A stretch of DNA of 64,000 nucleotides from assembly GCA_045602345.1 (NCBI GenBank), contig JAZSBI010000012.1, forward strand, positions 17-64,016, read 5' to 3'. The notes beneath the pieces are model-generated. The model was given only the letters and a program-made list of their open reading frames with translations, searched no databases and had not been told where the DNA came from. Position numbers and translations under genes: made by a program. Of this stretch, positions 1-64,000 are shown piece by piece. The DNA comes from Acutalibacteraceae bacterium (GTDB lineage Bacteria > Bacillota > Clostridia > Oscillospirales > Acutalibacteraceae). Positions within the stretch are counted from its first letter, which is position 1, and the number at the start of each line of letters is the position of its first letter.

Positions 1-105
1 GGAAGAATAGGAATTGTTATTGGTGTATCGACAAATGAAGTATTAGTAGAATTTACTTCTGGTCCTAAATGGCTAAAATTATATGAAATAATTGAATTTG
101 ATTAG
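1..105 (+). CDS. 3' end of a small protein, paralog of CDS 1929..2075 (partial, runs off the window start)
   Basis: Frame-1 translation GRIGIVIGVSTNEVLVEFTSGPKWLKLYEIIEFD* matches the C-terminus of 1929..2075. nt 1-118 align without gaps to 1971-2088 at about 90% identity. Confidence 0.6.
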   Translation, partial: GRIGIVIGVSTNEVLVEFTSGPKWLKLYEIIEFD

Positions 106-118
106 GGAGATAAAAAAA

Positions 119-256
119 ATGAGCAATAAGTTCACAAAAGATGAGTTTGAGGACGTTGTAGAAGCTATCCTTGATACAAAGTTAGAAAATCATGAATGTG
201 CTGAATTGATAGCTGTAATAGCTGATAAGTATTTAGAGAAATCTAAAGAGGAGTAG
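119..256 (+). CDS. hypothetical small protein (45 aa)
   Basis: Hand translation MSNKFTKDEFEDVVEAILDTKLENHECAELIAVIADKYLEKSKEE*. The ATG follows the conserved junction TAGGGAGATAAAAAAAATG. It is below the 60-aa cutoff of the ORF track. Confidence 0.45.
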   Translation: MSNKFTKDEFEDVVEAILDTKLENHECAELIAVIADKYLEKSKEE

Positions 257-260
257 CTTT

Positions 261-452
261 ATGTTTGAGAAAGATAAAGTAGTTTTTACAGACAGAAAGG
301 AATTTGAAAAAGTCCTAGCAGAAAATAAAACCGATTTTATTATTTGTCAGAAAGGTAAAGGGCATTATCAGATTGTTGGCTATCACACAATTATGACAAG
401 CGAAGGCGACACAACTATTGTTTTGGAACTTGGAAAAAGAATGGAAGGCTAG
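261..452 (+). CDS. hypothetical protein
   Basis: ORF track. GAGGAG lies 7 nt upstream of the ATG. Confidence 0.6.
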   Translation: MFEKDKVVFTDRKEFEKVLAENKTDFIICQKGKGHYQIVGYHTIMTSEGDTTIVLELGKRMEG

Positions 453-454
453 AT

Positions 455-913
455 ATGTTTGAGGAAGAAAAAGAAATCACTGAAAAAGAAGAAAGAGTGA
501 TGTTTCATACACTTGGATATGATTATCAGCCAAGGTGGAATGACGATAAAGGCGGTTATCGAAATTGGTTCGGCATATATCCCAGCGAAGATAACGGAGA
601 TTATATTGCAATCAAATCTCTTGTTGAAAAAGGATTCATGCAGAAAGACGGAGTAATCGCTTGGAATGAAGAAGTATATTCTGTAACCAATAAAGGTAAC
701 GCTTATGTCGTAGATTTATGGTTCAAGAAAAAGAAAGAAAATAAACCTAACAGAAGCAAAAGACGTTACCAAGCATATCTTGATTGGTGTGATTGGAATG
801 ACGGAACTTTCAAAGATTTTCTTGATTGGTTGAAAATCACAGACGATGATAGGCTATTTTATCCAAAAGAAGTTGAAATCGTTGAAGAATATAAAAGAAG
901 GTGGAATATATAA
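455..913 (+). CDS. hypothetical protein
   Basis: ORF track. Tightly packed after the previous stop, with a GGAAGG SD-like sequence upstream. Confidence 0.65.
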   Translation: MFEEEKEITEKEERVMFHTLGYDYQPRWNDDKGGYRNWFGIYPSEDNGDYIAIKSLVEKGFMQKDGVIAWNEEVYSVTNKGNAYVVDLWFKKKKENKPNRSKRRYQAYLDWCDWNDGTFKDFLDWLKITDDDRLFYPKEVEIVEEYKRRWNI

Positions 914-914
914 C

Positions 915-1235
915 ATGGCAAGACCTTGTACAATCGAAGAAAGCTGCAATATGAAAGCAGCGGAAATAACAGAGAAATGGAATAAAGTGCAGGAAACTCA
1001 AAAAGCATTGTACGAAGAACATGACGGCATTGTGGACAGGATAAACTCTAATAAGATGCTTATTGAAAAGCTTCGGAAAGAAGAAGTTTGCAATGTTCTC
1101 AATTATGTAAGAAGCCGTTCGCGAAAGTTAAGCGCATCCAGAATAGATACGTTGCTTTGCCATTGCCAGAACATGCTTAACGGCAACATCGATAATATTG
1201 TGCTGACATTTTCAGAGGGAGACTTGGAAAAATGA
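915..1235 (+). CDS. hypothetical protein (start moved to the internal ATG)
   Basis: ATG 915 lies 2 nt after the stop of 455..913 and is in frame with track ORF 846..1235. The track start would overlap the upstream gene by 68 nt. Confidence 0.55.
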   Translation: MARPCTIEESCNMKAAEITEKWNKVQETQKALYEEHDGIVDRINSNKMLIEKLRKEEVCNVLNYVRSRSRKLSASRIDTLLCHCQNMLNGNIDNIVLTFSEGDLEK

Positions 1236-1822
1236 AAGAGATTGGAGCAGTTACAATAGGAAAATTGATTGAAGCACATTACGAGAAAGATGAACAAAAG
1301 TTCAAGGCTTATGCAGAGTTTATAGCCGAAGCCTATAAAGAAAGAGGTGAAGAAAGGGCTGAAAGAATCATCAGAAGTAAAATAGACGGAAGTTATAAGA
1401 ATAAATCTGTGGCAGTTACCTTAGACAATGAGAGAAAAGAAGAACTGAAAGAACGCTGTAATATCTTGGATAAAAGTCTAGTTACGTCTACAAAGAACAA
1501 TATTGAAAGACAAAAGATAATAGATGAGCTTAAAGAAGAAAAAGCAGAACTGAAACTGAAACTTGAAGCCTTAGAAGGACAGATACCGTGGAAAGATATT
1601 AAGGACAAGAGCGAAGTTATAGGAAAACTCACCAAAGCAAAAGAAATAATTGAAGAATTGTCAAAATCTTTATTCCTTGCAAAAGGAATAGTCGGAGATT
1701 TGATTGATGATACTGTGGATTTCAAAGAAAGTAAAAAACGGGCTACATATTGTTATGAACAAGAAAAGTTTGATACTTATAAAAAGGCAGAGCAATTCTT
1801 AAATAGCGAGGTTGAAAAATGA
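1232..1822 (+). CDS. coiled-coil protein, member 1 of the EQFLNSEVEK-terminated paralog family
   Basis: K/E-rich heptad-like sequence. Shares LTKAKEII and the C-terminal AEQFLNSEVEK* with 2659..3030 and 3027..3419. ATGA start/stop overlaps on both sides. Confidence 0.7.
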   Translation: MKEIGAVTIGKLIEAHYEKDEQKFKAYAEFIAEAYKERGEERAERIIRSKIDGSYKNKSVAVTLDNERKEELKERCNILDKSLVTSTKNNIERQKIIDELKEEKAELKLKLEALEGQIPWKDIKDKSEVIGKLTKAKEIIEELSKSLFLAKGIVGDLIDDTVDFKESKKRATYCYEQEKFDTYKKAEQFLNSEVEK

Positions 1823-1932
1823 ATTGTCCGAAATGCAACAAGCGAATGAAAAAACAGTTATGGGGATTTTGTTATTATTATGTTTGTGAATATTGCGGAC
1901 ATATAGTTCTTACAAGCGAGGTTGGGAAATGA
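1819..1932 (+). CDS. small zinc-ribbon protein (37 aa)
   Basis: Hand translation MNCPKCNKRMKKQLWGFCYYYVCEYCGHIVLTSEVGK*. Contains CPKC...CEYC. ATGA overlaps both neighbours. Below the track cutoff. Confidence 0.45.
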   Translation: MNCPKCNKRMKKQLWGFCYYYVCEYCGHIVLTSEVGK

Positions 1933-2075
1933 ATCACTATATATTGCGGACAGTAAAAGAAATAAGCACCGGAAGAATAGGAATTGTTATTGATGTATCG
2001 ACAAATGAAGTATTAGTAGAATTTCCTGCTAAATCTAAATGGCTAAAATTATATGAAATAATTGAACTTGATTAG
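1929..2075 (+). CDS. small protein (48 aa), paralog of partial CDS 1..105
   Basis: ATG 1929 sits in the conserved GAGGTTGGGAAATGA junction and is in frame with track ORF 1893..2075. Confidence 0.55.
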   Translation: MNHYILRTVKEISTGRIGIVIDVSTNEVLVEFPAKSKWLKLYEIIELD

Positions 2076-2136
2076 GGAGATAAAAGAAAATGACAGGGGA
2101 ACTTATGGCGAAATATGCGAAGGAGAAGGAATAATA

Positions 2137-2652
2137 ATGCCAGAATTAAACTTAACAGATAACAGCCAGTTTTTAGTTGGGATGCCTCTTTGGGGTGTTG
2201 CAAAAGGTGACACTGTACAGATTATTGTTGTTAAGCCACAAATACAAAATAAGAAATTCCTAAATGAGAAAAATAAGGATATATATAAGATTCCAAGAGG
2301 TCGTTATCTTGCAATAAAAGATTCAAACGGAAATCTTGTATGTGATGAACAGCCTTTGTTAAGTGGTGCTTACACTTTTCACGGAGGTAATAAATATCAT
2401 TGGACAGGCATTTATGCAGATAAACTTGATAGTGTAAGTTGGGGAAGTTATGCAAATTGGAAGAAAAAAAAGGAAGCAGATTCTAAGAAAATAAGTTGTA
2501 AGATTTGCGGAAAAAGATTTTTACCTTATGCAGATTTAATAGATAAGTGTCCAGACTGTTATGTACTTTATGAATGTATGATAAATAAAGATAATGAAAA
2601 TATGACTGTGGGTGAACTGAGAAATAAAATAAATGCTGTAATAGGGAGATAA
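2137..2652 (+). CDS. hypothetical protein with C-terminal zinc ribbon
   Basis: ATG 2137 is preceded by AGGAGAAGGA. The track start (TTG 2062) would overlap the upstream gene. Contains CKICG...CPDC. Confidence 0.6.
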   Translation: MPELNLTDNSQFLVGMPLWGVAKGDTVQIIVVKPQIQNKKFLNEKNKDIYKIPRGRYLAIKDSNGNLVCDEQPLLSGAYTFHGGNKYHWTGIYADKLDSVSWGSYANWKKKKEADSKKISCKICGKRFLPYADLIDKCPDCYVLYECMINKDNENMTVGELRNKINAVIGR

Positions 2653-2658
2653 AAGAAA

Positions 2659-3030
2659 ATGACAGATGAACAAATTACACAGAATGCTTCACAATATTGT
2701 GATATAATGAACGATAAAAATGAAGATATAAGACTAATTCGTTTTGCATCTTATACTGTTGGAGCAACTACGACAAAAGATATAATTGAAAAAGAAAATG
2801 CAGAACTGAAAAAGCAACAGTTTTCTTTAAGAAATGAACGAAATACTTTCCTTGCACAAAATGAACAGTATGAAAAAGATTTAATAGGCTTTAACGAAAA
2901 TCTCACCAAAGCAAAAGAACTTATTAAAAGGCTTATGCACGAATTAGTTGTAAGCAATAGACCTTATGATGAAGTCGAATTACTTGTGAAAGATGTTGAA
3001 CAATTCTTAAATAGCGAGGTGGAGAAATGA
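2659..3030 (+). CDS. coiled-coil protein, paralog family member 2
   Basis: Ends in VEQFLNSEVEK*. Contains LTKAKELIKRL. Preceded by the junction TAGGGAGATAAAAGAAAATG. Confidence 0.7.
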   Translation: MTDEQITQNASQYCDIMNDKNEDIRLIRFASYTVGATTTKDIIEKENAELKKQQFSLRNERNTFLAQNEQYEKDLIGFNENLTKAKELIKRLMHELVVSNRPYDEVELLVKDVEQFLNSEVEK

Positions 3031-3419
3031 CAACAAAAGAAGAACTTGAGAAAGAAGCAAAGACATATGCTGAAGAACACAAAATGGATATGATTGATTA
3101 TCATGACTCTTTATTTATGGAAGATGCTTATATTGCAAGTGCAGAGCCAAGAGAAAGACGAATTGAAGAGCTTGAAAAAGAAAATGCAGCATTGAAAGAA
3201 CAACTTGGCAACAAACAAATGCAGAGCCGAAAAGAAACTTCTGACTTTGTATGGAAACTGAAAACTGCTAATGAGCAGAAAACAGAACATCTCACCAAAG
3301 CAAAGAATATAATCATAAGATTGCTTGAGGCTTTAATTGTTATAGATGGCGAAGAAACTAGAGAATTGAAAGAAGTAAAAGAAGCAGAGCAGTTCTTAAA
3401 TAGCGAGGTAGAGAAATGA
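3027..3419 (+). CDS. coiled-coil protein, paralog family member 3
   Basis: Ends in AEQFLNSEVEK*. Contains LTKAKNIIIRL. ATGA coupling on both sides. Confidence 0.7.
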   Translation: MTTKEELEKEAKTYAEEHKMDMIDYHDSLFMEDAYIASAEPRERRIEELEKENAALKEQLGNKQMQSRKETSDFVWKLKTANEQKTEHLTKAKNIIIRLLEALIVIDGEETRELKEVKEAEQFLNSEVEK

Positions 3420-3889
3420 CAGATGAAGAAAAACTTGCAGGACTTAAAGCAATTAAAGAAATGATTATCAACAAGAAAGCTGTATACAAACAATTAGCAG
3501 AGGAATGTAGAAAACGTTGTAAAACAACATTTACACCTATTGCATATCATCAGTTTTATCATTTTCTTATGGCTTATAATGAAATGGAAGATCTTTTGGC
3601 TGAAATTGAAAACAGAGCACCGGTGTTGTTAGTTTCGTCAAAGCCGCCATTGATTACAAATATAACACTATCAATGCAGGTAAGGGCTAAAGATTGGCAA
3701 TTACTGAATGGTCAGATGCGTTCTGCAAATGAAGCGTTAAAAAACAAAATTGATGAAGCAATGAAAATTATTAATGATTTGTATGAAGACATTATTCATA
3801 TGTTTGGACATGACGCAAAATTAGCGCATCATAAAAAGATACTCGAAGACATGCACAATACAGAGGTTTTTATGGAGGAAAGAACATGA
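3416..3889 (+). CDS. hypothetical protein
   Basis: ORF track. ATGA overlap with neighbours. Confidence 0.65.
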   Translation: MTDEEKLAGLKAIKEMIINKKAVYKQLAEECRKRCKTTFTPIAYHQFYHFLMAYNEMEDLLAEIENRAPVLLVSSKPPLITNITLSMQVRAKDWQLLNGQMRSANEALKNKIDEAMKIINDLYEDIIHMFGHDAKLAHHKKILEDMHNTEVFMEERT

Positions 3890-4182
3890 GCTTTTTAATT
3901 TTTATTTTTGCATGTATGTTTTGCGGCCTTATGGGCCTGTTATGGGTTTTGCTCTTGGCGTGCTTTGCAAGACAGAAAAGCTTTGAATACTTTTCATCAA
4001 ATTCAAAGTGGCGAAATAATAAAACACAAAAGGGTTACACGGTTCTCTATCCACAGGCCATTGAATGCACTAATGGCCGCGAAGACATAGATTATACCGT
4101 GTATACAGACGGCGGCAAGGTTTTTGTACGAGAAACAAGCGAGTTTTATCAGAAATTCACAAGGGAGACCGGCGATGCGTGA
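3886..4182 (+). CDS. small membrane protein
   Basis: N-terminal hydrophobic stretch FLIFIFACMFCGLMGLLWVLLLACFA. Confidence 0.55.
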   Translation: MSFLIFIFACMFCGLMGLLWVLLLACFARQKSFEYFSSNSKWRNNKTQKGYTVLYPQAIECTNGREDIDYTVYTDGGKVFVRETSEFYQKFTRETGDA

Positions 4183-4405
4183 TTTTACACCAGAAGAAAA
4201 AGAGCTGATTATCAATACACCGATTGATGAATCATGTTTTGATTTACAGGTGTTAAAACCTAAAGAATCATTTCCCACTTATTTAAGATTTGCAGAGGCA
4301 GCAAGAAGGGCAAGTAAGAGAGAATATCTTGAGAAAAGCGGTGATAAATATTTTCGTATATTTGTAAGTATACTTTGCCCTGCATACAAGGTGGTGAAAT
4401 TATGA
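4175..4405 (+). CDS. hypothetical protein (start moved to ATG 4175)
   Basis: AAGGGAG SD lies 8 nt upstream of ATG 4175, which is in frame with track ORF 4124..4405. Confidence 0.5.
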   Translation: MRDFTPEEKELIINTPIDESCFDLQVLKPKESFPTYLRFAEAARRASKREYLEKSGDKYFRIFVSILCPAYKVVKL

Positions 4406-4632
4406 AATACAATGTAACTATTACAAACGATTTCGAAGGCTGTAAACTTAATATCAATTTGAAACCAGAAAATCTTTCTTGGCTCGTAAAGATTCCAGAG
4501 TTTGAAATTTCTTGTTATGGCGCAGATCAAAAAGAAGTTATGCAGACCGCAAAAGATAGTATTGATGTTTTGATTAAGGAATTCAAGAGCTTTAAGGCAG
4601 ATATAGAAAAAAATATAGAGGTGAAACTATGA
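4402..4632 (+). CDS. hypothetical protein (start moved to ATG 4402)
   Basis: AAGGTGGTG SD lies upstream. In frame with track ORF 4375..4632. Confidence 0.55.
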   Translation: MKYNVTITNDFEGCKLNINLKPENLSWLVKIPEFEISCYGADQKEVMQTAKDSIDVLIKEFKSFKADIEKNIEVKL

Positions 4633-5240
4633 AAACACGAAGCTTTAAGAAAGCCTTTAACAAGGCTGATAACTACTACACGCCGAAAATGCTTGTAAAG
4701 CCGCTGATTCCGTTTCTTGATAATTATTTCTGTATCTTTGCTAATGCAGTAGAGAGCGGCCGGGCGGCGCATACAATTTACTGCCCGTTTGACACTGAAA
4801 AATCGGAATATGTAATAACGCTTAAAGAGGCCGGTTATAATGTCATTTATGGCAGTATTGAAACCGGTCAGGATTTTTTTGAAAAACCAATTCCGAAAGA
4901 AGCGGATATAGTTGTCTCAAATCCGCCGTTTTCATTAAAGCTCGAAGTATTCCAAAAATGCGTATATGAAGAAAAGCCGTTTGCATTGCTTATGAATATG
5001 ATGGCTATAAATTATCAAGAGATAGGCTTTTTCTTTGCATCTTTACGGCCCGGAGATGTTCAATTTATCATTCCTGACAAGAAAGTGTCTTTCAACGGTA
5101 AAACATCCAGCTTTTGCAGCGGCTATGTCTGCTACAAATTTATTAAAAACACGGAATTCATTCATCTTGATCATAACAATACGGGCAAAAACTATAAACC
5201 GGCGGCCTATTATCAAGGTTGTATAGGAGAATCAGCATGA
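4629..5240 (+). CDS. putative N6-adenine DNA methyltransferase
   Basis: Catalytic-type motif IVVSNPPFS (NPPF), plus a YYTPKMLV N-terminal motif typical of small phage adenine methylases. No database check was possible. Confidence 0.55.
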   Translation: MKTRSFKKAFNKADNYYTPKMLVKPLIPFLDNYFCIFANAVESGRAAHTIYCPFDTEKSEYVITLKEAGYNVIYGSIETGQDFFEKPIPKEADIVVSNPPFSLKLEVFQKCVYEEKPFALLMNMMAINYQEIGFFFASLRPGDVQFIIPDKKVSFNGKTSSFCSGYVCYKFIKNTEFIHLDHNNTGKNYKPAAYYQGCIGESA

Positions 5241-5506
5241 AGAAATTGACGGAACTTTTTAAGAAAAACAGAAAAGAAGAACCAGAAAAGTATAAGAAAA
5301 TCAAAGGTGTGAAAATCGGCGTGCCGTCTTTGGGTAAAGCTGCTGACAGACTTAAAATCTTAGATAAATGTCTTAGATTGTTCGGCATGGCCATAGGTGC
5401 ATATAACATGACTATTAAGACAGAATCAACCGGAATAACCGGTATAAATCTGACAGTATATTTTTTAGACAAGCCGCTTAAAAAAAGTGATCCTTCGACA
5501 TTGTAG
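5237..5506 (+). CDS. hypothetical basic protein
   Basis: ATG 5237 overlaps the upstream stop (ATGA), with TAGGAG upstream. In frame with track ORF 5219..5506. Confidence 0.5.
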   Translation: MKKLTELFKKNRKEEPEKYKKIKGVKIGVPSLGKAADRLKILDKCLRLFGMAIGAYNMTIKTESTGITGINLTVYFLDKPLKKSDPSTL

Positions 5507-5512
5507 ACGAAA

Positions 5513-5538
5513 AGCAGGGCTTAAAACCCTGCTTTTTT
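5513..5538. terminator. hairpin terminator between convergent genes
   Basis: AGCAGGG-cttaaaa-CCCTGCT followed by TTTTTT, with an A-run on the 5' side. Confidence 0.65.
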
Positions 5539-5809
5539 ATTCTTTTACAGCCAAACGAACAATTTCTATTAATCGCCGTAAATGAGCATTTTCACTTTCA
5601 AGCGTTTCTTTTGTTTCACCTGTTATAAGCATTTCAAGAGAAACACCAAACAATTGAGCAATTCTATAGGCAGTTTCGACGTCCGGTAGAGCATCCTTAT
5701 AAATCCAGTTGGTTATTGTCGCCGCAGGAATTTCGAGACGTTCAGCAAGTTCTTTTTGCTGGACGTGATTATCTTTCATAAGTCTTTTAACATTATCCCA
5801 AAACATCAT
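5537..5809 (-). CDS. XRE/Cro-CI family HTH regulator (candidate phage repressor)
   Basis: Contains QKELAERLEIPAATITNWIYKDALPDVETAYRIAQLFGVSLEML, a classic HTH_3 pattern. It is the only minus-strand gene in the early region and is divergent from the rightward genes. Confidence 0.8.
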   Translation of the reverse strand: MMFWDNVKRLMKDNHVQQKELAERLEIPAATITNWIYKDALPDVETAYRIAQLFGVSLEMLITGETKETLESENAHLRRLIEIVRLAVKE

Positions 5810-5839
5810 AATTATATTTCGGCATTTTAATAAAAAAGG

Positions 5840-5868
5840 TTGAAAAAATCTATAAATAAAGATAAAAT
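5840..5868 (+). promoter_or_regulatory. candidate early rightward promoter
   Basis: TTGAAA-17 nt-TAAAAT in the divergent intergenic region. Confidence 0.45.
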
Positions 5869-5898
5869 ATATATATATTCTTCAAATAAATATTTTGT

Positions 5899-6075
5899 AT
5901 GTGCGTAAATAAAGAAGTGAGATTTAAGTGTAAATGCAATTCTCAACAGGTTTTTATAAGGACAGACGGGCAGTTTTTCTTTGTGCAATGTGAAGTATGC
6001 AAAACTCGAACAACAAACCAGCACAGCCCGGAAAAAGCAATTGAAGCATGGCAAAAAGGAAAGTTTCGTGCCTAA
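5899..6075 (+). CDS. small Cys-rich protein, Lar-like (restriction alleviation family) candidate
   Basis: Hand translation MCVNKEVRFKCKCNSQQVFIRTDGQFFFVQCEVCKTRTTNQHSPEKAIEAWQKGKFRA*. The CxC...CxxC plus EKAIEAWQ tail resembles the Lar family eeAieaWN signature. The start could instead be GTG 5917. Below the track cutoff. Confidence 0.4.
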   Translation: MCVNKEVRFKCKCNSQQVFIRTDGQFFFVQCEVCKTRTTNQHSPEKAIEAWQKGKFRA

Positions 6076-6862
6076 GATAACAGCATTTTTTCATGGTATT
6101 TTACAGAACGATAAAATAATTCTCAAAGCTACTGACAACAAAGATTTATATACAATTAAAAAAATATTCACATCAAAAGAGCAGCGTGAATTTAGAAGCA
6201 AAAAAGAAATTCTGCTTTTATGTTCTATCGATGCAAAATATCAGCACAGATCTGTAAGTCAAAGAAACGCAGTTTTTAAGCTGGTGTCTGTCATATTTGA
6301 AGCTGAAAACGGGCGAGCACCGACAGACGAAGAAAAGATGAAAACTTATTATAACCTGCTTGAGTTATACGCTGACAAAATACCAAACCCATATATGCCT
6401 TCTGTTTTACGTTCGGTTCATATTTCAGAAGCAAATACAGTTGAGGGAGCACGTTTTATCGACGGGCTTTTATATCATCTTGCAACGCTATGTAATTTTC
6501 ATATGGATTTGCAGGCTGATGTAAGAGAAGTTTTATATCAGTTTGAAATTTGGCGCGGCAAACAGGAAGAAGACATTTTTGAAAATATGGATTTGCAGCG
6601 CTGGAAAGAGCACGCTGTTTATTCAGAAGCATCGGGCCGGACAGACAATCTTGAGACCGCGCATATTGTTTCACGGGGTTCAGATGCAAGAGACGAAGAC
6701 AAAGCATGGAATGTTTTACGCCTGACTCAAGATGAACACAGATTCATGCACAATTACGGCTGGAAAGCTTTTGTTAAGAAATATCCGCATCTAAAAGGAC
6801 GTATTGAACGAGCATATGAAAGAGCAGAGAAATTAAACAAACTGGAGGGCTTTAATGAATGA
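6068..6862 (+). CDS. hypothetical protein with C-terminal HNH/DUF968-like His motif
   Basis: GTG 6068 has AGGA 7 nt upstream. The track start (TTG 5981) would overlap the Lar-like ORF. The C-terminus ETAHIVSRGSDARDEDKAWNVLRLTQDEHRFMHNYG resembles beta-beta-alpha-Me nucleases. Confidence 0.4.
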   Translation: MPKITAFFHGILQNDKIILKATDNKDLYTIKKIFTSKEQREFRSKKEILLLCSIDAKYQHRSVSQRNAVFKLVSVIFEAENGRAPTDEEKMKTYYNLLELYADKIPNPYMPSVLRSVHISEANTVEGARFIDGLLYHLATLCNFHMDLQADVREVLYQFEIWRGKQEEDIFENMDLQRWKEHAVYSEASGRTDNLETAHIVSRGSDARDEDKAWNVLRLTQDEHRFMHNYGWKAFVKKYPHLKGRIERAYERAEKLNKLEGFNE

Positions 6863-7307
6863 TACAAACAGTGTACTTCTAATCGGAAGATTAACGAGGG
6901 ATTCAGAAGTTCGATACACAAGAAACGGTTCAGCTGTAAGCAGTTTTTCTATTGCCGTAAACAGGCGGAGAAAAAGCGGCGAACAGTGGATTGATGAAGT
7001 AAGTTATTTTGAAATTAATCTTTACGGAAAGGCCGCCGAAAACTTGAGTCAATATCTGATTAAGGGCAGGCAGATTTGCGTAAACGGTGAACTAAGACAA
7101 GACCGCTGGACGGATGGCGAAGGCAGAGCTAAAAGTAAAGTTGTTATTGTAGCAGATTCAATACAGTTACTTGCTTCACCTTCTGATTCTCAACAAGGGC
7201 CGAAAGAACAAAATCAGCGTGATTATAAATCACAGTCAAAGAAAGAATTCTTTCAATCATCATATGAAGACGAACAGCCGGATTTAATGGAGGGCGGTGT
7301 TTTTTAA
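6855..7307 (+). CDS. ssb: single-stranded DNA-binding protein
   Basis: The OB-fold signature VLLIGRLTRDSEVRYTRNGSAVSSFSIAVNRR...YFEINLYGKAAENLSQYLIKGRQICVNGELRQDRW is followed by a Q/S/E-rich acidic tail. Confidence 0.9.
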   Translation: MNDTNSVLLIGRLTRDSEVRYTRNGSAVSSFSIAVNRRRKSGEQWIDEVSYFEINLYGKAAENLSQYLIKGRQICVNGELRQDRWTDGEGRAKSKVVIVADSIQLLASPSDSQQGPKEQNQRDYKSQSKKEFFQSSYEDEQPDLMEGGVF

Positions 7308-7798
7308 TGCTTGTTGCTATAAACGATAAAGAAAAACAATTTCTTCTTAAAATCCTGCAGGATGCAAAAGCTGATACAAACGCAGAAAAGAAAATGCTTG
7401 CTGCATTGATTAACAGGGTGACAAAGACGGGCAGAATAAAGCCGCGGAGTGCAAAACAAAAAGGGCTTGACTGGCAGAAAGAAGTTTGCGCGCTGGTAAG
7501 TGATATTACCGGCATAGAATACAATCAGCAGGATGATACTTGCGAGATACATTCAAGAGAATCGGGCCTAAACGGTACTGATGTAATTTTAAGAGGGAAA
7601 GCAAAAGAAAAGTTCCCTTATTCAATTGAGTGTAAAAATTGTAAGTCTATATCTTTGCCTGAATGGGTAAGACAGGCAGAAAGAAACTGTGATGCGCTGG
7701 ACAATTGGCTTTTGTTCATTAAAAGCCCTGTATTGCCCTGTAAAAAGGTTGTAGTGCTTGCTTTTTCAAAATTTAGGGAAATAATGGGAGGACAATAA
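7307..7798 (+). CDS. PD-(D/E)XK-type nuclease, Holliday-junction-resolvase-like
   Basis: Contains GTDVILRG...(14 aa)...SIECKN, a D...ExK arrangement. Located next to ssb. Confidence 0.45.
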   Translation: MLVAINDKEKQFLLKILQDAKADTNAEKKMLAALINRVTKTGRIKPRSAKQKGLDWQKEVCALVSDITGIEYNQQDDTCEIHSRESGLNGTDVILRGKAKEKFPYSIECKNCKSISLPEWVRQAERNCDALDNWLLFIKSPVLPCKKVVVLAFSKFREIMGGQ

Positions 7799-7802
7799 AA
7801 AG

Positions 7803-8099
7803 ATGGATTCTAGGGATTTTATCGCGGTAAAAGCAGAGATTCAGAAACAGAAAGCTTTGAAGTTTACGGGCATGATTAAAATTGGCGTAGACATGAACAG
7901 GTTCACACAACTTGGAATAAGCAATAATTATCAGGGTGTCTATGAAAAGTGTAACCAGCAGGATGTAGAAAAGGCCCTTGAGAACGTAAATTCTGGAAGC
8001 TTTATTATTGAATTCCAAAAGGGTGTTATCACAGCATATTCTTATGCACTGACATATAAAGCAGCCACTTTGACAAAAAGGATTCAAGAGAATGTATAA
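7803..8099 (+). CDS. hypothetical protein
   Basis: ORF track only. Confidence 0.55.
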   Translation: MDSRDFIAVKAEIQKQKALKFTGMIKIGVDMNRFTQLGISNNYQGVYEKCNQQDVEKALENVNSGSFIIEFQKGVITAYSYALTYKAATLTKRIQENV

Positions 8100-8274
8100 G
8101 TGCCGGAAATGTGGGGCAGAAATCAAATACATTACATCAGTAACCGGAACAAAACTATTCACGGTCGATGCAGAAAAGAAGCATTTTATTACGCCTTTTG
8201 GGCGCGAAGGTGACGGGTATACGCTGCATGTATGCGAGGTAAAAACAACGGATGATAAAGGAAAAACAGACTGA
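8092..8274 (+). CDS. small zinc-ribbon-like protein
   Basis: Starts MYKCRKCGAEI, with a later HVCE. Confidence 0.45.
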   Translation: MYKCRKCGAEIKYITSVTGTKLFTVDAEKKHFITPFGREGDGYTLHVCEVKTTDDKGKTD

Positions 8275-8962
8275 CACTTTACCGGATGGAACAGTAATAG
8301 ACCTTGAATCTTACGATTGGGGTGATGCAAAGCTTACCAAAAGAGAAAAGCTGTTTATTATCTGGTATACAGTACCAAATCAGCCCGGTTATCAGAACGC
8401 GACAACGGCGGCGATGAAAGCCGGGTACAAGAAAAAATCTGCATATGGCGCTAAATATGTAATACTCCAAAAACCGAAGGTTAAGGACTTAATCTCACAG
8501 ATAGAAAAAGAATCCCGGCAGATTGCTGTAATAGAAGCGGCGCGCCGGTATCAGCTCGAAGCCATAGAACGTGCTGAATATGACCTGAACGATTTTGTTG
8601 AAAGCGTAGAATATTGCGATAAAGACGGAAACAAAAGAACATCAACACGATTCAAAAAAATATCAGAGATACCGGAAGAAAAAAGGCGTATTATTGCCGG
8701 GGGCTTGAAGTTCAATAACAGCGGAGAACCAATTATAGAGCTGCCTGATAAGGACATGGCGCGGAAGACTGTAATGCAGATAGCAAAAGATATGCAGCAG
8801 ACTACAAACACAAGCGAAGAATTTGACGTAGAAACAACTATAAGCCTGATTAAAGAAAACATTGCGACTGTCACAACGAATGTAAGAACCAGAAATCAGG
8901 TAATAAGGGAGAATTCAGGGGAATATATTGAAAATATGGGAGATTTACCAGAATTTGACTAA
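8252..8962 (+). CDS. terS: terminase small subunit
   Basis: LTKREKLFIIWYTVPNQPGYQNATTAAMKAGYKKKSAYGAKYVILQKPKVKDLI matches the Terminase_2-type HTH pattern. Lies upstream of TerL. Confidence 0.75.
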   Translation: MIKEKQTDTLPDGTVIDLESYDWGDAKLTKREKLFIIWYTVPNQPGYQNATTAAMKAGYKKKSAYGAKYVILQKPKVKDLISQIEKESRQIAVIEAARRYQLEAIERAEYDLNDFVESVEYCDKDGNKRTSTRFKKISEIPEEKRRIIAGGLKFNNSGEPIIELPDKDMARKTVMQIAKDMQQTTNTSEEFDVETTISLIKENIATVTTNVRTRNQVIRENSGEYIENMGDLPEFD

Positions 8963-9058
8963 AAAATGATAAAAAAATGAGAAAAACAACGTAATTTTTG
9001 CAAAAAATATGCAATTTTTATCCAAATTTCGCTAAAAAAATTTAAAAAAACTCAAAAA
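8961..9058. other. phased A/T-tract non-coding region between terS and terL
   Basis: A5-7 or T5 runs start at 8961, 8971, 8982, 8994, 9002, 9015, 9034, 9044 and 9054. Also contains the palindrome TTTTTGCAAAAA. Confidence 0.5.
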
Positions 9059-9079
9059 TAGCATGATTTTGATTGAAAT

Positions 9080-10684
9080 ATGGTAGTAGAGAAGCTAACA
9101 CCGATTGAAAGATTAAATTATTTGTACGCATTCTGCAAGTTTGATGATAAGCCACTTGTTTTAGACCCGTGGCAAGAAGACTTCATTCTTTCAACAAAAC
9201 AATTCACATCTATTCTTAAATCGCGCCGTATGGGCTGGTCATTTGTTACAGCTTTGAAGGGCTATAGTAAAGCACAAGACCCTGGAAGACAGAAATATGT
9301 AAAGCAGTTTATTTCTTATAACGAATCGGATGCTATCGAAAAGATACGCTATGCAAAAGAGTTTAATGATTCAGTTCCAAAATGGGCAAAGAAAAAGATT
9401 GTAACTGAAAACAAAACAGAATTAGAGTTTCTTGATACAAACGGGAAAACAACAAGCCGTTTAATATCAATGCCATGTAGACCGCCGCGCGGAAAAGGTG
9501 GAGACATTTCACTAGATGAATTCGGAATTTTCTTGCCTTCAATGTCAAAACAGGTGTATACAGCTGCTCTTTATGTAATTTCGCGTGGCGGCTGTATAGA
9601 GGTAGGTTCAACACCTTTAGGCTGTATCGGGCGGTTCTATGAGATATGCACGGATAAGAAACGATACCCAGCATATCAACGGTTTACTATTCCGTGGTGG
9701 TTTTCAACGGCATTGTGTACGGATGTTGCAACGGCTGTAAAAGAAGCGCCGTTTATGAATACAGCTGAAAGAGTAGAAAAATTCGCAACAGATACACTTA
9801 AAGAAATTTTCAATAACGATGTTCTGGAAGACTTTCAGCAAGAATGTGAATGCATGTTCATTGACACAGCTGAAAGCTACATAACACTTGATGAAATTTA
9901 CGGCTGTACACCGGGAATGACAGAAGATTTTTCTGTATACGATAATTCTGAATTACCAGAACCCGGCGAAACTGATTCATATTTAGGGCGTGAATTAAAG
10001 ATATTTAATACTGTTGATGATATGTGTTTAGGGTACGATCCAGACAAACACGGTATATTGTATCTTGGGTATGATGTGGCAAAATTACGCGATGCAGTTT
10101 CGATTTTCTTGCTCGGTAAAATGCCTGACGGAAAGCGCCGTGTTTATGGCTACGAGGAATTGAGGGCTAAAGACTTTGAATATCAATTGAACTGTATACG
10201 CAAGATTATGAAGTCTTTACCGGTGCACAGAGGGGCATTAGACAGTACCGGTATGGGTGCGCCTATTGCTGAAAGACTGACAAAAGAATTCCCTGAAAAA
10301 TTTGATGCAATTACATTCAGCGTGGAAACAAAGGAAAAAATGGCGCAAAGTATTAAGATAGGGTTACAGCGCAAGGAATTTTTACTTCCAAACGATAAAA
10401 ACTTACATCATCAGATACACAGTATAAGACGAACACCGACAACGGGCGGTCATTTCAAATACGATGCAAATAGAGACGAAAACGGTCATGCTGATAGTTT
10501 TTGGGGATTTGCGCTTGCAAATATAGCCTGTATTGATTCAGGTTCAAACTTCTATCTTGAAAGAGCTGCAAGGGCACAGGCAACAGCAAAAGAGGGAATA
10601 ATTACAGACCCGGATGAACTTAAAAAGGTTATTAAAGGGAAAAGTTTGAATTCGGTTAATCGCGGTTTTGGGCTTTATCGTTGA
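9080..10684 (+). CDS. terL: terminase large subunit
   Basis: 534 aa. Has an ATPase-like KSRRMGWSF and ISLDEFG, and a C-terminal nuclease-like GYDVA...ENGHADSFWGFALA. Located between TerS and the portal gene. Confidence 0.85.
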   Translation: MVVEKLTPIERLNYLYAFCKFDDKPLVLDPWQEDFILSTKQFTSILKSRRMGWSFVTALKGYSKAQDPGRQKYVKQFISYNESDAIEKIRYAKEFNDSVPKWAKKKIVTENKTELEFLDTNGKTTSRLISMPCRPPRGKGGDISLDEFGIFLPSMSKQVYTAALYVISRGGCIEVGSTPLGCIGRFYEICTDKKRYPAYQRFTIPWWFSTALCTDVATAVKEAPFMNTAERVEKFATDTLKEIFNNDVLEDFQQECECMFIDTAESYITLDEIYGCTPGMTEDFSVYDNSELPEPGETDSYLGRELKIFNTVDDMCLGYDPDKHGILYLGYDVAKLRDAVSIFLLGKMPDGKRRVYGYEELRAKDFEYQLNCIRKIMKSLPVHRGALDSTGMGAPIAERLTKEFPEKFDAITFSVETKEKMAQSIKIGLQRKEFLLPNDKNLHHQIHSIRRTPTTGGHFKYDANRDENGHADSFWGFALANIACIDSGSNFYLERAARAQATAKEGIITDPDELKKVIKGKSLNSVNRGFGLYR

Positions 10685-10741
10685 TAAAATCGTTGAATAA
10701 CGATATACTTTATTTAGTTTTATAGATTTATTTGTAGATAA

Positions 10742-10797
10742 TTTGTCTTGTAAAGGCAGTTATTGCGTTTTATGACGCGGTAACTGTCTTTTTTTTT
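10742..10797 (+). promoter_or_regulatory. conserved leader hairpin (10744-10758) overlapping an intrinsic terminator (10753-10790 plus T9), copy A
   Basis: TGTCTT-GTA-AAGGCA hairpin. A 15-bp terminator stem reuses AAGGCA. No convincing -35/-10 lies upstream. Confidence 0.7.
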
Positions 10798-10814
10798 GCT
10801 TTTGGGAGGAACAA

Positions 10815-12449
10815 ATGGCAACAGTACCGACACAAGAAGACATTATGAAGCAATTGCGCAAAGATGAAAAGAAAAACACTAAAAATAGCAATTATTTCAA
10901 AAATGGCGGCAAACTTTACGGCGCTGAAAGTTCTTTTTTTAGCCCGGATTTTATAGCGTCCAGTTATCACGATAAATATAAAACAATTCCGCGCAATCAG
11001 GCAGGTGCGGTATCTTGTGGAGTTTTACGCGCCATTGCTTCAAAAGCATGGATAATCAATATTTGTATAAACCATATCTGCAAAAAAGTTAAACCATTTT
11101 TCAAACAAAGCACTGACAAAAATATACGCGGTTTTATTGTTTACAAAAATAATTCAGCAAAAGACAAATACAACACAAATGACAAAGAAGCAAAAGCAAT
11201 TACAGATTTTATCTTGAAAACGGGCAGTTACGCTGATACAGACCGCGATTCATTTGTGAAATTTGGAGCAAGGCTAGTTAGAGACCTTCTGACATTAGAC
11301 CAGATAGCAACAGAAATTCAGTACAACAAGAAAAATGAACCAGTAGCCTTTTTTGCGGTAGATTCAGCAACAATTGAAAAGGTTTTGCATGATGATACAA
11401 CAAAAGACGAATCAGAAGAAGATAAAGACGTTAAATATATTCAGGTTATCAACGGAATTGTAACGGCTGCTTATAAAAGCGATGAAATGCTTTTTGATTA
11501 TGAAAATCCTAGAACTGACATTTATCATTCACAGTACGGCTATTCATATGTTGAGCAGGCTGTAGACCTTGTAGCAACAGTTATTAACGCATTTATGTAC
11601 AATGCCGGAAACTTTACAGAAAACAAACTTCCAAAAGGAATGCTGCTTATTAATGGCGATGCTTCTCAAGATGTAGTTGACGAAATGACTGACTATATCG
11701 CAGAGATTTTAAGCGGTTCTCCACTCAATCAGTGGAGAATTCCAGTTATACCGTCAGGCAGCAAAGATGCAACAATCGAGTGGAAACAATTAAACGGCAA
11801 TAACCGTGAAATGGAATTTCAGGGTTTTATGGACTATCTGACAAGTGCCGTTGTAGCAATGTTTGGCTGTTCTATGGATGAATTGGGCTTACAATCACAG
11901 AAGTCACAGAATCTTTTTGAATCATCAGGAAATGCAAAAATTCAAGCGAGTAAATCTCTTGTTTTAGGTGACGTTCTTTCATTCTTTGAAGACTATATAA
12001 ACAAAATCGTTGAAAAGATAAATCCAGAATACAAATTTGAATTCGTCGGATATGAAAAAGACGACCCTTCAACAGTAGCAGACTTAGACGAAAAAGAATG
12101 CAGAACATGGAAAAGCGTAAATGAAAAACGTATTGAAAAAGGCTTAAAACCAATCAATCTTAAAGATATTAAAAATGGTGCTGACATTCCTATGAATGTT
12201 CAGTTAGTTCAGCTTTTACAATCTCAAATGGCGCAGGGCGGCATGGGTGATGGCGGTATGGATATGGGCGGCAATGGCGGCGGCGATGATGAATCATGGC
12301 AGGACTATTCTGACATTCAGACCGGCGATGAAAACTTTGAGAATCCAGAAGAAAATGAACCGGATAACACAGAACCAACAGACGGCATTGAAAAGTCACT
12401 TTCTTTCATAAACAAAAACAAAGCTACAAAGAAGCTTTTTGTAATTTAA
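10815..12449 (+). CDS. portal protein
   Basis: 544 aa, immediately after TerL, with an acidic G/D/E-rich C-terminus. GGGAGG SD upstream. Confidence 0.8.
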   Translation: MATVPTQEDIMKQLRKDEKKNTKNSNYFKNGGKLYGAESSFFSPDFIASSYHDKYKTIPRNQAGAVSCGVLRAIASKAWIINICINHICKKVKPFFKQSTDKNIRGFIVYKNNSAKDKYNTNDKEAKAITDFILKTGSYADTDRDSFVKFGARLVRDLLTLDQIATEIQYNKKNEPVAFFAVDSATIEKVLHDDTTKDESEEDKDVKYIQVINGIVTAAYKSDEMLFDYENPRTDIYHSQYGYSYVEQAVDLVATVINAFMYNAGNFTENKLPKGMLLINGDASQDVVDEMTDYIAEILSGSPLNQWRIPVIPSGSKDATIEWKQLNGNNREMEFQGFMDYLTSAVVAMFGCSMDELGLQSQKSQNLFESSGNAKIQASKSLVLGDVLSFFEDYINKIVEKINPEYKFEFVGYEKDDPSTVADLDEKECRTWKSVNEKRIEKGLKPINLKDIKNGADIPMNVQLVQLLQSQMAQGGMGDGGMDMGGNGGGDDESWQDYSDIQTGDENFENPEENEPDNTEPTDGIEKSLSFINKNKATKKLFVI

Positions 12450-12459
12450 CAGGCGGTAA

Positions 12460-13156
12460 ATGTACATGGATTTGCTACATGGTAATTGTTACGAGCTTAT
12501 AAAGAACCTGCCTGATAAAAGCATTGATGTTTGCATAACAGATCCGCCGTATCTGTTCAAAGAATCGGGGGGGGGGTATTATGAGAAAGCGTGATTATAC
12601 AAATCAATTAGCTGATTTGAATTGCTGCAATTTCAACCCGTCTGTTTTTCTGGATGCAATACACAGCAAGCTTAAAAAGACATATATTTATGCTTTTTGT
12701 AACAAATCATTGGTTTCTGAATACATTTCTTGGGCGCAAAAACACAAATGTAATTACGACATTCTTGTAATGTGCAAATCAAATCCAATACCGGCATACA
12801 ACAATCATTACTTGAGTGACTTTGAATACATAATAGTCATACGTGAACCGGGAACATATTTTTGCAAAGAGAAGGATATAGAGCTTTATAGAAAATGGTT
12901 TATGACTTCATGCAAAAAGGGCCTGCATCCAGCTGAAAAGCCGGTTACGCTGCTTGAGAAGTTTATAAAAGTATCTTGCCCGGATAACGGGACTGTTTTA
13001 GACCCGTTTATGGGTAGTGGCTCAACAGGTGTTGCTTGTGTAAGAACGAAGCGCAATTTTATCGGAATTGAGATAGACGAAAAATATTTTAAGCTTGCAA
13101 AAGAACGTATCAACGAAGCGAAAAATGAAAACATACTTTTTGATATGGCGGTGTAA
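12460..13156 (+). pseudogene. N4/N6 DNA methyltransferase (DPPY...FxGSGST type) interrupted by a frameshift at a G10 tract; phase-variable or homopolymer error
   Basis: 12460-12594 encodes MYMDLLHGNCYELIKNLPDKSIDVCITDPPYLFKESGGG then stops. The +1 frame (track ORF 12581..13156) carries LDPFMGSGSTGVACVRTKRNFIGIEIDEKYF. G9 would fuse the two parts. Confidence 0.75.
12567..12576 (+). repeat. G10 homopolymer inside the methyltransferase gene
   Basis: Counted directly: g at 12567-12576. Confidence 0.95.
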
Positions 13157-14071
13157 ATGAAAAGATACGGAACGCCATATATGGGCAGCAAAAATCAAAT
13201 AGCTGAATGGGTTTATTCACACTTTCCGAAAGCAACAAACTTTTATGATTTGTTTGCCGGTGGATGTGCTATAACGCATATCGCGCTTGAAAAGGGCGAA
13301 TTTAAGAATTACATATGCAATGACATTGACAATGGCGGCATAAGGCTTTTTGTTGATGCAGTAAACGGCAAGTTTGCAGATGAAACGCGCTGGATAAGCC
13401 GACAGGATTTTTTCAGGTTGAAAGATAAAGACCCGTATGTTCGTTTTTGTTGGAGTTTCGGCAACAATGGCCGCGATTATCTTTATTCAAAGCAAAGCGA
13501 ACCATATAAAAAAGCTGTCCATTGTGCAGTCTGTCAGAATGATTTTTCTTTTGCTGAAAGTTTGGGGCTGAATCTTAAAAGCATTGAACCGCTACAAGGA
13601 ATTCGCAACAGATACAGCGCTGTAAAACTGTTGCTGAAAGAAAGCCGCGTACTGAATATAGAACGCCAACAATCTTTGCAATCTTTGCAATCTTTGCAAG
13701 CTTTGCAAGCTTTACAGTCTTTGCAACAAGACTATTCACAGGTAGAAATTCAGCCTGATTCTGTTATTTATTGTGATTTACCATATAAAGACACAAACGG
13801 ATATGGCAAGGCAAAGAAAAATTCTTTCGATTTCGAGCGTTTTTATTCTTGGGCACTGGAACAAAAAGAATTGTTGATAATATCAGAATATCAAATGCCT
13901 TTAGGCTTTGTTTGCATAGATGAAATTGAAAAAAAAGTGACAATGAACAGCGACACGGTTACTAAAAGAATTGAAAGAATTTTTATCCCGAAGCAGCAGA
14001 TTGAAATGTATGCAAAGAGAATGAATACACTGAAAAAACAGCTTGAATTTAATTTTTGCGAGGTAGCATAG
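13157..14071 (+). CDS. Dam-like (D12 class) N6-adenine DNA methyltransferase
   Basis: Contains N-terminal YMGSKNQIAEWV, DLFAGGCAIT (AdoMet site) and YCDLPY (DPPY-type). Confidence 0.8.
   Translation: MKRYGTPYMGSKNQIAEWVYSHFPKATNFYDLFAGGCAITHIALEKGEFKNYICNDIDNGGIRLFVDAVNGKFADETRWISRQDFFRLKDKDPYVRFCWSFGNNGRDYLYSKQSEPYKKAVHCAVCQNDFSFAESLGLNLKSIEPLQGIRNRYSAVKLLLKESRVLNIERQQSLQSLQSLQALQALQSLQQDYSQVEIQPDSVIYCDLPYKDTNGYGKAKKNSFDFERFYSWALEQKELLIISEYQMPLGFVCIDEIEKKVTMNSDTVTKRIERIFIPKQQIEMYAKRMNTLKKQLEFNFCEVA
13670..13723 (+). repeat. in-frame 9-bp tandem repeat x6 (CAATCTTTG-like) encoding (QSL/QAL)n
   Basis: caatctttg x3, caagctttg, caagcttta, cagtctttg. Protein sequence QSLQSLQSLQALQALQSL. Confidence 0.9.
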
Positions 14072-14072
14072 A

Positions 14073-14444
14073 ATGGTTATAGCGATTGATTTTGACGGCA
14101 CAATTACACAGGAAAACAAATTTCCTGAAATTGGAGAAGCCCGGCCTTTTGCCATTGAAGCAATAAAGGACTTTCAAAGACACGGACACCAGTGTTTTTT
14201 GTGGACTTGCAGGGAAAACCAATACTTAGAAGATGCTAAAAACTTTCTGGAATCAAAAGGCTTGTATATGGACGGCTACAATACATCGCCTTATGACTAT
14301 ATAAATGCTGGATGCAGAAAACCTATTGCAGATTTTTATATTGATGATAGATGCGTATTCTGCAACGGGATTGACTGGCAATGGTTGCATAAAACCATTT
14401 TAGCAAAAGATGAAAGCATTATCAAAGAAAAAGAAGGTTTGTAA
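14073..14444 (+). CDS. HAD-superfamily phosphatase-like protein
   Basis: N-terminal IAIDFDGTIT (DxDGT motif I) and a distal YIDDR. Confidence 0.55.
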   Translation: MVIAIDFDGTITQENKFPEIGEARPFAIEAIKDFQRHGHQCFLWTCRENQYLEDAKNFLESKGLYMDGYNTSPYDYINAGCRKPIADFYIDDRCVFCNGIDWQWLHKTILAKDESIIKEKEGL

Positions 14445-17400
14445 TGGGATTTTTTGAAGATTTTGAAAAGAACGAAAAGCCGTCAAGTAAGAATTTTTTT
14501 TCTCGTGGTGATTTTGATGAATATAAAATTTCTGATGAACAATTGAAAGCTCATGGAATTGGACATTTTTTTAATAAGGATGAACTAATCAAAAGAGGAA
14601 AAGAAATAGAAAAAATCTATGAACAAATCTGCAAAGATACCGGTTTAGATATGACAACCGTTGTGAATAAATATCGTATAACAAAAGACGGCTGCTATTA
14701 TGACATTGAGAACCCGACAGAGAAGTTTTATTTTGATTTGAAAACAAAATTTGATGAAGCAGAACTTGTTGAGAAATCTGCAAAATATATTAAACGTTGG
14801 TTTAGTAATGGTGAGTGGCATTATAAATATCCACCAAAATATAAAGCAAATCAGAACCGAACGGAAACAAAAAAAGATATTGCTCAGTCTACAAAATTGA
14901 TAACAGGAATTGAACCTTTAAGAAATCCTACAGAACAGGAAATTGATGAAGCATTAGTTCAGTTAAGCCTTTATGCAATTAATGGAAAAATGAAATGTGG
15001 AGCTTTAGGAAATCATAGTGTATATGTTTCTGATAAAACTCAGGAACATATAAAAGAAACTCATGGAAAACCTAGAATTATTCCAGAAATAAAACATAAG
15101 GCTAAATATATTCCATTTGTTCCTGAGTTATTAAAAAATGGAAAGATTGCCGAAAAATCATCATCTAGCAAAGGTGTAATTTATGGAATTGTAGGTCAGG
15201 TAGAATATGTTAATGACAAAAACAAAAAGGTTAAAGAAGTTGTTGAACTTGCAATTAATTATGATAAAGATACAAGAAAATTTGTATTTTCATTTAGTGA
15301 TTGGGAAATAAAAAAATCCCTGCTAAATAACAGGGATCTTGACAACTCCTTGGCGTGTCCGATAGTAGATACTGAAACCGTTCCTATCACCGTCTACAGT
15401 CTATCAGAAACACCGATTTTGTCAAGTGGAACTGTAAACAAATCAATGAGTGACAAGCTTTTTTCATTATGGACAAGGCGATTATCGCCGGAATTCTGCA
15501 ATGAATTAAAGAAGCTCATGCACGATGATGAAGGTTTCCGGCTTATTCCAAAAAAGGTTTATGAAATTCCCGGTTATCCAAAAGGGCAGGATTTAGAAAA
15601 CTGTGATTTACTCGAATTGTCTTATGATTATTTCGTTATTTCATGCGGCGGAGACTGGCAGGATGAAAAGCTTGTAAAGTTTACTATCGGTGATGATGAT
15701 AAACTATCGGCAAAAGTTATTGATACATGTGAAAAAGAGAATAAAACAATCTTAAAAAACAAACTTGCTTATATTCACAATCCTGACAGCATAGACAAAT
15801 CTTTATTTATAGACTGGAAAGCTGAATTAAAAACAATCTGCAAAGAAAAGAATCTGGACTATGAAGAAACTTTCAAGAAATATGATACCAGCTTGTTACG
15901 CAAAACATGTGAAGTTTTCGGGCAGGATGCAGAAAATTGCATTGCATATAAAGCCTGCAAAGATTTGAATAAATCGCTTACTTTTTCCGGTTATAAATTA
16001 CAGGGTAGAACACGGCTTTATGGTATGGATATTTCAATTGAAAACAAAAAAGGTTCATACCGTTCAGGAACAGACAAAGACGGGCACAAGTGGAAAACAT
16101 TCATGCACTATGATTATGGTTACATCCGCGGTACTATTGGTGTTGATAAAGACCATGTTGACGTGTATATAGGCCCTGATAAAGAAGCTCAAAAGGTTTA
16201 TGTGATTCATCAGAATGATCCAGTTACCCATAAATACGATGAAGACAAGTGCATGTTGTGTTTTTCAAGTGCTGATGAAGCAAAAAAGGCATATTTGAAA
16301 CAATATGATAGACCGGGCTTTTTTGGCAGCATGGAAACATTTTCAATTGAACAGTTCAAAGATGTTGTTTTTAACAAGAAAGGTGAAAAAGTTGTAAAGC
16401 CTGATTATGACGGCGAAGACCTGCTGCATAAGTCTTTTACATTCCTTTTAACCGGCATAACAGAAAACAACAAGGCAAGAAAAATCGAACAGCTTGAAAA
16501 GGCTTTAACAGCTATATCCTGCAGGAATCCTTTTATTCTGACTCATGCAGAAGTTGACGATTCAAAAAAGTACAACGATATTGAAATACATTTTAGAGAT
16601 TTTAATAAAAGCAAAATTGCCGATGCAGTTGATAAGGTTGCTCTTGAATTAGATGAACCGTTAAAAGCTGCAAAAGGTGAACCGTTCCGATACAAAGCAC
16701 AAGAAGATTTGACAAATCAGGTAGTCAGAGAGCTGACAAGCAAAACGGCGGCCCTTTACCGGCTTGTTATTGAGTATTTCGGTTTACCAGAAGCAAACAC
16801 AGTTCAAAAGGCTTTTCCACTGACTTACAAGGGTAAAGTGTTGTATAACCCTGAAACCGGTGTACCAATTACACGCAATGACTGGCAGAAGTTTTTGAAT
16901 ATTCTGGACAAGTTTCTTAACCGCAATTATACCGGGCAAGGGGAGCGCATTATATTACGTTCTGATGCACTCGGTAGAATTATGAGCCGGATGTTAGAGA
17001 ACCAGAAACGCTACAAAGAAAACCTGCAGGATATACGCTATAAGGGCAAAACTTTTGATTGGATTTCTGACAGCGTTAAAAACATGAAGACAACTTTTGG
17101 GGATTCTATTACACGTTCTCAAGCTGCAAAGATTCAGATTGCTCAACAAAGCTGTACACAGCGTATCAAAAAAGTAACTGAAAATGTAAGAAATGATATT
17201 CAGCAGATTCTTATAGACGGCATTAAAGACAAAAAAAGTAGAAGTCAGGTTGCACAAGATTTATTTAACCGGTGTCATTCTCTTAACCGCGATTTTCAAA
17301 AGATTGCCGATACAGAGATTCAGGAAGCTTCATCTAAGGCTTACATTGCAGAGGAATTATATAATTCTGAACCTGGCGAAAAGGTTTATTTCAAAAGAAT

Positions 17401-17623
17401 TGAAGTTTTGGACGTAAAGACATGCAAGTTTTGCCGACAGATAAACGGTACAATTGCTTTATGGAGCAATACGCCTTTAAGCAGCGAGAAAATAGTTGAT
17501 GATATTGCAACGGTTGCCATATGGGAAGGAAAAAGAGACGGAATTCCGGCCGGTTGTTGTCACCCTTATTGCCGCGGCGCATGGATAAGATACTATCCTG
17601 AAATTGAAAGGCAGGCTGCATAA
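14444..17623 (+). CDS. large MuF/SPP1 gp7-type minor head protein fusion (polyvalent protein)
   Basis: The C-terminus LDVKTCKFCRQINGT...CCHPYCRGAW is the Phage_Mu_F signature. A central YDYGYIRGTIGVDKDHVDVYIG resembles the inorganic pyrophosphatase motif. Lies downstream of the portal gene. Confidence 0.8.
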   Translation: MGFFEDFEKNEKPSSKNFFSRGDFDEYKISDEQLKAHGIGHFFNKDELIKRGKEIEKIYEQICKDTGLDMTTVVNKYRITKDGCYYDIENPTEKFYFDLKTKFDEAELVEKSAKYIKRWFSNGEWHYKYPPKYKANQNRTETKKDIAQSTKLITGIEPLRNPTEQEIDEALVQLSLYAINGKMKCGALGNHSVYVSDKTQEHIKETHGKPRIIPEIKHKAKYIPFVPELLKNGKIAEKSSSSKGVIYGIVGQVEYVNDKNKKVKEVVELAINYDKDTRKFVFSFSDWEIKKSLLNNRDLDNSLACPIVDTETVPITVYSLSETPILSSGTVNKSMSDKLFSLWTRRLSPEFCNELKKLMHDDEGFRLIPKKVYEIPGYPKGQDLENCDLLELSYDYFVISCGGDWQDEKLVKFTIGDDDKLSAKVIDTCEKENKTILKNKLAYIHNPDSIDKSLFIDWKAELKTICKEKNLDYEETFKKYDTSLLRKTCEVFGQDAENCIAYKACKDLNKSLTFSGYKLQGRTRLYGMDISIENKKGSYRSGTDKDGHKWKTFMHYDYGYIRGTIGVDKDHVDVYIGPDKEAQKVYVIHQNDPVTHKYDEDKCMLCFSSADEAKKAYLKQYDRPGFFGSMETFSIEQFKDVVFNKKGEKVVKPDYDGEDLLHKSFTFLLTGITENNKARKIEQLEKALTAISCRNPFILTHAEVDDSKKYNDIEIHFRDFNKSKIADAVDKVALELDEPLKAAKGEPFRYKAQEDLTNQVVRELTSKTAALYRLVIEYFGLPEANTVQKAFPLTYKGKVLYNPETGVPITRNDWQKFLNILDKFLNRNYTGQGERIILRSDALGRIMSRMLENQKRYKENLQDIRYKGKTFDWISDSVKNMKTTFGDSITRSQAAKIQIAQQSCTQRIKKVTENVRNDIQQILIDGIKDKKSRSQVAQDLFNRCHSLNRDFQKIADTEIQEASSKAYIAEELYNSEPGEKVYFKRIEVLDVKTCKFCRQINGTIALWSNTPLSSEKIVDDIATVAIWEGKRDGIPAGCCHPYCRGAWIRYYPEIERQAA

Positions 17624-17673
17624 TAAAAAAAAATAACTTTAGAAGTTTGCAACCGGGCGTTTGTTGATTTTTA

Positions 17674-17765
17674 GTGACAAAACAGAACTATCTTTGTTAT
17701 AATAGACTAGATTTGTTCTGCAAGAGCAGTCTTAAAACTTTGTTTTCAGGCTGCTCTTTTTTTTT
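17674..17765 (+). promoter_or_regulatory. promoter plus leader hairpin plus overlapping terminator, copy B
   Basis: GTGACA-18-TATAAT. Hairpin 17714-17728 (TGTTCT-GCA-AGAGCA). Terminator arms 17723-17732/17748-17757, then T9. Confidence 0.7.
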
Positions 17766-17791
17766 GTGCCTGAAATTAAAAGGGGTACAAA

Positions 17792-18883
17792 TTGCAGGTT
17801 GTTTATGTTATCAGAAAATCAGTTCTAAAATCATTCAGTTTTTTCAATCCTCTTGAAATTATAAAAAGTGGCCGCGCCTTGCCCGTTGGTACAATCAGAG
17901 AATGGAAAGGAAAAAAATACAAAAAAATTACTCCACAAAAATGGGTTGAAGTTAAAGAACAAAGAAAACACGGTGATTTGATACCCGAAGAAAAATTTAA
18001 TGCGAATAACTACAAAAATAAGTTTACAGATCCTAAGTGTACGAATGATGCAGCCGGAATAAAACATGTTTACTCTTTGCTCGGCGAAGAAGGACGTGCA
18101 ACACAAGCAATGGTTGAAAAGAAACTGAACGAACAAAGCCACAGACTTAAAAATGGCGATACACAAATCCGTAACATGCACAATATCAAATACGATGAAA
18201 ACGGTAAATTTGTTTCAGGTGAATGGAACGAAGAAAGAAAGAAGCTTCATCTTGAAATAATTAAAAAGATTCTCACGCCTGAAAAAGTAAATGCTTGCAA
18301 GCCGAAAAACGGAGAAAAGCCTAAGTTCATAATGTTCGGCGGCCGTGGTGGAAGCGGTAAGTCTTGGTTTACTGATAAAGAAAGAGCTGTAAAAGAAGGG
18401 CGCAAAGTTATGTTTGATAGTGACAATTACCTTATACTTGATGCTGACGAAATCAAAAAAGCTTTGCCGGAATTTCAGGGCTGGAACGCCGGAGAAGTTC
18501 ACGAAGAATCTTCTTTCTTGATGAAAGAAATTAAGAAAAATGCTATGGCGCAAGGGTTAAACATTATCATTGACGGCACAATGAATTATAACGAGAAAAA
18601 GCCGGACAAAGTAAGAAACGAAATGCTGGAAGCTAAATCAAAAGGCTATTCTCTTGAAGCGCATTATATGTTTACGCCGATTCAAAAAAGCTGCTTAAAT
18701 GCAATGAACAGATTCAAGACAAAAAAAGGCGATTTTTCAGGGCGTTTAGTTCCTACAGACATTCTTTTAGGTATGCAGGATAACGAAAAATCTTTTGATT
18801 CTGTCAAAGATATTGTTGATGATTGGACTTTCCGGGATAACCAAAACTATGATGCAAAGCTTGTCGCAAGAAAAGGTTTTTAG
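17792..18883 (+). CDS. zeta-toxin-like P-loop kinase with conserved N-terminal tag
   Basis: TTG start with AAAGGGG SD; the start is supported by alignment of its N-terminus to 21762 and 46841. Walker A FGGRGGSGKSWF, IIDGTM, FSGRLVP. Confidence 0.75.
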   Translation: MQVVYVIRKSVLKSFSFFNPLEIIKSGRALPVGTIREWKGKKYKKITPQKWVEVKEQRKHGDLIPEEKFNANNYKNKFTDPKCTNDAAGIKHVYSLLGEEGRATQAMVEKKLNEQSHRLKNGDTQIRNMHNIKYDENGKFVSGEWNEERKKLHLEIIKKILTPEKVNACKPKNGEKPKFIMFGGRGGSGKSWFTDKERAVKEGRKVMFDSDNYLILDADEIKKALPEFQGWNAGEVHEESSFLMKEIKKNAMAQGLNIIIDGTMNYNEKKPDKVRNEMLEAKSKGYSLEAHYMFTPIQKSCLNAMNRFKTKKGDFSGRLVPTDILLGMQDNEKSFDSVKDIVDDWTFRDNQNYDAKLVARKGF

Positions 18884-18894
18884 AGCAATACAAC

Positions 18895-18923
18895 TTGACC
18901 GAATAACAAAATTGAGTTAATAT
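18895..18923 (+). promoter_or_regulatory. candidate promoter of a mini-cassette
   Basis: TTGACC-17-TAATAT, followed by the strong SD GGAGGT. Confidence 0.4.
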
Positions 18924-18941
18924 AATAATGGAGGTGGTTTC

Positions 18942-19094
18942 ATGGATGATAAAAGAATTAAAGAAATCGTGAACGATCCTAATACTTGGGAATGGGATGG
19001 CTGCACTTATAACGAAGCCAACATTGACTCAAGTTATCTTGATGATACTTTCAAAGAAATCTTTGAAAAAGCGGAAAAATTAAGAAAGAAATAG
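18942..19094 (+). CDS. hypothetical small protein (50 aa)
   Basis: Hand translation MDDKRIKEIVNDPNTWEWDGCTYNEANIDSSYLDDTFKEIFEKAEKLRKK*. GGAGGT lies 6 nt upstream. Confidence 0.45.
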   Translation: MDDKRIKEIVNDPNTWEWDGCTYNEANIDSSYLDDTFKEIFEKAEKLRKK

Positions 19095-19180
19095 TGTTTG
19101 TGCCGTAGCAGAGTTAAATAAACTTGAAGCTGCTTACGAAGCTTATAAAGCTAATAAACAAAAAACTGAATGACAATTCA

Positions 19181-19206
19181 AGCCGTGATAAATCACGGCT
19201 TTTTTA
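19181..19206 (+). terminator. intrinsic terminator
   Basis: AGCCGTGA-taaa-TCACGGCT followed by TTTTTT. Confidence 0.65.
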
Positions 19207-19207
19207 T

Positions 19208-19507
19208 TTAAATTTCAAATAAAAGTTGCGAATTTCTAAAGTTTTGACCGCGCCTTTCTGCTGCCTGTTGTTTTTCAAGCCATTTTCTTGTACATTCAGG
19301 ACAGAGACCATTGAATTTTTTATTTTTCAAATCTACATCTGACAAAAGACAAAATTCTTTAAGCGTGGATAATGGCAGGTGTAATTCTTTTCCGCACTCC
19401 GCGCAAACATACGGCTCAAATGTTGGGTGTAAGAGTTTTACAATATCTTGACTGAATAAGGTCTTTTCACCGCGCGCTTTTATTTTCCATATTTCCCGAT
19501 CCTTCAT
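19208..19507 (-). CDS. hypothetical zinc-ribbon protein
   Basis: CAECG...CPEC. Sits 4 nt downstream of the HTH gene on the minus strand. Confidence 0.6.
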   Translation of the reverse strand: MKDREIWKIKARGEKTLFSQDIVKLLHPTFEPYVCAECGKELHLPLSTLKEFCLLSDVDLKNKKFNGLCPECTRKWLEKQQAAERRGQNFRNSQLLFEI

Positions 19508-19510
19508 AAG

Positions 19511-19732
19511 CTATCCTTTAATTACGGATTCTTTTGTGTTCTTATCCAAAACCTCAAACTTTAATTCACAATCCAGAGCTGCAAGAACATTTTCAAAATC
19601 TGAAACTTTCATATCATTCCTGTAGAGCTTGTTAAAAAGATTCTGCTTTGAGAATCCCATTTTAACGGATAATTCTGCAACGGTAATATTTCGCTTTACA
19701 CATATAATCTTGATAATTTCGCTTACGTTCAT
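19511..19732 (-). CDS. XRE-family HTH regulator
   Basis: Contains ITVAELSVKMGFSKQNLFNKLYRNDMKVSDFENVLAAL. Confidence 0.7.
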   Translation of the reverse strand: MNVSEIIKIICVKRNITVAELSVKMGFSKQNLFNKLYRNDMKVSDFENVLAALDCELKFEVLDKNTKESVIKG

Positions 19733-19741
19733 AAGGGATAT

Positions 19742-19837
19742 ATTAAACTAAATAATTCAATAAATCAATAAAAAAATTGAACGGTTTTACAAAATAGTTT
19801 AATTCAATGATTGACAGATTAAACTAGATAGTTTAAT
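19742..19837. promoter_or_regulatory. operator-like 9-bp sites (4 copies) around a divergent promoter region
   Basis: ATTAAACTA at 19742-50 and 19818-26. Its complement TAGTTTAAT is at 19795-803 and 19829-37. TTGACA at 19811-16. Confidence 0.5.
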
Positions 19838-19880
19838 ATTAAGGTGTAAGGCGGTTTGGAAGCCTTGCAAGGAGTTGCAA

Positions 19881-20195
19881 ATGGAAAACTACATTGTTTT
19901 GAAGAACATCGAGATTGATGGCGGTTACAAGATTGATTTTGAGGAAGTTGAAAAGAGAATCCCGGAAATGGATATTTCAGAGAGCGACAAAAAGCAGTTG
20001 GGCGAGTATGTGCAGGAATGTAAAAAGCATGATTTGACATTCGCTTTTCGGTTCAGTGCTTTTGTAAAGCAGACTTGCGGACACTGGGAACACTTGCAGC
20101 TTGCACATGAGGAATGGGTAAATGACCACATCGGAAACGGCAGGTGTACAAGATGCATTTGCGGTTACTGGGATTTGATGAAGAAAAGAGCATAA
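19881..20195 (+). CDS. hypothetical Cys/His-rich protein
   Basis: ATG 19881 with AAGGAG 6 nt upstream. In frame with track ORF 19875. Confidence 0.6.
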   Translation: MENYIVLKNIEIDGGYKIDFEEVEKRIPEMDISESDKKQLGEYVQECKKHDLTFAFRFSAFVKQTCGHWEHLQLAHEEWVNDHIGNGRCTRCICGYWDLMKKRA

Positions 20196-20271
20196 ATCAA
20201 CGCGCCGGGCGTTATCCCGGCTAAAAGGTTTATACATACCTGAAAAATCTTGAAAAGGCATGGGGTGCGGT

Positions 20272-20430
20272 ATGATGTACAATGTTTGCAAATGGTTGCA
20301 TAACGGCAAAATGACCGTGAGGGTTACGGACTGGACTATTGGAGAAGTTCTTTTTAGCGGTTCTTACAATGAGTGTTTAGACTATTGCAAGAATAATAAA
20401 CTTTATCACTGGGAGCAGGAAGATGTTTGA
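20272..20430 (+). CDS. hypothetical small protein (52 aa)
   Basis: Hand translation MMYNVCKWLHNGKMTVRVTDWTIGEVLFSGSYNECLDYCKNNKLYHWEQEDV*. Overlaps the next start. Confidence 0.35.
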   Translation: MMYNVCKWLHNGKMTVRVTDWTIGEVLFSGSYNECLDYCKNNKLYHWEQEDV

Positions 20431-20731
20431 AATGAAACTTGACGACAAAACAATTAAGGTTATGCAGCTTGAAGACTGGAAGACTAGCATTGAAAATGAC
20501 TTCAAGCCTGGAGATTACTTTGACGAAGGTATAGCATGGGATTTGATAAATTGCGTACCACCGCTGACTTTTTCATGCGGTTATTTTCAGTGTGGAGAGC
20601 CGCACTCTTTTGTAAACGGAAAGCAGACATACTTAACACTTTTGAAAGTGAATAAAAATCCGGAAGTTTGGCAGTTTTTAGGGTATTGCCACGCCGGGCA
20701 GCTTGTAACGCCTGACAAAAAAAATGATTAA
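20423..20731 (+). CDS. hypothetical protein
   Basis: ORF track only. Confidence 0.6.
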   Translation: MFEMKLDDKTIKVMQLEDWKTSIENDFKPGDYFDEGIAWDLINCVPPLTFSCGYFQCGEPHSFVNGKQTYLTLLKVNKNPEVWQFLGYCHAGQLVTPDKKND

Positions 20732-20743
20732 AGGAATTACATT

Positions 20744-21304
20744 ATGAGCATGACAATTCAGAAAGCAATTATTTTCGCTACTCTTAAACACGAGGGGCAG
20801 AAAAGAAAAGGAACTGACATTCCTTATATTGTTCACCCTATGGAAGTAATGCAGATTTTAACAGATTTGCAATGTAGTGAAAATGTAATTATAGCCGGTA
20901 TTCTGCATGATACACTTGAAGACACAAATACAACGCCGGAAGAAATAGAAAAGTTGTTCGGCCCTGATATTCTTGCAATTGTAAAAACTGAAAGTGAAGA
21001 TAAAACAAAGACTTGGAAAGAACGGAAAACCGCTACAATTGAAGACCTGCAGCACGCTGAACCAGAAACTAAAATAGTTTGCTTTGCTGATAAGTTTTCA
21101 AATATAAAAAGTATGTACCGTGATAAACTGGATATAGGCGCGGAATTATGGAAGCGTTTCAACGCTGACAAAGATTCTATCAAATGGTATTACAGCAGTA
21201 TTGCCGCGGCCTTATCAACGCCGGGCGTTAAAATGAATAATAAACGGTATGATGAGCTTTATAATGAATTTCTGGATTTGATTGATGCAGTTTTTCAGCA
21301 ATAA
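20744..21304 (+). CDS. RelA/SpoT-type HD-domain protein (small alarmone hydrolase-like)
   Basis: ATLKHEGQKRKGTDIPYIVHPMEVMQILTDL...IIAGILHDTLEDTNTTPEEIEKLFGPDILAIV matches the (p)ppGpp hydrolase HD signature. No synthetase domain is present. Confidence 0.8.
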   Translation: MSMTIQKAIIFATLKHEGQKRKGTDIPYIVHPMEVMQILTDLQCSENVIIAGILHDTLEDTNTTPEEIEKLFGPDILAIVKTESEDKTKTWKERKTATIEDLQHAEPETKIVCFADKFSNIKSMYRDKLDIGAELWKRFNADKDSIKWYYSSIAAALSTPGVKMNNKRYDELYNEFLDLIDAVFQQ

Positions 21305-21376
21305 ATAAAAGCTCTTTTCATTCTATTATTTTTCCGGTTTCTTTTTTATTTTGAATGCTTTGCCGATAATTTCAGC

Positions 21377-21610
21377 ATGAGATATGAATATTGTTTAACG
21401 CCACAAGGCAGACATGCCGAAGCTGAGTTTTTCCGCAAAAACAAAAAAGATTGGGTAAAAGTGAAATTATTTGCTTATCATTCATCTTATGAGTTTTGTT
21501 TAGAAAAAACAAGTTTTGAAGATGCGCTAAAATATCTTGATGATAACATTGAAGACATTGAACGAATAGAGGACAAGCATTTTGAGCAATGGAGTGAATT
21601 AAACGATTGA
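21377..21610 (+). CDS. hypothetical protein
   Basis: ORF track only. Confidence 0.5.
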   Translation: MRYEYCLTPQGRHAEAEFFRKNKKDWVKVKLFAYHSSYEFCLEKTSFEDALKYLDDNIEDIERIEDKHFEQWSELND

Positions 21611-21645
21611 TGCAGTTTTTCGATAAATTGTAACCGCGTTTTATA

Positions 21646-21736
21646 TCGACAACAAAAATGAAATAAGCTATAATTACAGCATGATTTGTCTTGCAAAGAC
21701 AGTCTAACTTTGATTAGTTCAGACTGTCTTTTTTTT
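21646..21736 (+). promoter_or_regulatory. promoter plus leader hairpin plus overlapping terminator, copy C
   Basis: TCGACA-17-TATAAT. Perfect hairpin 21687-21701 (TGTCTT-GCA-AAGACA). Perfect 10-bp terminator stem 21696-21705/21721-21730, then T8. Confidence 0.75.
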
Positions 21737-21761
21737 ATGTCTGGACTTTGGGAGTACAGGC

Positions 21762-24700
21762 ATGTCAAGAATTATATATACAGTTGATAAATCAGTTCTT
21801 AGCTCATTTACTTTTTTCAAGCCTAATCAAATCATAGAAAAAGCTGCTAAAGGCAGCCAAAAAGCAGAACATGAATATTTGTACAGATACCCAAATTCTA
21901 AAGGGGGCTGGAATTACATCTATAAAGGTGAAGTTGAAAAGGTTAAAAAATTATTCCAGAACCCTATTGAAAAACTTTCTACAATTTTTCAATTTGCAAA
22001 AGAAAAAGTTCATACCCTCTATGTGAATCATGGAATCAAAGCATCTTATAATGCTACAGAAAAAGACTTTGCAAAGCATATTCTTGAATACAAACTTAAT
22101 AAAGAACGCTGGGATAAGCGCTTTGAAAAACTTGAAGCAAACCAGAAGCATAAAAGCCCGGTAAAACTTAACGGCGGCAAAACAACACAGCGCATTCAAA
22201 AAGAAGTAAAAGAAGTAACAGGACAGGATAAAAAAGAACCAGGCGAATTTAAACCCAATGCTTCTTTAATGCGCAAAGTTTGGGCAATATTCAACAAGGA
22301 AAAGGCAGCCGAAAGCGATAGAAAAGCTGAAAGTGAAAATCAGAAAAAAGTCAAAGAAACATTCGATGCTTATGCAGATGTTTTGAAAAACGGCGGCAGA
22401 CTAAATATTTCAAACCCGAAACTAGGAAACGTTGTATTTGATGCAGGTGTTTTAGGTGACTTAACGAAGAAAAATAAAGGCGGTTTCGGCATAAGGCATC
22501 TTATTGCAAGCCGGTATTTAAAAGACGGCATGAATACAGATGATATTTGTGCATTGCTGTACTTGGTAAAAGATACTGTTGAAACGGCTTTGCCGCCGGA
22601 CACTGAAAAATCAAAAATCAATCTTAAAAAAGATGGAATCTGGGTCGGAATCTCAAAAGAATGGAACGGTGAAAAAGAAAACTGGATTATTACAGGTTTT
22701 CCTGAAAATGACAGTGAAGGAAATATTACAAAAGAAGCGGCAGATACCATAAAGACGGTAAACGCACAATATGGCTATGCACTTGAACACTCTCCTATCC
22801 GCGAACAAGTGGGGGCTGTCATTGCTTCTATCAATACTATAGCATCGGCTGATAATTCTGTCAAACCAAAAGAATCAGAAATCGAAGCGCATGAAAACCG
22901 CCCACAGGCAATGTTGGGCAATGACAATGCTAAGAAAGACTTTACGGAAGCGGATAAGGAACTTGCCCTTAGTCATATTAAAAATGATGCTGTAAAAATG
23001 CTAGAAATTCCGTATGAAAGAAAGGAATATGAAAAACTTTTTCCGCGTGGCGAGGTAAAAACACCTTTTGAAACTGTAAAGCTCGGAGAGCATCAGTTTG
23101 AAAGGCTTGCCGCAAAAGACGGTGGAACAAGAAAAAATCTTATCGGCGCGATGTATCAGACATTGAAAGAGCCTTGTGCCGTGATTGAAGATGTCGATAA
23201 ACAGGGCAGAGAAGCAAAGCTCTATATTAAATCGTTCATCGGAGAGAATAAGAACAAATTTACGCTTGCTGTTGTTGTCGATATTGACGGCAAGCCTGTT
23301 TCTGTATCTTTTGGGGAAAGAAAAGAAAAGCAGATTGAGCAAAAAATAAAAATGGCTGCCCGGTTCTACTATGTAGCGGCGGACAGCCCGACTATTGGAA
23401 CCGGTCAAGAACCGTTGCCCAACAGCTCAAATATATCATCAATCGGCGGTTCTGTCAAACTTAGCGAGGGTGACAGGGTTTCGCAGAACGGCGATACAGG
23501 CGTTATCACAAACGATTTTAAGAACGGTTTAGTTTTTGTTGAATTTGACAATGGAAGTAAAGGCCGTGTCAAAGTATCAAAATTGAAGAAAATTGACGAA
23601 CCAAAAGAACCCGAAACCGAAACTGTCAAACCAAAAGAATCAGAAATCGAAGCCCATGAAAACCGCAGCCGGGCCATGCTTGGCAATCAGAACGCTCGTA
23701 AATATGGTATTTCAGACAAATCTTGGAATTATTTACAGCGACATTTTGAAGAATTTGAAAACGCTGGTAGAAATATAATAACTGATACAGGCGCTATCGA
23801 TTCAGATTTTTATAGAGCTGTTATGAACCCTGATACATACCTGACACCAGAGCAACAGAAAGAAAAATTTGCTGCTACGGATGAATTTGACGCTGTATTT
23901 GCTCAAAATGGTTTCAAAAAAGTATCTGAAATGCTGATAGCAATGTATAATGATTATAAGGGGGCTACAAATGCAGAAAATAACACTGGAATTGAGCCGG
24001 GAAGACTATCCGATTCTAATGAGCCGGTACAGTCTGAACAACTTGAAGGAAATAGCAATAAAGATGTGCATAGCACAGAAAATCGAGCTGACAGAAACGA
24101 ACCTTTATTCAGTTCTGACGAATCTGGAAATGGACTTGGAAGACCAAACAGCACAAGCGACAGAGGACGAGGACGAATAACAAAAGCACAGGCGCGTAAA
24201 ATACGCGAACAGTGCCGCGAAATACTCAAGAAACCCGATTCAGAAATAACAGAATCAGATAAAGAGATATTATCTCAATATGTTGGAGCTGGTGGAACAG
24301 ACGAAGAAGACAGTTCTAACAGCGGTGTTCTTTATGAATTCTACACGCCGCGCAATGTCATTAAAAAAGTATGGCAGCTTGTTGATAAATACAATCCAAA
24401 CAAAAACAAAAAAGTCATTGAACCGTCTAGCGGTATAGGGCGCTTTGCAGAAGACAGAACGGAAAACTTCACATTGTTTGAACTTGAAGAAGAATCGGCT
24501 AGAATAGCTCGAATTCTTCATCCTGATGCAGAAGTAGTACAAGGCGCATTCCAAAAGAACTTTATGAAGCAGGAAAACGGGCGCTTTGCTGATAAAAACT
24601 TTGACAAATTCGACGTAGCTGTAGGCAATCCGCCTTATGGTAGATATGAAGGTATCTACAAGGGCCGCGGAGAAGGCAAAGAATTCAAACGTTACGAATC

Positions 24701-27700
24701 TTATTTTATGTCACGTACTCTTGATACGCTTAAAGATGGCGGTATTATGGCTATGGTAGTACCGAGTAGTTTTCTTAATGGCGGCAGCTCATACGGCAAA
24801 GACTTAGAAAAGATTGCCGGTAAAGCAAAACTTCTTGAAGCGTGGCGTTTACCAAACGGAACATTTGACAGCACTGATGTTGGTACTGATATTGTTGTTT
24901 TCCAGAAAGGTGACGGCGGCAAAGTTGATGATTTTGTAAACTACTTTGCAAATAACCCTGATCATATTGCCGGAGAAGTTTCTACACGTATTGGACGTTT
25001 TGGAGAAGAAACATATATTAAATGTAAGGACGGTGAAACTTTTGAAAGTGCTGTTGACAATATCAGTGTAGATACAACTGATGCAGAATTACTTTTAAGG
25101 GAAACCGCGAAAATAACAGAAGTCAAAGAAGAAAAGCCGAAAAAGACAGAAGCCGAAAAGCATAATAATAGAAGCCGGGCCATGAAAGGTAATAAGAACG
25201 CCGAAGGCGCGCATGAAATGCTGAATTCGCCTGATGCTCATATTATGAATGTTGCTGAATTCAATGAGAAATACGGTAAGAACATCGACAAAGAAGACAT
25301 TGAAATTTGGAAGGCAACAGACAAATACGGCAATATCGATAAATCAAAACTGACTGATGAACAAATTGAGTATATCAAAAATAGCAATCATTATGTTTTT
25401 GATAACGGCGAATTTGTCAATGTTGTAAACTTTGCAAGCGGCAATATACGCAAGAAACTTAGAGAGCTATTGCCAAACGATCCACAGTATGAATACAAAA
25501 AGAAGCTGCTTGAAGACGTAATGCCGGTTGAACGCAAAATAGGACAGTTCTTATTGTCTCCAATAACAGACTGGGCCAGAAACTACAAAACGAAAGACGG
25601 CTTGAACCTGATTAAAGGCTTTATTGGCTGGGTTTACAACGGTAACGGCTATTATTCACCGGGCGATTCACCAGTTACACAAGAAGAAATTCCACCTGAA
25701 ATTAGTTTCAATGATGTTTTGGCATTTATTAACCGTGAGCCGGTAAGACTTGACCGCGGTGAAAAAGAAGATGATAAAAAGCTGAATGACCGCTTGAAGT
25801 TTAAGAAAAAGGAAAAGAGACAGGAATGCGCGAACAGACTTTTTAACCGGTATCTTGCCGAAGGTTTAGGACTTGAAGACCAGCAGGATTTAATAAAAGC
25901 ATGGAATGATAATTTTAACTCATTCAGAAACCCTGACTATACTAAAATTCCGGTTTTTGTTGATGGCATGTCTACTCACAAGGGAATGAAAAAATTCACA
26001 CTTACGCCACAACAATTAAAAGGTGTTACACAGCTTGTTAATAAAGGTACAGGCTTACTTGCGTATGATGTTGGTGTAGGTAAAACTGCAACCGGTATTG
26101 TAGCAACTGTTAATCAGATTCAGACAGGCAGAGCAAAAAGACCGTTAATTTGTGTACCAAAACCGACATATACAAACTGGATAAGAACAATCAAACAGCT
26201 TTTCCCAAACATTAAGGTTAATGAACTTGGAAACATGTCAGCTAAATATGTTGACAAAGATTTTACGCCAGAAGAAGGCTCTATTTCAGTTTGTACTTAT
26301 GAAGGTGTTGAAAATATCAGCTTTAACGATTCTGAAATGGAAAGTTTGAAGCGTGATATTGAAACTGTTAATTTTTATGATACAGGCGACAAGAAAGAAT
26401 CAAAAAGACAGCAGGCAAGCAGAGACGAAAAGAACGAAACTCAACTTGGTGAAATGACAAAAACACGCGACGAAGGTGTTCCATTTTCTCAAATGGGCTT
26501 TGACCATATCACTGTTGATGAAGTTCACAATTTCAGGAACTTGTTTAGAATGCCGCGCCGCTTACACAACAAAATTGCAACAGAAGACAATGAAGACATT
26601 GAGGAGGAAGATGTAAGCAAACAGTCTAATGAATTTGGCGCTTTAGGTACAGGCGGCGAACCATCAAACCGTGCAAAAAAACTGTTTGCAATTACACAGC
26701 TTATTCAGAAAAAGAATGAAGGACGTAATACATTCCTTTTAAGTGCAACGCCATTCCAGAATTCGCCGCTTGAGATTTATTCAATTCTTTCATTTATGGC
26801 AAGAGATAAACTGAAAGACTTAGGAATTTATTCTCTTGAGCAATTTGTAGGACAATTCTGTAAGCTGCAAAGTGAGTACGCTGTAAAAGCAAATAAGATT
26901 CAAGAAAAACTCGTAATGAAAGATTTTAACAATCTTTGTGCTTTACAAAATCTTATTACAGAATATATCGATAAAGTAGACGGAGAAGCCGCAGGGGTAA
27001 TACGTCCATATAAACGTACACATACGCCAGAACTTGAAATGACTGAATTACAAAAGGAAATTATGGCGCAATGCAGCGAGTATATTGAAGCACAAGAAGA
27101 ACTTCCAAAAGATGATAGAGATCCGGGGTATATGTTCAGGGCAATGAACGCGATGCGCAATTGTGCTTTAAGCCCGGCCCTTGTTGATGTAGACTTTTTC
27201 CCTGATCCGGCAGATAAACCGCCAATGAGTGAAATTGTTGAAAGTTCTCCAAAACTCAAGTTTGTTTGTGATTCTGTTATAGGACAATACAAACAGAATA
27301 GCAAAAATGGACAAGTTATATATATGCCGTCAGGCGTTGAACAATTCCCGGAAGTAAGAGATTATCTTGTAAAGAACGGCATTCCTAGAGACGCAATAGC
27401 CCTTATGGCAGGCGGCGCTACAACTGATAAAGCTATGGATGCGCGGCAGGCTGTTATAGATGAATTTAACGATGTTGAAGGAAAAACAAAGGTTATTATT
27501 GGAAGCTCAACAATAAAAGAAGGTATTAACCTGCAGGGCAATTCAACAGTTATTTATAACACGCAGCTTGACTGGAATCCTACGGATGCACAGCAGGTAG
27601 AGGGTAGAATTTGGAGACAGGGCAATAAACAGGGAATAACTCATATTGTTTACCCGTTGATGTATGATTCTATCGATTCAATGATTTACCAGAAATATGA

Positions 27701-28847
27701 TGAAAAATCATCAAGACTTGACGCTTTGTTTAGCTATCAAGGCGATACACTCAATGTTGCTGATATTAACCCGGAAGAATTGAAATTCGGACTTATTAAA
27801 GACCCTGAAAAACGCGCTGATTTACAGGTAATGGAATTCACCGATAAAAACAGAAATGATGCAAAAATGTACAGCCAGCTTATTGATGTTTTACACAGGC
27901 AGGTTGAAATTGCTTTTCAGTCGGATGATGTTCTTGCCAAAAAAGCAAACGATGCTATGCACTCTTGGAACTTCAGCGTTGAAAGTCATACAAAACGCTA
28001 TGAAGAAGAAAATGCAGAAGCAAAGAAATACAAAAAGCTGTATGATGAACTTGTTAAAAAATACAAGGGCAAAGAAGACACTTTTGAAAACAACGGTGCT
28101 TATTATACCCGTAGGAACGGAAAAGAAGGCTACGAAGAAGCATTAACTTATATAGGCCGTTCATATGAGAGTCACAAGGCATCAGCAAATAATTATAAAG
28201 AAACATTGACTCACTATAACAAAGAACTTAAAAAATTGACTGATAGCCGCGAATCATGTCGGAAATTCCTTGCAAATAAAGGCATTAACAATGAAGCTGA
28301 TTGCGATGCAAAAATTAAAACATATGTTCAGTTTATGGAAACTGCAAAAGACAACATTGAAAAGGCAAAGACAATGCGCGCGCAATTCTTGGAAGAAGCT
28401 ATAAAGGATAATAAAGCGAAAGAAAAGGTATTGCCATCTTTGGATGAAATGATTAAAGACAATATTTCATCTATTATGAATGACTTGCATCCAATGGACG
28501 ATGAATTCAAAGCGCGCCGACAGGATGAAAACGACAGACTGTTTAAGAGGGGTAAATACGCTGAAACACCGGTGTCAAAATCTCTTGACGGCTTGAAAAT
28601 TGAATTCATCAACTATGTTGAAAAAGAAGCAGCAAAAGAGTTTTATCAAAAATCTTTTGATGGTGTAGCTGATAGAGTTCAGTTTTTGAGTAATGTCAGA
28701 CATATAACGGACAAAATTGAACAAGTTCAATCGCCGGTAGAGTTATTGTCTTTACACAATGCAAGCAGGCCGTTATACAGAAATAATAACCGTTTCTCTA
28801 AAATGTCAGGCAGAATCAGAAAGCTTGTATTAAAAGGCATCAAATAA
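21762..28847 (+). CDS. giant multidomain protein: N-terminal tag, RNase-like modules, N6-adenine methyltransferase and SNF2-family helicase (DarB-like)
   Basis: Methyltransferase motifs IEPSSGIGRF and VAVGNPPYG. Helicase motifs DVGVGKTATG, VDEVHNFRN, LLSATPFQNSPLEIYS and DWNPTDAQQVEGRIWRQGN. Three NRSxAMxGNxNA motifs. Confidence 0.85.
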   Translation: MSRIIYTVDKSVLSSFTFFKPNQIIEKAAKGSQKAEHEYLYRYPNSKGGWNYIYKGEVEKVKKLFQNPIEKLSTIFQFAKEKVHTLYVNHGIKASYNATEKDFAKHILEYKLNKERWDKRFEKLEANQKHKSPVKLNGGKTTQRIQKEVKEVTGQDKKEPGEFKPNASLMRKVWAIFNKEKAAESDRKAESENQKKVKETFDAYADVLKNGGRLNISNPKLGNVVFDAGVLGDLTKKNKGGFGIRHLIASRYLKDGMNTDDICALLYLVKDTVETALPPDTEKSKINLKKDGIWVGISKEWNGEKENWIITGFPENDSEGNITKEAADTIKTVNAQYGYALEHSPIREQVGAVIASINTIASADNSVKPKESEIEAHENRPQAMLGNDNAKKDFTEADKELALSHIKNDAVKMLEIPYERKEYEKLFPRGEVKTPFETVKLGEHQFERLAAKDGGTRKNLIGAMYQTLKEPCAVIEDVDKQGREAKLYIKSFIGENKNKFTLAVVVDIDGKPVSVSFGERKEKQIEQKIKMAARFYYVAADSPTIGTGQEPLPNSSNISSIGGSVKLSEGDRVSQNGDTGVITNDFKNGLVFVEFDNGSKGRVKVSKLKKIDEPKEPETETVKPKESEIEAHENRSRAMLGNQNARKYGISDKSWNYLQRHFEEFENAGRNIITDTGAIDSDFYRAVMNPDTYLTPEQQKEKFAATDEFDAVFAQNGFKKVSEMLIAMYNDYKGATNAENNTGIEPGRLSDSNEPVQSEQLEGNSNKDVHSTENRADRNEPLFSSDESGNGLGRPNSTSDRGRGRITKAQARKIREQCREILKKPDSEITESDKEILSQYVGAGGTDEEDSSNSGVLYEFYTPRNVIKKVWQLVDKYNPNKNKKVIEPSSGIGRFAEDRTENFTLFELEEESARIARILHPDAEVVQGAFQKNFMKQENGRFADKNFDKFDVAVGNPPYGRYEGIYKGRGEGKEFKRYESYFMSRTLDTLKDGGIMAMVVPSSFLNGGSSYGKDLEKIAGKAKLLEAWRLPNGTFDSTDVGTDIVVFQKGDGGKVDDFVNYFANNPDHIAGEVSTRIGRFGEETYIKCKDGETFESAVDNISVDTTDAELLLRETAKITEVKEEKPKKTEAEKHNNRSRAMKGNKNAEGAHEMLNSPDAHIMNVAEFNEKYGKNIDKEDIEIWKATDKYGNIDKSKLTDEQIEYIKNSNHYVFDNGEFVNVVNFASGNIRKKLRELLPNDPQYEYKKKLLEDVMPVERKIGQFLLSPITDWARNYKTKDGLNLIKGFIGWVYNGNGYYSPGDSPVTQEEIPPEISFNDVLAFINREPVRLDRGEKEDDKKLNDRLKFKKKEKRQECANRLFNRYLAEGLGLEDQQDLIKAWNDNFNSFRNPDYTKIPVFVDGMSTHKGMKKFTLTPQQLKGVTQLVNKGTGLLAYDVGVGKTATGIVATVNQIQTGRAKRPLICVPKPTYTNWIRTIKQLFPNIKVNELGNMSAKYVDKDFTPEEGSISVCTYEGVENISFNDSEMESLKRDIETVNFYDTGDKKESKRQQASRDEKNETQLGEMTKTRDEGVPFSQMGFDHITVDEVHNFRNLFRMPRRLHNKIATEDNEDIEEEDVSKQSNEFGALGTGGEPSNRAKKLFAITQLIQKKNEGRNTFLLSATPFQNSPLEIYSILSFMARDKLKDLGIYSLEQFVGQFCKLQSEYAVKANKIQEKLVMKDFNNLCALQNLITEYIDKVDGEAAGVIRPYKRTHTPELEMTELQKEIMAQCSEYIEAQEELPKDDRDPGYMFRAMNAMRNCALSPALVDVDFFPDPADKPPMSEIVESSPKLKFVCDSVIGQYKQNSKNGQVIYMPSGVEQFPEVRDYLVKNGIPRDAIALMAGGATTDKAMDARQAVIDEFNDVEGKTKVIIGSSTIKEGINLQGNSTVIYNTQLDWNPTDAQQVEGRIWRQGNKQGITHIVYPLMYDSIDSMIYQKYDEKSSRLDALFSYQGDTLNVADINPEELKFGLIKDPEKRADLQVMEFTDKNRNDAKMYSQLIDVLHRQVEIAFQSDDVLAKKANDAMHSWNFSVESHTKRYEEENAEAKKYKKLYDELVKKYKGKEDTFENNGAYYTRRNGKEGYEEALTYIGRSYESHKASANNYKETLTHYNKELKKLTDSRESCRKFLANKGINNEADCDAKIKTYVQFMETAKDNIEKAKTMRAQFLEEAIKDNKAKEKVLPSLDEMIKDNISSIMNDLHPMDDEFKARRQDENDRLFKRGKYAETPVSKSLDGLKIEFINYVEKEAAKEFYQKSFDGVADRVQFLSNVRHITDKIEQVQSPVELLSLHNASRPLYRNNNRFSKMSGRIRKLVLKGIK

Positions 28848-28862
28848 GAAAGCGTATACTAA

Positions 28863-28884
28863 TTGCCTTACCGGAGTAAGGCAA
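28863..28884. terminator. hairpin between convergent genes
   Basis: TTGCCTTAC-cgga-GTAAGGCAA, a perfect 9-bp stem with no long T-run. Confidence 0.5.
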
Positions 28885-28889
28885 AAGAA

Positions 28890-29288
28890 TTATAACGCCA
28901 AAAAAGGACGGTTAAAAACTTTCTGCAATTTATAAAGCGTTTCTAAAGTTGGGTTTGTTTTGCGAGGGTTCTCTAATCGCTGATATTGTTGATAAGTCAT
29001 TCCGGCTTTTTCAGCAATATCTTTTTGTGATTTTCCAGCGCGTGCTTTTCTTAGCTCAATGGCAAAAGCAACTTTCGGAGAAACTTCAACAGGATAACCA
29101 CCGGTATATTTTGAAGGGGGAATTGGGAAACCTTTTTCAATATCAACAGACAGAACGCCGTCAAGTGCATCTTTTGCCATTTCTAAGGCTTCTTCTAAAG
29201 AATAACCGTAAGTAAGAACATTTGTCATGTCAGGGAACTGTGCAATAAATTTACCGTCTTTTTCCGTTATATCGCAGTTGTAAATCAT
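28890..29288 (-). CDS. hicB: HicB-family antitoxin with C-terminal HTH
   Basis: The N-terminus MIYNCDITEKDGKFIAQFPDMTNVLTYGYSLEEALEMAKDAL and an XRE-type HTH (SQKDIAEKAGMTYQQYQRLE). Overlaps hicA by 4 nt. Confidence 0.85.
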   Translation of the reverse strand: MIYNCDITEKDGKFIAQFPDMTNVLTYGYSLEEALEMAKDALDGVLSVDIEKGFPIPPSKYTGGYPVEVSPKVAFAIELRKARAGKSQKDIAEKAGMTYQQYQRLENPRKTNPTLETLYKLQKVFNRPFLAL

Positions 29289-29506
29289 TTTTGTTTCTCC
29301 TTTAATGTCTTTGGGTCTATATTTGCTTGTTTCAAAATATCTTTTGCAAAATCGCCAAGATCATCATCTTTCCCTTTATGGAATGGAACAGGCACAGGAC
29401 GTGCAAAACCTTCTTTTACAAAGATATGGTGAGAGCTGTTTATTCTATTCAACTTCCAACCGTTCTTTTTTAGTATTTTCATTAATTGTTTTGCCGTCAT
29501 TCCCAT
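29285..29506 (-). CDS. hicA: HicA-family mRNA interferase toxin
   Basis: Contains MTAKQLMKILKKNGWKLNRINSSHHIFVKEG...VPFHKGKDDDLGDFAKDILKQANI. The start is set at the internal Met (29506), directly downstream of the promoter. Confidence 0.8.
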   Translation of the reverse strand: MGMTAKQLMKILKKNGWKLNRINSSHHIFVKEGFARPVPVPFHKGKDDDLGDFAKDILKQANIDPKTLKEKQK

Positions 29507-29512
29507 ATCAAT

Positions 29513-29541
29513 AACATACAACATATATACTGTATTGTCAA
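29513..29541 (-). promoter_or_regulatory. hicAB promoter (possibly leaderless)
   Basis: Minus strand TTGACA-17-TATGTT. The A of ATG 29506 is the 7th nt after the -10. Confidence 0.5.
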
Positions 29542-29629
29542 TGATAATAATTTTCAAAAAACTCTATCTGACACCAACGCCGATAGTTAAATAATTGTAT
29601 TTATAATTACGTAAACAAAGATAAAATAC

Positions 29630-29657
29630 TTGAAAAATCCGCAAATAAAGATATAAT
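29630..29657 (+). promoter_or_regulatory. promoter of the paralog pair (possibly leaderless)
   Basis: TTGAAA-16-TATAAT. ATG 29665 is the 8th nt after the -10, and there is no SD. Confidence 0.45.
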
Positions 29658-29664
29658 GACACTT

Positions 29665-30204
29665 ATGAACGGTTCATCTAACGCCGCTACAAGTGGTATT
29701 CCAAAAAGCAAACTGAGGCAGCTGAAAAGGGCAGATTTTATAGTCGAAAACAATCTTCCTCCAGGCAACGCTATGCCGTCTATTACCGAAAACGAAGACG
29801 GTTCGCTCAATATAACATCATCTAGAATTGTTGATGGTAGTGATTATTGGGCAGGTGCTAAATTTCTGATGAAAAGAGGCGAATTCTTCATTCTTCGGGC
29901 GGAAAGAATCGATTCTGTGTTCGGAATGGTTGACTGGTGGCACAGAAACAATGACAGAGATTATATTCAGATTACGTCTGACGGCGAAGGTACTCTTAGA
30001 GGTAATGCAACTTTTACAGATGCAAAACAGGCTATTGTAATGACACAGGCCTGTCTGCCTGATGAAACGGAAAAAGAAATACATATCAGATTCGGTATAA
30101 ATGAAGGTACTACAGCCCCCGGAATTTATGGTCTTGAAGTATACATAGGAAATATAAGAGACCTTTGCAATGTTGCAAACGTCTTCAAACGAAAGGCGGT
30201 GTAA
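29665..30204 (+). CDS. hypothetical protein, paralog A of a two-gene family
   Basis: In frame with track ORF 29656. The C-terminal half aligns loosely with 30250..30750 (for example GLEVYIGNIRDLCNVANVFKRKAV versus GVTMYKVKTRKLFDALGLFRRESV). Confidence 0.6.
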   Translation: MNGSSNAATSGIPKSKLRQLKRADFIVENNLPPGNAMPSITENEDGSLNITSSRIVDGSDYWAGAKFLMKRGEFFILRAERIDSVFGMVDWWHRNNDRDYIQITSDGEGTLRGNATFTDAKQAIVMTQACLPDETEKEIHIRFGINEGTTAPGIYGLEVYIGNIRDLCNVANVFKRKAV

Positions 30205-30205
30205 G

Positions 30206-30750
30206 ATGGTAGGACGAACAAATGTTTCTGTAAACAGAATGGGGGGGGGGTGTTAGTTAAGGTTAACGCTTCCGGCATTGACCTTAGCAACAACGAAAAC
30301 GGCGGTTTTGGTTGGGGCGGAGATAATGCAGGTGCTTCTTATGCCGTCAGAGAGCCGCTTTCTGTAAGGGATAATGCGGACGGCACGGTCGATATATTGT
30401 CGGCTTATCAAGACCCCACTGGTTTCAGGCATCCATATTTTGCGGTGCATTGCAACGGCGATGAAACATTCCTGATGCATATAAGAAGCATGAAAGTGAA
30501 CACCTATATAGACTGGAACAGAAACGATGTGGCGATGGTTTCCTCTCCATTTGCGCTAAACGCAACTTTAGCGCAGGCGCAGAAAGTCATTGTTGTAAAG
30601 CCGACTTTTGACGTAGCAAATTATGAAGTCAAAATAAGCTTTGGCGCGAGAGGTGTGGACGACGCAGGGCTTTTCGGCGTTACGATGTACAAGGTTAAGA
30701 CACGCAAACTGTTTGACGCTCTGGGGCTTTTTAGGCGTGAATCTGTATAA
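30206..30750 (+). pseudogene. paralog B, reading frame broken at a 5' G10 tract (phase-variable candidate)
   Basis: ATG 30206 lies 2 nt after the upstream stop and encodes MVGRTNVSVNRMGGGC*. G11 would join it to the long frame (track ORF 30250..30750). Confidence 0.6.
30241..30250 (+). repeat. G10 homopolymer
   Basis: Counted directly: g at 30241-30250. Confidence 0.95.
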
Positions 30751-30760
30751 GGATTTTTTA

Positions 30761-30840
30761 TTGAAGCAAAAAACAAAATGATGTATACTTGTTTCTAACG
30801 ATTTGTTTCGCAGGAACAGTCTCATATTAATGGAGGTTGT
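30761..30840 (+). promoter_or_regulatory. promoter plus leader hairpin, copy E (no terminator)
   Basis: TTGAAG-17-TATACT. Hairpin 30804-30818 (TGTTTC-GCA-GGAACA). A possible alternative stem 30816-30823/30833-30840 covers the SD GGAGG. Confidence 0.65.
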
Positions 30841-30846
30841 CTCTTA

Positions 30847-32895
30847 ATGAACAAATCGGATTTCAATTCTTTATCACCAGAAACAAAGCTTAACTACTTC
30901 AAACGTGAACTTATCAAACGCCTTGCAGAACAAGAAAAAAAAGACAAACAGATAGTAAAAAAAGCTCTTTCATTTCTTGATATTATTTCAATTCAGAAAA
31001 GTGCAGGCGGCACAACAAGAAAGCGTCACGGCGTAGGCGAGCATGTTATATGGCACGGTCAGGAATATGTAAAAGTTTCCGAACATCCAGCAAGATACAA
31101 GCCCTATTATCGTGAAAACAGCCGTGGTGCACAACTTGCGGCGGCGGCAATTGCAAAAAAAATACGCGCTGCAAAAGATATTGATGAATTGATGCAGGTT
31201 GTTCAAGACAATATGCAGCGTTTCGGCTTTTCGTCCGACGGCAACGATCCATTGTTCAAACTTATGAAAGAAGCCCGGAAAGAATGGGCTAAAAACAAAA
31301 AATCTGGAAAATCGCCGCTTAGTGCTATGAGCACAAAAGAAATGCGTAAAAAATACGGAATTTCTGAAAAGAAAAAAGATGCAAACAATAAACCTGCAGG
31401 CGGCAATATTGAAGACAAGAAAAAGGCGTTAAAAGAAGTTGAAGACGCTATTGATAATGCCGGTGATTATGATGATATTGAGGAACTCGAAAACGAGCGT
31501 CAAAAACTACTCAAAGAAATAAAAGCATCTGAAAAGAAACCGGAACAAAAAGAACCAGAAGCCGAGAAAACAAAGAACCGTAGCGACGCAATGAAGGGAA
31601 ACAAAAACGCCTATAAAGACGGCCCGAAAGACGAAGAAAAAACACAGCGTTTCGCTACTCAAGATGAAGTTGACGAAGCTACAGCCGCTTGCGATAAACA
31701 AACAATTGAACGAAAAGACATGTTGAAAAAGCCTGCAACTCAAATTCAGCAGTATGCAAATTCAAACGTTGAGAATTTTGAAGGTGGCATTGATAAATTT
31801 ATCGAGCATATGCGCGAAGGTAATTCTGATATTTCAATGCAGAAAATTGGAAACGAATTCGCAAAATTGATAAATCATAATATCGCGCGCGATATATGGA
31901 ACGAATACGAATCAGGTCATTTGAAGATTGATGAAAACGGCTTATTCAAAGCAGCTGATGAAGACAAGCTTGAAAGCGAAAAGAATGATACAGAAAAGGC
32001 TATTGAAACAGCTAAAGAACAAATCAAAGAGAATGTAGAACACTACAAAAAATCTGAATATAACAGATGGTCTGCTGAATCAATCATCCGTAAACTCGGC
32101 AAAAAGAAACTAGAGGTATATGCAAACGCAAAAATTGAACTGGATGCAGAAAACTACGAAAAAGATTTGATTGCAAAAGTTGAAAGCATGATTAAAGACG
32201 GGAAAACAGTCAGTGAAACATCAATAGGTTTTGCAGTAAATAATCATTTTATCAATATTGAGTGTCAGAAACTTGCAAGAGCAAAACTTGAAAGCATGGA
32301 AAAAGTGGCCACAGAAATAGACTTGCCGGTAGATCCTGCTGATATGACAGAAGCAAGGTCTATTATTGGTGCTGATGTTGCTCGAATTTTGAACGGACGT
32401 GATGTATACGGGAATGCCAAACAAACTTTGACAGACAAAATACGAAGACGTGTACGCAACAATCCAGGTGTAGCGCGCGCTATGCTTGTTTTTATAAAAC
32501 AGGAACAGGAAAGAACCGGCAAAACCGTTTACACACCGAAACACAGTATATGGGAAGTTTTACCAAAACTCAATGAAAACGCAAAACAGGCAGCCGAAAA
32601 AGGCGAAGGCGAGAAGAAAACTGGTACATCCGGTGTATTGTATCACTCGGATGATGGTGTAACGGTTGTTGAAGATAAGGATTGGGGCAGATATAAAGTA
32701 GAATTCCCCGGCAAGCCTGATTCAGATACAATCAGCACATTGAAACACAACGGCTTTAGATGGTCTCCAAAAAACAAAGTTTGGGTATGCTACAACACAG
32801 CAAACGGCGAGTATTCATTAAAACGTGTTGCTGAAAAGCTCGGCTGGAAGAAAGGCGATTCAAAAGAATCTGCTGATGATACGGAGGGCGTGTAG
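30847..32895 (+). CDS. large K/E-rich multidomain protein with one NRSxAMxGNxNA motif
   Basis: 682 aa. KNRSDAMKGNKNAYK at nt 31573-31617. Has a compact C-terminal domain ...LKHNGFRWSPKNKVWVCY. Confidence 0.7.
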   Translation: MNKSDFNSLSPETKLNYFKRELIKRLAEQEKKDKQIVKKALSFLDIISIQKSAGGTTRKRHGVGEHVIWHGQEYVKVSEHPARYKPYYRENSRGAQLAAAAIAKKIRAAKDIDELMQVVQDNMQRFGFSSDGNDPLFKLMKEARKEWAKNKKSGKSPLSAMSTKEMRKKYGISEKKKDANNKPAGGNIEDKKKALKEVEDAIDNAGDYDDIEELENERQKLLKEIKASEKKPEQKEPEAEKTKNRSDAMKGNKNAYKDGPKDEEKTQRFATQDEVDEATAACDKQTIERKDMLKKPATQIQQYANSNVENFEGGIDKFIEHMREGNSDISMQKIGNEFAKLINHNIARDIWNEYESGHLKIDENGLFKAADEDKLESEKNDTEKAIETAKEQIKENVEHYKKSEYNRWSAESIIRKLGKKKLEVYANAKIELDAENYEKDLIAKVESMIKDGKTVSETSIGFAVNNHFINIECQKLARAKLESMEKVATEIDLPVDPADMTEARSIIGADVARILNGRDVYGNAKQTLTDKIRRRVRNNPGVARAMLVFIKQEQERTGKTVYTPKHSIWEVLPKLNENAKQAAEKGEGEKKTGTSGVLYHSDDGVTVVEDKDWGRYKVEFPGKPDSDTISTLKHNGFRWSPKNKVWVCYNTANGEYSLKRVAEKLGWKKGDSKESADDTEGV

Positions 32896-32939
32896 CTACA
32901 GAAAGCGAAGCGGAAGAACACCAGAATAGAAGTGATGCA

Positions 32940-34703
32940 ATGATGGGCAACCAGAACGCCTATAAAGGAATTGCAGCTCGCTTGCGTGAACAGTTTACAG
33001 AAAATACAAATAAGTATCTCGGTATGTCTTTTGAAAACAAGGCTACAGGCATTGAAGCTGTTTTTTCAAAAGAAAGTCAAAAGGAATTAAAAAGTCGAAC
33101 TGATAATACAAAAGAAAACGGATTTACGTTACAAGAACATTTTGAAGTGGCTAATCAAATAAAAGAGCTATTTGAAAATGCTACACTTGAAAACACTCAC
33201 AATGACACAAAGCACGGCGAAACTAATGTGAAAATCGAACGATTCTTGAGCAAAGAAATCACTTTAAAGTCGGGAAAGAAAGTACAGGCTTGTATCACAG
33301 TTAAACATTCTCTTGATAAAGACGGCAGAATTATCTACTCACTTGAAGCAATGGACATAAAAAATGCCCTTGAAAAAACAAGGGCGAAGGGGCAGCCGAT
33401 TAATCGGACTGTCCACACATCTAATAATATATCACAAACTGGTAAAAATTCAAGCGGAATTGATGATATACGCAAAAATTATGAATCGGCAAAATCAGTT
33501 TCCGGCAATAAGAAAACGATTCATTTAGGCGATGAAAAAATTAAATGTCATTACAAGCTTGTGGAAGCTGATACACCGACGGCAAGCCATGACGAAAACA
33601 CATACAAGCCAACAGAAGGTTTCCCACAAACAAAAGGCTCAACCGCTAACGACAGAAACTATCAGACAGATAAAGATGCACAGGAAAGTGTAAGACATAT
33701 CGCTGCAAACTATAACGGTTTAGCTATTTCTGATTGCCCGGTAGTAACCAAAGACGGCATTGTTTTGTCAGGTAATAATAGAACAATGTCTTCTAAGCTT
33801 GCAGCCAAAAACGGCACAGACGGTGCATATATGGATGCGCTCAAAGAAGAATGTGAGGAATACGGCTTTGATGAAGACGATTTGAAACAGTTCAAGCATC
33901 CGCGCCTGATTCTGGAAATGGACGAATACAACGGTAATTATTCAACGAATGATTTTGCCAAATTCAATAAAGACGGTAAAAAAACAATGAACAACACAGA
34001 AAAAGCCGTCAAAATCTCCAAGACAATTGATGAAAAAGCAATTACAGATATTGCCGAAACAATGAGTGAGTATGAAACTTTAGGCGAGCTTTATGATAAC
34101 AAAAAAGCTGCAATGAACCTTGCTACAACACTTGTTACCAGCGGCATTATTGACCGTAATGAGCTTGCTCAATACTACACAGAAGACAACGGCTTTTCTG
34201 AAACTGGAAAAGACTTTATTGAAACGGCCCTTGTTGGAAGCGTTCTGGACGAAGCGAACATAAGAAGCGTTTCAAGTTCCGGCGGAAAAGAAATCCGTAA
34301 AAAACTTGTACGCGCCATACTTCCATTGATTGAAAACAAGGGTACAGGAAATGAATATTCATTCAACAAAGAATTGAATGAAGCTGTAAAGATTGCCGTT
34401 GAAGTTTCAAAGAACCATGACAAATTCAAGAACACAGACGAATATTTTGCGCAAGGCGATTTGTTTGGCGGAAATAAAAAAGACCCGTTGACGAAAAAGC
34501 TTGCTGAAATAATTCACGATTCTACACAGAAAGACTTTAACGAAAAAATGAAATCTATTAATGCCGGTTTAAGACCTGCTGCAAGCGGTCAATTTGATAT
34601 GTTTTGTGGCGGTTGCGAGTCAAAAGAAAGTATCATGTCAAGAATTCTTGATATAAAAGATACTGTTAAAAAAGCATTTAATTCTATATTTGGTGGTAAA
34701 TAA
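32940..34703 (+). CDS. large protein with ParB/sulfiredoxin-like core; begins inside an NRSxAMxGNxNA motif
   Basis: PVVTKDGIVLSGNNRTMSSKLAAKNG resembles the ParB-superfamily GxxR loop. The N-terminus is MMGNQNAYKG. Confidence 0.55.
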   Translation: MMGNQNAYKGIAARLREQFTENTNKYLGMSFENKATGIEAVFSKESQKELKSRTDNTKENGFTLQEHFEVANQIKELFENATLENTHNDTKHGETNVKIERFLSKEITLKSGKKVQACITVKHSLDKDGRIIYSLEAMDIKNALEKTRAKGQPINRTVHTSNNISQTGKNSSGIDDIRKNYESAKSVSGNKKTIHLGDEKIKCHYKLVEADTPTASHDENTYKPTEGFPQTKGSTANDRNYQTDKDAQESVRHIAANYNGLAISDCPVVTKDGIVLSGNNRTMSSKLAAKNGTDGAYMDALKEECEEYGFDEDDLKQFKHPRLILEMDEYNGNYSTNDFAKFNKDGKKTMNNTEKAVKISKTIDEKAITDIAETMSEYETLGELYDNKKAAMNLATTLVTSGIIDRNELAQYYTEDNGFSETGKDFIETALVGSVLDEANIRSVSSSGGKEIRKKLVRAILPLIENKGTGNEYSFNKELNEAVKIAVEVSKNHDKFKNTDEYFAQGDLFGGNKKDPLTKKLAEIIHDSTQKDFNEKMKSINAGLRPAASGQFDMFCGGCESKESIMSRILDIKDTVKKAFNSIFGGK

Positions 34704-34954
34704 TGGTACTTAATTGCAATATCACATTTTATCCAAACGAATTTCTGGATGAATACCCACAATTACAGCTCAAGAATATTTATTCTTTATTCAGACATGG
34801 ACAGTACAACGCAAAATTTGCTGATACTGAATTAGATTTGTATTACCACTGGATAAAAGAAAAAGACGAAGAAATTACAGCCTTGTACAGTGAGATAAAA
34901 GCGGCAATTGCGCCATATTTAGCGCCAGAAAGTTCAGGCATGTATTCCGTGTAA
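34703..34954 (+). CDS. hypothetical protein
   Basis: ORF track. TAATG overlap with the upstream gene. Confidence 0.6.
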   Translation: MVLNCNITFYPNEFLDEYPQLQLKNIYSLFRHGQYNAKFADTELDLYYHWIKEKDEEITALYSEIKAAIAPYLAPESSGMYSV

Positions 34955-34980
34955 GAATAAATGGAGAGTAAACAAGTTCT

Positions 34981-36327
34981 ATGACAATAATTGATTTTGA
35001 CGTATTAAAAAGTTTTGCTGATAGTTTTGGATATGATATTGTAATAGAAAAGCGTGTTAATGGACGGAACATAGCAAAGCTGATAAAGCGCCGTGTTCAA
35101 GATAAAAACGGTAAAATGACAACTGTTTATGTTAAAAATGGTGAAGAAGTGAAAATTCACACAAATAGGAACGGCAAGGCTGTAGGTGAGGTTGACATAA
35201 CCGGCAAGACAAAACATATATTAGGAAGCAAAGTTAGTTTTTCAAATAAGAACGGCAAAAATCAGAACGGCTTTATTGTTGAATCAAGAAACAACATGGA
35301 TGTAATACAAGACATTCACGGCGTTAGGCACTTTGTTCCGCACGACGCTATCCAGGTGAAGCATCTAACGCCGGAAACAATCAATAAAAAAATGTCTGCA
35401 AAAGATTTTAATGCTGCTGAATATAACCGTAAATATGATGATTTTGAAGCAAACGGAAGCTATAAAGGCATTGACTATTCTCTACAAAAATTCATAAGCG
35501 GTCTGAAAGACACGCATCCAGAAATTGAGCAGCGAATAAACTATGATATTAAAAGAGCTGAATCAAAACCCGAAACGATTTCGCTTTACAGGTTGAGCGG
35601 AGAGGGCGCGGAAGCTGTTTATTCTAAAGAACGGGAAGAAATACATAAAAAGATTATGGCTGAATTTTTTACGCCAGAAAAAATATGGAATACAACGCCC
35701 ATAGGAAACGAAAAACCGAAATTCCTTATTTTAGGTGGCAGAGGCGGAAGCGGCAAATCAGCCTTTAATGCAGATGAACATCCTGAATCCGGTGTATATT
35801 CAGAGAAAAACGTAATAAAGGTTGACCCTGACGAATTAAAAGAAAAGCTTGCAAACCTGACAGAAAAAGAGGGTTGGCAGGGTTATATGGCGGCGGCTTA
35901 TCACGAAGAATCAAGCGATTTATCAAAGAAAATAATGAAACAAGCAGTTTTAATGAACTTGAATGTTGTCATGGATATTACAATGTCGAATGCAGACAAG
36001 CAAATTGAAGAATTGGAACTTGCTCATTCATACGGATATGAAACAGGCGTTCATTATATGCACGTACCGAAACAAGACAGTTTCCGGCGCGCGATGTGTA
36101 GATATTGCGAAAACAAAAAGACAAAAGAATTTGATTATTCCGGGAGACTTGTTCCGCCGAGCGTATTATTGAGCATGGTTAATAATGAAGAAAACTTTGA
36201 AAAAATCAAAAAGTATGCTGATAATTGGAGTTTTTGGAACAATTTTATTCCGTGGAAGAATCCAGACGGCACAAAAAACGGAGCTATTAAAATTTGTGAG
36301 GGTGGAAAGCAGAAGGCTTGCCGATAA
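34981..36327 (+). CDS. zeta-toxin-like P-loop kinase, paralog 2
   Basis: Contains KPKFLILGGRGGSGKSAFN, VVMDITMSN and YSGRLVPPSVLLSM. Its C-terminal half is collinear with 17792..18883. Confidence 0.75.
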   Translation: MTIIDFDVLKSFADSFGYDIVIEKRVNGRNIAKLIKRRVQDKNGKMTTVYVKNGEEVKIHTNRNGKAVGEVDITGKTKHILGSKVSFSNKNGKNQNGFIVESRNNMDVIQDIHGVRHFVPHDAIQVKHLTPETINKKMSAKDFNAAEYNRKYDDFEANGSYKGIDYSLQKFISGLKDTHPEIEQRINYDIKRAESKPETISLYRLSGEGAEAVYSKEREEIHKKIMAEFFTPEKIWNTTPIGNEKPKFLILGGRGGSGKSAFNADEHPESGVYSEKNVIKVDPDELKEKLANLTEKEGWQGYMAAAYHEESSDLSKKIMKQAVLMNLNVVMDITMSNADKQIEELELAHSYGYETGVHYMHVPKQDSFRRAMCRYCENKKTKEFDYSGRLVPPSVLLSMVNNEENFEKIKKYADNWSFWNNFIPWKNPDGTKNGAIKICEGGKQKACR

Positions 36328-36366
36328 TATATATGTATATATAAATATATTTATGAAAAAAAGTAT

Positions 36367-36394
36367 TTGACAAAATAGAGATTTTAGATATACA
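36367..36394 (+). promoter_or_regulatory. candidate promoter for 36430..36654
   Basis: TTGACA-16-TATACA. It lacks the conserved leader hairpin. Confidence 0.4.
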
Positions 36395-36429
36395 CTAAAT
36401 TGTAGACAGGATAAAAGAGAGGTGTTGAT

Positions 36430-36654
36430 ATGGGAGAATGTTTCTTAAAAGACGATTTTAACGATCCAACTTTGGTTTATCACATTATCAGACCGGCAAA
36501 GCCTGAAAAATACATCAAAGATACAGCCCTTAACAAAGACGATATGAAAGACCCAAATAATTTTGGCAGCCCTGAATTTTCTGCATGGGTTTTAGAATGT
36601 ATCGAAAATGGGAAAAAGATTAGTCAGAAAGCTAAAGAAGCCAAAGCATGTTGA
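36430..36654 (+). CDS. hypothetical protein
   Basis: ORF track. AGAGAGGTG SD upstream. Confidence 0.6.
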   Translation: MGECFLKDDFNDPTLVYHIIRPAKPEKYIKDTALNKDDMKDPNNFGSPEFSAWVLECIENGKKISQKAKEAKAC

Positions 36655-36666
36655 TAAACTCTTTAG

Positions 36667-36754
36667 TTGACAACACTGAAATATAAATATATTATGACAC
36701 TATAGATTTGTCTTGCAAAGGCAGTCGTACTTTATGTATGGCTGCCTTTTTTTT
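36667..36754 (+). promoter_or_regulatory. promoter plus leader hairpin plus overlapping terminator, copy D
   Basis: TTGACA-17-TATTAT. Hairpin 36709-36723 (TGTCTT-GCA-AAGGCA). Terminator arms 36718-36726/36740-36748, then T8. Confidence 0.75.
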
Positions 36755-36775
36755 ATGGTCAGCCAAGAGGATTTT

Positions 36776-38158
36776 ATGGCTGATTCTTTGATAGACATTT
36801 CAGTTCCATTTATTATATGTAAATCACTGGAAGAAGGTTTTGATAATGACGGCAATTACATTTTTGAAACCGAAGCATCAAACGAAAACTTAGACCTTCA
36901 AAATCAAATCACACAGCAAACAGCCCTATTAGATTCTAAAGAATACTTTCTTTCAAATGGTGTAGTTTCCGACGATCACCAGCATAAAAAAAGACGGCCG
37001 GACGGCACAATAGAAACAGATAAATCAAAAATAATCGGTGAACCAATTTCAGTAAGAACAGAAGGCAAAAGAACTTTTGTAAAAGGCAAACTGTATGGCG
37101 CGGTAGAAGCGGCAAAGCCTTTTATTACTTTGCTTAAAGCTCATTCATCAAGAGTCAAAGCGTCAATCGGCGGAATAATGCCGCGCATTGTCAAAAATCC
37201 AGACGGCACAGAAACAATAACATCATTCTTATGGAATGATATGGCACTGACTGTATCGCCTGTTAATTACACTGTTGGCAGTGCATGTTTTGCAAAATCT
37301 TTGACAAATGCAGAATTCTGCAAAGCTTTAACAGCAGAAAGTCCGGCTGGAATGGCATTACAGCACGAAGATTTAGAACCGCATATTACACAGGCACAGC
37401 TTGCAAAAGACAGTGAAATTGAAAAGAACAATGACAAAAATGAAGCATTGATAAGAAACTGTTTAACAGAAATTAAAAATAAAAAACTACAGTCAAATGA
37501 AACTGAAATAACAAACTATCTTATTTTTCACGGTATGAACAAACACACAGCACAGGCTGCGGCTTGTGAAATTATAAAGCAAGGAGGGCCTATTATGGCT
37601 AAGAGCTGGTTCAGACAGCAGCTTGATGAAATCTTTCAGAAATCGTTGCCTGACAACGAAAAACCAAAGAAAGACGATGAAGCTGTTAATGAAAACGATC
37701 TTGATTTGGATGGAATCAATGATAACGAAGATGGAAACGACAACGACGATGTTGATAAATCCATTGTCGACATGACATCGATTCTGAAATCGGTTGATGC
37801 AGAAATGACTACAATGCGTCAGACAATTGAAGATCAAAAAGCACAGATTGCGGAATTGCAGGGCGCTGTTCTCGATGTAACAAAGTCATTTTCTTCTTAT
37901 CTTGAAAAGCCAAATGCACGTCAAACTGTTATTCAGAAAAGCGCGACAAACACACAGCAGGCAAAGAAGGCTGCAAAGCCTGATACAACTGATTTTGATG
38001 TTTTGAAATCTGCTTTGATGAAAGCAAGCCACGAAGGAAAAATTGGAGTTGAGACTGTTCAGCTTTACAGCAGCGAATTCCAGAAGGCAATGAAAGGCGA
38101 AACTGTGAACCCAAAGGTTATGCAGGATATTTGCCGTTTCGTAAATGCCAATAAATAA
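36776..38158 (+). CDS. prohead protease (XkdF/S78-like) fused to a coiled-coil scaffold-like C-terminus
   Basis: The start is moved to ATG 36776 (AAGAGGA SD), because the track start TTG 36713 lies inside the leader hairpin. Contains DDHQH, SIGG and ALTVSPVN motifs. Lies upstream of the capsid gene. Confidence 0.6.
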   Translation: MADSLIDISVPFIICKSLEEGFDNDGNYIFETEASNENLDLQNQITQQTALLDSKEYFLSNGVVSDDHQHKKRRPDGTIETDKSKIIGEPISVRTEGKRTFVKGKLYGAVEAAKPFITLLKAHSSRVKASIGGIMPRIVKNPDGTETITSFLWNDMALTVSPVNYTVGSACFAKSLTNAEFCKALTAESPAGMALQHEDLEPHITQAQLAKDSEIEKNNDKNEALIRNCLTEIKNKKLQSNETEITNYLIFHGMNKHTAQAAACEIIKQGGPIMAKSWFRQQLDEIFQKSLPDNEKPKKDDEAVNENDLDLDGINDNEDGNDNDDVDKSIVDMTSILKSVDAEMTTMRQTIEDQKAQIAELQGAVLDVTKSFSSYLEKPNARQTVIQKSATNTQQAKKAAKPDTTDFDVLKSALMKASHEGKIGVETVQLYSSEFQKAMKGETVNPKVMQDICRFVNANK

Positions 38159-38169
38159 GGGAGCGTATC

Positions 38170-39618
38170 ATGGGATTTTTTGATCAGCCAGAAGAAAACG
38201 AATTTGATACAAGTGTTCAGAACGAAGTGCTTGAAAAAGCTCTTGAAGCAGGTTATGGCACTGATGCCGCAAATTTCACAGGTGGACGCGCATTGCAGCG
38301 CGAAGACCTTGAAGCAACATTGGTTTCTATTCTCGATGTAAAACAGAAAGATTTGAAGCTTTTCCATAAACTTCACAAACAGAATGAAACATCAACAGTT
38401 CATCAGCTTGACCGTATGGTAGGCGTTGGCGATGATGAATTCCTTTTTGTTGGTGAAGGCGAGGAAGCTAAAGAAGGTGACGGCGAAATTGAAAGAAGAA
38501 TCTTTCAGACAAAGTACATTTCTACAGAATGGAAAGTTACGCATCCAGCAACATTGACAAACAATGTTGAATCAGCTATTAACGTCCAGAAAATCGCCGG
38601 TACAACAAGAGTTGGTAAGGCCGTTGAACGCGGAATTTTCCACGGTGATTCATCTGTAGTACCTAAGCAGTTTGACGGCTTGCTTAAAACTTTGAATGAT
38701 TCATCAAAGAACGCTGATTTAGCTAAAGAGCATCGTGCCGTATTGTTTGATGCACGCGGTCTTGAAATCGGTGAAAAAAATGACACACTGGGCGTTAAAT
38801 TTAATGAAGACACATTCAATGAAATTGCGGAAGAAGTATTTAACCGCGGTGGTGATCTTTCAGAAGCATACTTCCCTCCGGCTTTAGCTGGACAGTTCTG
38901 GAATTTGTTTAGTGAACGTTTGCGCTATTCGACAGGTGACACTCATACAGGACTTGAGAAATTGCCTGATGTTTGCACTGGTATCGGTTCTACTATCAAA
39001 ATTACAGACGATTGCGGCCCTGATAAAATGTTTAAGATCAAAGGTGAAGTTGTTGCAAAAGGTAATGGTGAAAAACGTCCAAACACACCAACAGGACTTA
39101 CAGCCGTTGCATCAGCTGATTCAGCATCTAAATTTAACGGCTTTGCCGGTGATTATCTCTATGCTGTTCATGCGGTCAACTCATTCGGTATTTCAGCAGG
39201 TAAAGAAATTGCCGCCGCTGTTACAGTTGCAGCCGGTAGCAAGGTTACTCTGACAATCACACCTGATTCAAACGGCCCTAGACCTTCTGGTTTTATTATT
39301 ACAAGAAGTGCTGCAGGCGGTTCAAAGCTCATGGAAATGGTTCGCATTAAGGCAAGCCCTGATGGAACTACAACATATATTGATTTGAACGAAGAACTGC
39401 CGGGAACTGGTTCAATCGTATTGCTTACACCAGTAACCGATGAAATGATTCCTAACCTGTCATTCGCACAGCTTATGGGGCTTTCAAACTTTGACTTGCC
39501 AACAAACAACCAGTTGACACATCGCGGTGTAATTGCTGTTTACGGTAATGCAGAGTTGCGCGCGCCTGAACATTGTGCATTGATTAAGAATATTGGTTGC
39601 CGCGGCGGCTTGTATTAA
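38170..39618 (+). CDS. major capsid protein
   Basis: 482 aa, immediately after the protease/scaffold gene, with GGGAG SD. The call rests on position and size. Confidence 0.75.
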   Translation: MGFFDQPEENEFDTSVQNEVLEKALEAGYGTDAANFTGGRALQREDLEATLVSILDVKQKDLKLFHKLHKQNETSTVHQLDRMVGVGDDEFLFVGEGEEAKEGDGEIERRIFQTKYISTEWKVTHPATLTNNVESAINVQKIAGTTRVGKAVERGIFHGDSSVVPKQFDGLLKTLNDSSKNADLAKEHRAVLFDARGLEIGEKNDTLGVKFNEDTFNEIAEEVFNRGGDLSEAYFPPALAGQFWNLFSERLRYSTGDTHTGLEKLPDVCTGIGSTIKITDDCGPDKMFKIKGEVVAKGNGEKRPNTPTGLTAVASADSASKFNGFAGDYLYAVHAVNSFGISAGKEIAAAVTVAAGSKVTLTITPDSNGPRPSGFIITRSAAGGSKLMEMVRIKASPDGTTTYIDLNEELPGTGSIVLLTPVTDEMIPNLSFAQLMGLSNFDLPTNNQLTHRGVIAVYGNAELRAPEHCALIKNIGCRGGLY

Positions 39619-39643
39619 ACCGGAATAAACAAAAGGAGACTGT

Positions 39644-40051
39644 ATGGCTACTAATAAACCTACAGTTTCCGCCAATCCGGCAAAAGGTAACGCGGAAACT
39701 GTTAAAACACAAACAAGCACAGAAACAAAACCGGATGAAACTGTTAAACAGAACGAAACAGGAACACAGCCTGCAGACAACCAGGCGGAAACTGAAAAAA
39801 CTGTAAATACAGAAAAAAAACCGGATGAAACACCTGAAAAAGATGAAACAGCCGGAAAGTCAGAAAAAGACAAAGAAGGTTTTGATGATGATGATACTGT
39901 TATCATCGTTTCAAAAAGCCGCGCTGGAAAGTCTATTACAGCTAACACAACAAATATCATTACATTTGATAAAAGTGGTAAAGCTGAATGTTCTGGATTT
40001 GAAGCAAAGTATTTGCTTGCATCCGGCTTGGGTTTTGAGCTTTCAAAATAA
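39644..40051 (+). CDS. hypothetical protein with T/E/K/P-rich low-complexity N-terminal half (decoration or scaffold-like)
   Basis: Strong SD AAGGAG. KPDET is repeated. Confidence 0.6.
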   Translation: MATNKPTVSANPAKGNAETVKTQTSTETKPDETVKQNETGTQPADNQAETEKTVNTEKKPDETPEKDETAGKSEKDKEGFDDDDTVIIVSKSRAGKSITANTTNIITFDKSGKAECSGFEAKYLLASGLGFELSK

Positions 40052-40062
40052 TTAAGGTAATT

Positions 40063-41250
40063 ATGGCAATATTCGCTGAAAGAACATCTAAAAGAGTTCT
40101 CATTACTATAGATGATGATGCAGATAAAAAATACATCTTGCAGCGTGCATTCTATAAAGACAGAACATGGAAAACATGGATTGGAAGCGAATTTGCCGTA
40201 ATTCTTGAAAATCCAGAAATACCGGATAATGATATACCCACAGACCCGGACACAAACACAAAAGAACCAATAAAGGCGCTTGCTATTGGTGCAGGTGATT
40301 TTATTGATTCATCAGTAACAGACGGACTATGGGAATACAGATATTACCCGGCAGATATAGAAAAACCTGAATTCAAAGATTTTAAGTTTAGTAAATGGGT
40401 AAAATTCGGAACACCTGATGCAGTAGGATATTCTTTCAACAATTATCATCCTGCTGCTGGTGAATGGGGCACAATCGTAACGCCGGATGATATGCGCTAT
40501 ACCTATCTATGGGGAACTGACTTAAAGGCCACAAACGGCACAATTTTCACTGATGAACAAATTCAGTTTTTCATTGATGAAAGTCTTGCCTATATGGAAA
40601 GAGAACTTAATTTGACGCTCAAAAAGCGCGTTATTAAGTCAGAAGCCCGGCAAAGAGGACTTCAAAAAGGCGTTGATTATGACACAGAAGAAGCTTTGTA
40701 TGATTTTTCGTATAGAAAAATTCAGCGCTACGGAATGATTCAAACACGTCAAAGACCGATTATCAACGTTGATAAATGCGAACTCATTTATAAAGACAGA
40801 ACAAAAAAAGATTTATTACCTTCTGTTGTAATTGACTACACAAAAGGAATCGTAAAGTTTTTGGAACGTCCTTATAAACCTTCTGAAAGAAATACAGGCA
40901 TTACAAGCGCTTTATTTGCATATGGACAGGAAACTTTTCAAAGCAGATTGTTCTATGCGATTGACTATTCAGCCGGTTATGAAACATCGGACGAAATACC
41001 GGCAGATTTAAGACAAGCAATCGCAAAAGTTGCGGCAATTTCGCTGCTTAACATTATCGGTGACGGCCTTATGTCTGGTTTTAGTTCAAGTTCACTTTCT
41101 CTTGATGGTATGTCAGAATCATTCAGCTCTACACAATCAGCTACATCGGCTTATTTTGGCGCACGAATTTCACAGTACAAAGACGACATAAAACAATACA
41201 TTCAGGAAAACAAATACAAATTCGGTTTTCTTCCAATGGGATGTTTATAG
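40063..41250 (+). CDS. hypothetical virion protein
   Basis: Long ORF in the structural operon. Confidence 0.7.
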   Translation: MAIFAERTSKRVLITIDDDADKKYILQRAFYKDRTWKTWIGSEFAVILENPEIPDNDIPTDPDTNTKEPIKALAIGAGDFIDSSVTDGLWEYRYYPADIEKPEFKDFKFSKWVKFGTPDAVGYSFNNYHPAAGEWGTIVTPDDMRYTYLWGTDLKATNGTIFTDEQIQFFIDESLAYMERELNLTLKKRVIKSEARQRGLQKGVDYDTEEALYDFSYRKIQRYGMIQTRQRPIINVDKCELIYKDRTKKDLLPSVVIDYTKGIVKFLERPYKPSERNTGITSALFAYGQETFQSRLFYAIDYSAGYETSDEIPADLRQAIAKVAAISLLNIIGDGLMSGFSSSSLSLDGMSESFSSTQSATSAYFGARISQYKDDIKQYIQENKYKFGFLPMGCL

Positions 41251-41259
41251 GGGGTTCAA

Positions 41260-41985
41260 ATGGCAGATTTTACCATGAATAAATTAAAAATTGCTGGAAT
41301 CCCTGGTTATGACAATGCAATAGGACAGAAAAAACCAGAAAATACAGGGCTTACACCAGAAGAATTAATGTCAAATATGCTTTTACCTTTTGACAAGCAA
41401 CATCCGGTTGTAATAACTGAAAATTGCGAAACGGGCAAGATTGAATACGATGCAAAGATTGAAATTGCCCGGAAAGACATTGTTCTTACGCTTGGAAAAG
41501 GCTCATATAACGGGCAAAGACTTGTTATAGTTGCCGGATTTGGTGAAGAAGGCACAGCAAAAATAATTCTTGAAGAAGGCAAAGAAAAAGCAATTAGTGC
41601 CGGTAGAGTAATTGAATATTTCTGGAATCAAAATCATTGGACAGGTGGAAGCAGCGGCGGCGGTTTAGGCAGCGGCGAAAGTTGCAGAATTTTCGGCGTT
41701 ATTGACGGAAACACAGCGACATTCACGAGCGAAGAATTCATAGGCGTTGAAGAGAATTATCTTATTGAGCTTTTCTGCTCAAACAAAGATGTAAAAATCA
41801 AAAACAGAACGGTGCAGGAGCACAGCCTTATTGTAACCTATGACCGCAGCGTGGAAGGTTGCGATTGTGTTGCAATAGTGACAACGGATGCCGGGAGCAT
41901 TGCGGCCGAAATCGGCAGAATGACGGAAGAAACGGAGAATATTTTATTCCCCGAAGAAATAACTACGGAGGCTATTAATGGCTAA
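41260..41985 (+). CDS. hypothetical virion protein; its C-terminal domain is paralogous to that of 43799..44233
   Basis: NTATFTSEEFIGVEENYLIELF...IVTYDRSVEG versus RQATFTSSTVIGSDASFAVSFY...TVTFDRDFIEG. Confidence 0.7.
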   Translation: MADFTMNKLKIAGIPGYDNAIGQKKPENTGLTPEELMSNMLLPFDKQHPVVITENCETGKIEYDAKIEIARKDIVLTLGKGSYNGQRLVIVAGFGEEGTAKIILEEGKEKAISAGRVIEYFWNQNHWTGGSSGGGLGSGESCRIFGVIDGNTATFTSEEFIGVEENYLIELFCSNKDVKIKNRTVQEHSLIVTYDRSVEGCDCVAIVTTDAGSIAAEIGRMTEETENILFPEEITTEAING

Positions 41986-43021
41986 ATTATTTGTTACACG
42001 TGCTTACTTGGTTGTACAGTTCAAGAATTTCTGGACTTTCATCCAGAGTAAATTTATTAAAAAAATCAAGGTAAACGGCGAAGAAGTTGCTGTAAACGCA
42101 GAAGACGGTTCGGTAAACATCGAAATCCCGGAAGGTGCTGAATATTCGCTTGCAAAAGCCGAAACAGCGGCAGAAGGCTTTCTTGCGACGTATCACCTTA
42201 CAAAGAACGGTGAGAATGTCGGTGAAGCAATCAACATCCCGAAAGACTATCTTGTAAAAGAAGCAGCCGTAAAGACTGTTGAAACTGAGAACGAGCCGGT
42301 TGAAGGCTATGCAGTAGGTGAAAAGTACATCGACTTTACCGTAAACACAAAGGGTAAAGACGGCAACGAAACTCACCTGTATATCAGGGTTGCTGATCTT
42401 GTAAAGCCGTATACATTCGGTTTCGGCATTGAACATGACGAAGAAACGAATGCAGTTGCAGCTAACAAGCATGAAGTTCTCGGCATAACAAAAGACCTTG
42501 AAGAATACGCACGTTCCCTCGGTTGGGAAGATGCAGATATTAGTCACGAAGCATTTGAAGATGCGGCAGTTATCCATGTAGATGGCTTCAGCAAAAACTT
42601 TGCATTTGTAAAGCAAGAGAATTCTAAAGTTTATGATTGTGCACAGAAATCTAGCTATGAAGATGATTTTACCCCACAGGGGCAGGTTATTCTCGTTGCT
42701 GCCGACGAAAATTATTATGATCCAAGATTCGGCGATTATGTTACGCCTGTTCAGTTTGCCCTTATTACAGATGCGCCGGTCAGGAGAACTGCATATGCAC
42801 AAACCCGAATAAGACTTTCTGTTGAATCTGGTTTACACCCGTTTGGAGAAGCATTCAAAAAATCAGACGGAACGCTTGTCGGTATTAGTGAAGATTTCCA
42901 AGTTACACCGACAAACGAAACGGTAATTGCCTACCGCTGGAAGCATAAGGCCTTAGATGATTATGAATATCTTGTAGGAGAACACCATAACATTGATTTC
43001 GAGACAGAGCTGACAGCTTAA
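41978..43021 (+). CDS. fibre-like virion protein
   Basis: The N-terminus MAKLFVTRAYLVVQFKNF is paralogous to MRFITRSYLIEQFQNF of 43799. Confidence 0.65.
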   Translation: MAKLFVTRAYLVVQFKNFWTFIQSKFIKKIKVNGEEVAVNAEDGSVNIEIPEGAEYSLAKAETAAEGFLATYHLTKNGENVGEAINIPKDYLVKEAAVKTVETENEPVEGYAVGEKYIDFTVNTKGKDGNETHLYIRVADLVKPYTFGFGIEHDEETNAVAANKHEVLGITKDLEEYARSLGWEDADISHEAFEDAAVIHVDGFSKNFAFVKQENSKVYDCAQKSSYEDDFTPQGQVILVAADENYYDPRFGDYVTPVQFALITDAPVRRTAYAQTRIRLSVESGLHPFGEAFKKSDGTLVGISEDFQVTPTNETVIAYRWKHKALDDYEYLVGEHHNIDFETELTA

Positions 43022-43033
43022 TTTTCTCGGTTT

Positions 43034-43057
43034 ACGGCGGTGCTTCGGCACTGCCGT
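43034..43057 (+). terminator. stable hairpin with UUCG tetraloop (no T-run)
   Basis: ACGGCGGTGC-TTCG-GCACTGCCGT, 10 bp with one G:T pair. Confidence 0.5.
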
Positions 43058-43082
43058 ATATATCATCTTGCAGGGCGGAACT

Positions 43083-43802
43083 ATGGGATTCTTTGACGCT
43101 GACGAAGACATTGAAAAAGGCTACTCAAAAACGGTAATAGTTCCGGCTGCAAACGGCAGACAAGGCTATCAGTATATCCGTAACTATGACGGCATAGAGG
43201 GCAAGCAGAATTGTTACAGGGGAAAGAGAACAGTAGCTTATGATTTATATTGCGGTCATATAACAGAAGCATTGAAAAATGGAAAATCATTCTTTATTAA
43301 GAATAATTCAGGTGAGTTCATTGAAATAACGAGGGGTAGCTACACAAAATCAGAAGGTTTACGGCATATCATAAAAAGACGTGTAACAGAATATACTCGT
43401 AACAAACCTATAACAAGAAAAGAGAAACTCCATTTGATAAATGAAATTTCTCATGTACTTTGCATAATAACAGACAATCTAAAAAACTGTGAACTAAAAA
43501 GAGATATAAACGGAAATTATTTCGTAAAGAAAGACGGCGTAAAAGCTATTGTGACAAAAAACGGAAATCATAAGTGGCTTTTAACCGGTTATATATTGGA
43601 TGATGAAAGAAAAATTACAGAAGGTGTTATAGCCGCGAGGAGCGCAGGGAATAACTACTCACCCAGCTTTCTCGGTATGTACGGCTGTGTGGGAGCTTCC
43701 GTAACTGATATTATCTTAACATCTTTACAAGATAAGTCAAGCAGAACGGAAAAATCGTTCAAAGAGCAGCTCTACGAAATTACAGGGGTGGTTATAAGAT
43801 GA
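43083..43802 (+). CDS. AT-rich insert gene; RNase-like module related to the N-terminal region of the giant protein
   Basis: ATG 43083 gives MGFFDADED. GLRHIIKRR...KWLLTGY is parallel to GFGIRHLIASR...NWIITGF in 21762..28847. Confidence 0.5.
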   Translation: MGFFDADEDIEKGYSKTVIVPAANGRQGYQYIRNYDGIEGKQNCYRGKRTVAYDLYCGHITEALKNGKSFFIKNNSGEFIEITRGSYTKSEGLRHIIKRRVTEYTRNKPITRKEKLHLINEISHVLCIITDNLKNCELKRDINGNYFVKKDGVKAIVTKNGNHKWLLTGYILDDERKITEGVIAARSAGNNYSPSFLGMYGCVGASVTDIILTSLQDKSSRTEKSFKEQLYEITGVVIR

Positions 43803-44233
43803 GATTTATCACGCGCAGTTATCTTATAGAGCAGTTCCAGAATTTTGTTGACAATGTTCTGTGCCGCTACGGAAAAGCGAAAGAACTTACACAGGCAGAA
43901 TATGCCGCTTTGCCGCCGGAAAAGGTTGACGACGGCGTTATATATTTTATCAGCGATACTGGCACTCTTATAAGGAACGGCATTGAATACACGGCGGCGG
44001 CCGGTGAATCAAAGATAATCGAGATTCTGGGCGAAACAAGCGGAAGACAGGCAACCTTTACAAGCAGCACGGTTATCGGCTCTGATGCAAGCTTTGCCGT
44101 AAGCTTCTACACTGGCGAGCTGAAGACAATTAAAAACAAGCAGATTGAGGGAAACACACTGACAGTTACTTTTGACCGCGATTTTATCGAGGGCGAAAAA
44201 GCAATAATGATTGCAAAAAGGGTGGCAGGATGA
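43799..44233 (+). CDS. fibre-like protein
   Basis: Contains the LTQAEYAALPPEKVDDGVIYFISD motif, which is common at fibre N-termini. Confidence 0.6.
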   Translation: MRFITRSYLIEQFQNFVDNVLCRYGKAKELTQAEYAALPPEKVDDGVIYFISDTGTLIRNGIEYTAAAGESKIIEILGETSGRQATFTSSTVIGSDASFAVSFYTGELKTIKNKQIEGNTLTVTFDRDFIEGEKAIMIAKRVAG

Positions 44234-44664
44234 GCAACTTATTATGGGAAACTATTGAAAAAGGCGGTGCAGGCTCTGGCCTTATGTATGCGGCTTGCTC
44301 AACGGCAAGCAATGTGCAGATTAAGACTATAGAGATTGAAGGCGTTGAAGAGCTTTTTGCAGGGCTTGCCGTGAACGTGAAATTCATAAACGCAAACAGT
44401 TTCGGCACTTTTGACGGCAACCATGCCGTAGGAACGCCGCCCATGCTCAACATAAACGACTTGGGCGCAAAAGCTATCAAGGTAGGCGGTGAAAATGCCG
44501 GGATTGGCTTTGTTAGAGCCGGTGACGTTCATACGCTTGTTTATGACGGCACGGCTTTCAACGATGTTACGGCTGATGTTGTCTACCGCAATGCAACGGA
44601 AATCAAATTCCGCAACGGCTCATACATGAACTGGAACGGCACGAATCTCAACATCGTATACTAG
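44230..44664 (+). CDS. fibre-associated protein
   Basis: Contains the PPMLNINDLGAKAIKVGG...LVYDGTAF pattern seen in phage fibre proteins. Confidence 0.55.
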   Translation: MSNLLWETIEKGGAGSGLMYAACSTASNVQIKTIEIEGVEELFAGLAVNVKFINANSFGTFDGNHAVGTPPMLNINDLGAKAIKVGGENAGIGFVRAGDVHTLVYDGTAFNDVTADVVYRNATEIKFRNGSYMNWNGTNLNIVY

Positions 44665-44672
44665 GGGGCGGC

Positions 44673-45035
44673 ATGGGCTATTTGATGAAAAACGGCGTAG
44701 TCGTTCATGCTGACCCACCGGCAAAGACAAGGCTTAGGGCGTATGGCCAGCAGACTTTGGTTCAGAATTACGGCAACATGAATACCGGAAACCCATATCA
44801 GTTTGCAATGCCCTTCAACGGCATTGTACATGTATGCTTTCAGAGAGGCGGAAATGGATTCACTCTAAGCATCAGCGTTGACGGTACTGATGTGGCGCAT
44901 TACCCAACTCATTCATCTTGGTCAGCCGGTGTTCTTACGGCATTTGCCGGTGCAGGGCAGACGGTGCGCGTAAGAACAGACGGCGGCCCGTTCTATATAA
45001 ACAGAATTTCGGCACAAGCTTTAGTGCTTGAATGA
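44673..45035 (+). CDS. hypothetical protein
   Basis: ORF track. GGGGG SD upstream. Confidence 0.6.
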   Translation: MGYLMKNGVVVHADPPAKTRLRAYGQQTLVQNYGNMNTGNPYQFAMPFNGIVHVCFQRGGNGFTLSISVDGTDVAHYPTHSSWSAGVLTAFAGAGQTVRVRTDGGPFYINRISAQALVLE

Positions 45036-45045
45036 GGTTTTAAGC

Positions 45046-45492
45046 ATGGGCTTTATTCAGAAAACGGCTGTAACAGCAAACCCTGCACAGAAGAGCGGCG
45101 TTACATTTCAGAACAGCTATCAGGTGCTTGACCACTATGACATTAAGTACGGAACACGCAGCGTGCCTGTGTACGGCAACGGTAATGAATACGTTTCTTT
45201 TTCACACTGGTCAGGGTCATACAACGCAGGAGTAAACGCAGAAAACCATTCACCGTATACAGTTGAGCTTGTAGGCGGAAACGAACGGGTCACAATACCG
45301 CCTAACGGAAGTGGCTCTGTAAACTACTGCACATCTGCCAGCTTGTACTTTAACGGCAGGTATATACACTCAAGTTCATCAGGCACTTTTTATTTTAATC
45401 AGGTGCAGGTCGGCACACGGACAGAGCAGTACGAAGTGAGCCGCACACCTGTGTACAGGACTGACTGGAACACTAAATGGAGCAAAACGTAA
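45046..45492 (+). CDS. hypothetical protein (start moved to ATG 45046)
   Basis: GAGG lies 8 nt upstream. The track start is TTG 45028. Confidence 0.55.
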   Translation: MGFIQKTAVTANPAQKSGVTFQNSYQVLDHYDIKYGTRSVPVYGNGNEYVSFSHWSGSYNAGVNAENHSPYTVELVGGNERVTIPPNGSGSVNYCTSASLYFNGRYIHSSSSGTFYFNQVQVGTRTEQYEVSRTPVYRTDWNTKWSKT

Positions 45493-45493
45493 A

Positions 45494-46078
45494 ATGCAGC
45501 TTGATTTTTCTACGATAGGCTTTACAGGCATAATTGCACTGCTGATTATCGTTACAGGCATATCGATAGTTCTTTTCTTTGTTCTCAGAAACGTCAAGGC
45601 TCTGAGCATAAAGACAAACGCAATATCGCTTGAGACAGACACATATATGACCAATCAGGTTAAGGCTGAAAGCCTTAGCGAATCGAAAAACTATATAAAA
45701 AGGCAGTGCGTGCTGATAGAGCATTACATAGGCGTTATTTCCGGCGACTTGCGTGAGCTTTTCAGCAAGACATACGATCTGACACCGGAAGAAAAGATAC
45801 GTATATGGGTTCTTGTTGACCTGTTCATTGCCAAGCTTCAATATCAGCTTATAAACAACTTTACAGAGAACCATATAGGCAAGACGCAAGCCGAAATAGC
45901 TGAATACACGCAGCTTAGAGCTAGGGAGTATACAGCTTATACAAAGAATTTCTTTGACACATACGATTGGGTTGTGCCCGGAAAAAGGCTCAAGGAAGCA
46001 ATCAATCATCTGCCGGTAGACTATTTCTTTACACGGCTGCTTGTCATATACACAGACGGCAAAGCAATAGAAAAATAA
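45494..46078 (+). CDS. membrane-anchored protein
   Basis: N-terminal TM segment FTGIIALLIIVTGISIVLFFVL. Confidence 0.6.
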   Translation: MQLDFSTIGFTGIIALLIIVTGISIVLFFVLRNVKALSIKTNAISLETDTYMTNQVKAESLSESKNYIKRQCVLIEHYIGVISGDLRELFSKTYDLTPEEKIRIWVLVDLFIAKLQYQLINNFTENHIGKTQAEIAEYTQLRAREYTAYTKNFFDTYDWVVPGKRLKEAINHLPVDYFFTRLLVIYTDGKAIEK

Positions 46079-46103
46079 ATTTTCAAGTAAAGGGGTTCAA
46101 ACA

Positions 46104-46826
46104 ATGAATTTACGTGAAGAAATTCGTGAAATGCTTGGAATTAAAGAAGAAATAATGCACAAGTCTATCAATGAGCTTCTTGATGATGTAATTGAAAAGG
46201 CAAACGGCTACGGAAATAAAATTCCTGTTAAAAAAGAAACCGCTGACGGCAGAATGATTACTTATTGGTTAAGTCCGGAAGACCTGAATGCCGGTAAAAA
46301 TAGAGGACAGCAGAATTTGTTTGATATTGATGATTCGCAGAAAGCAAGTAATAATGATTATTTTGCAAATTGGGATAAACAAACATACGCTTCTCAAATC
46401 AAACCGCTTATTTCAAAAATGAAAGAAGTTGAGGACGATTATAAGGGTTTGTCGGCCAGAATTGAAAACAAATATGCTAACTACAAATGGGATAGAGATA
46501 CAAGAGACTTAGATATTCAGCTTGACTATGACACTTTGGCATATATGAACCGCTGCAAACTTCATCCAGAACACAAACAGGAATATTACAAAGATTATCT
46601 GCAAGAAACAGACCGCAACTGTAAGAAATTGAATAACAGAAAACTTGCAATGGCACGCCTTAAAGTTGGAAGCGAAGTTATCTACAACGGCGAAAAGACA
46701 ACAATTAAGAGCATCAGCAAACGCGGCTATCCTATTGTTTCAACTAAAAACGGCGATAAAACATGTTTTGTTGATGAAATCGCAGATATTGACGCATTGA
46801 TAGAAAAGTTTGCAATGGCAGCTTAA
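46104..46826 (+). CDS. hypothetical protein
   Basis: ORF track. AAAGGGG SD upstream. Confidence 0.65.
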   Translation: MNLREEIREMLGIKEEIMHKSINELLDDVIEKANGYGNKIPVKKETADGRMITYWLSPEDLNAGKNRGQQNLFDIDDSQKASNNDYFANWDKQTYASQIKPLISKMKEVEDDYKGLSARIENKYANYKWDRDTRDLDIQLDYDTLAYMNRCKLHPEHKQEYYKDYLQETDRNCKKLNNRKLAMARLKVGSEVIYNGEKTTIKSISKRGYPIVSTKNGDKTCFVDEIADIDALIEKFAMAA

Positions 46827-46840
46827 TAAAGGCGGAAAAC

Positions 46841-47641
46841 ATGGGAAAAATCAATTATACATGTGATATTGATGTTTTGATTCCTTTGTCATTTTTCAAG
46901 CCGGAAATGATTATAAAGTCAACATATCCAGTAGGTACAATCCGTATATGGAACGGTAAAAAGTACATAAAGACTGCTACAGGTAGATGGAATCAGTTAA
47001 ACGAAAACAAATCTACTGTTTCCCACGATGGCGAATTTGTCTTAACAAGCAAGGGGAGCAAAGACTTTGGAGAAATTACACCTGAAATGTCAAAAATAAT
47101 GCATAGACAATCTGGTAAAATAAGATTAAGAATAGGCATTGAAAGCGAAACTGATAAAAATCATAATTATGGTGAAAAACATATAAACAGAGCTTTGAGA
47201 GCTAAAAATTTAGCTGATATTGGATTTAATAATGCAAGAGATTTTGTAGAATATATCAGTGAAAATATCAGTTATATTTTTGAAAACGGAAAGTCTTTAA
47301 TAGCAGTAAGAGAGAAAAATAGTCATTTGGCAGGGGCATGGATGGAACTCACACCTTCTGTTGAAGGTGATTTTTATGATGTAAAGACAGCTTCACCACT
47401 AAGAAGCAACTGGTATAAAAATAAAACGCCTGTTTGGATAAATCCAAAACTAGGCGTTTTAACAAAGAGTATAGGTGTTCCGCCTGCACACCAATTCAAT
47501 AAAAACATTGAATCCATTTACGGAATTGTCAGTAACTCTAATGGAATCATACTACAATCAGATGATTTGTCAAGTAAGAAAATCATAAATAAATCTTTCC
47601 GCAAACAAATTGAAGAAATACTTTGTAGTATAGGAGCGTAG
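46841..47641 (+). CDS. protein carrying the conserved N-terminal tag (third member)
   Basis: MGKINYTCDIDVLIPLSFFKPEMIIKSTYPVGTIRIWNGKKYIK aligns with the N-terminus of 17792. Confidence 0.65.
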   Translation: MGKINYTCDIDVLIPLSFFKPEMIIKSTYPVGTIRIWNGKKYIKTATGRWNQLNENKSTVSHDGEFVLTSKGSKDFGEITPEMSKIMHRQSGKIRLRIGIESETDKNHNYGEKHINRALRAKNLADIGFNNARDFVEYISENISYIFENGKSLIAVREKNSHLAGAWMELTPSVEGDFYDVKTASPLRSNWYKNKTPVWINPKLGVLTKSIGVPPAHQFNKNIESIYGIVSNSNGIILQSDDLSSKKIINKSFRKQIEEILCSIGA

Positions 47642-47645
47642 ATTT

Positions 47646-48842
47646 ATGAGTCAGGGATTAGGGAAAAATTCACCGGTTGTATTACAACTTGGAAAAGCAA
47701 ATTATGAAGCACTCATTCAAAGACACGGGCAATGGATAAGATGGCGTGTAGCAAAAAAATGTACTTGTCTGCAAAAAAATAGCCAGCAGCCGGATATACA
47801 TTGCGATAAATGCAAGGGTTTAGGCTATATATACGACATTCAAAAGGCAGCAATTTGCACTGAAACCGTAATGACTGACGATGAATATTCTGCAAGAGTT
47901 TCTGACGAATTTGAAAATGCCGGGCTTGTAAGCATTACTGATGCTAAAGGCGAAAAAGTAGAAGCTGAAAAATCAGGTAAATATCTTCTATTAAATGAGC
48001 CATACGGCAAGGCTAAACCGCTGTATGTTGTTTTGTCTCAAGACAACACAAAGAGAATAGAAGGGCCGGTCGAATGTAAGAATGTTGGTTTTAATTATTT
48101 TCAGATTCCTGATTTGCGCGTAGGCAAGCCCGGCACAGATGATTTATACCATACAGCGCCATGCGATATTTTATCAATTGATAAAATAACGGATGCAGAC
48201 GGCAAAGAATATAAAGCTGTTGAATTGCGCAATGACCAGTTTTTTATTGAAACTAAGACAGAAGAAATTGAGATTGAAAACCCTGAAACCGGAGAAATGG
48301 AAACTGTTATACAGCCTATTCCGGTAAAAGAGCCGGTAACTGTTAGGGGCGTAAAATACATTGAACCTTTTATTTTTGCCTTACTTTCACAGGAATTGTC
48401 AAAGCAGGATCAGCTTGCACTTGAACAGGCAGGCGGAGAAGCAATGCTTACGTTCCCGTATAATTGCGATGTTTCAAACGGTGATATTTTGACTGTTTTA
48501 TCTGGAACATACACACAGAAAGACGTTTTAACGCGCAAAAGAAGCAAATTTGATGAATTACCGGCTTATTTTATTGAAGATGTTGTTTTTTGTGAAGGTG
48601 AAAGGGAATTTGTAAAGGGCGTTGATTTTGTTCTTGTTGGAACAAATTCGCTTAAATGGATATGTGAAGATGCGCCGGAAGAAGGTGAGAATTACTCTGT
48701 TATTTACAAAATATTTCCTACTTACATTGTAGTTAAGGCGATTCCACAGATAAGGACAAGCGAAAACCAAAGACTACCTAAAAAAGCAGCAGTTAAATTA
48801 TTCAGTGCATACGGTGAAAAAAGAGGTGTAAACCGGCAATGA
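47646..48842 (+). CDS. hypothetical virion protein
   Basis: Long ORF. Contains CTC...CDKCKGLG. Confidence 0.65.
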   Translation: MSQGLGKNSPVVLQLGKANYEALIQRHGQWIRWRVAKKCTCLQKNSQQPDIHCDKCKGLGYIYDIQKAAICTETVMTDDEYSARVSDEFENAGLVSITDAKGEKVEAEKSGKYLLLNEPYGKAKPLYVVLSQDNTKRIEGPVECKNVGFNYFQIPDLRVGKPGTDDLYHTAPCDILSIDKITDADGKEYKAVELRNDQFFIETKTEEIEIENPETGEMETVIQPIPVKEPVTVRGVKYIEPFIFALLSQELSKQDQLALEQAGGEAMLTFPYNCDVSNGDILTVLSGTYTQKDVLTRKRSKFDELPAYFIEDVVFCEGEREFVKGVDFVLVGTNSLKWICEDAPEEGENYSVIYKIFPTYIVVKAIPQIRTSENQRLPKKAAVKLFSAYGEKRGVNRQ

Positions 48843-49672
48843 TTGAAGTTGATGTAACCGCAAACAATAACCTTCTCATGGTTTTACAGGCAAAACTTGA
48901 CATGTTATCAGGCAAATCAAACAAAGTTTTTCCGGCTGCATCAATGGCTTTTTCTATGGGTACAAAAATGGTTCAAAAGGCTTGGCAATCATGGTGTATG
49001 GGAGATACTATTGACGGATTGACAATAGACAGCCCGAATTCAAGATTGGCACAAAGCATAAGAATCAGACAGAACGGTGTATTTGATTATTCTATTTATT
49101 CAAATTCGCCGCGCATGGAAGAAATAATAAAGGGTAGAGACGAATACGACATGAAACCGGCTTTAGTAAATGGCCCTAGAAGCCGTGTTGTACAATCAGG
49201 CCCGAACAAGGGCAGAAAATACAATATTATTCCTTTTAGATGGAGAACACCTACAGGAAACTTAAAAAGAGTTTCGCCGGGCGAAGTTTCTTTTAATCTT
49301 ATTCCACAGTCAATTTATCAGCTTCTTAAATCGCGTGAAGCTACATATAGAACAGGTGAAACACACTTTGAACCAAACGCAAGAGGGCAGCAAGTAGAAA
49401 GAAGCAATTATTCAGGCTGGAAGGGTAGTATTTCAGAATTTGATGCCGGAGATAACGGGCGGCTTGTTGGTTTGTCAAGAATAATGGACGAATCAGGGCC
49501 GAGACCTAAAAGTGTTTATTTCACTTTCAGAATCGTTCACGAAGGACAAACCGATAAATGGGTTCGCAAAGCTGTTGAAGGTAAAAATATTGTTGAGGTG
49601 CTTGAAAAGAAATACAAAGCAAAAGTTGAAGAAAGTGTTCAGCAGGGCTTAATGGCAGACTTAGGGCTTTGA
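48839..49672 (+). CDS. hypothetical virion protein
   Basis: ORF track. ATGA overlap with the upstream gene. Confidence 0.65.
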   Translation: MIEVDVTANNNLLMVLQAKLDMLSGKSNKVFPAASMAFSMGTKMVQKAWQSWCMGDTIDGLTIDSPNSRLAQSIRIRQNGVFDYSIYSNSPRMEEIIKGRDEYDMKPALVNGPRSRVVQSGPNKGRKYNIIPFRWRTPTGNLKRVSPGEVSFNLIPQSIYQLLKSREATYRTGETHFEPNARGQQVERSNYSGWKGSISEFDAGDNGRLVGLSRIMDESGPRPKSVYFTFRIVHEGQTDKWVRKAVEGKNIVEVLEKKYKAKVEESVQQGLMADLGL

Positions 49673-49675
49673 CAT

Positions 49676-49731
49676 TTGACAACAATTGAAATAAAACGTA
49701 AAATATAACGGATGTTTGTATCGTAGGTACA
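49676..49731 (+). promoter_or_regulatory. promoter plus leader hairpin, copy F
   Basis: TTGACA-17-TAAAAT. Hairpin 49717-49731 (TGTATC-GTA-GGTACA). Confidence 0.65.
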
Positions 49732-49757
49732 GCAATTATTTAAGGCTGGTAAATCCT

Positions 49758-50525
49758 ATGATATGTTATATCAACAGAGGACTAATACTCGAACAACTTC
49801 TTGTAAGTGCATTTACTGATTATTTTAAGACAATCAATCTTGAAGGCATTTACAAAAACTTTCATGTCAACGTAACTAATTCACATCCATTTGCAGATTT
49901 ACTTGCCTACGAATCAGAAAAAACAAACGATAACTTTCCAGCCGTTATAATCACCACAGAATCAGAAGACAAAACAAGCGAATTAATGGACTTAGCGCCG
50001 GAAGTAGATGCTGTTGGTTTTGACCTTGCCAGAATTGAAGAACTGACACAAAACACAGAAATAATCATCAAAAAGGGTAAGGAAAAACAGGAAAAAATTC
50101 CAGGTTATTGCAATATTATTGATTCTGATGCAATAGAAACAATCAAAAGTGTCATTGAAAAACAAAACTATATTTACGGTATTGATATAAGAAACCGTAG
50201 AACTGACCATGTTTCAATTGAAATTTGGGCTGAAAACAATCAGCTAAAGAATGAGCTTTATGAGCAGATAAGGCTTTTTGTTACCGGAAATCTTCGATTC
50301 ATTTTAAGAAATAACAAATATCTTCCATATGATATAGCACTTTTTGACTCAACAATCAGCGGACAGCGTTCAAATAATTATAATTTTGATTTTTCTACAA
50401 CTTTGTGCGGTGCACGAATTTCTTTTGACGTAAATTATCGCGTTGAACAAATCGTTTTAGACACTGAAATAACAGGACTCAATAAAGACATTATTGTGGA
50501 GGTAAACAATCATGTCAAAATCTAA
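49758..50525 (+). CDS. hypothetical virion protein (start moved downstream of the leader hairpin)
   Basis: The track start TTG 49716 lies inside the hairpin. ATG 49758 is in frame. The SD is weak (AAGG). Confidence 0.55.
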   Translation: MICYINRGLILEQLLVSAFTDYFKTINLEGIYKNFHVNVTNSHPFADLLAYESEKTNDNFPAVIITTESEDKTSELMDLAPEVDAVGFDLARIEELTQNTEIIIKKGKEKQEKIPGYCNIIDSDAIETIKSVIEKQNYIYGIDIRNRRTDHVSIEIWAENNQLKNELYEQIRLFVTGNLRFILRNNKYLPYDIALFDSTISGQRSNNYNFDFSTTLCGARISFDVNYRVEQIVLDTEITGLNKDIIVEVNNHVKI

Positions 50526-50691
50526 TAAGCCTAAAAAAATGGGTTATTACAGATATTTGCAGATCAGCAATCTATGCGACAACAAAAAACTTGCAGGGCT
50601 GGTTGCAGTTGCTTATCCAACGGCTGTAATGACATATGACGAATGGGAAATAGCAGTACAAGAGCTGCTTAAAAAGAAAATTCCGCATTAA
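50512..50691 (+). CDS. hypothetical small protein (59 aa)
   Basis: Hand translation MSKSNKPKKMGYYRYLQISNLCDNKKLAGLVAVAYPTAVMTYDEWEIAVQELLKKKIPH*. GTGGAGGT SD upstream. Confidence 0.45.
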   Translation: MSKSNKPKKMGYYRYLQISNLCDNKKLAGLVAVAYPTAVMTYDEWEIAVQELLKKKIPH

Positions 50692-50702
50692 GGGGGTAAT
50701 GT

Positions 50703-52433
50703 ATGGGAGTAAGACCAGCCAAATTTGAAAGTGCCGGTAAAACATCCGAGCACTACATACCCGGTGTATACACCAGACGGCACACAGTACCAGCCGGAAG
50801 CGGTGTTTCATCGGGCAATCTTTGTATTATCGGGCACAGTAACGGCGGAGAACCGTTCAAAATGTATGATTTTGCCGACAAATCAGAAGCAAAACAGTAT
50901 TTGTTTAACGGCCAGCTTCTTGACGGTGTAGCAAATGCCTTTAACGGTTCAAATGATTTTGTTCCGCAGCATGTAATGGCAATGCGCGTCAATGAGGGTA
51001 CTCAATCATCATTGCTTCTTAAAAGAGGAGCGGAAGATATAATTAAAATTCCGAGTGCTGATTTTGGACCGCATTGTAATCAGCTCAAATTGTGGCTCAA
51101 AAAAGGCACAGAACCAGGAACAGTACGGTTAATTGCAGACTTCAAAGGTGAAGCAATTACAGCAGACAATATCGGACAGAAACTTTTTTCATTGTCTTAT
51201 ATTGGTGAAGGTGTAAGTGCTTCTTATGCCATTTCAAACTACGGTATCACTTTGAAAGCAGCAGATGGAGATGGTAATGTAATTGATTCTTATGAATTCC
51301 TTTGGGATGATATTGAAACAATTTATCAGCTTATTGCTGTTATCAATGACACAGACGCTTATCATGCAACAACTATCATTAAAGACCCTGACGCACGGAC
51401 AAATCTGATTGACGCTGTTCCGTCAACAGAATTTGAAGAAAACGCAGCAATTATCCGGGGTGATTGTACTGCATTAATTAACGCGCTGAAAAACATTTCT
51501 TATTTTGATTCTGATGAAATAGAACTTGTTGAAAATGCGCCGCGTATGCTGCCTGATTTAACAGATTCTTATATTTATTTCACCGGTGGAAGTGAAGGTG
51601 CTTATACTGTAGAACAGTGGATGAAAGCACTGACAGAACTCGAAAAGTACGACATTCAGTGTATTGCGACACCTTCGACGGAGCATTTTGTACATGTTCT
51701 TATTTCAGACCATTGTGCAGAAATGTCTTTGATTGATAAAAAGCAGGAACGGCAGTTCATTGTTGGCAATGCTATTGGTACATCAATTGATGATACAATT
51801 GCCGCTGCTTCTGAATTAAATTCAGAATACGGCTCTCTTGTTTTCAACAGTGCAATTGCAAATGATCCGTTCACAACTGCAAAAGAACATATTTCAGGCG
51901 GTATGCTTGCATGTAAAATTGCCGGTATGGAAGCTGCTTTATCTCCAAACAATCCAGTCACAAACAAAGTGCTCAAAGTTAATGGTTTTGGAGAAGAACT
52001 TAGCGCAACACAAATGAACAAGCTTATTAAAAATGGTGTTCTTTGTTGCGGTAAAAATGACGACGGCGAGCTTGTTGTTATACGTGCCGTAACAACATTG
52101 CAGCGCGATAATCTTGCATTGAATGAGCGTTCTATGGTGCGTGAAGCACTTTATATGGACAGAGATTTGCGCAAGGCATTTTCACGGAAAGTTGGTTCTG
52201 GAGAAAACCCTTCTGAAAGCGATATTCTTAACATTTTGAAGAACAAAGCTAATGAATGGGCTGAACTTGGTTATATCGTTGTCGGTGATGAAGGACTTAT
52301 TCACGGTGCAAGTGTTAAGTTTGATGGAGACGCTATTTATCTTACATATGGTAAATATCTTACAGCTCCAAAAAACTTCATTTTTATTACAAGCGTAAAC
52401 GAAGTATATACTTCTACAACCAGAGTAAAATAA
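50703..52433 (+). CDS. tail sheath protein
   Basis: 576 aa, directly upstream of the tube gene, with AGGGGG SD. The call rests on position and size in the myovirus module. Confidence 0.8.
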   Translation: MGVRPAKFESAGKTSEHYIPGVYTRRHTVPAGSGVSSGNLCIIGHSNGGEPFKMYDFADKSEAKQYLFNGQLLDGVANAFNGSNDFVPQHVMAMRVNEGTQSSLLLKRGAEDIIKIPSADFGPHCNQLKLWLKKGTEPGTVRLIADFKGEAITADNIGQKLFSLSYIGEGVSASYAISNYGITLKAADGDGNVIDSYEFLWDDIETIYQLIAVINDTDAYHATTIIKDPDARTNLIDAVPSTEFEENAAIIRGDCTALINALKNISYFDSDEIELVENAPRMLPDLTDSYIYFTGGSEGAYTVEQWMKALTELEKYDIQCIATPSTEHFVHVLISDHCAEMSLIDKKQERQFIVGNAIGTSIDDTIAAASELNSEYGSLVFNSAIANDPFTTAKEHISGGMLACKIAGMEAALSPNNPVTNKVLKVNGFGEELSATQMNKLIKNGVLCCGKNDDGELVVIRAVTTLQRDNLALNERSMVREALYMDRDLRKAFSRKVGSGENPSESDILNILKNKANEWAELGYIVVGDEGLIHGASVKFDGDAIYLTYGKYLTAPKNFIFITSVNEVYTSTTRVK

Positions 52434-52446
52434 GGGGAGGTAAAAA

Positions 52447-52983
52447 GTGGCAGATTCAAAAGACATGCAGAATTATGACACTCGCGGCGGCTCTTTGACA
52501 CAGGGCCATAACTGTGTTGTTCGTGTTGACTTGAGCGATCCTAACGGTTCTAACCCTGTTGAAATTGGTATGGTAGAAAATGGGGACTGGACGGCAAATG
52601 TTGAGACAGCAAAAGCAAACGTTATCGGATGTTTTACCAGCGCATCAATTGATGCTGTAGGTATTTCAGCAAATGCATCACTGACTGGTTTTATTCCTAC
52701 AAAGAACGCTTTGAAAGGCTTTGAGGATATGCGCGGCGGCGGTAAATTCTCAATTAAATCTTTCAAGCCGTCAAACACACGCCTTATTGATTCAAAACTT
52801 GTCACAAAAATTCCATACATGGATTTTTACGACAAAGACAGTCAGGCAGTTGTTTCGTTTGTAGTTCATTGTGTACCGACAAGATACCATGAAGCAGTAC
52901 AAGGCAGAGGATATGTTAAAGCTGATATTAACTTTGAATGTATTCTTATGGAAAACGGTGCTGATTTTGAAAGCGAGATTTAA
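52447..52983 (+). CDS. tail tube protein
   Basis: 178 aa. GTG start with GGGGAGG SD. Followed by a terminator. Confidence 0.7.
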   Translation: MADSKDMQNYDTRGGSLTQGHNCVVRVDLSDPNGSNPVEIGMVENGDWTANVETAKANVIGCFTSASIDAVGISANASLTGFIPTKNALKGFEDMRGGGKFSIKSFKPSNTRLIDSKLVTKIPYMDFYDKDSQAVVSFVVHCVPTRYHEAVQGRGYVKADINFECILMENGADFESEI

Positions 52984-52996
52984 GCTTTAATTACTG

Positions 52997-53024
52997 ACGC
53001 TGCTGTAACAGGCAGCGTTTTTTA
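52997..53024 (+). terminator. intrinsic terminator after the tube gene
   Basis: ACGCTGCT-gtaaca-GGCAGCGT followed by TTTTTT. Confidence 0.65.
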
Positions 53025-53038
53025 GAAAGGACAAGACA

Positions 53039-53539
53039 ATGGAAGTTACTGAAAAAATGCTTAAAGAGGGCGGTGACTCTCTTTTTTATGCTATTATCAA
53101 CGGCGAGGAATTAACACAGACAATCAAAACACACAGAGGTATTTTTGTAATTAAATACGCTAACCAGCGTGAATTGCAGAAAATTGACTGGATTGTAGCA
53201 AGAATGCGCGCAGGTGTTCCAACAGAATGTTTTGATGCTGTAGCAAATATTTCACTTATCAAAACTGCTACACTTGATGTACTGACAGTTACCGGTGCGG
53301 ACTGGTACGAAAAAGCAAAAGTTAAAAACGAAAATTTCTCATGGAGGGATGTGCCTGATACAGAGCTCATTGATGAGCTGTATGTTAAGGCATTTACTTT
53401 TCGCGAAGAAGTTAAAAATCAGATTGGAAGAGCTAAAAAAGAAGCCGATTCAGCAAAATCTGAACATGAAGACGTTCAAGAAACTCTGGATGATGATGTA
53501 TTTTCGGGTGTTACCGGAGACACAAAGACAGGACAATGA
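53039..53539 (+). CDS. tail assembly chaperone (gpG-like)
   Basis: Located between the tube and tape measure genes. Acidic C-terminus. Confidence 0.6.
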   Translation: MEVTEKMLKEGGDSLFYAIINGEELTQTIKTHRGIFVIKYANQRELQKIDWIVARMRAGVPTECFDAVANISLIKTATLDVLTVTGADWYEKAKVKNENFSWRDVPDTELIDELYVKAFTFREEVKNQIGRAKKEADSAKSEHEDVQETLDDDVFSGVTGDTKTGQ

Positions 53540-53705
53540 TTTTATTGATATTTTCTTTGATTTTGCTAACTCATACACAGAAGAATCGATACGTAACGCA
53601 TATCTAAAAGAGAAACACGCGGAAACTCATAAGCATGATGCGAATTTCTTTAGAGATTTAGGATATTCAGAAGAAGATATTTCTAAAATGGATTTAGATA
53701 AATAG
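53490..53705 (+). CDS. +1-frame ORF overlapping the chaperone 3' end (candidate frameshift extension, gpGT-like)
   Basis: The open frame continues to 53705. A TTTT run at 53501-53504 lies in the overlap. No SD precedes its ATGs. Confidence 0.35.
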   Translation: MMMYFRVLPETQRQDNDFIDIFFDFANSYTEESIRNAYLKEKHAETHKHDANFFRDLGYSEEDISKMDLDK

Positions 53706-53713
53706 GGGCTTTT

Positions 53714-55816
53714 ATGGCAGGTTCAACAGAAGTTAGATTAAAAGTAAACACAGGCGATTCAGTAGGTGCGATTCAGAATTTAACTGATAAAGTTAAAGAT
53801 TTGAATGTGGCACTTGGCGACGCTATGGCAAAAGGTGACTACAATCAAGCCGCGTCAATCGCTTCTACAATCAACTCTATTGAACAGGCCAACAGGTACG
53901 GCAGCGGAGACGGTAACGGATCAGCGCCGGACAAAAAAGGCAAAAACGGCGGCGGTGTTGGCGGTATGCTCGTCAACACTTCTAATGCCGCAGCCGGAAC
54001 AGTTCAAAACGTAGCAAGCGGCAACTATGCTGGTGCTACTGTAACCGGCGTAAAAGGTGCTGGAAACGCGCTCAAAGATTTGAGTGGCACAGCCAGTAAA
54101 GCCGGACTAGGTGGACTAAGTACATTTCTATCAATTGGCGGTGTAGCTGCCTTGATTGGTGGTGCGGCATTAGGTGCTGGAAACGCGCTTGCAGAACAAT
54201 ACGAAAAAGTATTACCAACAATTGATGAATTCCAACAAAGATACGGGAAAAGCGGTTTAAGCGCAGAAGAAAATTCTGTACATGGACTTGATAAATATAG
54301 AGAAACAGCGTCAAAGTGGGCGAAGGGTACAGGCAAAAGCACTGCTGAAATAATGTCTTTAGCCGGTGCAGCTGGAACATATGGCGTTAAAAATGAAGAC
54401 AAAGCCCTTGAAATGGCAAGCCGCGATGTAAAATGGGCAAACTATACAAGCGGAAATGTTGACCTTATGCAGCAATTATCAGGCTTGTCTTACCGTTACG
54501 GTATGAAAGGCGAAGCCATGCAGTTTGCCAACGCCGGGCGAGAAGCTACGGGCCTTGCAAAAGGACAGACAGACGAATTTTTAAATTCAATGCTCAAAGT
54601 CATTCAGGAAGGAATTTCAAGCGGTTTTGTAAGAAGCGCGGAAGAAGTAGCTACAAACATGAATATGCTGTATAAACTTTCAGGCGGAAATGCCATGTGG
54701 CAGGGAGAAAACGGCGCGCAGAAACTTTCAAGCATGAATCAGGCTATGGCATCGGCTACAAATCTTGAAAGTGTTACTGATATGATACAATACAGTGCCG
54801 CAAATAACATTCTTGACGGTAAAACAATTGAAGAAAGACAGGCGATTTTAGGTAAAGATGTTACAGGCGGCTACACTGATACTATGCAGCTTTTAGAGCG
54901 CGGTGTAACTCCTGAAATTCTTAAAACCGTGTTTGAATCTGTCGGCAAGCTTGACGGCGGAAACAAAGATGCTATGATTGAGCGTTTCCGTTCAATGTAT
55001 GGCTTGAACTATACCGGCGCGGCACAGGTTTTAGGCATGTACGAGAAAGCACAGAGCGGAAACGTTGACTGGGGTTCATTTTCACAGCAGATTAAGGCTA
55101 TCAAGGAAAACCCCGATTTTAAGTCTGACCAGACCAAGATGCAGGAAACGGCAAACCAAATTAATAGCGAGGTTGTATCTATAGGCCGTTCTGCTGAAAC
55201 AATGAAAGATACCTTACTTTCTGGAATTTCCGGCGGTGTAAACAAGATTGTAGAATTCCTTTATAAAGATGAATCTGAAAGAACGGCGAAATCTGCTCTT
55301 GACGGCTTATTTGATAAAAACGAAAAAAACTATAGGAAAAATGCTGAAAAAAATCTTGCAGCTGCTCTTAGCAATCCAGAAACAGCAACAAATGCAGCTA
55401 TGATAGTTCAATATCTTGGTGGTCTTAGTGATGAAGAAAGAGAAGCGCTTAACAAAAGCGACAAACTAAATGCAATAGACTTTAAATCTGCTAATACAAT
55501 GAACATTTTGAAAGGTGCTGATAATGCTGTATCTTCTATGCAAAACAAATCTGATTATTATAGGCTGGTAGACAAGGCTATTACTGATAATGAATGGCTT
55601 AACACATTAACGGAAAAAGACGGTAGAAAAACAAAGTTCAGTTTTCAAAGGGATGCTATGGATCTTTTTGATGTTGAGTCTTCAATAGCTTCGGCTCAAA
55701 ACAGACCTATTGATAATTCTGAACTAATTAGAGCTATTGTAACATTACTTGAACAAATAGCTAAGAAAAACGACATAACAAATGTAAATTTAGAGTTTAT
55801 GAACGACGCATATTAA
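53714..55816 (+). CDS. tail tape measure protein
   Basis: 700 aa. Has a G/A-rich hydrophobic segment (GLGGLSTFLSIGGVAALIGGAALGAG). Position fits. Confidence 0.8.
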   Translation: MAGSTEVRLKVNTGDSVGAIQNLTDKVKDLNVALGDAMAKGDYNQAASIASTINSIEQANRYGSGDGNGSAPDKKGKNGGGVGGMLVNTSNAAAGTVQNVASGNYAGATVTGVKGAGNALKDLSGTASKAGLGGLSTFLSIGGVAALIGGAALGAGNALAEQYEKVLPTIDEFQQRYGKSGLSAEENSVHGLDKYRETASKWAKGTGKSTAEIMSLAGAAGTYGVKNEDKALEMASRDVKWANYTSGNVDLMQQLSGLSYRYGMKGEAMQFANAGREATGLAKGQTDEFLNSMLKVIQEGISSGFVRSAEEVATNMNMLYKLSGGNAMWQGENGAQKLSSMNQAMASATNLESVTDMIQYSAANNILDGKTIEERQAILGKDVTGGYTDTMQLLERGVTPEILKTVFESVGKLDGGNKDAMIERFRSMYGLNYTGAAQVLGMYEKAQSGNVDWGSFSQQIKAIKENPDFKSDQTKMQETANQINSEVVSIGRSAETMKDTLLSGISGGVNKIVEFLYKDESERTAKSALDGLFDKNEKNYRKNAEKNLAAALSNPETATNAAMIVQYLGGLSDEEREALNKSDKLNAIDFKSANTMNILKGADNAVSSMQNKSDYYRLVDKAITDNEWLNTLTEKDGRKTKFSFQRDAMDLFDVESSIASAQNRPIDNSELIRAIVTLLEQIAKKNDITNVNLEFMNDAY

Positions 55817-55850
55817 ACATGTCAACAATTGAATGTCAATTCTATAATCA

Positions 55851-55905
55851 TTGACAGTAAAAAGATATAATTATAAAATGTAGTAACGTTTGTATCGCAG
55901 ATACA
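55851..55905 (+). promoter_or_regulatory. promoter plus leader hairpin, copy G
   Basis: TTGACA-17-TAAAAT. Perfect hairpin 55891-55905 (TGTATC-GCA-GATACA). Confidence 0.7.
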
Positions 55906-55927
55906 GCACAAATCGTGAGGTACAAAC

Positions 55928-57325
55928 GTGCGCGAAACCAATATACATGCAAGAGTTATCAAGCCGAAAGTTTTAATTAAAGATAACGAAAGCGGAAATA
56001 TCAAAAAGACCTTCGCGCCTTCTGCAGGCTGTAAAAGCCTTCTCAATTACACATTTCAGACTGGAATCAACGACACAAAAGGTTCATTCTCATTAACATT
56101 TTATCCAGACGATGAAAACGGCAATCCTATTTTTGACCAAATTTCCGTTATGGATATTGTAGAAATTCACGAGCGTATTGACCCGAAAGACGAAAATTCA
56201 AAGCCTGATTTTATAGGTGTTGTTAAAAGTAGAAAATATGTTTCTCAAGTTACAGGAAGCGGAATTCAAAGAAAATTATCTGTATCTGGTATCTCTGTTA
56301 TCGGTTTAATTGCTGATTATGAAATAAACCTTGACAGCAAGGCTTGTGCCATAACAAATCAAATGAGCGTAACAGAAGAAATTCGCAAAAAACTTTCAAT
56401 TCAGCTTATTAAAGAAAATTTAACTGTTAAAGAAGTTATAGATGCAGTTTGGGAGCACTTCAAACACAATGCTAATGCTTTTGGTTGTTTGGCAAATCCA
56501 AAAATCGGTGAAATTCTTGAAAAATTTTGCGGTTCAATATTCCAGGTAGAAGACGGGCTTAATGTTCATTATTATATCGGCAATCTGTTTAATGATTCAG
56601 GCTGCAATAATTTTTATGGCATAATTGACGGTGTTACGCCTTCGCCGCCGTATGAAAAAAGAATCATCATGGATGATACAGGCCCTAAAATTGCAATCCG
56701 TGAATGTCCTTTTGGTGACAGCTGGCAGAATCTTGATGATACAATACAGACTATTGATCCGACGTATGTAAGAGCTTATGATTTTACACAGTCTGACAGT
56801 GATGTATATACAGTCTTTTTCAGCTATGTCAACGGTTATCCGGTTCAAGAAGACAAAGCCCTTAAACTTAATGCAATTGCACAAAACAAAGACGGCACTT
56901 TGGAAATTGCTAATAAGAAAATGGGCATTTACGGCTACAAGCCGCTTATGGTTACATTCAACGGTTACGGCAAAGAAGACGGTAAACAGGACACTACAAC
57001 TAATGAGAAGCTTCAAAAGCTGAATCAAAAACTGATGAAATGGTTCGGGCAGTTAGACGAAATGCTGACGGGTAGCTTGACTGTTATAACCTACAAGAAA
57101 ACAGACAGTGAAACAAAAGAAGTGCCGAAGCCCGGCGAAAAAATCAAATTCTTAGGCGGTGAGTGGTACATAGAGACAGCCCGGCATACATGGAATTATG
57201 GCGGCAGCCCTGAAACTGTTTTGACCATTTCGCGTGGCGGTGATTATTCTAGCGGTGAATTCGCGCCATTAAAAAACGCATCTACGGCTTACAAGTTGTT
57301 TGAAGAAGGGAAAAAGCAGGAATGA
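55928..57325 (+). CDS. baseplate hub / gpD-XkdQ-like protein
   Basis: GTG start with GTGAGG SD. It is the first gene after the tape measure. Assigned by position only. Confidence 0.5.
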   Translation: MRETNIHARVIKPKVLIKDNESGNIKKTFAPSAGCKSLLNYTFQTGINDTKGSFSLTFYPDDENGNPIFDQISVMDIVEIHERIDPKDENSKPDFIGVVKSRKYVSQVTGSGIQRKLSVSGISVIGLIADYEINLDSKACAITNQMSVTEEIRKKLSIQLIKENLTVKEVIDAVWEHFKHNANAFGCLANPKIGEILEKFCGSIFQVEDGLNVHYYIGNLFNDSGCNNFYGIIDGVTPSPPYEKRIIMDDTGPKIAIRECPFGDSWQNLDDTIQTIDPTYVRAYDFTQSDSDVYTVFFSYVNGYPVQEDKALKLNAIAQNKDGTLEIANKKMGIYGYKPLMVTFNGYGKEDGKQDTTTNEKLQKLNQKLMKWFGQLDEMLTGSLTVITYKKTDSETKEVPKPGEKIKFLGGEWYIETARHTWNYGGSPETVLTISRGGDYSSGEFAPLKNASTAYKLFEEGKKQE

Positions 57326-58170
57326 CAACTAATGTAAACGTAAATATCGTTAAACCGCCGGTTTTGCAACAAAAAGAGATTCCACAGGAAACACCTTTTG
57401 ACAAACGCTTTGGATTTTGGGGAGTTGTTACGGAAGTGCATCCAGAAGACTGCACTGTTCATGTAACAATGGACACCGGGCGCGAGCTTACAGGTGTACG
57501 TGTAGCTTCTACTGAATGGGTAACAATCGACAAAGAGAAAAACTACTTATCAGGTGAAAGACACTTGCCGCCGGTTGATTCATTTGTTTTTTGCATTATG
57601 CCGAATGGCAGACCAGAAACAGCATTTGTTTTATGTTCTGGATTTGCCTATCAGGATGCGCGGCACGCTGAATTCAAGAAAAAAGACAAAGCAAAAGAAT
57701 GGGAAAAACACGAAAATTCCGGCTGGAAGAAAATAACAAAGTATGAAGACGGCTCAAAACTAATTCAAAACGCTGTAAAAGACGGTGATGAAGACATAAA
57801 AATAGAAATAGACCAGTCAGACAAAGACAACAAAGTTATTAGAATAACTGTCTATGACCATAAACTAACCGTTGATAAAGATCAGGTAGAGCTTAAAACC
57901 ACAAGCAAAAAAGTGTTAATAGAAACTGAAAAAGACAAATTTGAGCTTGACGGCAAAATAGAATTAATGGCAAAAGAATCTGATTTACTGAAAATCGGTA
58001 ATAAAGTTGGTACTTTAGGCAAGCTTTTTGATGATTTATGCGATGCTTTAATGAAACTGTACACAAACACAGCAATGGGGCCGCTTATTCACAAACACAG
58101 CGCGACAATGTGGGGAGAGCATAGAATCCGGCCTATAAGAGAGAGGGCAGAAAGGATTTTGGAGAAATAG
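57322..58170 (+). CDS. baseplate spike (gpV/gp5 OB-fold-like)
   Basis: Contains the FWGVVTEVHPEDCTVHVTMDTGRELTGVRVAS pattern. Confidence 0.55.
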   Translation: MTTNVNVNIVKPPVLQQKEIPQETPFDKRFGFWGVVTEVHPEDCTVHVTMDTGRELTGVRVASTEWVTIDKEKNYLSGERHLPPVDSFVFCIMPNGRPETAFVLCSGFAYQDARHAEFKKKDKAKEWEKHENSGWKKITKYEDGSKLIQNAVKDGDEDIKIEIDQSDKDNKVIRITVYDHKLTVDKDQVELKTTSKKVLIETEKDKFELDGKIELMAKESDLLKIGNKVGTLGKLFDDLCDALMKLYTNTAMGPLIHKHSATMWGEHRIRPIRERAERILEK

Positions 58171-58171
58171 C

Positions 58172-60097
58172 ATGGCTTATATGAATGAAAAATTATGGCA
58201 GAAAGCCTACATGCTGGAATTTCTCGAAGACACAACATCAGTTGATGTTTTTACTTTTTCAGTGCCGCCTGAAAGTGAAGACCTTGATTTTCCGCAAAGA
58301 GTATCAGAAACAAAGACTTTTGGCGGAGCTGTATTTGATGATTATGGCAATGACACAATACACATTACTCTTTCAGGCACAACAATAAACGAAGAAGAAA
58401 AATATATTTATTGCGGTGCAAAAGAAGCTTTAAGCCTGACCGGAGAACGAGAAATATTCCATTTGCAGAATTTATTGCAGAAATGGGGAGACTTAGAACA
58501 AGTTAAAAAGAATAAAAAAATATATCTCTATGACTTGTCTAAGATGAACGCCGCGCAGCGGATGACCGGCACTACAACAAGGAATTATTGGCGTGTTTTT
58601 ATAAAAGATTTCAAAATCAAACGCTCAAAAGACAAGCCTTTTACATTCTGCTATACACTCGACATGATAGGTGTTTTGACAGAAAAAAACACGTTCAGCG
58701 CGCCTTTTGAGAAATATTCAGAAGTAATTGAAAAAGCAATGAAGGGTGTTGAAAAGCTGCAAAAAGGCATAGATAAAGCGCAGATTGTTATAAATACCGT
58801 TGATAATGTACTGGACAATCTTTGGAACTTAAAAAAATCCTTTGAAAGCATGAAAAACCCTTCTGTGCTTAAAATTGCAAGTGCAGCTGATTCAGCGTTA
58901 AGGATTGTAACGGGTAACTCAAATCATATTTGCTATAGCACAGCTAAAACCGTTATGAAGCACATGCAGCGCTTGAAAAGTCTTGCAAAAAAAGACGGTA
59001 AAATATCACTCAAAGAGGGCAAAACATTTCGGGGTGAAAGCAGTATCGTATCTTTTGATACTTTGGGCGGTTCTGTTGTACCTTCTCAGGTTGTTCGTTA
59101 TCTTGAGCTTGTAAGCAAGCCGTTTGAACCAGAAAAGAAACGCTGTAGTTTTACCGGCTGGTTTGCTGACAAAACATGTTCTGAATTATTCAATTTTTTA
59201 ACGGAAATAGACAAGAATACAACGCTTTATGCCGGTTGGGTAACAAAAACTATTGTTGTTACCGTCAATCCGAAAAATGGGAAAGCTTCTTATTATGTTG
59301 AAATTCCAAAAGGCTCATGCCTTGAAATTCCTGTAACACCGACAAAAAAAGACAGTGTATTTATGGGCTGGTGTACTGATAATAATTGCGAAAATCCTTT
59401 TGATTTTGCGCAGCCTGTAAATGAAGACATGACGATTTATGCAAAATGGATTTCAGGGTATCAGATTGTTTTTAACTCAATGGGCGGCGATGAAGTTGAA
59501 ACACAGTTGATTCACAAAAATGAACGTGTCATATATCCACTTACACCAAACAAAAAGAATTATCAGTTTGCAGGCTGGTATACAGATGAATTATGCCTTA
59601 ATGAATATGACTTCTCTTTGCCGGTAACTTCATCTTTTGAACTGTTTGCCGCATGGGTTAAGTTTGCTAATTTCATAAAATTTGAAAGCTACGGCGGCAG
59701 CCCGGTTGAGGTTCAGTCTGTCAATATTGGTGAAAAAATCATTAAACCGGCTGATCCGGTACGGGAAGGCTACACCTTTATTTTCTGGTGCGATGATGTA
59801 AATGCAAGCAATGAATTCTTTTTTGATAATTTTGCTGTATACGGTTCAAAAACTCTTTATGCGCGCTGGCAGAGAAACTTGTATAATGTAAGTTTTGACA
59901 CAAACGGCGGAAGCTTAATAGAAGACAGTAAAATATATCATGGCGAGCTTGTTCCAGCGCCTATAAGACCTTTCAAAGAAAATTATGTATTTGACAAGTG
60001 GTGTACTGATGCAGAATTGCAGCATGAATTTGATTTTGACACGCCTATAACAGCAAATATCACTTTATATGCAAAATGGTTCAGAGGTGCGGAATGA
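58172..60097 (+). CDS. baseplate-associated protein with about 5 Listeria-Bacteroides (Flg_new) repeats
   Basis: Recurring F.GW..D..C...FDF..P...(D/N).TLYAKW units run from about aa 320 to 640. Confidence 0.65.
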   Translation: MAYMNEKLWQKAYMLEFLEDTTSVDVFTFSVPPESEDLDFPQRVSETKTFGGAVFDDYGNDTIHITLSGTTINEEEKYIYCGAKEALSLTGEREIFHLQNLLQKWGDLEQVKKNKKIYLYDLSKMNAAQRMTGTTTRNYWRVFIKDFKIKRSKDKPFTFCYTLDMIGVLTEKNTFSAPFEKYSEVIEKAMKGVEKLQKGIDKAQIVINTVDNVLDNLWNLKKSFESMKNPSVLKIASAADSALRIVTGNSNHICYSTAKTVMKHMQRLKSLAKKDGKISLKEGKTFRGESSIVSFDTLGGSVVPSQVVRYLELVSKPFEPEKKRCSFTGWFADKTCSELFNFLTEIDKNTTLYAGWVTKTIVVTVNPKNGKASYYVEIPKGSCLEIPVTPTKKDSVFMGWCTDNNCENPFDFAQPVNEDMTIYAKWISGYQIVFNSMGGDEVETQLIHKNERVIYPLTPNKKNYQFAGWYTDELCLNEYDFSLPVTSSFELFAAWVKFANFIKFESYGGSPVEVQSVNIGEKIIKPADPVREGYTFIFWCDDVNASNEFFFDNFAVYGSKTLYARWQRNLYNVSFDTNGGSLIEDSKIYHGELVPAPIRPFKENYVFDKWCTDAELQHEFDFDTPITANITLYAKWFRGAE

Positions 60098-60822
60098 AAG
60101 ACAGCAAAATAGACATTGAAGACAGACTGATAGAAAATCTTGCTGTTTGTGAAGACGCGGCAAATAAGCTTGTCATGCTTGCAAAAGAGAATACCACTAA
60201 CATTGAGCAGCTTGTTTATGTGAATAAAGAGGGCAATGACGAAACAATTTTCGTTTATGACTTCAAAAAAATTGCATGGAAAAGCACAGACACTTTTGAC
60301 AAGCTGGCTGTTCAATTCTATAGCGATGCAAATTACGGTACTTTGATAGCTTATTACAATAAGATTCAGAATGAAGATGAAATTGAAGCCGGTACAGAAA
60401 TAAGAATTCCGATTTTCACTCAAACAACAAATATTTTCAGAAACAAGATTTATTCAACGCCTGAACAAAGAGAAAATTATGGGCGTGATATACGCATGAA
60501 AGACGGTAAATTTGAACTTTTTGGTAATGATTTTGCTTTTACCGTCGGACAGGAAACTTTAGCGCAATCGATTGATAACAGACTTAATACATCTTTCAAA
60601 AAAAGAATCCGCTTGGGTGCTTATGGTATACGCGCATCAATCGGAGATACGGCAGCTGTAAATTCTTACCTAGTTTCTTCTATTGAACAGACAATACTTG
60701 AAGATCCGCGTATAAGCGCGGTAACAGGCATTGAATTCAAACATGAGGGCAGCGCTTTAACCGTTCTAGTCAAATATAAAGACATTAACAGCACTGAAAA
60801 TTCGCATGAGGTATTAGTATGA
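60094..60822 (+). CDS. LysM-like domain fused to a gp25/GpW-like baseplate wedge domain
   Basis: ATG 60094 overlaps the upstream stop. LysM-like TFDKLAVQFYSDANYGTLIAYYNKIQNEDEIEAGTEIRIP, and gp25-like LAQSIDNRLNTSFKKRIRLGAYG. Confidence 0.55.
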   Translation: MKDSKIDIEDRLIENLAVCEDAANKLVMLAKENTTNIEQLVYVNKEGNDETIFVYDFKKIAWKSTDTFDKLAVQFYSDANYGTLIAYYNKIQNEDEIEAGTEIRIPIFTQTTNIFRNKIYSTPEQRENYGRDIRMKDGKFELFGNDFAFTVGQETLAQSIDNRLNTSFKKRIRLGAYGIRASIGDTAAVNSYLVSSIEQTILEDPRISAVTGIEFKHEGSALTVLVKYKDINSTENSHEVLV

Positions 60823-61898
60823 TAAGACGTTATGATGAAATAATGGATTCTGCTTTAGCGAATATGATTGCAAAGCAAGATATAGTCACTGATTTTAACG
60901 AAGGAAGTGGTATTCATACACTGCTTGATACATTTTCACGGCTTCTTGAACGTGCATATGTAGATGTAAGGCAGGGCTATACAGAAGCTTTGAGACTTAT
61001 TCCTTATTCGCTTTTTGGTTTTCAGAAGAAAACCGGCAAAAACGCAACCGGCGCGGTTATTTTTTCGCGTGATACACCTTTTGAACAAGAAACTATCATT
61101 TTGAAGGGTACGCGCCTTACATGCGGCGATTTGACTTTTATCACAGCGGAAACCGGCTCTATTCCTGCAGGTGCTATTGATTCAGAAAGCATTGCAATTA
61201 CGGCTGAATATCCGGGGAATGCCTATAATGTAGCTCCAAACATGATTAAGCGCATAGACAGTACAGTGCCTTCTGATGTTGTTAAAGTGAATAACCCAAA
61301 CGCCACAACAGGCGGCAGCAATGAAGAAACAACCGAAGAAATGGACGAGCGTTTTAAGCTGCATATCAACGGTTTAAGCGGTACAAATACATGCGCTGTA
61401 AAATCGGCGGCGTTGAATATAGATGCTGTACGTTCTGTTTGTTTGCAGGAACATCCTGAACCAATAAAAGACATTTACAACATGACTTTGTATGTTGATG
61501 ATGGTTCAGGTTCAGCAAGCGACGAGACAATAAAACTGGTAAGAAAAGCCATTGAAGGTGACGGTACGGAACAAAATCCGGGGCATTTAGCTCCTGGCAT
61601 TAATGCAAGGGTTTTGCCGCCACAGTCTGTACCTGTGGACTTTGAGATTAAAGCGTCTGTTTATAGAACAGATTCAGACGCAGCACAGGCAGAAATAGAA
61701 ACGGCCCTGATTCAGTACATAAACAGTCGCATCATCGGGCAGCCGGTTATTTTAGCTGAAATTATTCAGCAGATAATGGATTTGTCTTTTGTCAAAGATG
61801 TAAAAATAAATACACCTATAGACAACATTATTCCGTCACCTTCTCAAATTGCAAGATTTTCTACGGCGGAAATTCTTATTGAGGAGTATCGTGAATGA
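60819..61898 (+). CDS. baseplate J-like protein
   Basis: Contains VTDFNEGSGIHTLLDTFSRLLERAY...ATGAVIFSR. Position fits. Confidence 0.7.
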   Translation: MIRRYDEIMDSALANMIAKQDIVTDFNEGSGIHTLLDTFSRLLERAYVDVRQGYTEALRLIPYSLFGFQKKTGKNATGAVIFSRDTPFEQETIILKGTRLTCGDLTFITAETGSIPAGAIDSESIAITAEYPGNAYNVAPNMIKRIDSTVPSDVVKVNNPNATTGGSNEETTEEMDERFKLHINGLSGTNTCAVKSAALNIDAVRSVCLQEHPEPIKDIYNMTLYVDDGSGSASDETIKLVRKAIEGDGTEQNPGHLAPGINARVLPPQSVPVDFEIKASVYRTDSDAAQAEIETALIQYINSRIIGQPVILAEIIQQIMDLSFVKDVKINTPIDNIIPSPSQIARFSTAEILIEEYRE

Positions 61899-63229
61899 CC
61901 GGCAATAACAGTATCGGCGATTTCATCAGAAGCATTTTTCCAGGCAAAATAGACCGCGATGATGTGTTCTTTAAGGCCCTTCTTGCAGACCGTGAAAAAA
62001 GAGATGGTACTGTAGAAAAAATGTTTCTGGATTTCCGCGCTACAAGGGAAAGATGGGGAAACCCGAATATTTATACTCAATACGGCGAACATCTTGATAA
62101 ATCTCTTGATTTTTTCAGTGCCCTTCACAGACTTTACGCAGAAACGGATGAAGACATAATTTTCCGTAACTGGATTGTGTTTTATCGTCTAGGCGAGCAA
62201 TTGTGGGGTGATTATTGGAACATCTTACATATTTTACGTGCTTATTTCAAAACAAAGTATGTTTATATTGTCAATAACACAGACGACATAAAGAATAATC
62301 TGCTGGAAAATGCTGATTTTGAGCATGAAGAAGCATGGAAACTTGAAGGCGCGTGCTCTTATACCAGAGCTGCAAGATTCAGCGAATGTTTAGGTATTGA
62401 GTTTGTTAATAATGGCTCATGCAAACAGACTGTAAGCCTTTCAACAAACAGAACATATTTTCTACACTTTTTCCTTAAAGGAAATATAAAAGTCAGTATA
62501 AGCAGTAACGGCAAATTCTGGAATAAGAATCTTGGCGAATTTGGCGAGTGGACAGAAGAACCATGTTTTGAATATTTCACTTGCGATGATTGGGATAATT
62601 GCAGCTTATTCTTTATTACTGATGAACAGCATACCAATATCACAATATCTTTTGAATTCTATAGAGAGAGCGCATACATTGATTATATCAGGCTGTTTCT
62701 AAAACATAATTATCCTTCTTTCAGTGTTATAGGCGTTTTTAACGGAAAATACACGAATGAAACAGCAGCATTAGCGCCATACCGTGATGATCCGGTAAAC
62801 AGACTTGATTTTGATACTTTCGGCTATCAGGCAGGCGGAGAAGCTGACAGAGACCCGGCAAAACAGATTGACTATAACGAAGCGAGCTTTATAGACAATG
62901 CTGAACTAAAAGAAGGCGAGTCGCCTGTATTAGTTGACGGACAAAAAGACATAAAAGACGACGGTATAGCAACAGAACAGCCGTTCTTGGATTTCTTTGA
63001 TGAAACTAAGACACTTGCGCCTGACACGCCATATCACAAAGATGATTTTATTCCAATAGATTACGATAAAGCAAGTTATTGGAATCAGGCTTTTGTTTAT
63101 GGTGCTGGTGGAATCCGTTCATCAACATCATATAACGAAATTATAAACTTGGTAAAACCTGCAGGTGTCAGATATTTTACTGAAATGCTTATAAGGGAGT
63201 GTGAAGAAAGTGAGCTTAACGACGAATAA
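61895..63229 (+). CDS. baseplate/tail-fibre-proximal protein
   Basis: Long ORF translationally coupled to the baseplate J gene. Confidence 0.6.
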   Translation: MTGNNSIGDFIRSIFPGKIDRDDVFFKALLADREKRDGTVEKMFLDFRATRERWGNPNIYTQYGEHLDKSLDFFSALHRLYAETDEDIIFRNWIVFYRLGEQLWGDYWNILHILRAYFKTKYVYIVNNTDDIKNNLLENADFEHEEAWKLEGACSYTRAARFSECLGIEFVNNGSCKQTVSLSTNRTYFLHFFLKGNIKVSISSNGKFWNKNLGEFGEWTEEPCFEYFTCDDWDNCSLFFITDEQHTNITISFEFYRESAYIDYIRLFLKHNYPSFSVIGVFNGKYTNETAALAPYRDDPVNRLDFDTFGYQAGGEADRDPAKQIDYNEASFIDNAELKEGESPVLVDGQKDIKDDGIATEQPFLDFFDETKTLAPDTPYHKDDFIPIDYDKASYWNQAFVYGAGGIRSSTSYNEIINLVKPAGVRYFTEMLIRECEESELNDE

Positions 63230-64000
63230 AGTTTGGGAAAACGAAATACTCAAACAACCTGACTTGGATTTTGCAAATGACAGCAATCTTTCAAATCTAT
63301 CACTGATTTTCAACTATTTTTTAACGAATGGAAGAAAAGATATAAATTTTATTTTCGGCGGCAAAGTTAAGCCTTATCCATCATTGGGTATGTTCGCTTC
63401 AATTTCACCGGTTATGGCATTTGAGAAAACATCAGGGCGAATTTTTGTACAAACTGACGTTACTGAACCAGTTGAATTTGAACCGGCAGACGAAACAAGA
63501 GACAGAATCGACATTGTTGAAATAAAAGGCATTGAAGAAGACTATGACAAACAAGTAAGAGCTTTCAAAGATCCTGAAACAAAAGAAACTACTTATGCCG
63601 AAACGTTCACCAAAAAGCGCATTATCCTAGAAGCAAAGGTTAAGAAAGGCGATTATGACATGCCTGCTTCTCCTGTTGATGTGGGATGGATAAAGATAGC
63701 AGAAGTTAGAATTCCAGCCGGAACACTGAATATAACTGCTGATTTGATTAAGAATGTTACGGCAAGAGTGCCCGGCAATGAAAATGCGGACTGGACTGCA
63801 AATATCCATGAAACATTTGAACCGCGGACAGCCGAAGCACTTAACATGAAAACTGAAACTGTCTATTCAGTTGAACAGAGAGTAACAGATGAAATTTGGT
63901 TAAACGGTAAGAAATTCTATCGTAGAACCATAATTTTGAATCAAGATAATTTTTCACAAACAGATTTTATCGGACTTCATGGTGGTGTTTATACCGTTGA
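63210..64000 (+). CDS. tail fibre/receptor-binding protein, 5' part (runs off the window end)
   Basis: Not in the ORF track because it has no stop in the window. GTG 63210 lies 10 nt after AAGGGAG. Hand translation is open to nt 64000 (SLTTNKVWENEILKQPDLDF...RIDIVEIKG...). Confidence 0.55.
   Translation, partial: MSLTTNKVWENEILKQPDLDFANDSNLSNLSLIFNYFLTNGRKDINFIFGGKVKPYPSLGMFASISPVMAFEKTSGRIFVQTDVTEPVEFEPADETRDRIDIVEIKGIEEDYDKQVRAFKDPETKETTYAETFTKKRIILEAKVKKGDYDMPASPVDVGWIKIAEVRIPAGTLNITADLIKNVTARVPGNENADWTANIHETFEPRTAEALNMKTETVYSVEQRVTDEIWLNGKKFYRRTIILNQDNFSQTDFIGLHGGVYTV

Follow-up and report, generated by a model that had tools for sequence, protein, structure and literature searches.

The locus is best seen as a hypervariable cassette with two slots, situated in the block of head and cargo genes of a rumen myovirus that has not been cultivated. 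Its two genes, A and B, together with a DNA methyltransferase gene elsewhere in the window (the whole 64-kb stretch that was analysed), probably act as contingency loci of the phage; the mechanism is known, the gene family and the setting are new. The left arm of the window carries SSB, RusA and terminase genes, and the A/B pair lies upstream of a head maturation protease gene, surrounded by the polyvalent cargo genes MuF/InPase, Eco57I+SNF2, LPD3+ddrB-ParB and Zeta. The cassette and its immediate neighbours comprise the following features:

28890 to 29288, minus strand: hicB antitoxin gene, encoding a HicB-like N-terminal domain and an HTH_3 domain (PF01381, E=6.7e-13; phrog_497, HicB-like, E=3.4e-17)
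29285 to 29506, minus strand: hicA toxin gene (PF07927, E=9.8e-13), its reading frame open up to TTG 29557
29513 to 29541, minus strand: putative hicAB promoter-like site, TTGACA-17-TATGTT, matching the consensus at 10/12 positions and divergent from the A/B promoter
29630 to 29657, plus strand: putative promoter-like site of the A/B cassette, sigma-70-like TTGAAA-16-TATAAT, 11/12
29665 (ATG) to 30204 (TAA), plus strand: gene A, slot 1, 179 aa, no homopolymer
30206 to 30256, plus strand: gene B leader, MVGRTNVSVNRMGGG, meeting a TAG in the window (OFF state)
30241 to 30250, plus strand: exact G10 homopolymer of gene B, codons 12-15; G11 or G8 would be ON
30250 (GTG) to 30750 (TAA), plus strand: gene B body (slot 2), 166 codons, intact, in the -1 frame relative to the gene B start
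30761 to 30789, plus strand: putative promoter-like site before the next gene (682-aa protein), TTGAAG-17-TATACT, 9/12

The preliminary description had placed a paralogous gene pair with its own promoter next to a minus-strand toxin-antitoxin module, and the pair, the module and a promoter-like site were all borne out. The domain matches (PF07927; HTH_3 and HicB) identify the module as hicA and hicB, which overlap by 4 nt (29285 to 29288) in the HicAB arrangement of a HicA toxin followed by a HicB with a DNA-binding domain. The commonest call for HicA is 73 aa (L004, L005, L006, L012), with 65-79 aa across loci, and hicB is kept beside the A/B pair in the related loci reaching far enough upstream. 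The sigma-70-like site at 29630 to 29657 recurs in those related loci that cover this position, and the slot-1 start codon lies exactly 7 nt past the -10 hexamer, a spacing kept together with the promoter-like sequence in L002-L006 and L019, even before a gene of a different type starting with GTG. Gene A contains no homopolymer and its start follows a near-consensus -10 hexamer at a distance of 7 nt, so that its product is probably synthesised whenever the promoter is active. An alternative upstream ATG at 29656 overlaps the -10 hexamer, the two codons following it differ non-synonymously among relatives, and the gene A homologues P0004 and P0005 (179-180 aa) start with MNGSS. The paralogy of A and B is real but distant, with 26% identity over 141 aa (BLASTP, E=3e-7) in an alignment running from end to end and including the C-terminal tails.

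Other parts of that description did not gain support. A moron-like, lysogen-expressed cassette had been proposed; no integrase, repressor or other lysogeny gene was found among the window ORFs scanned, the source contig extending for about 17 kb beyond the window, and no terminator-like site follows B on the plus strand. All close relatives carry the cassette at this position and differ only in its content, at odds with the presence/absence pattern of a moron. The downstream site previously called a late promoter is a 9/12 consensus match only, and the intergenic region 3' of B is nearly identical in L001, L002 and L019. A surface, exclusion or defence role likewise found no backing: neither protein, as read from its sequence, has a hydrophobic N-terminus, which makes export of A and B unlikely, and searches of A, B and their relatives against Pfam, PHROGs, PADLOC, NCBIfam and PDB sequences gave no match, PADLOC returning noise only for A/B (E about 0.03, 11.6 bits).

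Comparison with close relatives revealed an extreme contrast between the cassette and its surroundings. The flanks are 95-99.5% identical, whereas gene A ranges from 97% identity down to no nucleotide match and the gene B body from 90% down to none, yielding at least five cassette sequence types with identities down to 20-35%. A nucleotide search with positions 28800 to 31000 against 50,697 phage records gave no match. A word-indexed search of 5.8 billion proteins returned only proteins of this phage clade, an exhaustive HMMER search of 1.84 billion representatives returned, besides such proteins, only two weak multi-stretch matches, and the family profile found nothing in IMG/VR and GTDB genomes. 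These two, the long Big_2 and Big_5 repeat proteins P0015 and P0016, were rejected as relatives, the similarity being repeat-driven, with different parts of the profile matching different Ig families. IMG/VR relatives with 58% capsid identity carry neither the cassette nor long G runs, and a local HMM search detected no third family copy in the window. By these searches A and B constitute a family of ~180-aa proteins found only in this phage clade and without known relatives. The layout resembles the internal-protein (ip) loci of T-even phages, in which tandem small genes with a short conserved leader and divergent, swapped bodies lie in a head/cargo context; a conserved leader and divergent bodies exchanged between near-identical genomes are common to both. 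The A/B proteins differ in having no known sequence or fold relation to the ip proteins and a leader that is not shared with other proteins of the rumen phage, and no poly-G switches are known from T-even ip genes.

Structure prediction gave a tentative indication of function. The AF2 model of the gene A product (pLDDT 66.7, pTM 0.67) retrieved CBM6, CBM61, CBM32 and phage tail-fibre lectin domains in Foldseek with E values of 1.6e-4 to 1e-3, and the model of P0003, an ON homologue of B (pLDDT 60.5, pTM 0.62), gave soft matches to CBM86 and CBM6. Both independent models retrieved CBM-type jelly-rolls, with CBMs as the top class of matches (TM 0.45-0.54, E 1.6e-4 to 6e-3), the matches including CBM6 2cdp and 2cdo (TM 0.50-0.52), CBM61 2xom (TM 0.54) and CBM32 as well as the tail fibre of Klebsiella phage Kp7 and the K2-2 tailspike. 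Foldseek against viral predicted structures found nothing significant, and neither Pfam, NCBIfam nor PDB sequence search assigned A or B to a curated CBM family. These models of moderate confidence point to a lectin/CBM-like β-jelly-roll with a C-terminal helix. The predicted sandwich is similar in size to CBM6, CBM32, CBM61 and CBM86 and to the tail-fibre and tailspike lectin domains (7xyc, 8iq9), but differs from all of these in standing alone, in the extra C-terminal helix, in the lack of sequence similarity and in TM values of only ~0.5. Taken with the sequence comparisons, this describes a family not seen before, which diverges extremely fast and has a predicted lectin-like fold. Tentatively, B may contribute another glycan-binding specificity to that of A, most likely in the form of an accessory protein that is associated with the virion or released at lysis. 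The sigma-70-type promoter beside hicAB is unexpected for a late structural accessory.

Alternatively, A and B could be intracellular anti-defence or host-takeover effectors, possibly packaged as cargo in the manner of the T4 internal proteins, rather than glycan binders, in which case the switch would serve to dodge abortive or decoy-sensing defences. The position of the pair among polyvalent cargo genes and upstream of the head maturation protease speaks for such a role, as do the hypervariable body behind a leader that is conserved at the N-terminus, the companion switch in a methyltransferase of anti-restriction type, and an extreme diversification in keeping with an arms race against defence systems. 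Against it stand the carbohydrate-binding and tail-fibre lectin domains retrieved by both AF2 models and the lack of similarity of A/B to known anti-defence proteins in Pfam, PHROG and PADLOC. The motif GRTNVS, considered as a packaging leader common to other phage proteins, was rejected as such: it occurs nowhere else in the window, so that the leader is not a shared packaging signal. Overall, we regard an effector role as rather unlikely.

The expression switch itself resides at the 5' end of gene B. From ATG 30206 the gene reads MVGRTNVSVNRMGGGC, ending at TAG 30254-30256, and is preceded by the SD-like AAAGGCGG at 30192 to 30199; an SD-like purine run also precedes the slot-2 ATG in all five other alleles examined (L001-L004, L019). 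P0003 (179 aa, 67% identical) begins MTGRTNVSMQGIGGGD and aligns with the short frame of the window. The slot-2 leader follows the consensus MxGRTNxS...GGG, its glycines encoded by a pure run of G8-G11, and it is kept as protein in P0003, L003 and L019 through synonymous changes (GGA/GGC/GGT, CGA/AGA, ACA/ACG), with GRTNVS maintained in this manner in four alleles. The N-terminus of P0003, the leader conservation and the upstream SD-like runs together uphold ATG 30206 as the start of gene B. Varying the tract of the window allele in silico yielded proteins of 181 aa for G11 and 180 aa for G8, and a stop after 15-18 codons for G7, G9, G10, G12 and G13. The earlier proposal that G10 puts gene B out of frame and that G11 rejoins it thus holds, with G8 as an additional solution.

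Such a run is exceptional in this genome. G runs in the window have lengths of 1-5, followed by two of 10, and the longest C run is 5; runs of 6-9 G are absent from the 64-kb window and from ~20 kb of a close relative. Shuffled sequences are expected to contain 0.22 runs of at least eight G, and the observed count was reached by none of 100 shuffles. With GGG as the rarest glycine codon of the window (6.9%), three in a row would have a probability of ~3e-4. The remaining three Gly-Gly-Gly tripeptides of the window are written with GGC and GGT, and the homologous leader of the L019 slot-1 gene writes Gly-Gly as GGT GGT. The tract is therefore kept against codon bias, indicating selection for the run itself.

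We compared slot 2 in seven assemblies, the window and six related ones (L001, L002, L003, L004 = L012, L005, L019), amounting to perhaps six independent observations, as L002 and L005 possibly derive from the same sample and some loci maybe from the same study. The tract lengths were G8, G9, G9, G10, G10, G11 and G11 (3/7 ON, 4/7 OFF), all read from consensus assemblies that are probably short-read and in which homopolymers are error-prone. Within identical flanks the tract is G9 in L002 and L005, G10 in the window and G11 in L004 = L012, where an intact 179-aa protein is called; diverged slot-2 alleles have G10 (L001, ON), G11 (L019, ON) and G8 (L003, OFF). The tract is kept in slot-2 alleles of 25-67% identity and persists even in L003, whose gene body shares only 25-30% identity with the window and in which homology to the window ends directly after the tract. 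None of the OFF alleles contains a further stop or indel in its body of ~165-180 codons. The suspicion of a phase-variable tract was well founded: its length is not fixed but differs from G8 to G11 across the assemblies of related genomes, three of them ON and four OFF, and every slot-2 homologue (7/7) has a homopolymer. The locus combines a repeat of hypermutable length within an ORF, a predicted switch between full-length and truncated product, polymorphism of ON and OFF states and retention of the repeat, four attributes of a contingency locus. A phase-variable gene B is strongly supported by these comparisons.

The second exact G10 tract of the window, 17.7 kb upstream of the gene B tract and likewise described before as OFF, sits inside a DNA methyltransferase gene:

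12460 to 13156, plus strand: N6/N4 DNA methyltransferase gene split in two frames, 12460 to 12594 with DPPY and 12581 to 13156 with the rest
12567 to 12576, plus strand: G10 homopolymer of the methyltransferase gene, at about codon 36; OFF, with G9 as the predicted ON length in the window flank

The 3' part matches PF01555 (E=5.7e-27). The catalytic motif DPPY lies in the upstream frame and DPFMGSGSTG (AdoMet-binding FxGxG) in the downstream frame, forming one polypeptide once the frame is repaired. With G9 in silico, a read-through protein of 231 aa results, which matches NF010253 (positions 4-208 of 226) and equals the full-length relatives P0008-P0010. The gene is located between portal and Dam-like genes with no restriction partner in view. 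Among relatives, its tract also occurs in both states, with TC-G7, TC-G8 and TC-G10 OFF and TT-G9 (twice) and TTT-G8 ON (3 ON, 3 OFF). On single contigs the methyltransferase/B states are OFF/OFF (window), ON/ON (L012) and ON/OFF (L003 + L018), and two scaffolds of one sample provide an additional ON/OFF pair, so that the two switches appear to vary independently.

Could the tract act at the level of gene expression rather than of DNA length? In bacteria, transcriptional slippage on long homopolymers is established, and either polymerase slippage or a -1 ribosomal frameshift on G GGG GGG might let the tract set the ratio of short to long product. The window indeed has its gene B body in the -1 frame, and its G tract would formally qualify as a slippery X XXY YYZ site. 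However, the DNA length itself varies among genomes, three alleles are plainly in frame, and no single recoding event serves all states, since G9 alleles need +1 or -2 and not -1. Recoding may add leakiness to the switch without explaining the length polymorphism, and as the sole explanation it is improbable.

Likewise, we consider it highly improbable that the tracts are fixed in frame and that the G9/G10/G11 differences are homopolymer errors of short-read assembly. Homopolymers of at least nine bases are error-prone, the data are all consensus contigs, and L002 and L005 may be one sample. Yet the deviations go both ways and reach 2 nt, with the methyltransferase of the window at +1, its gene B at -1, L002 and L005 at -2 (B) and L017 at -2. 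Altogether 7/13 tracts read out of frame, far more than consensus error would be expected to produce in a fixed gene, and the variation is seen across assemblers and pipelines (ENA MEGAHIT, Logan, NCBI). Maintenance of the run against codon bias, with the selection that it implies, also argues against an artefact.

A further alternative is that gene B starts at GTG 30250, either with the G run serving as an SD-like element or by reinitiation after the 16-codon upstream ORF, so that the tract toggles only a 15-aa N-terminal leader. Gene callers took GTG 30250 in the window (P0001) or the TTG directly past the tract in L003 (P0014); GGGGG might bind the anti-SD with the help of a single G-U pair, and the stop of the leader ORF overlaps the GTG (GTGTTAG). 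The SD spacing is nevertheless poor, as the GTG belongs to the G run itself. The upstream leader is kept through synonymous changes, and no start codon follows the tract in L001 or L019, which makes GTG 30250 unlikely as the designed start of B; with the leader peptide under purifying selection, the long form would be the functional product. We therefore judge a tract that toggles the leader alone very unlikely. That B is a redundant paralog decaying to a pseudogene with an incidental G run is scarcely credible: paralog A is always present and 4/7 slot-2 alleles are OFF, a majority that slow decay would also give, but the OFF alleles contain no further stop or indel, three alleles are intact, the run persists at 25-67% identity against codon bias, and the same device recurs in a second, unrelated gene.

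For the contingency loci that we favour, slipped-strand mispairing during phage DNA replication would add or remove G's in the tract, placing gene B either in frame (ON, ~180 aa) or under a stop after 15-18 codons (OFF). In the window, both genes are OFF at G10, gene B requiring G11 or G8 and the methyltransferase G9. As the two switches appear to vary independently, a phage population could hold up to four expression states, which would amount to bet-hedging. We infer that switching is frequent and reversible within one population, and that the methyltransferase switch would balance protection from the classical kind of restriction against exposure to the methylation-dependent kind. A more far-reaching proposal, which we regard as doubtful, is that leader and poly-G form a portable expression switch at slot 2 of a cassette site at which recombination swaps lectin-like modules; the glycan specificity of slot 1 would always be displayed, that of slot 2 added stochastically, and DNA methylation toggled independently. 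If so, slot-2 switching would alter which cells or surfaces the virions stick to, resulting in combinatorial bet-hedging of adhesion and epigenetic identity in a phage of gut/rumen Firmicutes, and the locus would provide the first evidence from natural populations of phage contingency loci with both ON and OFF states at appreciable frequency.

Among bacteria, phase variation driven by repeats is a classic strategy. The Mod methyltransferases of the Haemophilus, Neisseria and Helicobacter phasevarions are toggled ON and OFF by a simple repeat inside their ORFs. The rumen phage enzyme resembles these in having a simple repeat inside a methyltransferase ORF, but it is phage-encoded, small, of the beta-class N6/N4 type and with no restriction partner in view, and its role is likely the marking of phage DNA rather than the control of a regulon. 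In phages, repeat switching was only recently shown, for Campylobacter phages and for T-even phages in the laboratory. Sorensen et al. in 2021 reportedly described hypermutable polyG tracts in Campylobacter phage genes giving rise to subpopulations of differing phenotype. Length change of an in-gene poly-G tract with a frame shift by slipped-strand mispairing is what we propose here as well. The differences lie in the host, Campylobacter there and probably a rumen Firmicute here, as weakly suggested; in the genes, here a new ~180-aa family and a methyltransferase; and in the number of tracts, here only two per ~64 kb, both at gene 5' ends and known from sequence alone. Sorensen et al. (Cell Rep 35:109214) are cited for the polyG tracts of Campylobacter phages in passages of two further papers (PMC12823448, PMC10877375).

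For T2/T4, contingency loci with simple-repeat frameshifts have been described as reversible bet-hedging (Gomez, Barrick & Waters, bioRxiv 10.1101/2025.10.21.683753). Their lead example is the DNA modification gene agt, in which ON and OFF states trade TgvAB against McrA/BC sensitivity (10.1101/2025.10.21.683753), a direct analogue of the G-tract methyltransferase of the rumen phage. The T2/T4 tracts are A6-A9, and their variants are rare, making up ~1e-4 to 1e-3 of reads against a consensus that is ON (10.1101/2025.10.21.683753), whereas those of the rumen phage are G8-G11 and the consensus itself varies between natural samples. The cassette family and its two-slot layout are not described in that study (10.1101/2025.10.21.683753).

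Consensus ON and OFF states in different natural samples and in two unrelated genes suggest that a switch of this kind is also at work in a rumen phage not yet in culture. The locus thereby offers a concrete system for asking how frequent bet-hedging is in wild phage populations, the methyltransferase switch provides a direct, testable link to restriction evasion, and the new hypervariable protein family probably marks a host-interaction interface. The sole clue to the host is one contig binned in a Clostridiaceae MAG, which weakly indicates a rumen Firmicute as the probable host. Gene callers truncated or mis-started the slot-2 and methyltransferase genes in most assemblies, which serves as a warning for the annotation of genes with G tracts.

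Gene A and gene B adjoin one another as a two-gene cassette beside the minus-strand toxin–antitoxin pair hicBA. Gene B carries a G run near its 5' end, and a second such run lies in a DNA methyltransferase gene (Gn, a run of n G's):

29665..30204, plus strand: gene A (slot 1), ATG 29665 to TAA 30204, 179 aa
30206..TAG 30254, plus strand: short frame of gene B (slot 2), from ATG 30206, one base past gene A; opens MVGRTNVSVNRMGGGC
30241..30250, plus strand: G run in gene B, exactly ten G's by direct reading
30250..30750, plus strand: long open frame of gene B, in the −1 frame
12460..13156, plus strand: split N6/N4 DNA methyltransferase gene, with a G10 run inside at 12567..12576
ATG 12460 to stop 12594, plus strand: its upstream frame, containing DPPY
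12581..13156, plus strand: its downstream ORF, matching PF01555 at positions 73–221

Simulation of tract lengths yielded full-length B (180–181 aa) only at G8 and G11, with a stop after 15–18 codons at G7, G9, G10, G12 and G13. The repaired B is a distant paralog of A (26% identity, E=3e-7) and aligns with it over the whole length, C-terminal tails included. The preliminary description of a paralogous pair with the second copy broken by its 5' G10 is borne out. The gene A stop, TAA 30202..30204, shares the frame of the B long ORF, and no stop intervenes over 30202..30250, so stop-codon readthrough would fuse A to the B body.

Comparison of alleles points to ATG 30206 as the true start of B. 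The homologue P0003 (67% identical) is intact with 179 aa and the N-terminus MTGRTNVSMQGIGGGD, and its DNA, locus L001, reads ATC-G10-ATTTA in frame. The hexapeptide GRTNVS is kept in four alleles despite synonymous changes (GGA/GGC, CGA/AGA, ACA/ACG), and an SD-like purine run lies 5' of the ATG in all five other alleles examined (L001–L004, L019). Gene callers had chosen GTG 30250 (protein P0001), but this codon belongs to the G run itself and the L001 and L019 alleles contain no start codon 3' of the tract, which together with the conserved leader argues against it.

Slot-2 G run in seven assemblies (ON, in frame; OFF, early stop)
L002: G9, window's exact flanks (..AGAAT-Gn-TGTTAG..)
L005: G9, window's exact flanks
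Window: G10, same flanks, OFF
L004 = L012: G11, window's exact flanks, called as an intact 179-aa gene, ON
L001: G10, diverged allele, ON
L019: G11, diverged allele, ON
L003: G8, diverged allele, OFF (G9 required)

The tract thus varies from G8 to G11 among related genomes, with three assemblies ON and four OFF, although the independent observations may number six because L002 and L005 may share one sample. None of the seven slot-2 genes lacks a G run. The suggestion that B is phase-variable is therefore upheld at the level of consensus assemblies. In L003 the leader and run are kept, whereas the slot-2 body is only 25–30% identical to window B and nucleotide homology is lost directly past the tract. 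Of the glycine codons, GGG is used least in this genome (6.9%), giving three in succession a probability of ~3e-4, and elsewhere in the window Gly-Gly-Gly occurs three times, never with a GGG codon. The L019 slot-1 gene, with the homologous leader MIGSTNGQSGGL, encodes its glycines as GGT GGT and thereby serves as an internal control.

In the G9 alleles (L002:5135..5656, L005:1684..) a TAA>CAA change opens the third frame, which has its own ATG there, placing the 173-aa product P0002 (MFLQIEWGGVLVK...) in frame; some alleles could thus make a product in two of the tract's three registers. This frame is shut in the window by TAA 30231..30233. P0013, a 91-aa protein (NCBI; 7595-bp contig), corresponds to the C-terminal half of a B gene of the L001/L019 type; it may reflect a truncated gene call or yet another allele that is disrupted.

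Chance would not be expected to produce long G runs in the window: G runs measure 1–5 and then twice 10, C runs reach 5 at most, and runs of ≥8 G's are expected 0.22 times per shuffle, the observed count being reached in none of 100 shuffles. Neither the window nor the loci retrieved from close relatives contained a further G run of ≥6. The longest A/T homopolymers (T9 10789..10797, A9 17625..17633, T9 17757..17765) lie by position between called ORFs, leaving the two G10 runs as the only long homopolymers within genes.

The methyltransferase G10 repeats this arrangement in an unrelated gene. At G9 the frame becomes continuous in silico, giving a 231-aa protein that aligns with a DNA methyltransferase model from end to end and is the same as the full-length relatives P0008–P0010, confirming that this tract, as previously described, is also OFF.

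Methyltransferase tract by flank
TC: G7, G8, G10, all OFF
TT: G9, G9, ON
TTT: G8, ON

Lengths thus span G7–G10, with three ON and three OFF. Single contigs carry the methyltransferase/B states OFF/OFF (window), ON/ON (L012) and ON/OFF (the L003+L018 contig), and one more ON/OFF was pieced together from two scaffolds belonging to a single sample, so the two switches seem to change state independently of each other.

Our core claim, resting on consensus assemblies, is that B and the methyltransferase are probably phase-variable. During replication of the phage DNA, slipped-strand mispairing at the G runs would yield progeny that differ in making either protein, with slot 1 constant and slot 2 stochastic. 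OFF genomes may still leak B through −1 slippage on the run, whether ribosomal or transcriptional, but that leaves the DNA length polymorphism unexplained. Repeat-driven switching is known from bacterial contingency loci. The same mechanism operates at polyG tracts in Campylobacter phages (Sorensen 2021, as cited in PMC12823448) and at contingency loci in T-even phages, where T2 agt, by being ON or OFF, exchanges sensitivity to one restriction system for sensitivity to another (bioRxiv 10.1101/2025.10.21.683753), a parallel to the methyltransferase switch. The mechanism being known, what the locus adds is its setting, a rumen phage that has not been cultivated and whose consensus state is ON in some natural samples and OFF in others; its arrangement in two slots, in which a conserved module of leader and tract stands before exchangeable bodies; and the A/B protein family itself.

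The cassette stands out as hypervariable against a conserved backbone. Relative to the window, the hicBA-plus-promoter segment is 98.6–99.5% identical in the four relatives covering it and the kilobase downstream 95–99% in each of the five compared; for gene A the identities are 97%, 91% and 91%, with no nucleotide match in L019 and L001, and for the B body 90%, 90%, 75% and 75%, with no match in L003. At least five cassette protein types occur at 20–35% pairwise identity, and either slot can take related types, the protein in slot 2 of L003 sharing 48% identity with that in slot 1 of L001. The family is restricted to this phage clade: a search of 5.8 billion sequences recovered only five or six cluster representatives and one of 1.84 billion three clusters at 50% identity, IMG/VR and GTDB species genomes contained no member, a JGI metagenome scan gave one locus, and a local HMM search gave exactly two copies per genome.

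The slot-1 start codon lies 7 nt 3' of a perfect TATAAT (window 29652..29667) in every relative covering the site. This spacing, which suggests a leaderless slot-1 transcript, holds in L002–L006 and L019 (L019:2483..2497, start GTG) even with a replaced coding sequence, the L019 replacement starting directly past the −10 hexamer. No Shine-Dalgarno precedes the slot-1 start.

Sequence-level searches of A, B and relatives found nothing. AF2 models were built for P0003, the ON form of a B type (pLDDT 60.5, pTM 0.62), and window gene A (pLDDT 66.7, pTM 0.67; five models concordant), both showing a beta-sandwich followed by a C-terminal helix. Foldseek gave soft matches for P0003, led by the carbohydrate-binding modules (CBMs) CBM86, MiXBM and CBM6. 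For gene A it gave ten matches <1e-3, including Klebsiella phage Kp7 tail fibre gp52, CBM6 (TM 0.50–0.52), CBM32 and the K2-2 tailspike, with CBM61 (TM 0.54) and Cry toxin domain III just above this cut-off; a viral structure library added nothing significant. By sequence inspection neither A nor B has a hydrophobic N-terminus, so export from a lysogen is unlikely, and the modelled lectin-like module would most naturally act on the virion or post-lysis. We tentatively favour B as a second glycan-binding specificity, costly or counter-selected in some settings; its main functional rival, an intracellular anti-defence effector, seems somewhat less likely. The earlier moron or lysogen reading found no support, as no lysogeny genes were found among the window ORFs scanned, nor did surface exclusion or defence, given the N-termini and the lack of sequence-level matches.

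The window belongs to a myovirus-type phage, with the gene order small and large terminase, portal; G-tract and Dam-like methyltransferases; MuF/InPase polyvalent protein, Zeta, HD; 2361-aa polyvalent protein (Eco57I+SNF2); hicBA (minus strand); A, then B (plus strand); 682-aa protein, LPD3+ddrB-ParB, Zeta; head maturation protease, major head protein; sheath and baseplate. The left arm encodes SSB, RusA and a further methyltransferase. The capsid protein is ≤30% identical to Herelleviridae-type capsids, and a contig assigned to a rumen MAG labelled 'Clostridiaceae bacterium' carries a capsid gene 98% identical to that of the window, a weak clue to the host.

The window invests heavily in DNA methylation, with three separate methyltransferase genes (phrog_799 4629..5240, PF01555 12460..13156, Dam-like PF02086 13157..14071) and an Eco57I-type methyltransferase domain in relatives' versions of the giant polyvalent protein (window 21762..28847). 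Two Zeta-toxin-domain proteins (PF06414, E ~1e-23 each; 17792..18883, 34981..36327) lie in the head/cargo block, additional to the opposite-strand hicAB pair. A ~12-aa motif, NR(S/P)xAMxGNxNA, usually with E-x-E-A-E just before it, recurs, with three copies in the 2361-aa protein and one in each of the next two proteins (22896..22931, 23661..23696, 25167..25202, 31576..31611, 32925..32960), and looks like a module boundary, processing site or shared docking motif. Its fifth copy, ExEAExHxNRSxAMxGNxNA (32893..32960), spans the point where the ORF at 32940 is annotated to begin; the first half, ATESEAEEHQNRSDA, precedes every possible start codon and lies in the −1 frame with respect to the 682-aa ORF before it, whose stop is TAG 32893-32895. 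These two ORFs may represent one polyvalent protein, either frameshift-joined or split by error.

Follow-up and report, generated by a model that had tools for sequence, protein, structure and literature searches.

A reading-frame break within the conserved linker motif of a phage polyvalent protein gene

Two adjacent open reading frames (ORFs) in a 64,000-nucleotide stretch of an Acutalibacteraceae bacterium assembly (contig JAZSBI010000012.1, positions 17 to 64,016; the whole stretch is referred to below as the window) derive from a single phage gene, now in two halves, whose layout is an N-domain followed by variable modules and ParB. The reading-frame break that separates them is real and inherited. 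Because the formally untranslated half of a linker motif lying between them evolves like protein-coding sequence, the halves may still be joined by an unusual shift of frame. We narrowly favor a dual decoding, in which ORF1 is made alone and also as an ORF1-ORF2 fusion through a forward slip from GUG to an overlapping GUA stimulated by a Shine-Dalgarno (SD)-like sequence, and we put its probability at roughly 0.45; plain fission of the gene with re-initiation at an ATG ATG is almost as likely. The features on which the argument depends are the following.

21762..28847, forward strand: neighboring polyvalent ORF, 2361 aa, with three linker motifs
22872..22940, forward strand: motif copy 1 in the 2361-aa ORF, AM codon 22908
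23637..23705, forward strand: motif copy 2 in the 2361-aa ORF, AM codon 23673
25143..25211, forward strand: motif copy 3 in the 2361-aa ORF, AM codon 25179
30847..32895, forward strand: ORF1, 682 aa, TAG at 32893-32895, C-terminus ..SADDTEGV
31552..31620, forward strand: motif copy within ORF1 (EPEAEKTKNRSDAMKGNKNAYKD), AM codon 31588
32880..32939, forward strand: start-less stretch in the ORF2 frame (YGGRVAT + ESEAEEHQNRSDA), formally intergenic, containing the first half of the linker motif
32882..32895, forward strand: junction element CGGAGGG-C-GTG-TAG, the candidate shift site, conserved in both lineages
32901..32969, forward strand: complete motif at the junction (ESEAEEHQNRSDA/MMGNQNAYKG), cut through by the annotated ORF2 start; the first half is 32901-32939
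32905..33351, forward strand: 447-nt (149-codon) segment with most of LPD3 and the remainder of the motif, found in the window and in L013, deleted in L001
32940..34703, forward strand: ORF2, 587 aa, start ATG ATG (MMGNQNAYKG)
36713 onward: head maturation protease
38170 onward: major head protein

ORF1 contains the N-terminal domain found across the family (..GEHVIWHGQEYVKV..) and a single internal copy of the linker motif; its C-terminal 'HNGFRW' domain (aa ~591-663) matches phrog_19458 (aa 591-663). ORF2 carries the Pfam domains LPD3 (aa 15-133, nt 32982-33338, 3.2e-13) and ddrB-ParB (aa 198-324, nt 33531-33911, 8.3e-13), and its frame is -1 relative to ORF1. That frame is closed by a TGA at 32877-79 and is open from 32880 on; between 32880 and 32939 it reads TAC GGA GGG CGT GTA GCT ACA GAA AGC GAA GCG GAA GAA CAC CAG AAT AGA AGT GAT GCA (= YGGRVATESEAEEHQNRSDA), with no ATG, GTG or TTG in this frame. 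These ORF ends, the -1 frame, the start-less open stretch and the Met start had all been described in the original prediction and were correct on re-checking, while its figure of about 1270 aa for a fusion should be 1285 aa, the computed length of the hypothetical fused reading.

Approximately 113 of the 120 best ParB homologues have an N-domain of the ORF1 type within the same polypeptide, and ORF1 and ORF2 therefore descend from one modular polyvalent gene. In P0002/L002/L008 the ORF1-like part is joined directly to ParB, P0003 is also fused, and every ParB-only ORF that we examined has an N-domain ORF directly upstream. The single ancestral polyvalent gene proposed earlier is thus borne out by homologues in which fusion or continuity is the rule, and the check suggested at that time, a search for homologues in which the two ORFs are fused, gave a positive answer.

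The surroundings fit a phage gene of this kind. In the neighboring 2361-aa ORF, Eco57I, SNF2 and Helicase_C exceed the curated Pfam cut-offs, and PBECR1 and PBECR2 fall just under theirs. The polyvalent block lies just upstream of the head protease and capsid genes, with the tail genes further downstream, and this synteny with virion genes is repeated in relatives; a gene for a Zeta-toxin protein adjoins the polyvalent genes, and a HicAB pair lies between them. Several unrelated domains, including LPD-type or phage-specific ones, are thus found in one polypeptide encoded beside virion genes, and the gene specifies a large multi-domain protein that probably travels in the virion. Polyvalent proteins are thought to be the first weapons that a phage injects. 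A megablast search of known phages gave no match, and the capsid protein is at most 30% identical to the capsids of cultured phages.

The linker motif comprises 24 residues with the consensus ESEAEKHQNRSDAMKGNKNAYKGG and separates modules throughout this protein family. The window contains five copies: three in the 2361-aa ORF, one in ORF1, and one at the junction (AM codon 32937). When a 32-column profile was compared with 1.84e9 representative proteins, only 138 clusters matched at E<=1e-3; these are mostly long proteins, with up to nine copies each, an occurrence far beyond chance. Because the copies differ at about half of their synonymous codons, the motif is conserved as a peptide and not as DNA, and the same observation rules against a DNA recombination site. 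Three motif peptides found no Pfam match at E up to 10, and a PDB profile search with the motif returned nothing significant. We also considered and rejected a NUMOD3-like DNA-binding identity: the Pfam model was unmatched, and the sole resemblance, ..KISKAMMGNQNAKK, occurs in the unrelated locus L034. Together these results show a previously undescribed motif that is strongly selected and marks the boundaries between modules in one polyvalent family.

An independent check on the break itself comes from relatives. Three other assemblies (L001, L007 and L013/L031; sources Logan SRR29277930, JAEEGH010001126.1 and JAEEHZ010000106.1) have the identical junction, and the junction architecture recurs in SRR21576050. 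A distant lineage, P0209/L006, has the same split architecture at ~62% protein identity: here too ORF2 is offset by -1 and its frame opens one codon ahead of GGAGG, the distance from GGAGG to ATGATG is 57 nt in both without indels, and the motif Met is again the first start codon. The gap between the ORFs is 44 nt in the window and 41 nt in L006. A sequencing or assembly indel in the window, one of the options originally offered, has nothing in its favor beyond the frame break itself. Given the identical junction in independent assemblies, the same architecture in L006, and the lack of a homopolymer at the site, we reject it as extremely improbable. The original prediction had also named split homologues without an upstream motif remnant as a counter-argument; we found the opposite, since the sole distant split homologue retains the remnant.

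Only two independent lineages have the junction. Surveys of IMG/VR, GTDB and JGI yielded none beyond the window clade and L006, and searches with the HNGFRW domain (three collections), MMGNQNA DNA patterns, a GGAGG..GTG..EEH.NR pattern and 65 ParB loci returned only the window's own clade. The locus L004, in which a portal gene is followed by LPD3, was considered as a third case of the shift element and then given less weight: LPD3 there begins at an AGGAG-8 nt-GTG start of its own, and an acidic tail of the DDSE type can account for the GATGATNCGGAGG that it shares. Polymorphism among close relatives gives no power to test for constraint: divergence between them is mosaic, and the junction sits in a near-identical block.

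Both halves are under purifying selection: measured against L001, dN/dS is 0.056 for ORF1 and 0.098 for the ParB part of ORF2. For the stretch between them we compared the window with L006. Over the 19 codons of the -1 frame from GGAGG to ATG, 12 of 19 residues are identical, versus 5 of 18 in each of the other frames. Within the 13-codon half-motif, 10 of 13 residues are kept at 67% nucleotide identity, and five codons differ synonymously, including two serine switches between AGY and TCN. The probability of such conservation is ~1e-3 if substitutions fall at random, and ~5e-6 at the third-position identity of the flanking genes; the rest of the linker around the shift window is unalignable. 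By these substitution patterns, the upstream half-motif is under peptide-level constraint and evolves like coding sequence. In other words, the frame arrangement and the peptide of the downstream frame are both conserved across lineages, of which there are two. Recent gene conversion from another copy in the window is not supported: identities of the copies there stay at or below 74%, and the best matches beyond the window clade, at 77-79%, belong to other genomes.

The motif is also a place where modules come and go. Among near-identical phages, the comparison shows module gain and loss at or beside it: relative to ORF1, L001/P0001 has an extra module at the internal motif copy, and LPD3 is present or absent among L007, L013 and the window, L007 being without LPD3 and keeping the motif. 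P0028 is a further instance of such change around the motifs. The 447-nt deletion of L001 preserves the -1 frame. Its end coincides exactly with an ATG that lies 8 nt past the stop and 16 nt from GGAGG, a position suggesting that independent initiation matters. We rejected the reverse polarity, with L001 ancestral and LPD3 inserted in the window. The L001 form of ORF2 begins partway through LPD3, in its conserved C-terminal segment (..SLEA/MDIKNALEKTRAKGQP), which marks L001 as derived by deletion.

At the end of ORF1 the two lineages share CGGAGG-NN-GTG, followed by a stop or by the rare codon CGG; GGAGG, 2 nt and GTG are common to the window, L001, L007, L013 and L006. In the window this element comprises the SD-like GGAGG (32883-87), two bases, the rare valine codon GTG (32890-92), and TAG followed by C. 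The overlap from 32880 to 32895 reads T ACG GAG GGC GTG TAG in the ORF1 frame, and the L006 counterpart is A TCG GAG GAT GTG CGG TAA. Its codons are rare in both genomes: in the window ACG is 12% of Thr, GAG 14% of Glu and GTG 7% of Val, with TAG used for 5 of the 38 stop codons; in L006 TCG makes up 3% of Ser codons and GAG 12% of Glu codons, and there is a single GTG among 72 Val codons and a single CGG among 46 Arg codons. Fused homologues lack the element. ORF2, for its part, has no SD (the best upstream anti-SD duplex is -1.7 kcal/mol), whereas of the 38 window genes checked the majority have one, usually at -5 to -12 kcal/mol. No promoter was found between ORF1 and ORF2.

Because the +1 frame runs for only 12 codons in the window (10 in L006) before it closes, the shift required is -1, equivalent to +2, and not +1. 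Canonical -1 frameshifting, raised in the original prediction, does not provide it: no slippery X XXY YYZ or Z ZZN site occurs in the overlap, the fold of 32870-32990 shows no downstream RNA structure (z = 0.26; 110 of 200 shuffles fold as well), and the junction has no Rfam match. The earlier statement that no X XXY YYZ heptamer is evident holds for 32880-32895. The step from there to fission was too quick, for the half-motif constraint and the conserved SD-like rare-codon element point to non-canonical recoding or else need a special explanation. Several other routes were considered and rejected. There is no homopolymer for transcriptional slippage, in contrast to the A11 run of L043. Reassignment of TAG or a suppressor tRNA would be irrelevant, since the frames differ, and is unsupported, no tRNA gene lying in the window. 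As for an upstream non-canonical start of ORF2, GGAGG comes only one codon after the -1 frame opens, and no near-cognate start at a usable distance is common to the two lineages.

On the dual decoding that we favor, the split would be a site of two-product expression. A majority of ribosomes would stop at TAG 32893 and yield ORF1, while a minority would switch to the -1 (= +2) frame at GGAGG-NN-GUG-(slow codon) and read the full linker motif into LPD3-ParB, giving a fusion of ~1285 aa in which ParB is tied to the N-domain. The SD:anti-SD duplex, two bases 5' of the P-site codon, would weaken the hold of peptidyl-tRNA-Val on the rare GUG while the A site is occupied by the slowly decoded UAG-C, and tRNA-Val could then re-pair two bases forward. 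In the window the GTA at 32892-94 lies in the -1 frame and overlaps the ORF1 stop; for a +2 move, GUG and this GUA would both be cognate for one tRNA-Val. In L006, where the A-site codon would be the rare CGG followed by UAA, +2 would give the mismatched GCG, and GUA is found 5 bases ahead. The fusion junction would read ..DDTEGV-ATESEAEEHQNR, ..TEGVVATESE.. or ..TEGRVATESE.., and ORF2 may additionally arise alone from ATG ATG. Against this decoding stand the difference in re-pairing geometry (the window would use +2, L006 either +5 or a mismatched +2) and the ATG ATG at the motif, which is a perfectly good start. Slips of +2 are rare.

Plain fission has to be taken nearly as seriously. A frameshifting event in the linker would have split the ancestral gene, leaving ORF2 to start at the first ATG ATG, the motif Met, with ribosomes that terminate at the TAG or with new ones; the half-motif would be an untranslated relic, kept by recombination with translated copies or by constraint on a leader RNA. 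Both lineages have the ATG ATG, the ORFs share a transcript and the 44 nt that separate them hold neither structure nor terminator, canonical recoding signals are absent, and L001, having lost the motif, gained its other ATG 8 nt after the stop. Module gain and loss near motifs is frequent, and the same family has been split by ordinary mutations: L041 has a TAA nonsense codon, L043 an A11 frameshift and L044 an in-frame TGA. Fission nevertheless leaves unexplained why the half-motif is conserved as a peptide across near-saturated divergence, when the window holds no near-identical donor copy for gene conversion; why the rare-codon element CGGAGG-NN-GTG plus slow codon is conserved; why a selected gene has no SD in an SD-using genome; and why the 57-nt spacing is equal without indels.

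The family's ordinary disruptions, in L041, L043, L044 and the prophage copy L138 with two in-frame stops, also lend something to another account, in which two independent recent frameshifts, one in the window clade and one in L006, broke a continuous ancestor, so that the ORFs are incipient pseudogenes and the half-motif was translated until recently. Both breaks would then be needed in the same ~15 nt window, with the same -1 offset and at the same rare-codon element; no continuous HNGFRW-linker-motif gene was found; and ORF2 has kept a dN/dS of 0.098 after the split with no further lesions in five assemblies. We regard this account as unlikely.

A broader extension of dual decoding is tentative, with a probability only slightly below that of fission: GGAGG, 2 nt, the rare GUG and a stop or rare codon would together form a new type of recoding site, driving +2 or +5 re-pairing of tRNA-Val onto GUA for a fixed minority of N-domain-to-ParB fusion, as a conserved platform for swapping cargo modules (LPD3 present or absent, ParB variants), with the motif a functional peptide needed intact in the fusion. 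On that extension the motif would serve, for example, as a processing site or as a DNA- or capsid-tethering element of injected polyvalent proteins.

One module boundary of this family is thus a conserved reading-frame break with peptide-level constraint persisting on its "non-coding" side. Should ribosomes cross the break by shifting frame, the junction would be a naturally occurring instance of the very rare SD-stimulated +2 or short-hop recoding, and would allow one protein to be made both with its cargo and without. Should plain fission be correct, the junction illustrates cleanly how a linker Met is recruited as a start codon, with the intactness of the untranslated half-motif left unexplained.

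The proteins resemble the polyvalent proteins of Iyer, Burroughs, Anand, de Souza and Aravind 2017 (PMC5512222), in which ddrB-ParB and PBECR2 are listed as phage-type-specific: they are large, they combine many unrelated modules (LPD3, ddrB-ParB, PBECR1/2, an Eco57I-type methylase with an SNF2 helicase), and their genes adjoin virion genes. That paper describes neither the 24-residue motif between modules nor the shared N-domain nor the split junction, and the terms 'linker' and 'conserved motif' do not occur in its text. Established features of recoding include A-site codons that are decoded slowly, shifts next to a stop, and re-pairing on matched codons that overlap or lie close by (PMC5009743). 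With the bypass of phage T4 gene 39/60 and synthetic 'stop-hops' (PMC5009743) the junction shares a broken phage gene and a stop directly after the take-off codon; its hop would be 2-5 nt, compared with 50 in T4, it has no identified take-off hairpin or nascent-peptide signal, and the L006 geometry is unlike the window's. The tail-assembly chaperones of the lambda G/GT type likewise combine a short and a C-terminally extended protein, with overlapping frames at a -1 offset, but the junction is without an X XXY YYZ heptamer or a downstream stimulator. In translational coupling by termination-reinitiation, as here, a second ORF follows the first on one transcript, and the L001 start 8 nt past the stop is of this form. 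Such coupling has a start within a few nt of the stop and an SD at 5-10 nt, whereas the junction has gaps of 44 nt (window) and 41 nt (L006), -1.7 kcal/mol and hence no SD at the start, and a gap that encodes a conserved peptide. In prfB (RF2), a programmed +1 frameshift is directed by an SD-like sequence, 3 nt, and CUU UGA C. The junction differs in its productive frame, -1 (= +2) where prfB uses +1, in a spacer of 2 nt, and in its candidate slippery codon GUG with putative re-pairing on the overlapping GUA. It resembles prfB in having an internal SD-like sequence at a short, fixed distance of a few bases 5' of the candidate P-site (shift) codon, a poorly decoded stop followed by C that would occupy the A site, and a downstream frame that ribosomes reading ORF1 would need a shift to enter.

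The two reading frames at the junction, their relative frames and the start-less stretch upstream of the second are all seen in the sequence as the original prediction described them:

30847..32895: ORF1, 682 aa, 3' end ..GAT ACG GAG GGC GTG TAG
32940..34703: ORF2, 587 aa, Pfam LPD3 and ddrB-ParB domains, 5' start ATG ATG GGC AAC CAG AAC GCC (MMGNQNA..)

ORF2 is read in the -1 frame with respect to ORF1. A TGA at 32877-79 closes this frame, which is open from 32880 and encodes the peptide YGGRVATESEAEEHQNRSDA before the Met, with no ATG, GTG or TTG there. The frames do allow the fused reading that had been proposed, at a length of 1285 aa, not the claimed 1270 or so. The ATG of ORF2 has no SD sequence (-1.7 kcal/mol), although one is present for most genes in the window, and no promoter was found between ORF1 and ORF2.

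The window belongs to an uncultivated phage. No capsid protein in the phage collection is more than 30% identical to its own, and megablast returned no match for the window. Both ORFs lie in a "polyvalent protein" block as in Iyer et al. (PMC5512222), directly followed by the head protease and major capsid genes. Other genes in this region are:

21762..28847: 2361-aa ORF, with Eco57I-type methylase and SNF2 helicase above Pfam cut-offs, and PBECR1 and PBECR2 slightly under them
28890..29557, minus strand: toxin-antitoxin pair, HicB-like (132 aa) and HicA-like (90 aa), between two polyvalent genes
30250..30750: 166-aa ORF
34981..36327: 448-aa Zeta-toxin/AAA_33 kinase-domain protein, directly 3' of ORF2

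The Zeta-toxin gene is syntenic in L001, L002 and L044 (L numbers denote homologous loci, P numbers homologous proteins), and its product is probably another virion-delivered effector. The HicB/HicA-like pair is also found in L001, and its orientation is reversed in L002. In L001, which is 97-98% identical, an unalignable gene of similar size (5349..5923) takes the place of the 166-aa ORF; this ORF is a hypervariable cassette adjoining the polyvalent genes and, judged by size and position, is possibly paralogous to 29656..30204. Homopolymeric runs of approximately G10 (12560..12580) and G9 (30236..30252) directly precede two start codons, the ATG at 12581 and the GTG at 30250. Besides doubling as SD-like sequences, these runs could be phase-variable sites prone to slippage.

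The start of ORF2 is spanned by one of five window copies of a 24-residue linker motif (consensus ESEAEKHQNRSDAMKGNKNAYKGG, from 29 instances in the window and homologues); three of the others are in the 2361-aa ORF and one is in ORF1. The motif always lies between modules, and because the window copies differ in synonymous codons, it is the peptide that is conserved and not the DNA. It matched neither Pfam models nor solved structures. When its profile was run against 1.84 billion representative proteins, no more than 138 clusters contained it; almost all of these are proteins 500-3000 aa long, and they have up to nine copies. That the peptide is strongly conserved where modules meet implies recognition by something, possibly as a processing site that releases modules or as a short DNA- or capsid-tethering element. 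If the motif were cleaved near A|M, placing the gene boundary there would give almost the same mature products, which would help to explain why a split is tolerated there. At an unrelated Oscillospiraceae locus (L034, 2380..2480), a NUMOD3-like repeat ..KISKAMMGNQNAKK ends in ..TKTKISKAMMGNQNAKK and a stop, resembling the second half of the motif. The resemblance hints at a DNA-binding role; the Pfam test of the NUMOD3 idea for the motif was negative.

Module content varies at the motifs or adjacent to them. In P0001, which shares 97% identity with ORF1, an additional module of some 125 aa (LARDTIKFVKEVKGEPYHAFETD..) is inserted at the ORF1-internal motif (window 31539..31550 versus L001 6693..7079). 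The module sits between two motif copies, one partly deleted: the left copy lacks RSDAMKGN. The same module is found 3' of motifs in P0019, P0027 and P0029. In P0028, a module lies within the motif and SDAMKG is duplicated on both flanks (..NRSDAMKG-KKEIIF...FSSL-SDAMKGNKNAYKGG), which looks like an insertion-target duplication or unequal recombination within the motif, and in P0017 the motif is truncated. In many stand-alone LPD3 proteins of 220 aa (P0037, P0038, P0044, P0048 and others), the motif is replaced by a second short conserved N-terminal peptide, ..EWEE.KHPRD..GQF.. or ..ANG.EHSG.NGQFV.KG. This peptide may likewise mark boundaries in virion-delivered proteins, or target them.

The suggestion that ORF1 and ORF2 descend from one gene is supported by their homologues, which are mostly fused. 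At least 105 of the 120 best ParB homologues match the N-domain pattern within one and the same protein; adding visible variant N-domains by eye brings the number to about 113. This N-domain forms the N-terminus of ORF1. Each of the ParB-only ORFs that we examined has an N-domain ORF directly upstream, with one lesion between the two:

Window clade and L006: -1 break at the motif
L041, 2950: nonsense mutation (AAA to TAA) following a T8 run
L043, 3030..3045: A11 run, candidate slippage site or assembly error
L044, 2971: in-frame TGA

Genes were continuous almost everywhere in 65 ParB loci from IMG/VR and GTDB, with no further motif-type split. A Treponema prophage (L138, 3456) has an N-domain-ParB gene split by two in-frame stops. 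In P0002 (L002, L008), the ORF1-like part is fused straight to ParB with neither motif nor GGAGG, and P0003 represents two complete genes fused. Because the HNGFRW domain at the C-terminus of ORF1 is usually C-terminal in other proteins too, the two parts may originally have been neighbouring genes that a deletion brought together, not one gene broken internally; the decoding question would be unchanged.

A sequencing error, also offered as an explanation of the break, is excluded because the junction recurs in independent assemblies. Junction and full motif are identical in L013/L031 (JAEEHZ010000106.1), which has LPD3, and in L007 (JAEEGH010001126.1), which does not; ORF2 is intact in five of five assemblies. 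The ..CGGAGGGCGTGTAGCTACAGAA of the window recurs in L001 (Logan SRR29277930), whose downstream gene begins 8 nt past the stop as MDIKNALEK... Since the LPD3 homologues all continue through ..SLEAMDIKNALEKTRAKGQP, L001 derives from a window-like state through the in-frame deletion of 447 nt. The same architecture is present in a distant lineage, L006, whose ParB part (P0209) is only 62% identical to that of the window. Its ORF1-like gene ends in ..TCG GAG GAT GTG CGG TAA, and the next ORF, start-less, in the -1 frame and open from one codon 5' of GGAGG, encodes IGGCAVKESAAEEHENRSQA directly before the start ATG ATG GGA AAT CAG... Relatives of these genes come mostly from Treponema/Spirochaetia MAGs, including T. 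socranskii and T. vincentii, and some from Clostridia/Lachnospiraceae bins; the contigs closest to the window were binned as Clostridiaceae (Tb.RUG.134).

Judged from the sequences, the two halves are both functional: we measured dN/dS between the window and L001 as 0.056 in the C-terminal part of ORF1 and 0.098 in the ParB part of ORF2. When the window is compared with L006, third codon positions of the flanking genes are near saturation (identity 0.43-0.53). Nevertheless, the 57-nt stretch leading from GGAGG to ATGATG aligns without an indel, and 12 of 19 residues are identical in the -1 frame versus 5 of 18 in each other frame. Identity by codon position, in our own count from the alignment, is 0.71 at positions 1 and 2 versus 0.47 at position 3. 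Within the 13-codon upstream half of the motif, five codons differ synonymously, two of them by AGY/TCN serine switches, and 10 of the 13 residues are kept at 67% nucleotide identity (P about 1e-3 under random substitutions, 5e-6 under third-position-like divergence). By these counts, the half-motif evolves like coding sequence.

Both lineages also have CGGAGG-NN-GTG at the end of ORF1, with rare codons, within an otherwise unalignable tail. In the window GTG, which makes up 7% of Val codons, is followed by TAG-C; in L006 it is 1 of 72 Val codons, and the next codon, CGG, is 1 of 46 Arg codons and precedes TAA. In both, the stop is overlapped by a GTA in the -1 frame, a codon synonymous with the conserved GTG, which lies two bases upstream of it in the window and five in L006. 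A junction-like end, ..GAT GAT TCG GAG GAC GGC TAG, is seen in a portal gene preceding an LPD3 gene (L004, 3690..3860), where GGC recurs 5 nt on, spanning the stop, and the -1 frame is start-less for 29 codons through a second conserved peptide (..PREKNGRFGSK..) into LPD3. This LPD3 gene has its own start (AGGAG-8 nt-GTG), so the likeness may be coincidence.

With no start codon in the -1 frame, and with a stop closing it a short way 5', the half-motif is accessible only to ribosomes arriving from ORF1. Canonical -1 frameshifting is excluded, no downstream stimulator having been found at the junction. We regard a conserved, non-canonical site of recoding as a serious possibility, and we assign a probability of roughly 0.45 to a ribosomal frame change at GGAGG-NN-GUG. 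A fraction of ribosomes would change frame there while a slowly decoded codon occupies the A site, with tRNA-Val re-pairing on GUA to enter the +2/-1 frame. This would give a fusion running from the N-domain to ParB, as in the uninterrupted genes of relatives, alongside ORF1 protein as the more abundant product. The junction peptide would be ..ESADDTEGV-ATESEAEEHQNR under a +2 slip, ..DDTEGVVATESEAEEHQNR under -1 A-site decoding, and ..DDTEGRVATESE.. under a slip at GGC.

Plain fission with re-initiation at ATG ATG is quite possible, though we would not bet on it. It explains the start codons and also L001, where the deletion endpoint is exactly the ATG, which argues that initiation matters. 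However, conservation of the half-motif then requires an additional assumption, for instance that translated copies have refreshed it again and again, and we found no support for this. The CGGAGG-NN-GTG rare-codon element is also left unexplained. A frame change by the ribosome is the simplest joint account of the half-motif conservation, the rare-codon element, the missing SD and the GTA overlapping the stop. We place it no higher because the mechanism is non-canonical, its geometry differs between the lineages, it has no downstream stimulator, it is seen in only two lineages, and the L001 deletion ends at the ATG. The proposed shift follows the same logic as the prfB site and as the "shifty stops" and "stop-hops" covered by the review PMC5009743, but differs from them in that it would lead into the +2/-1 frame via tRNA-Val on GUA.
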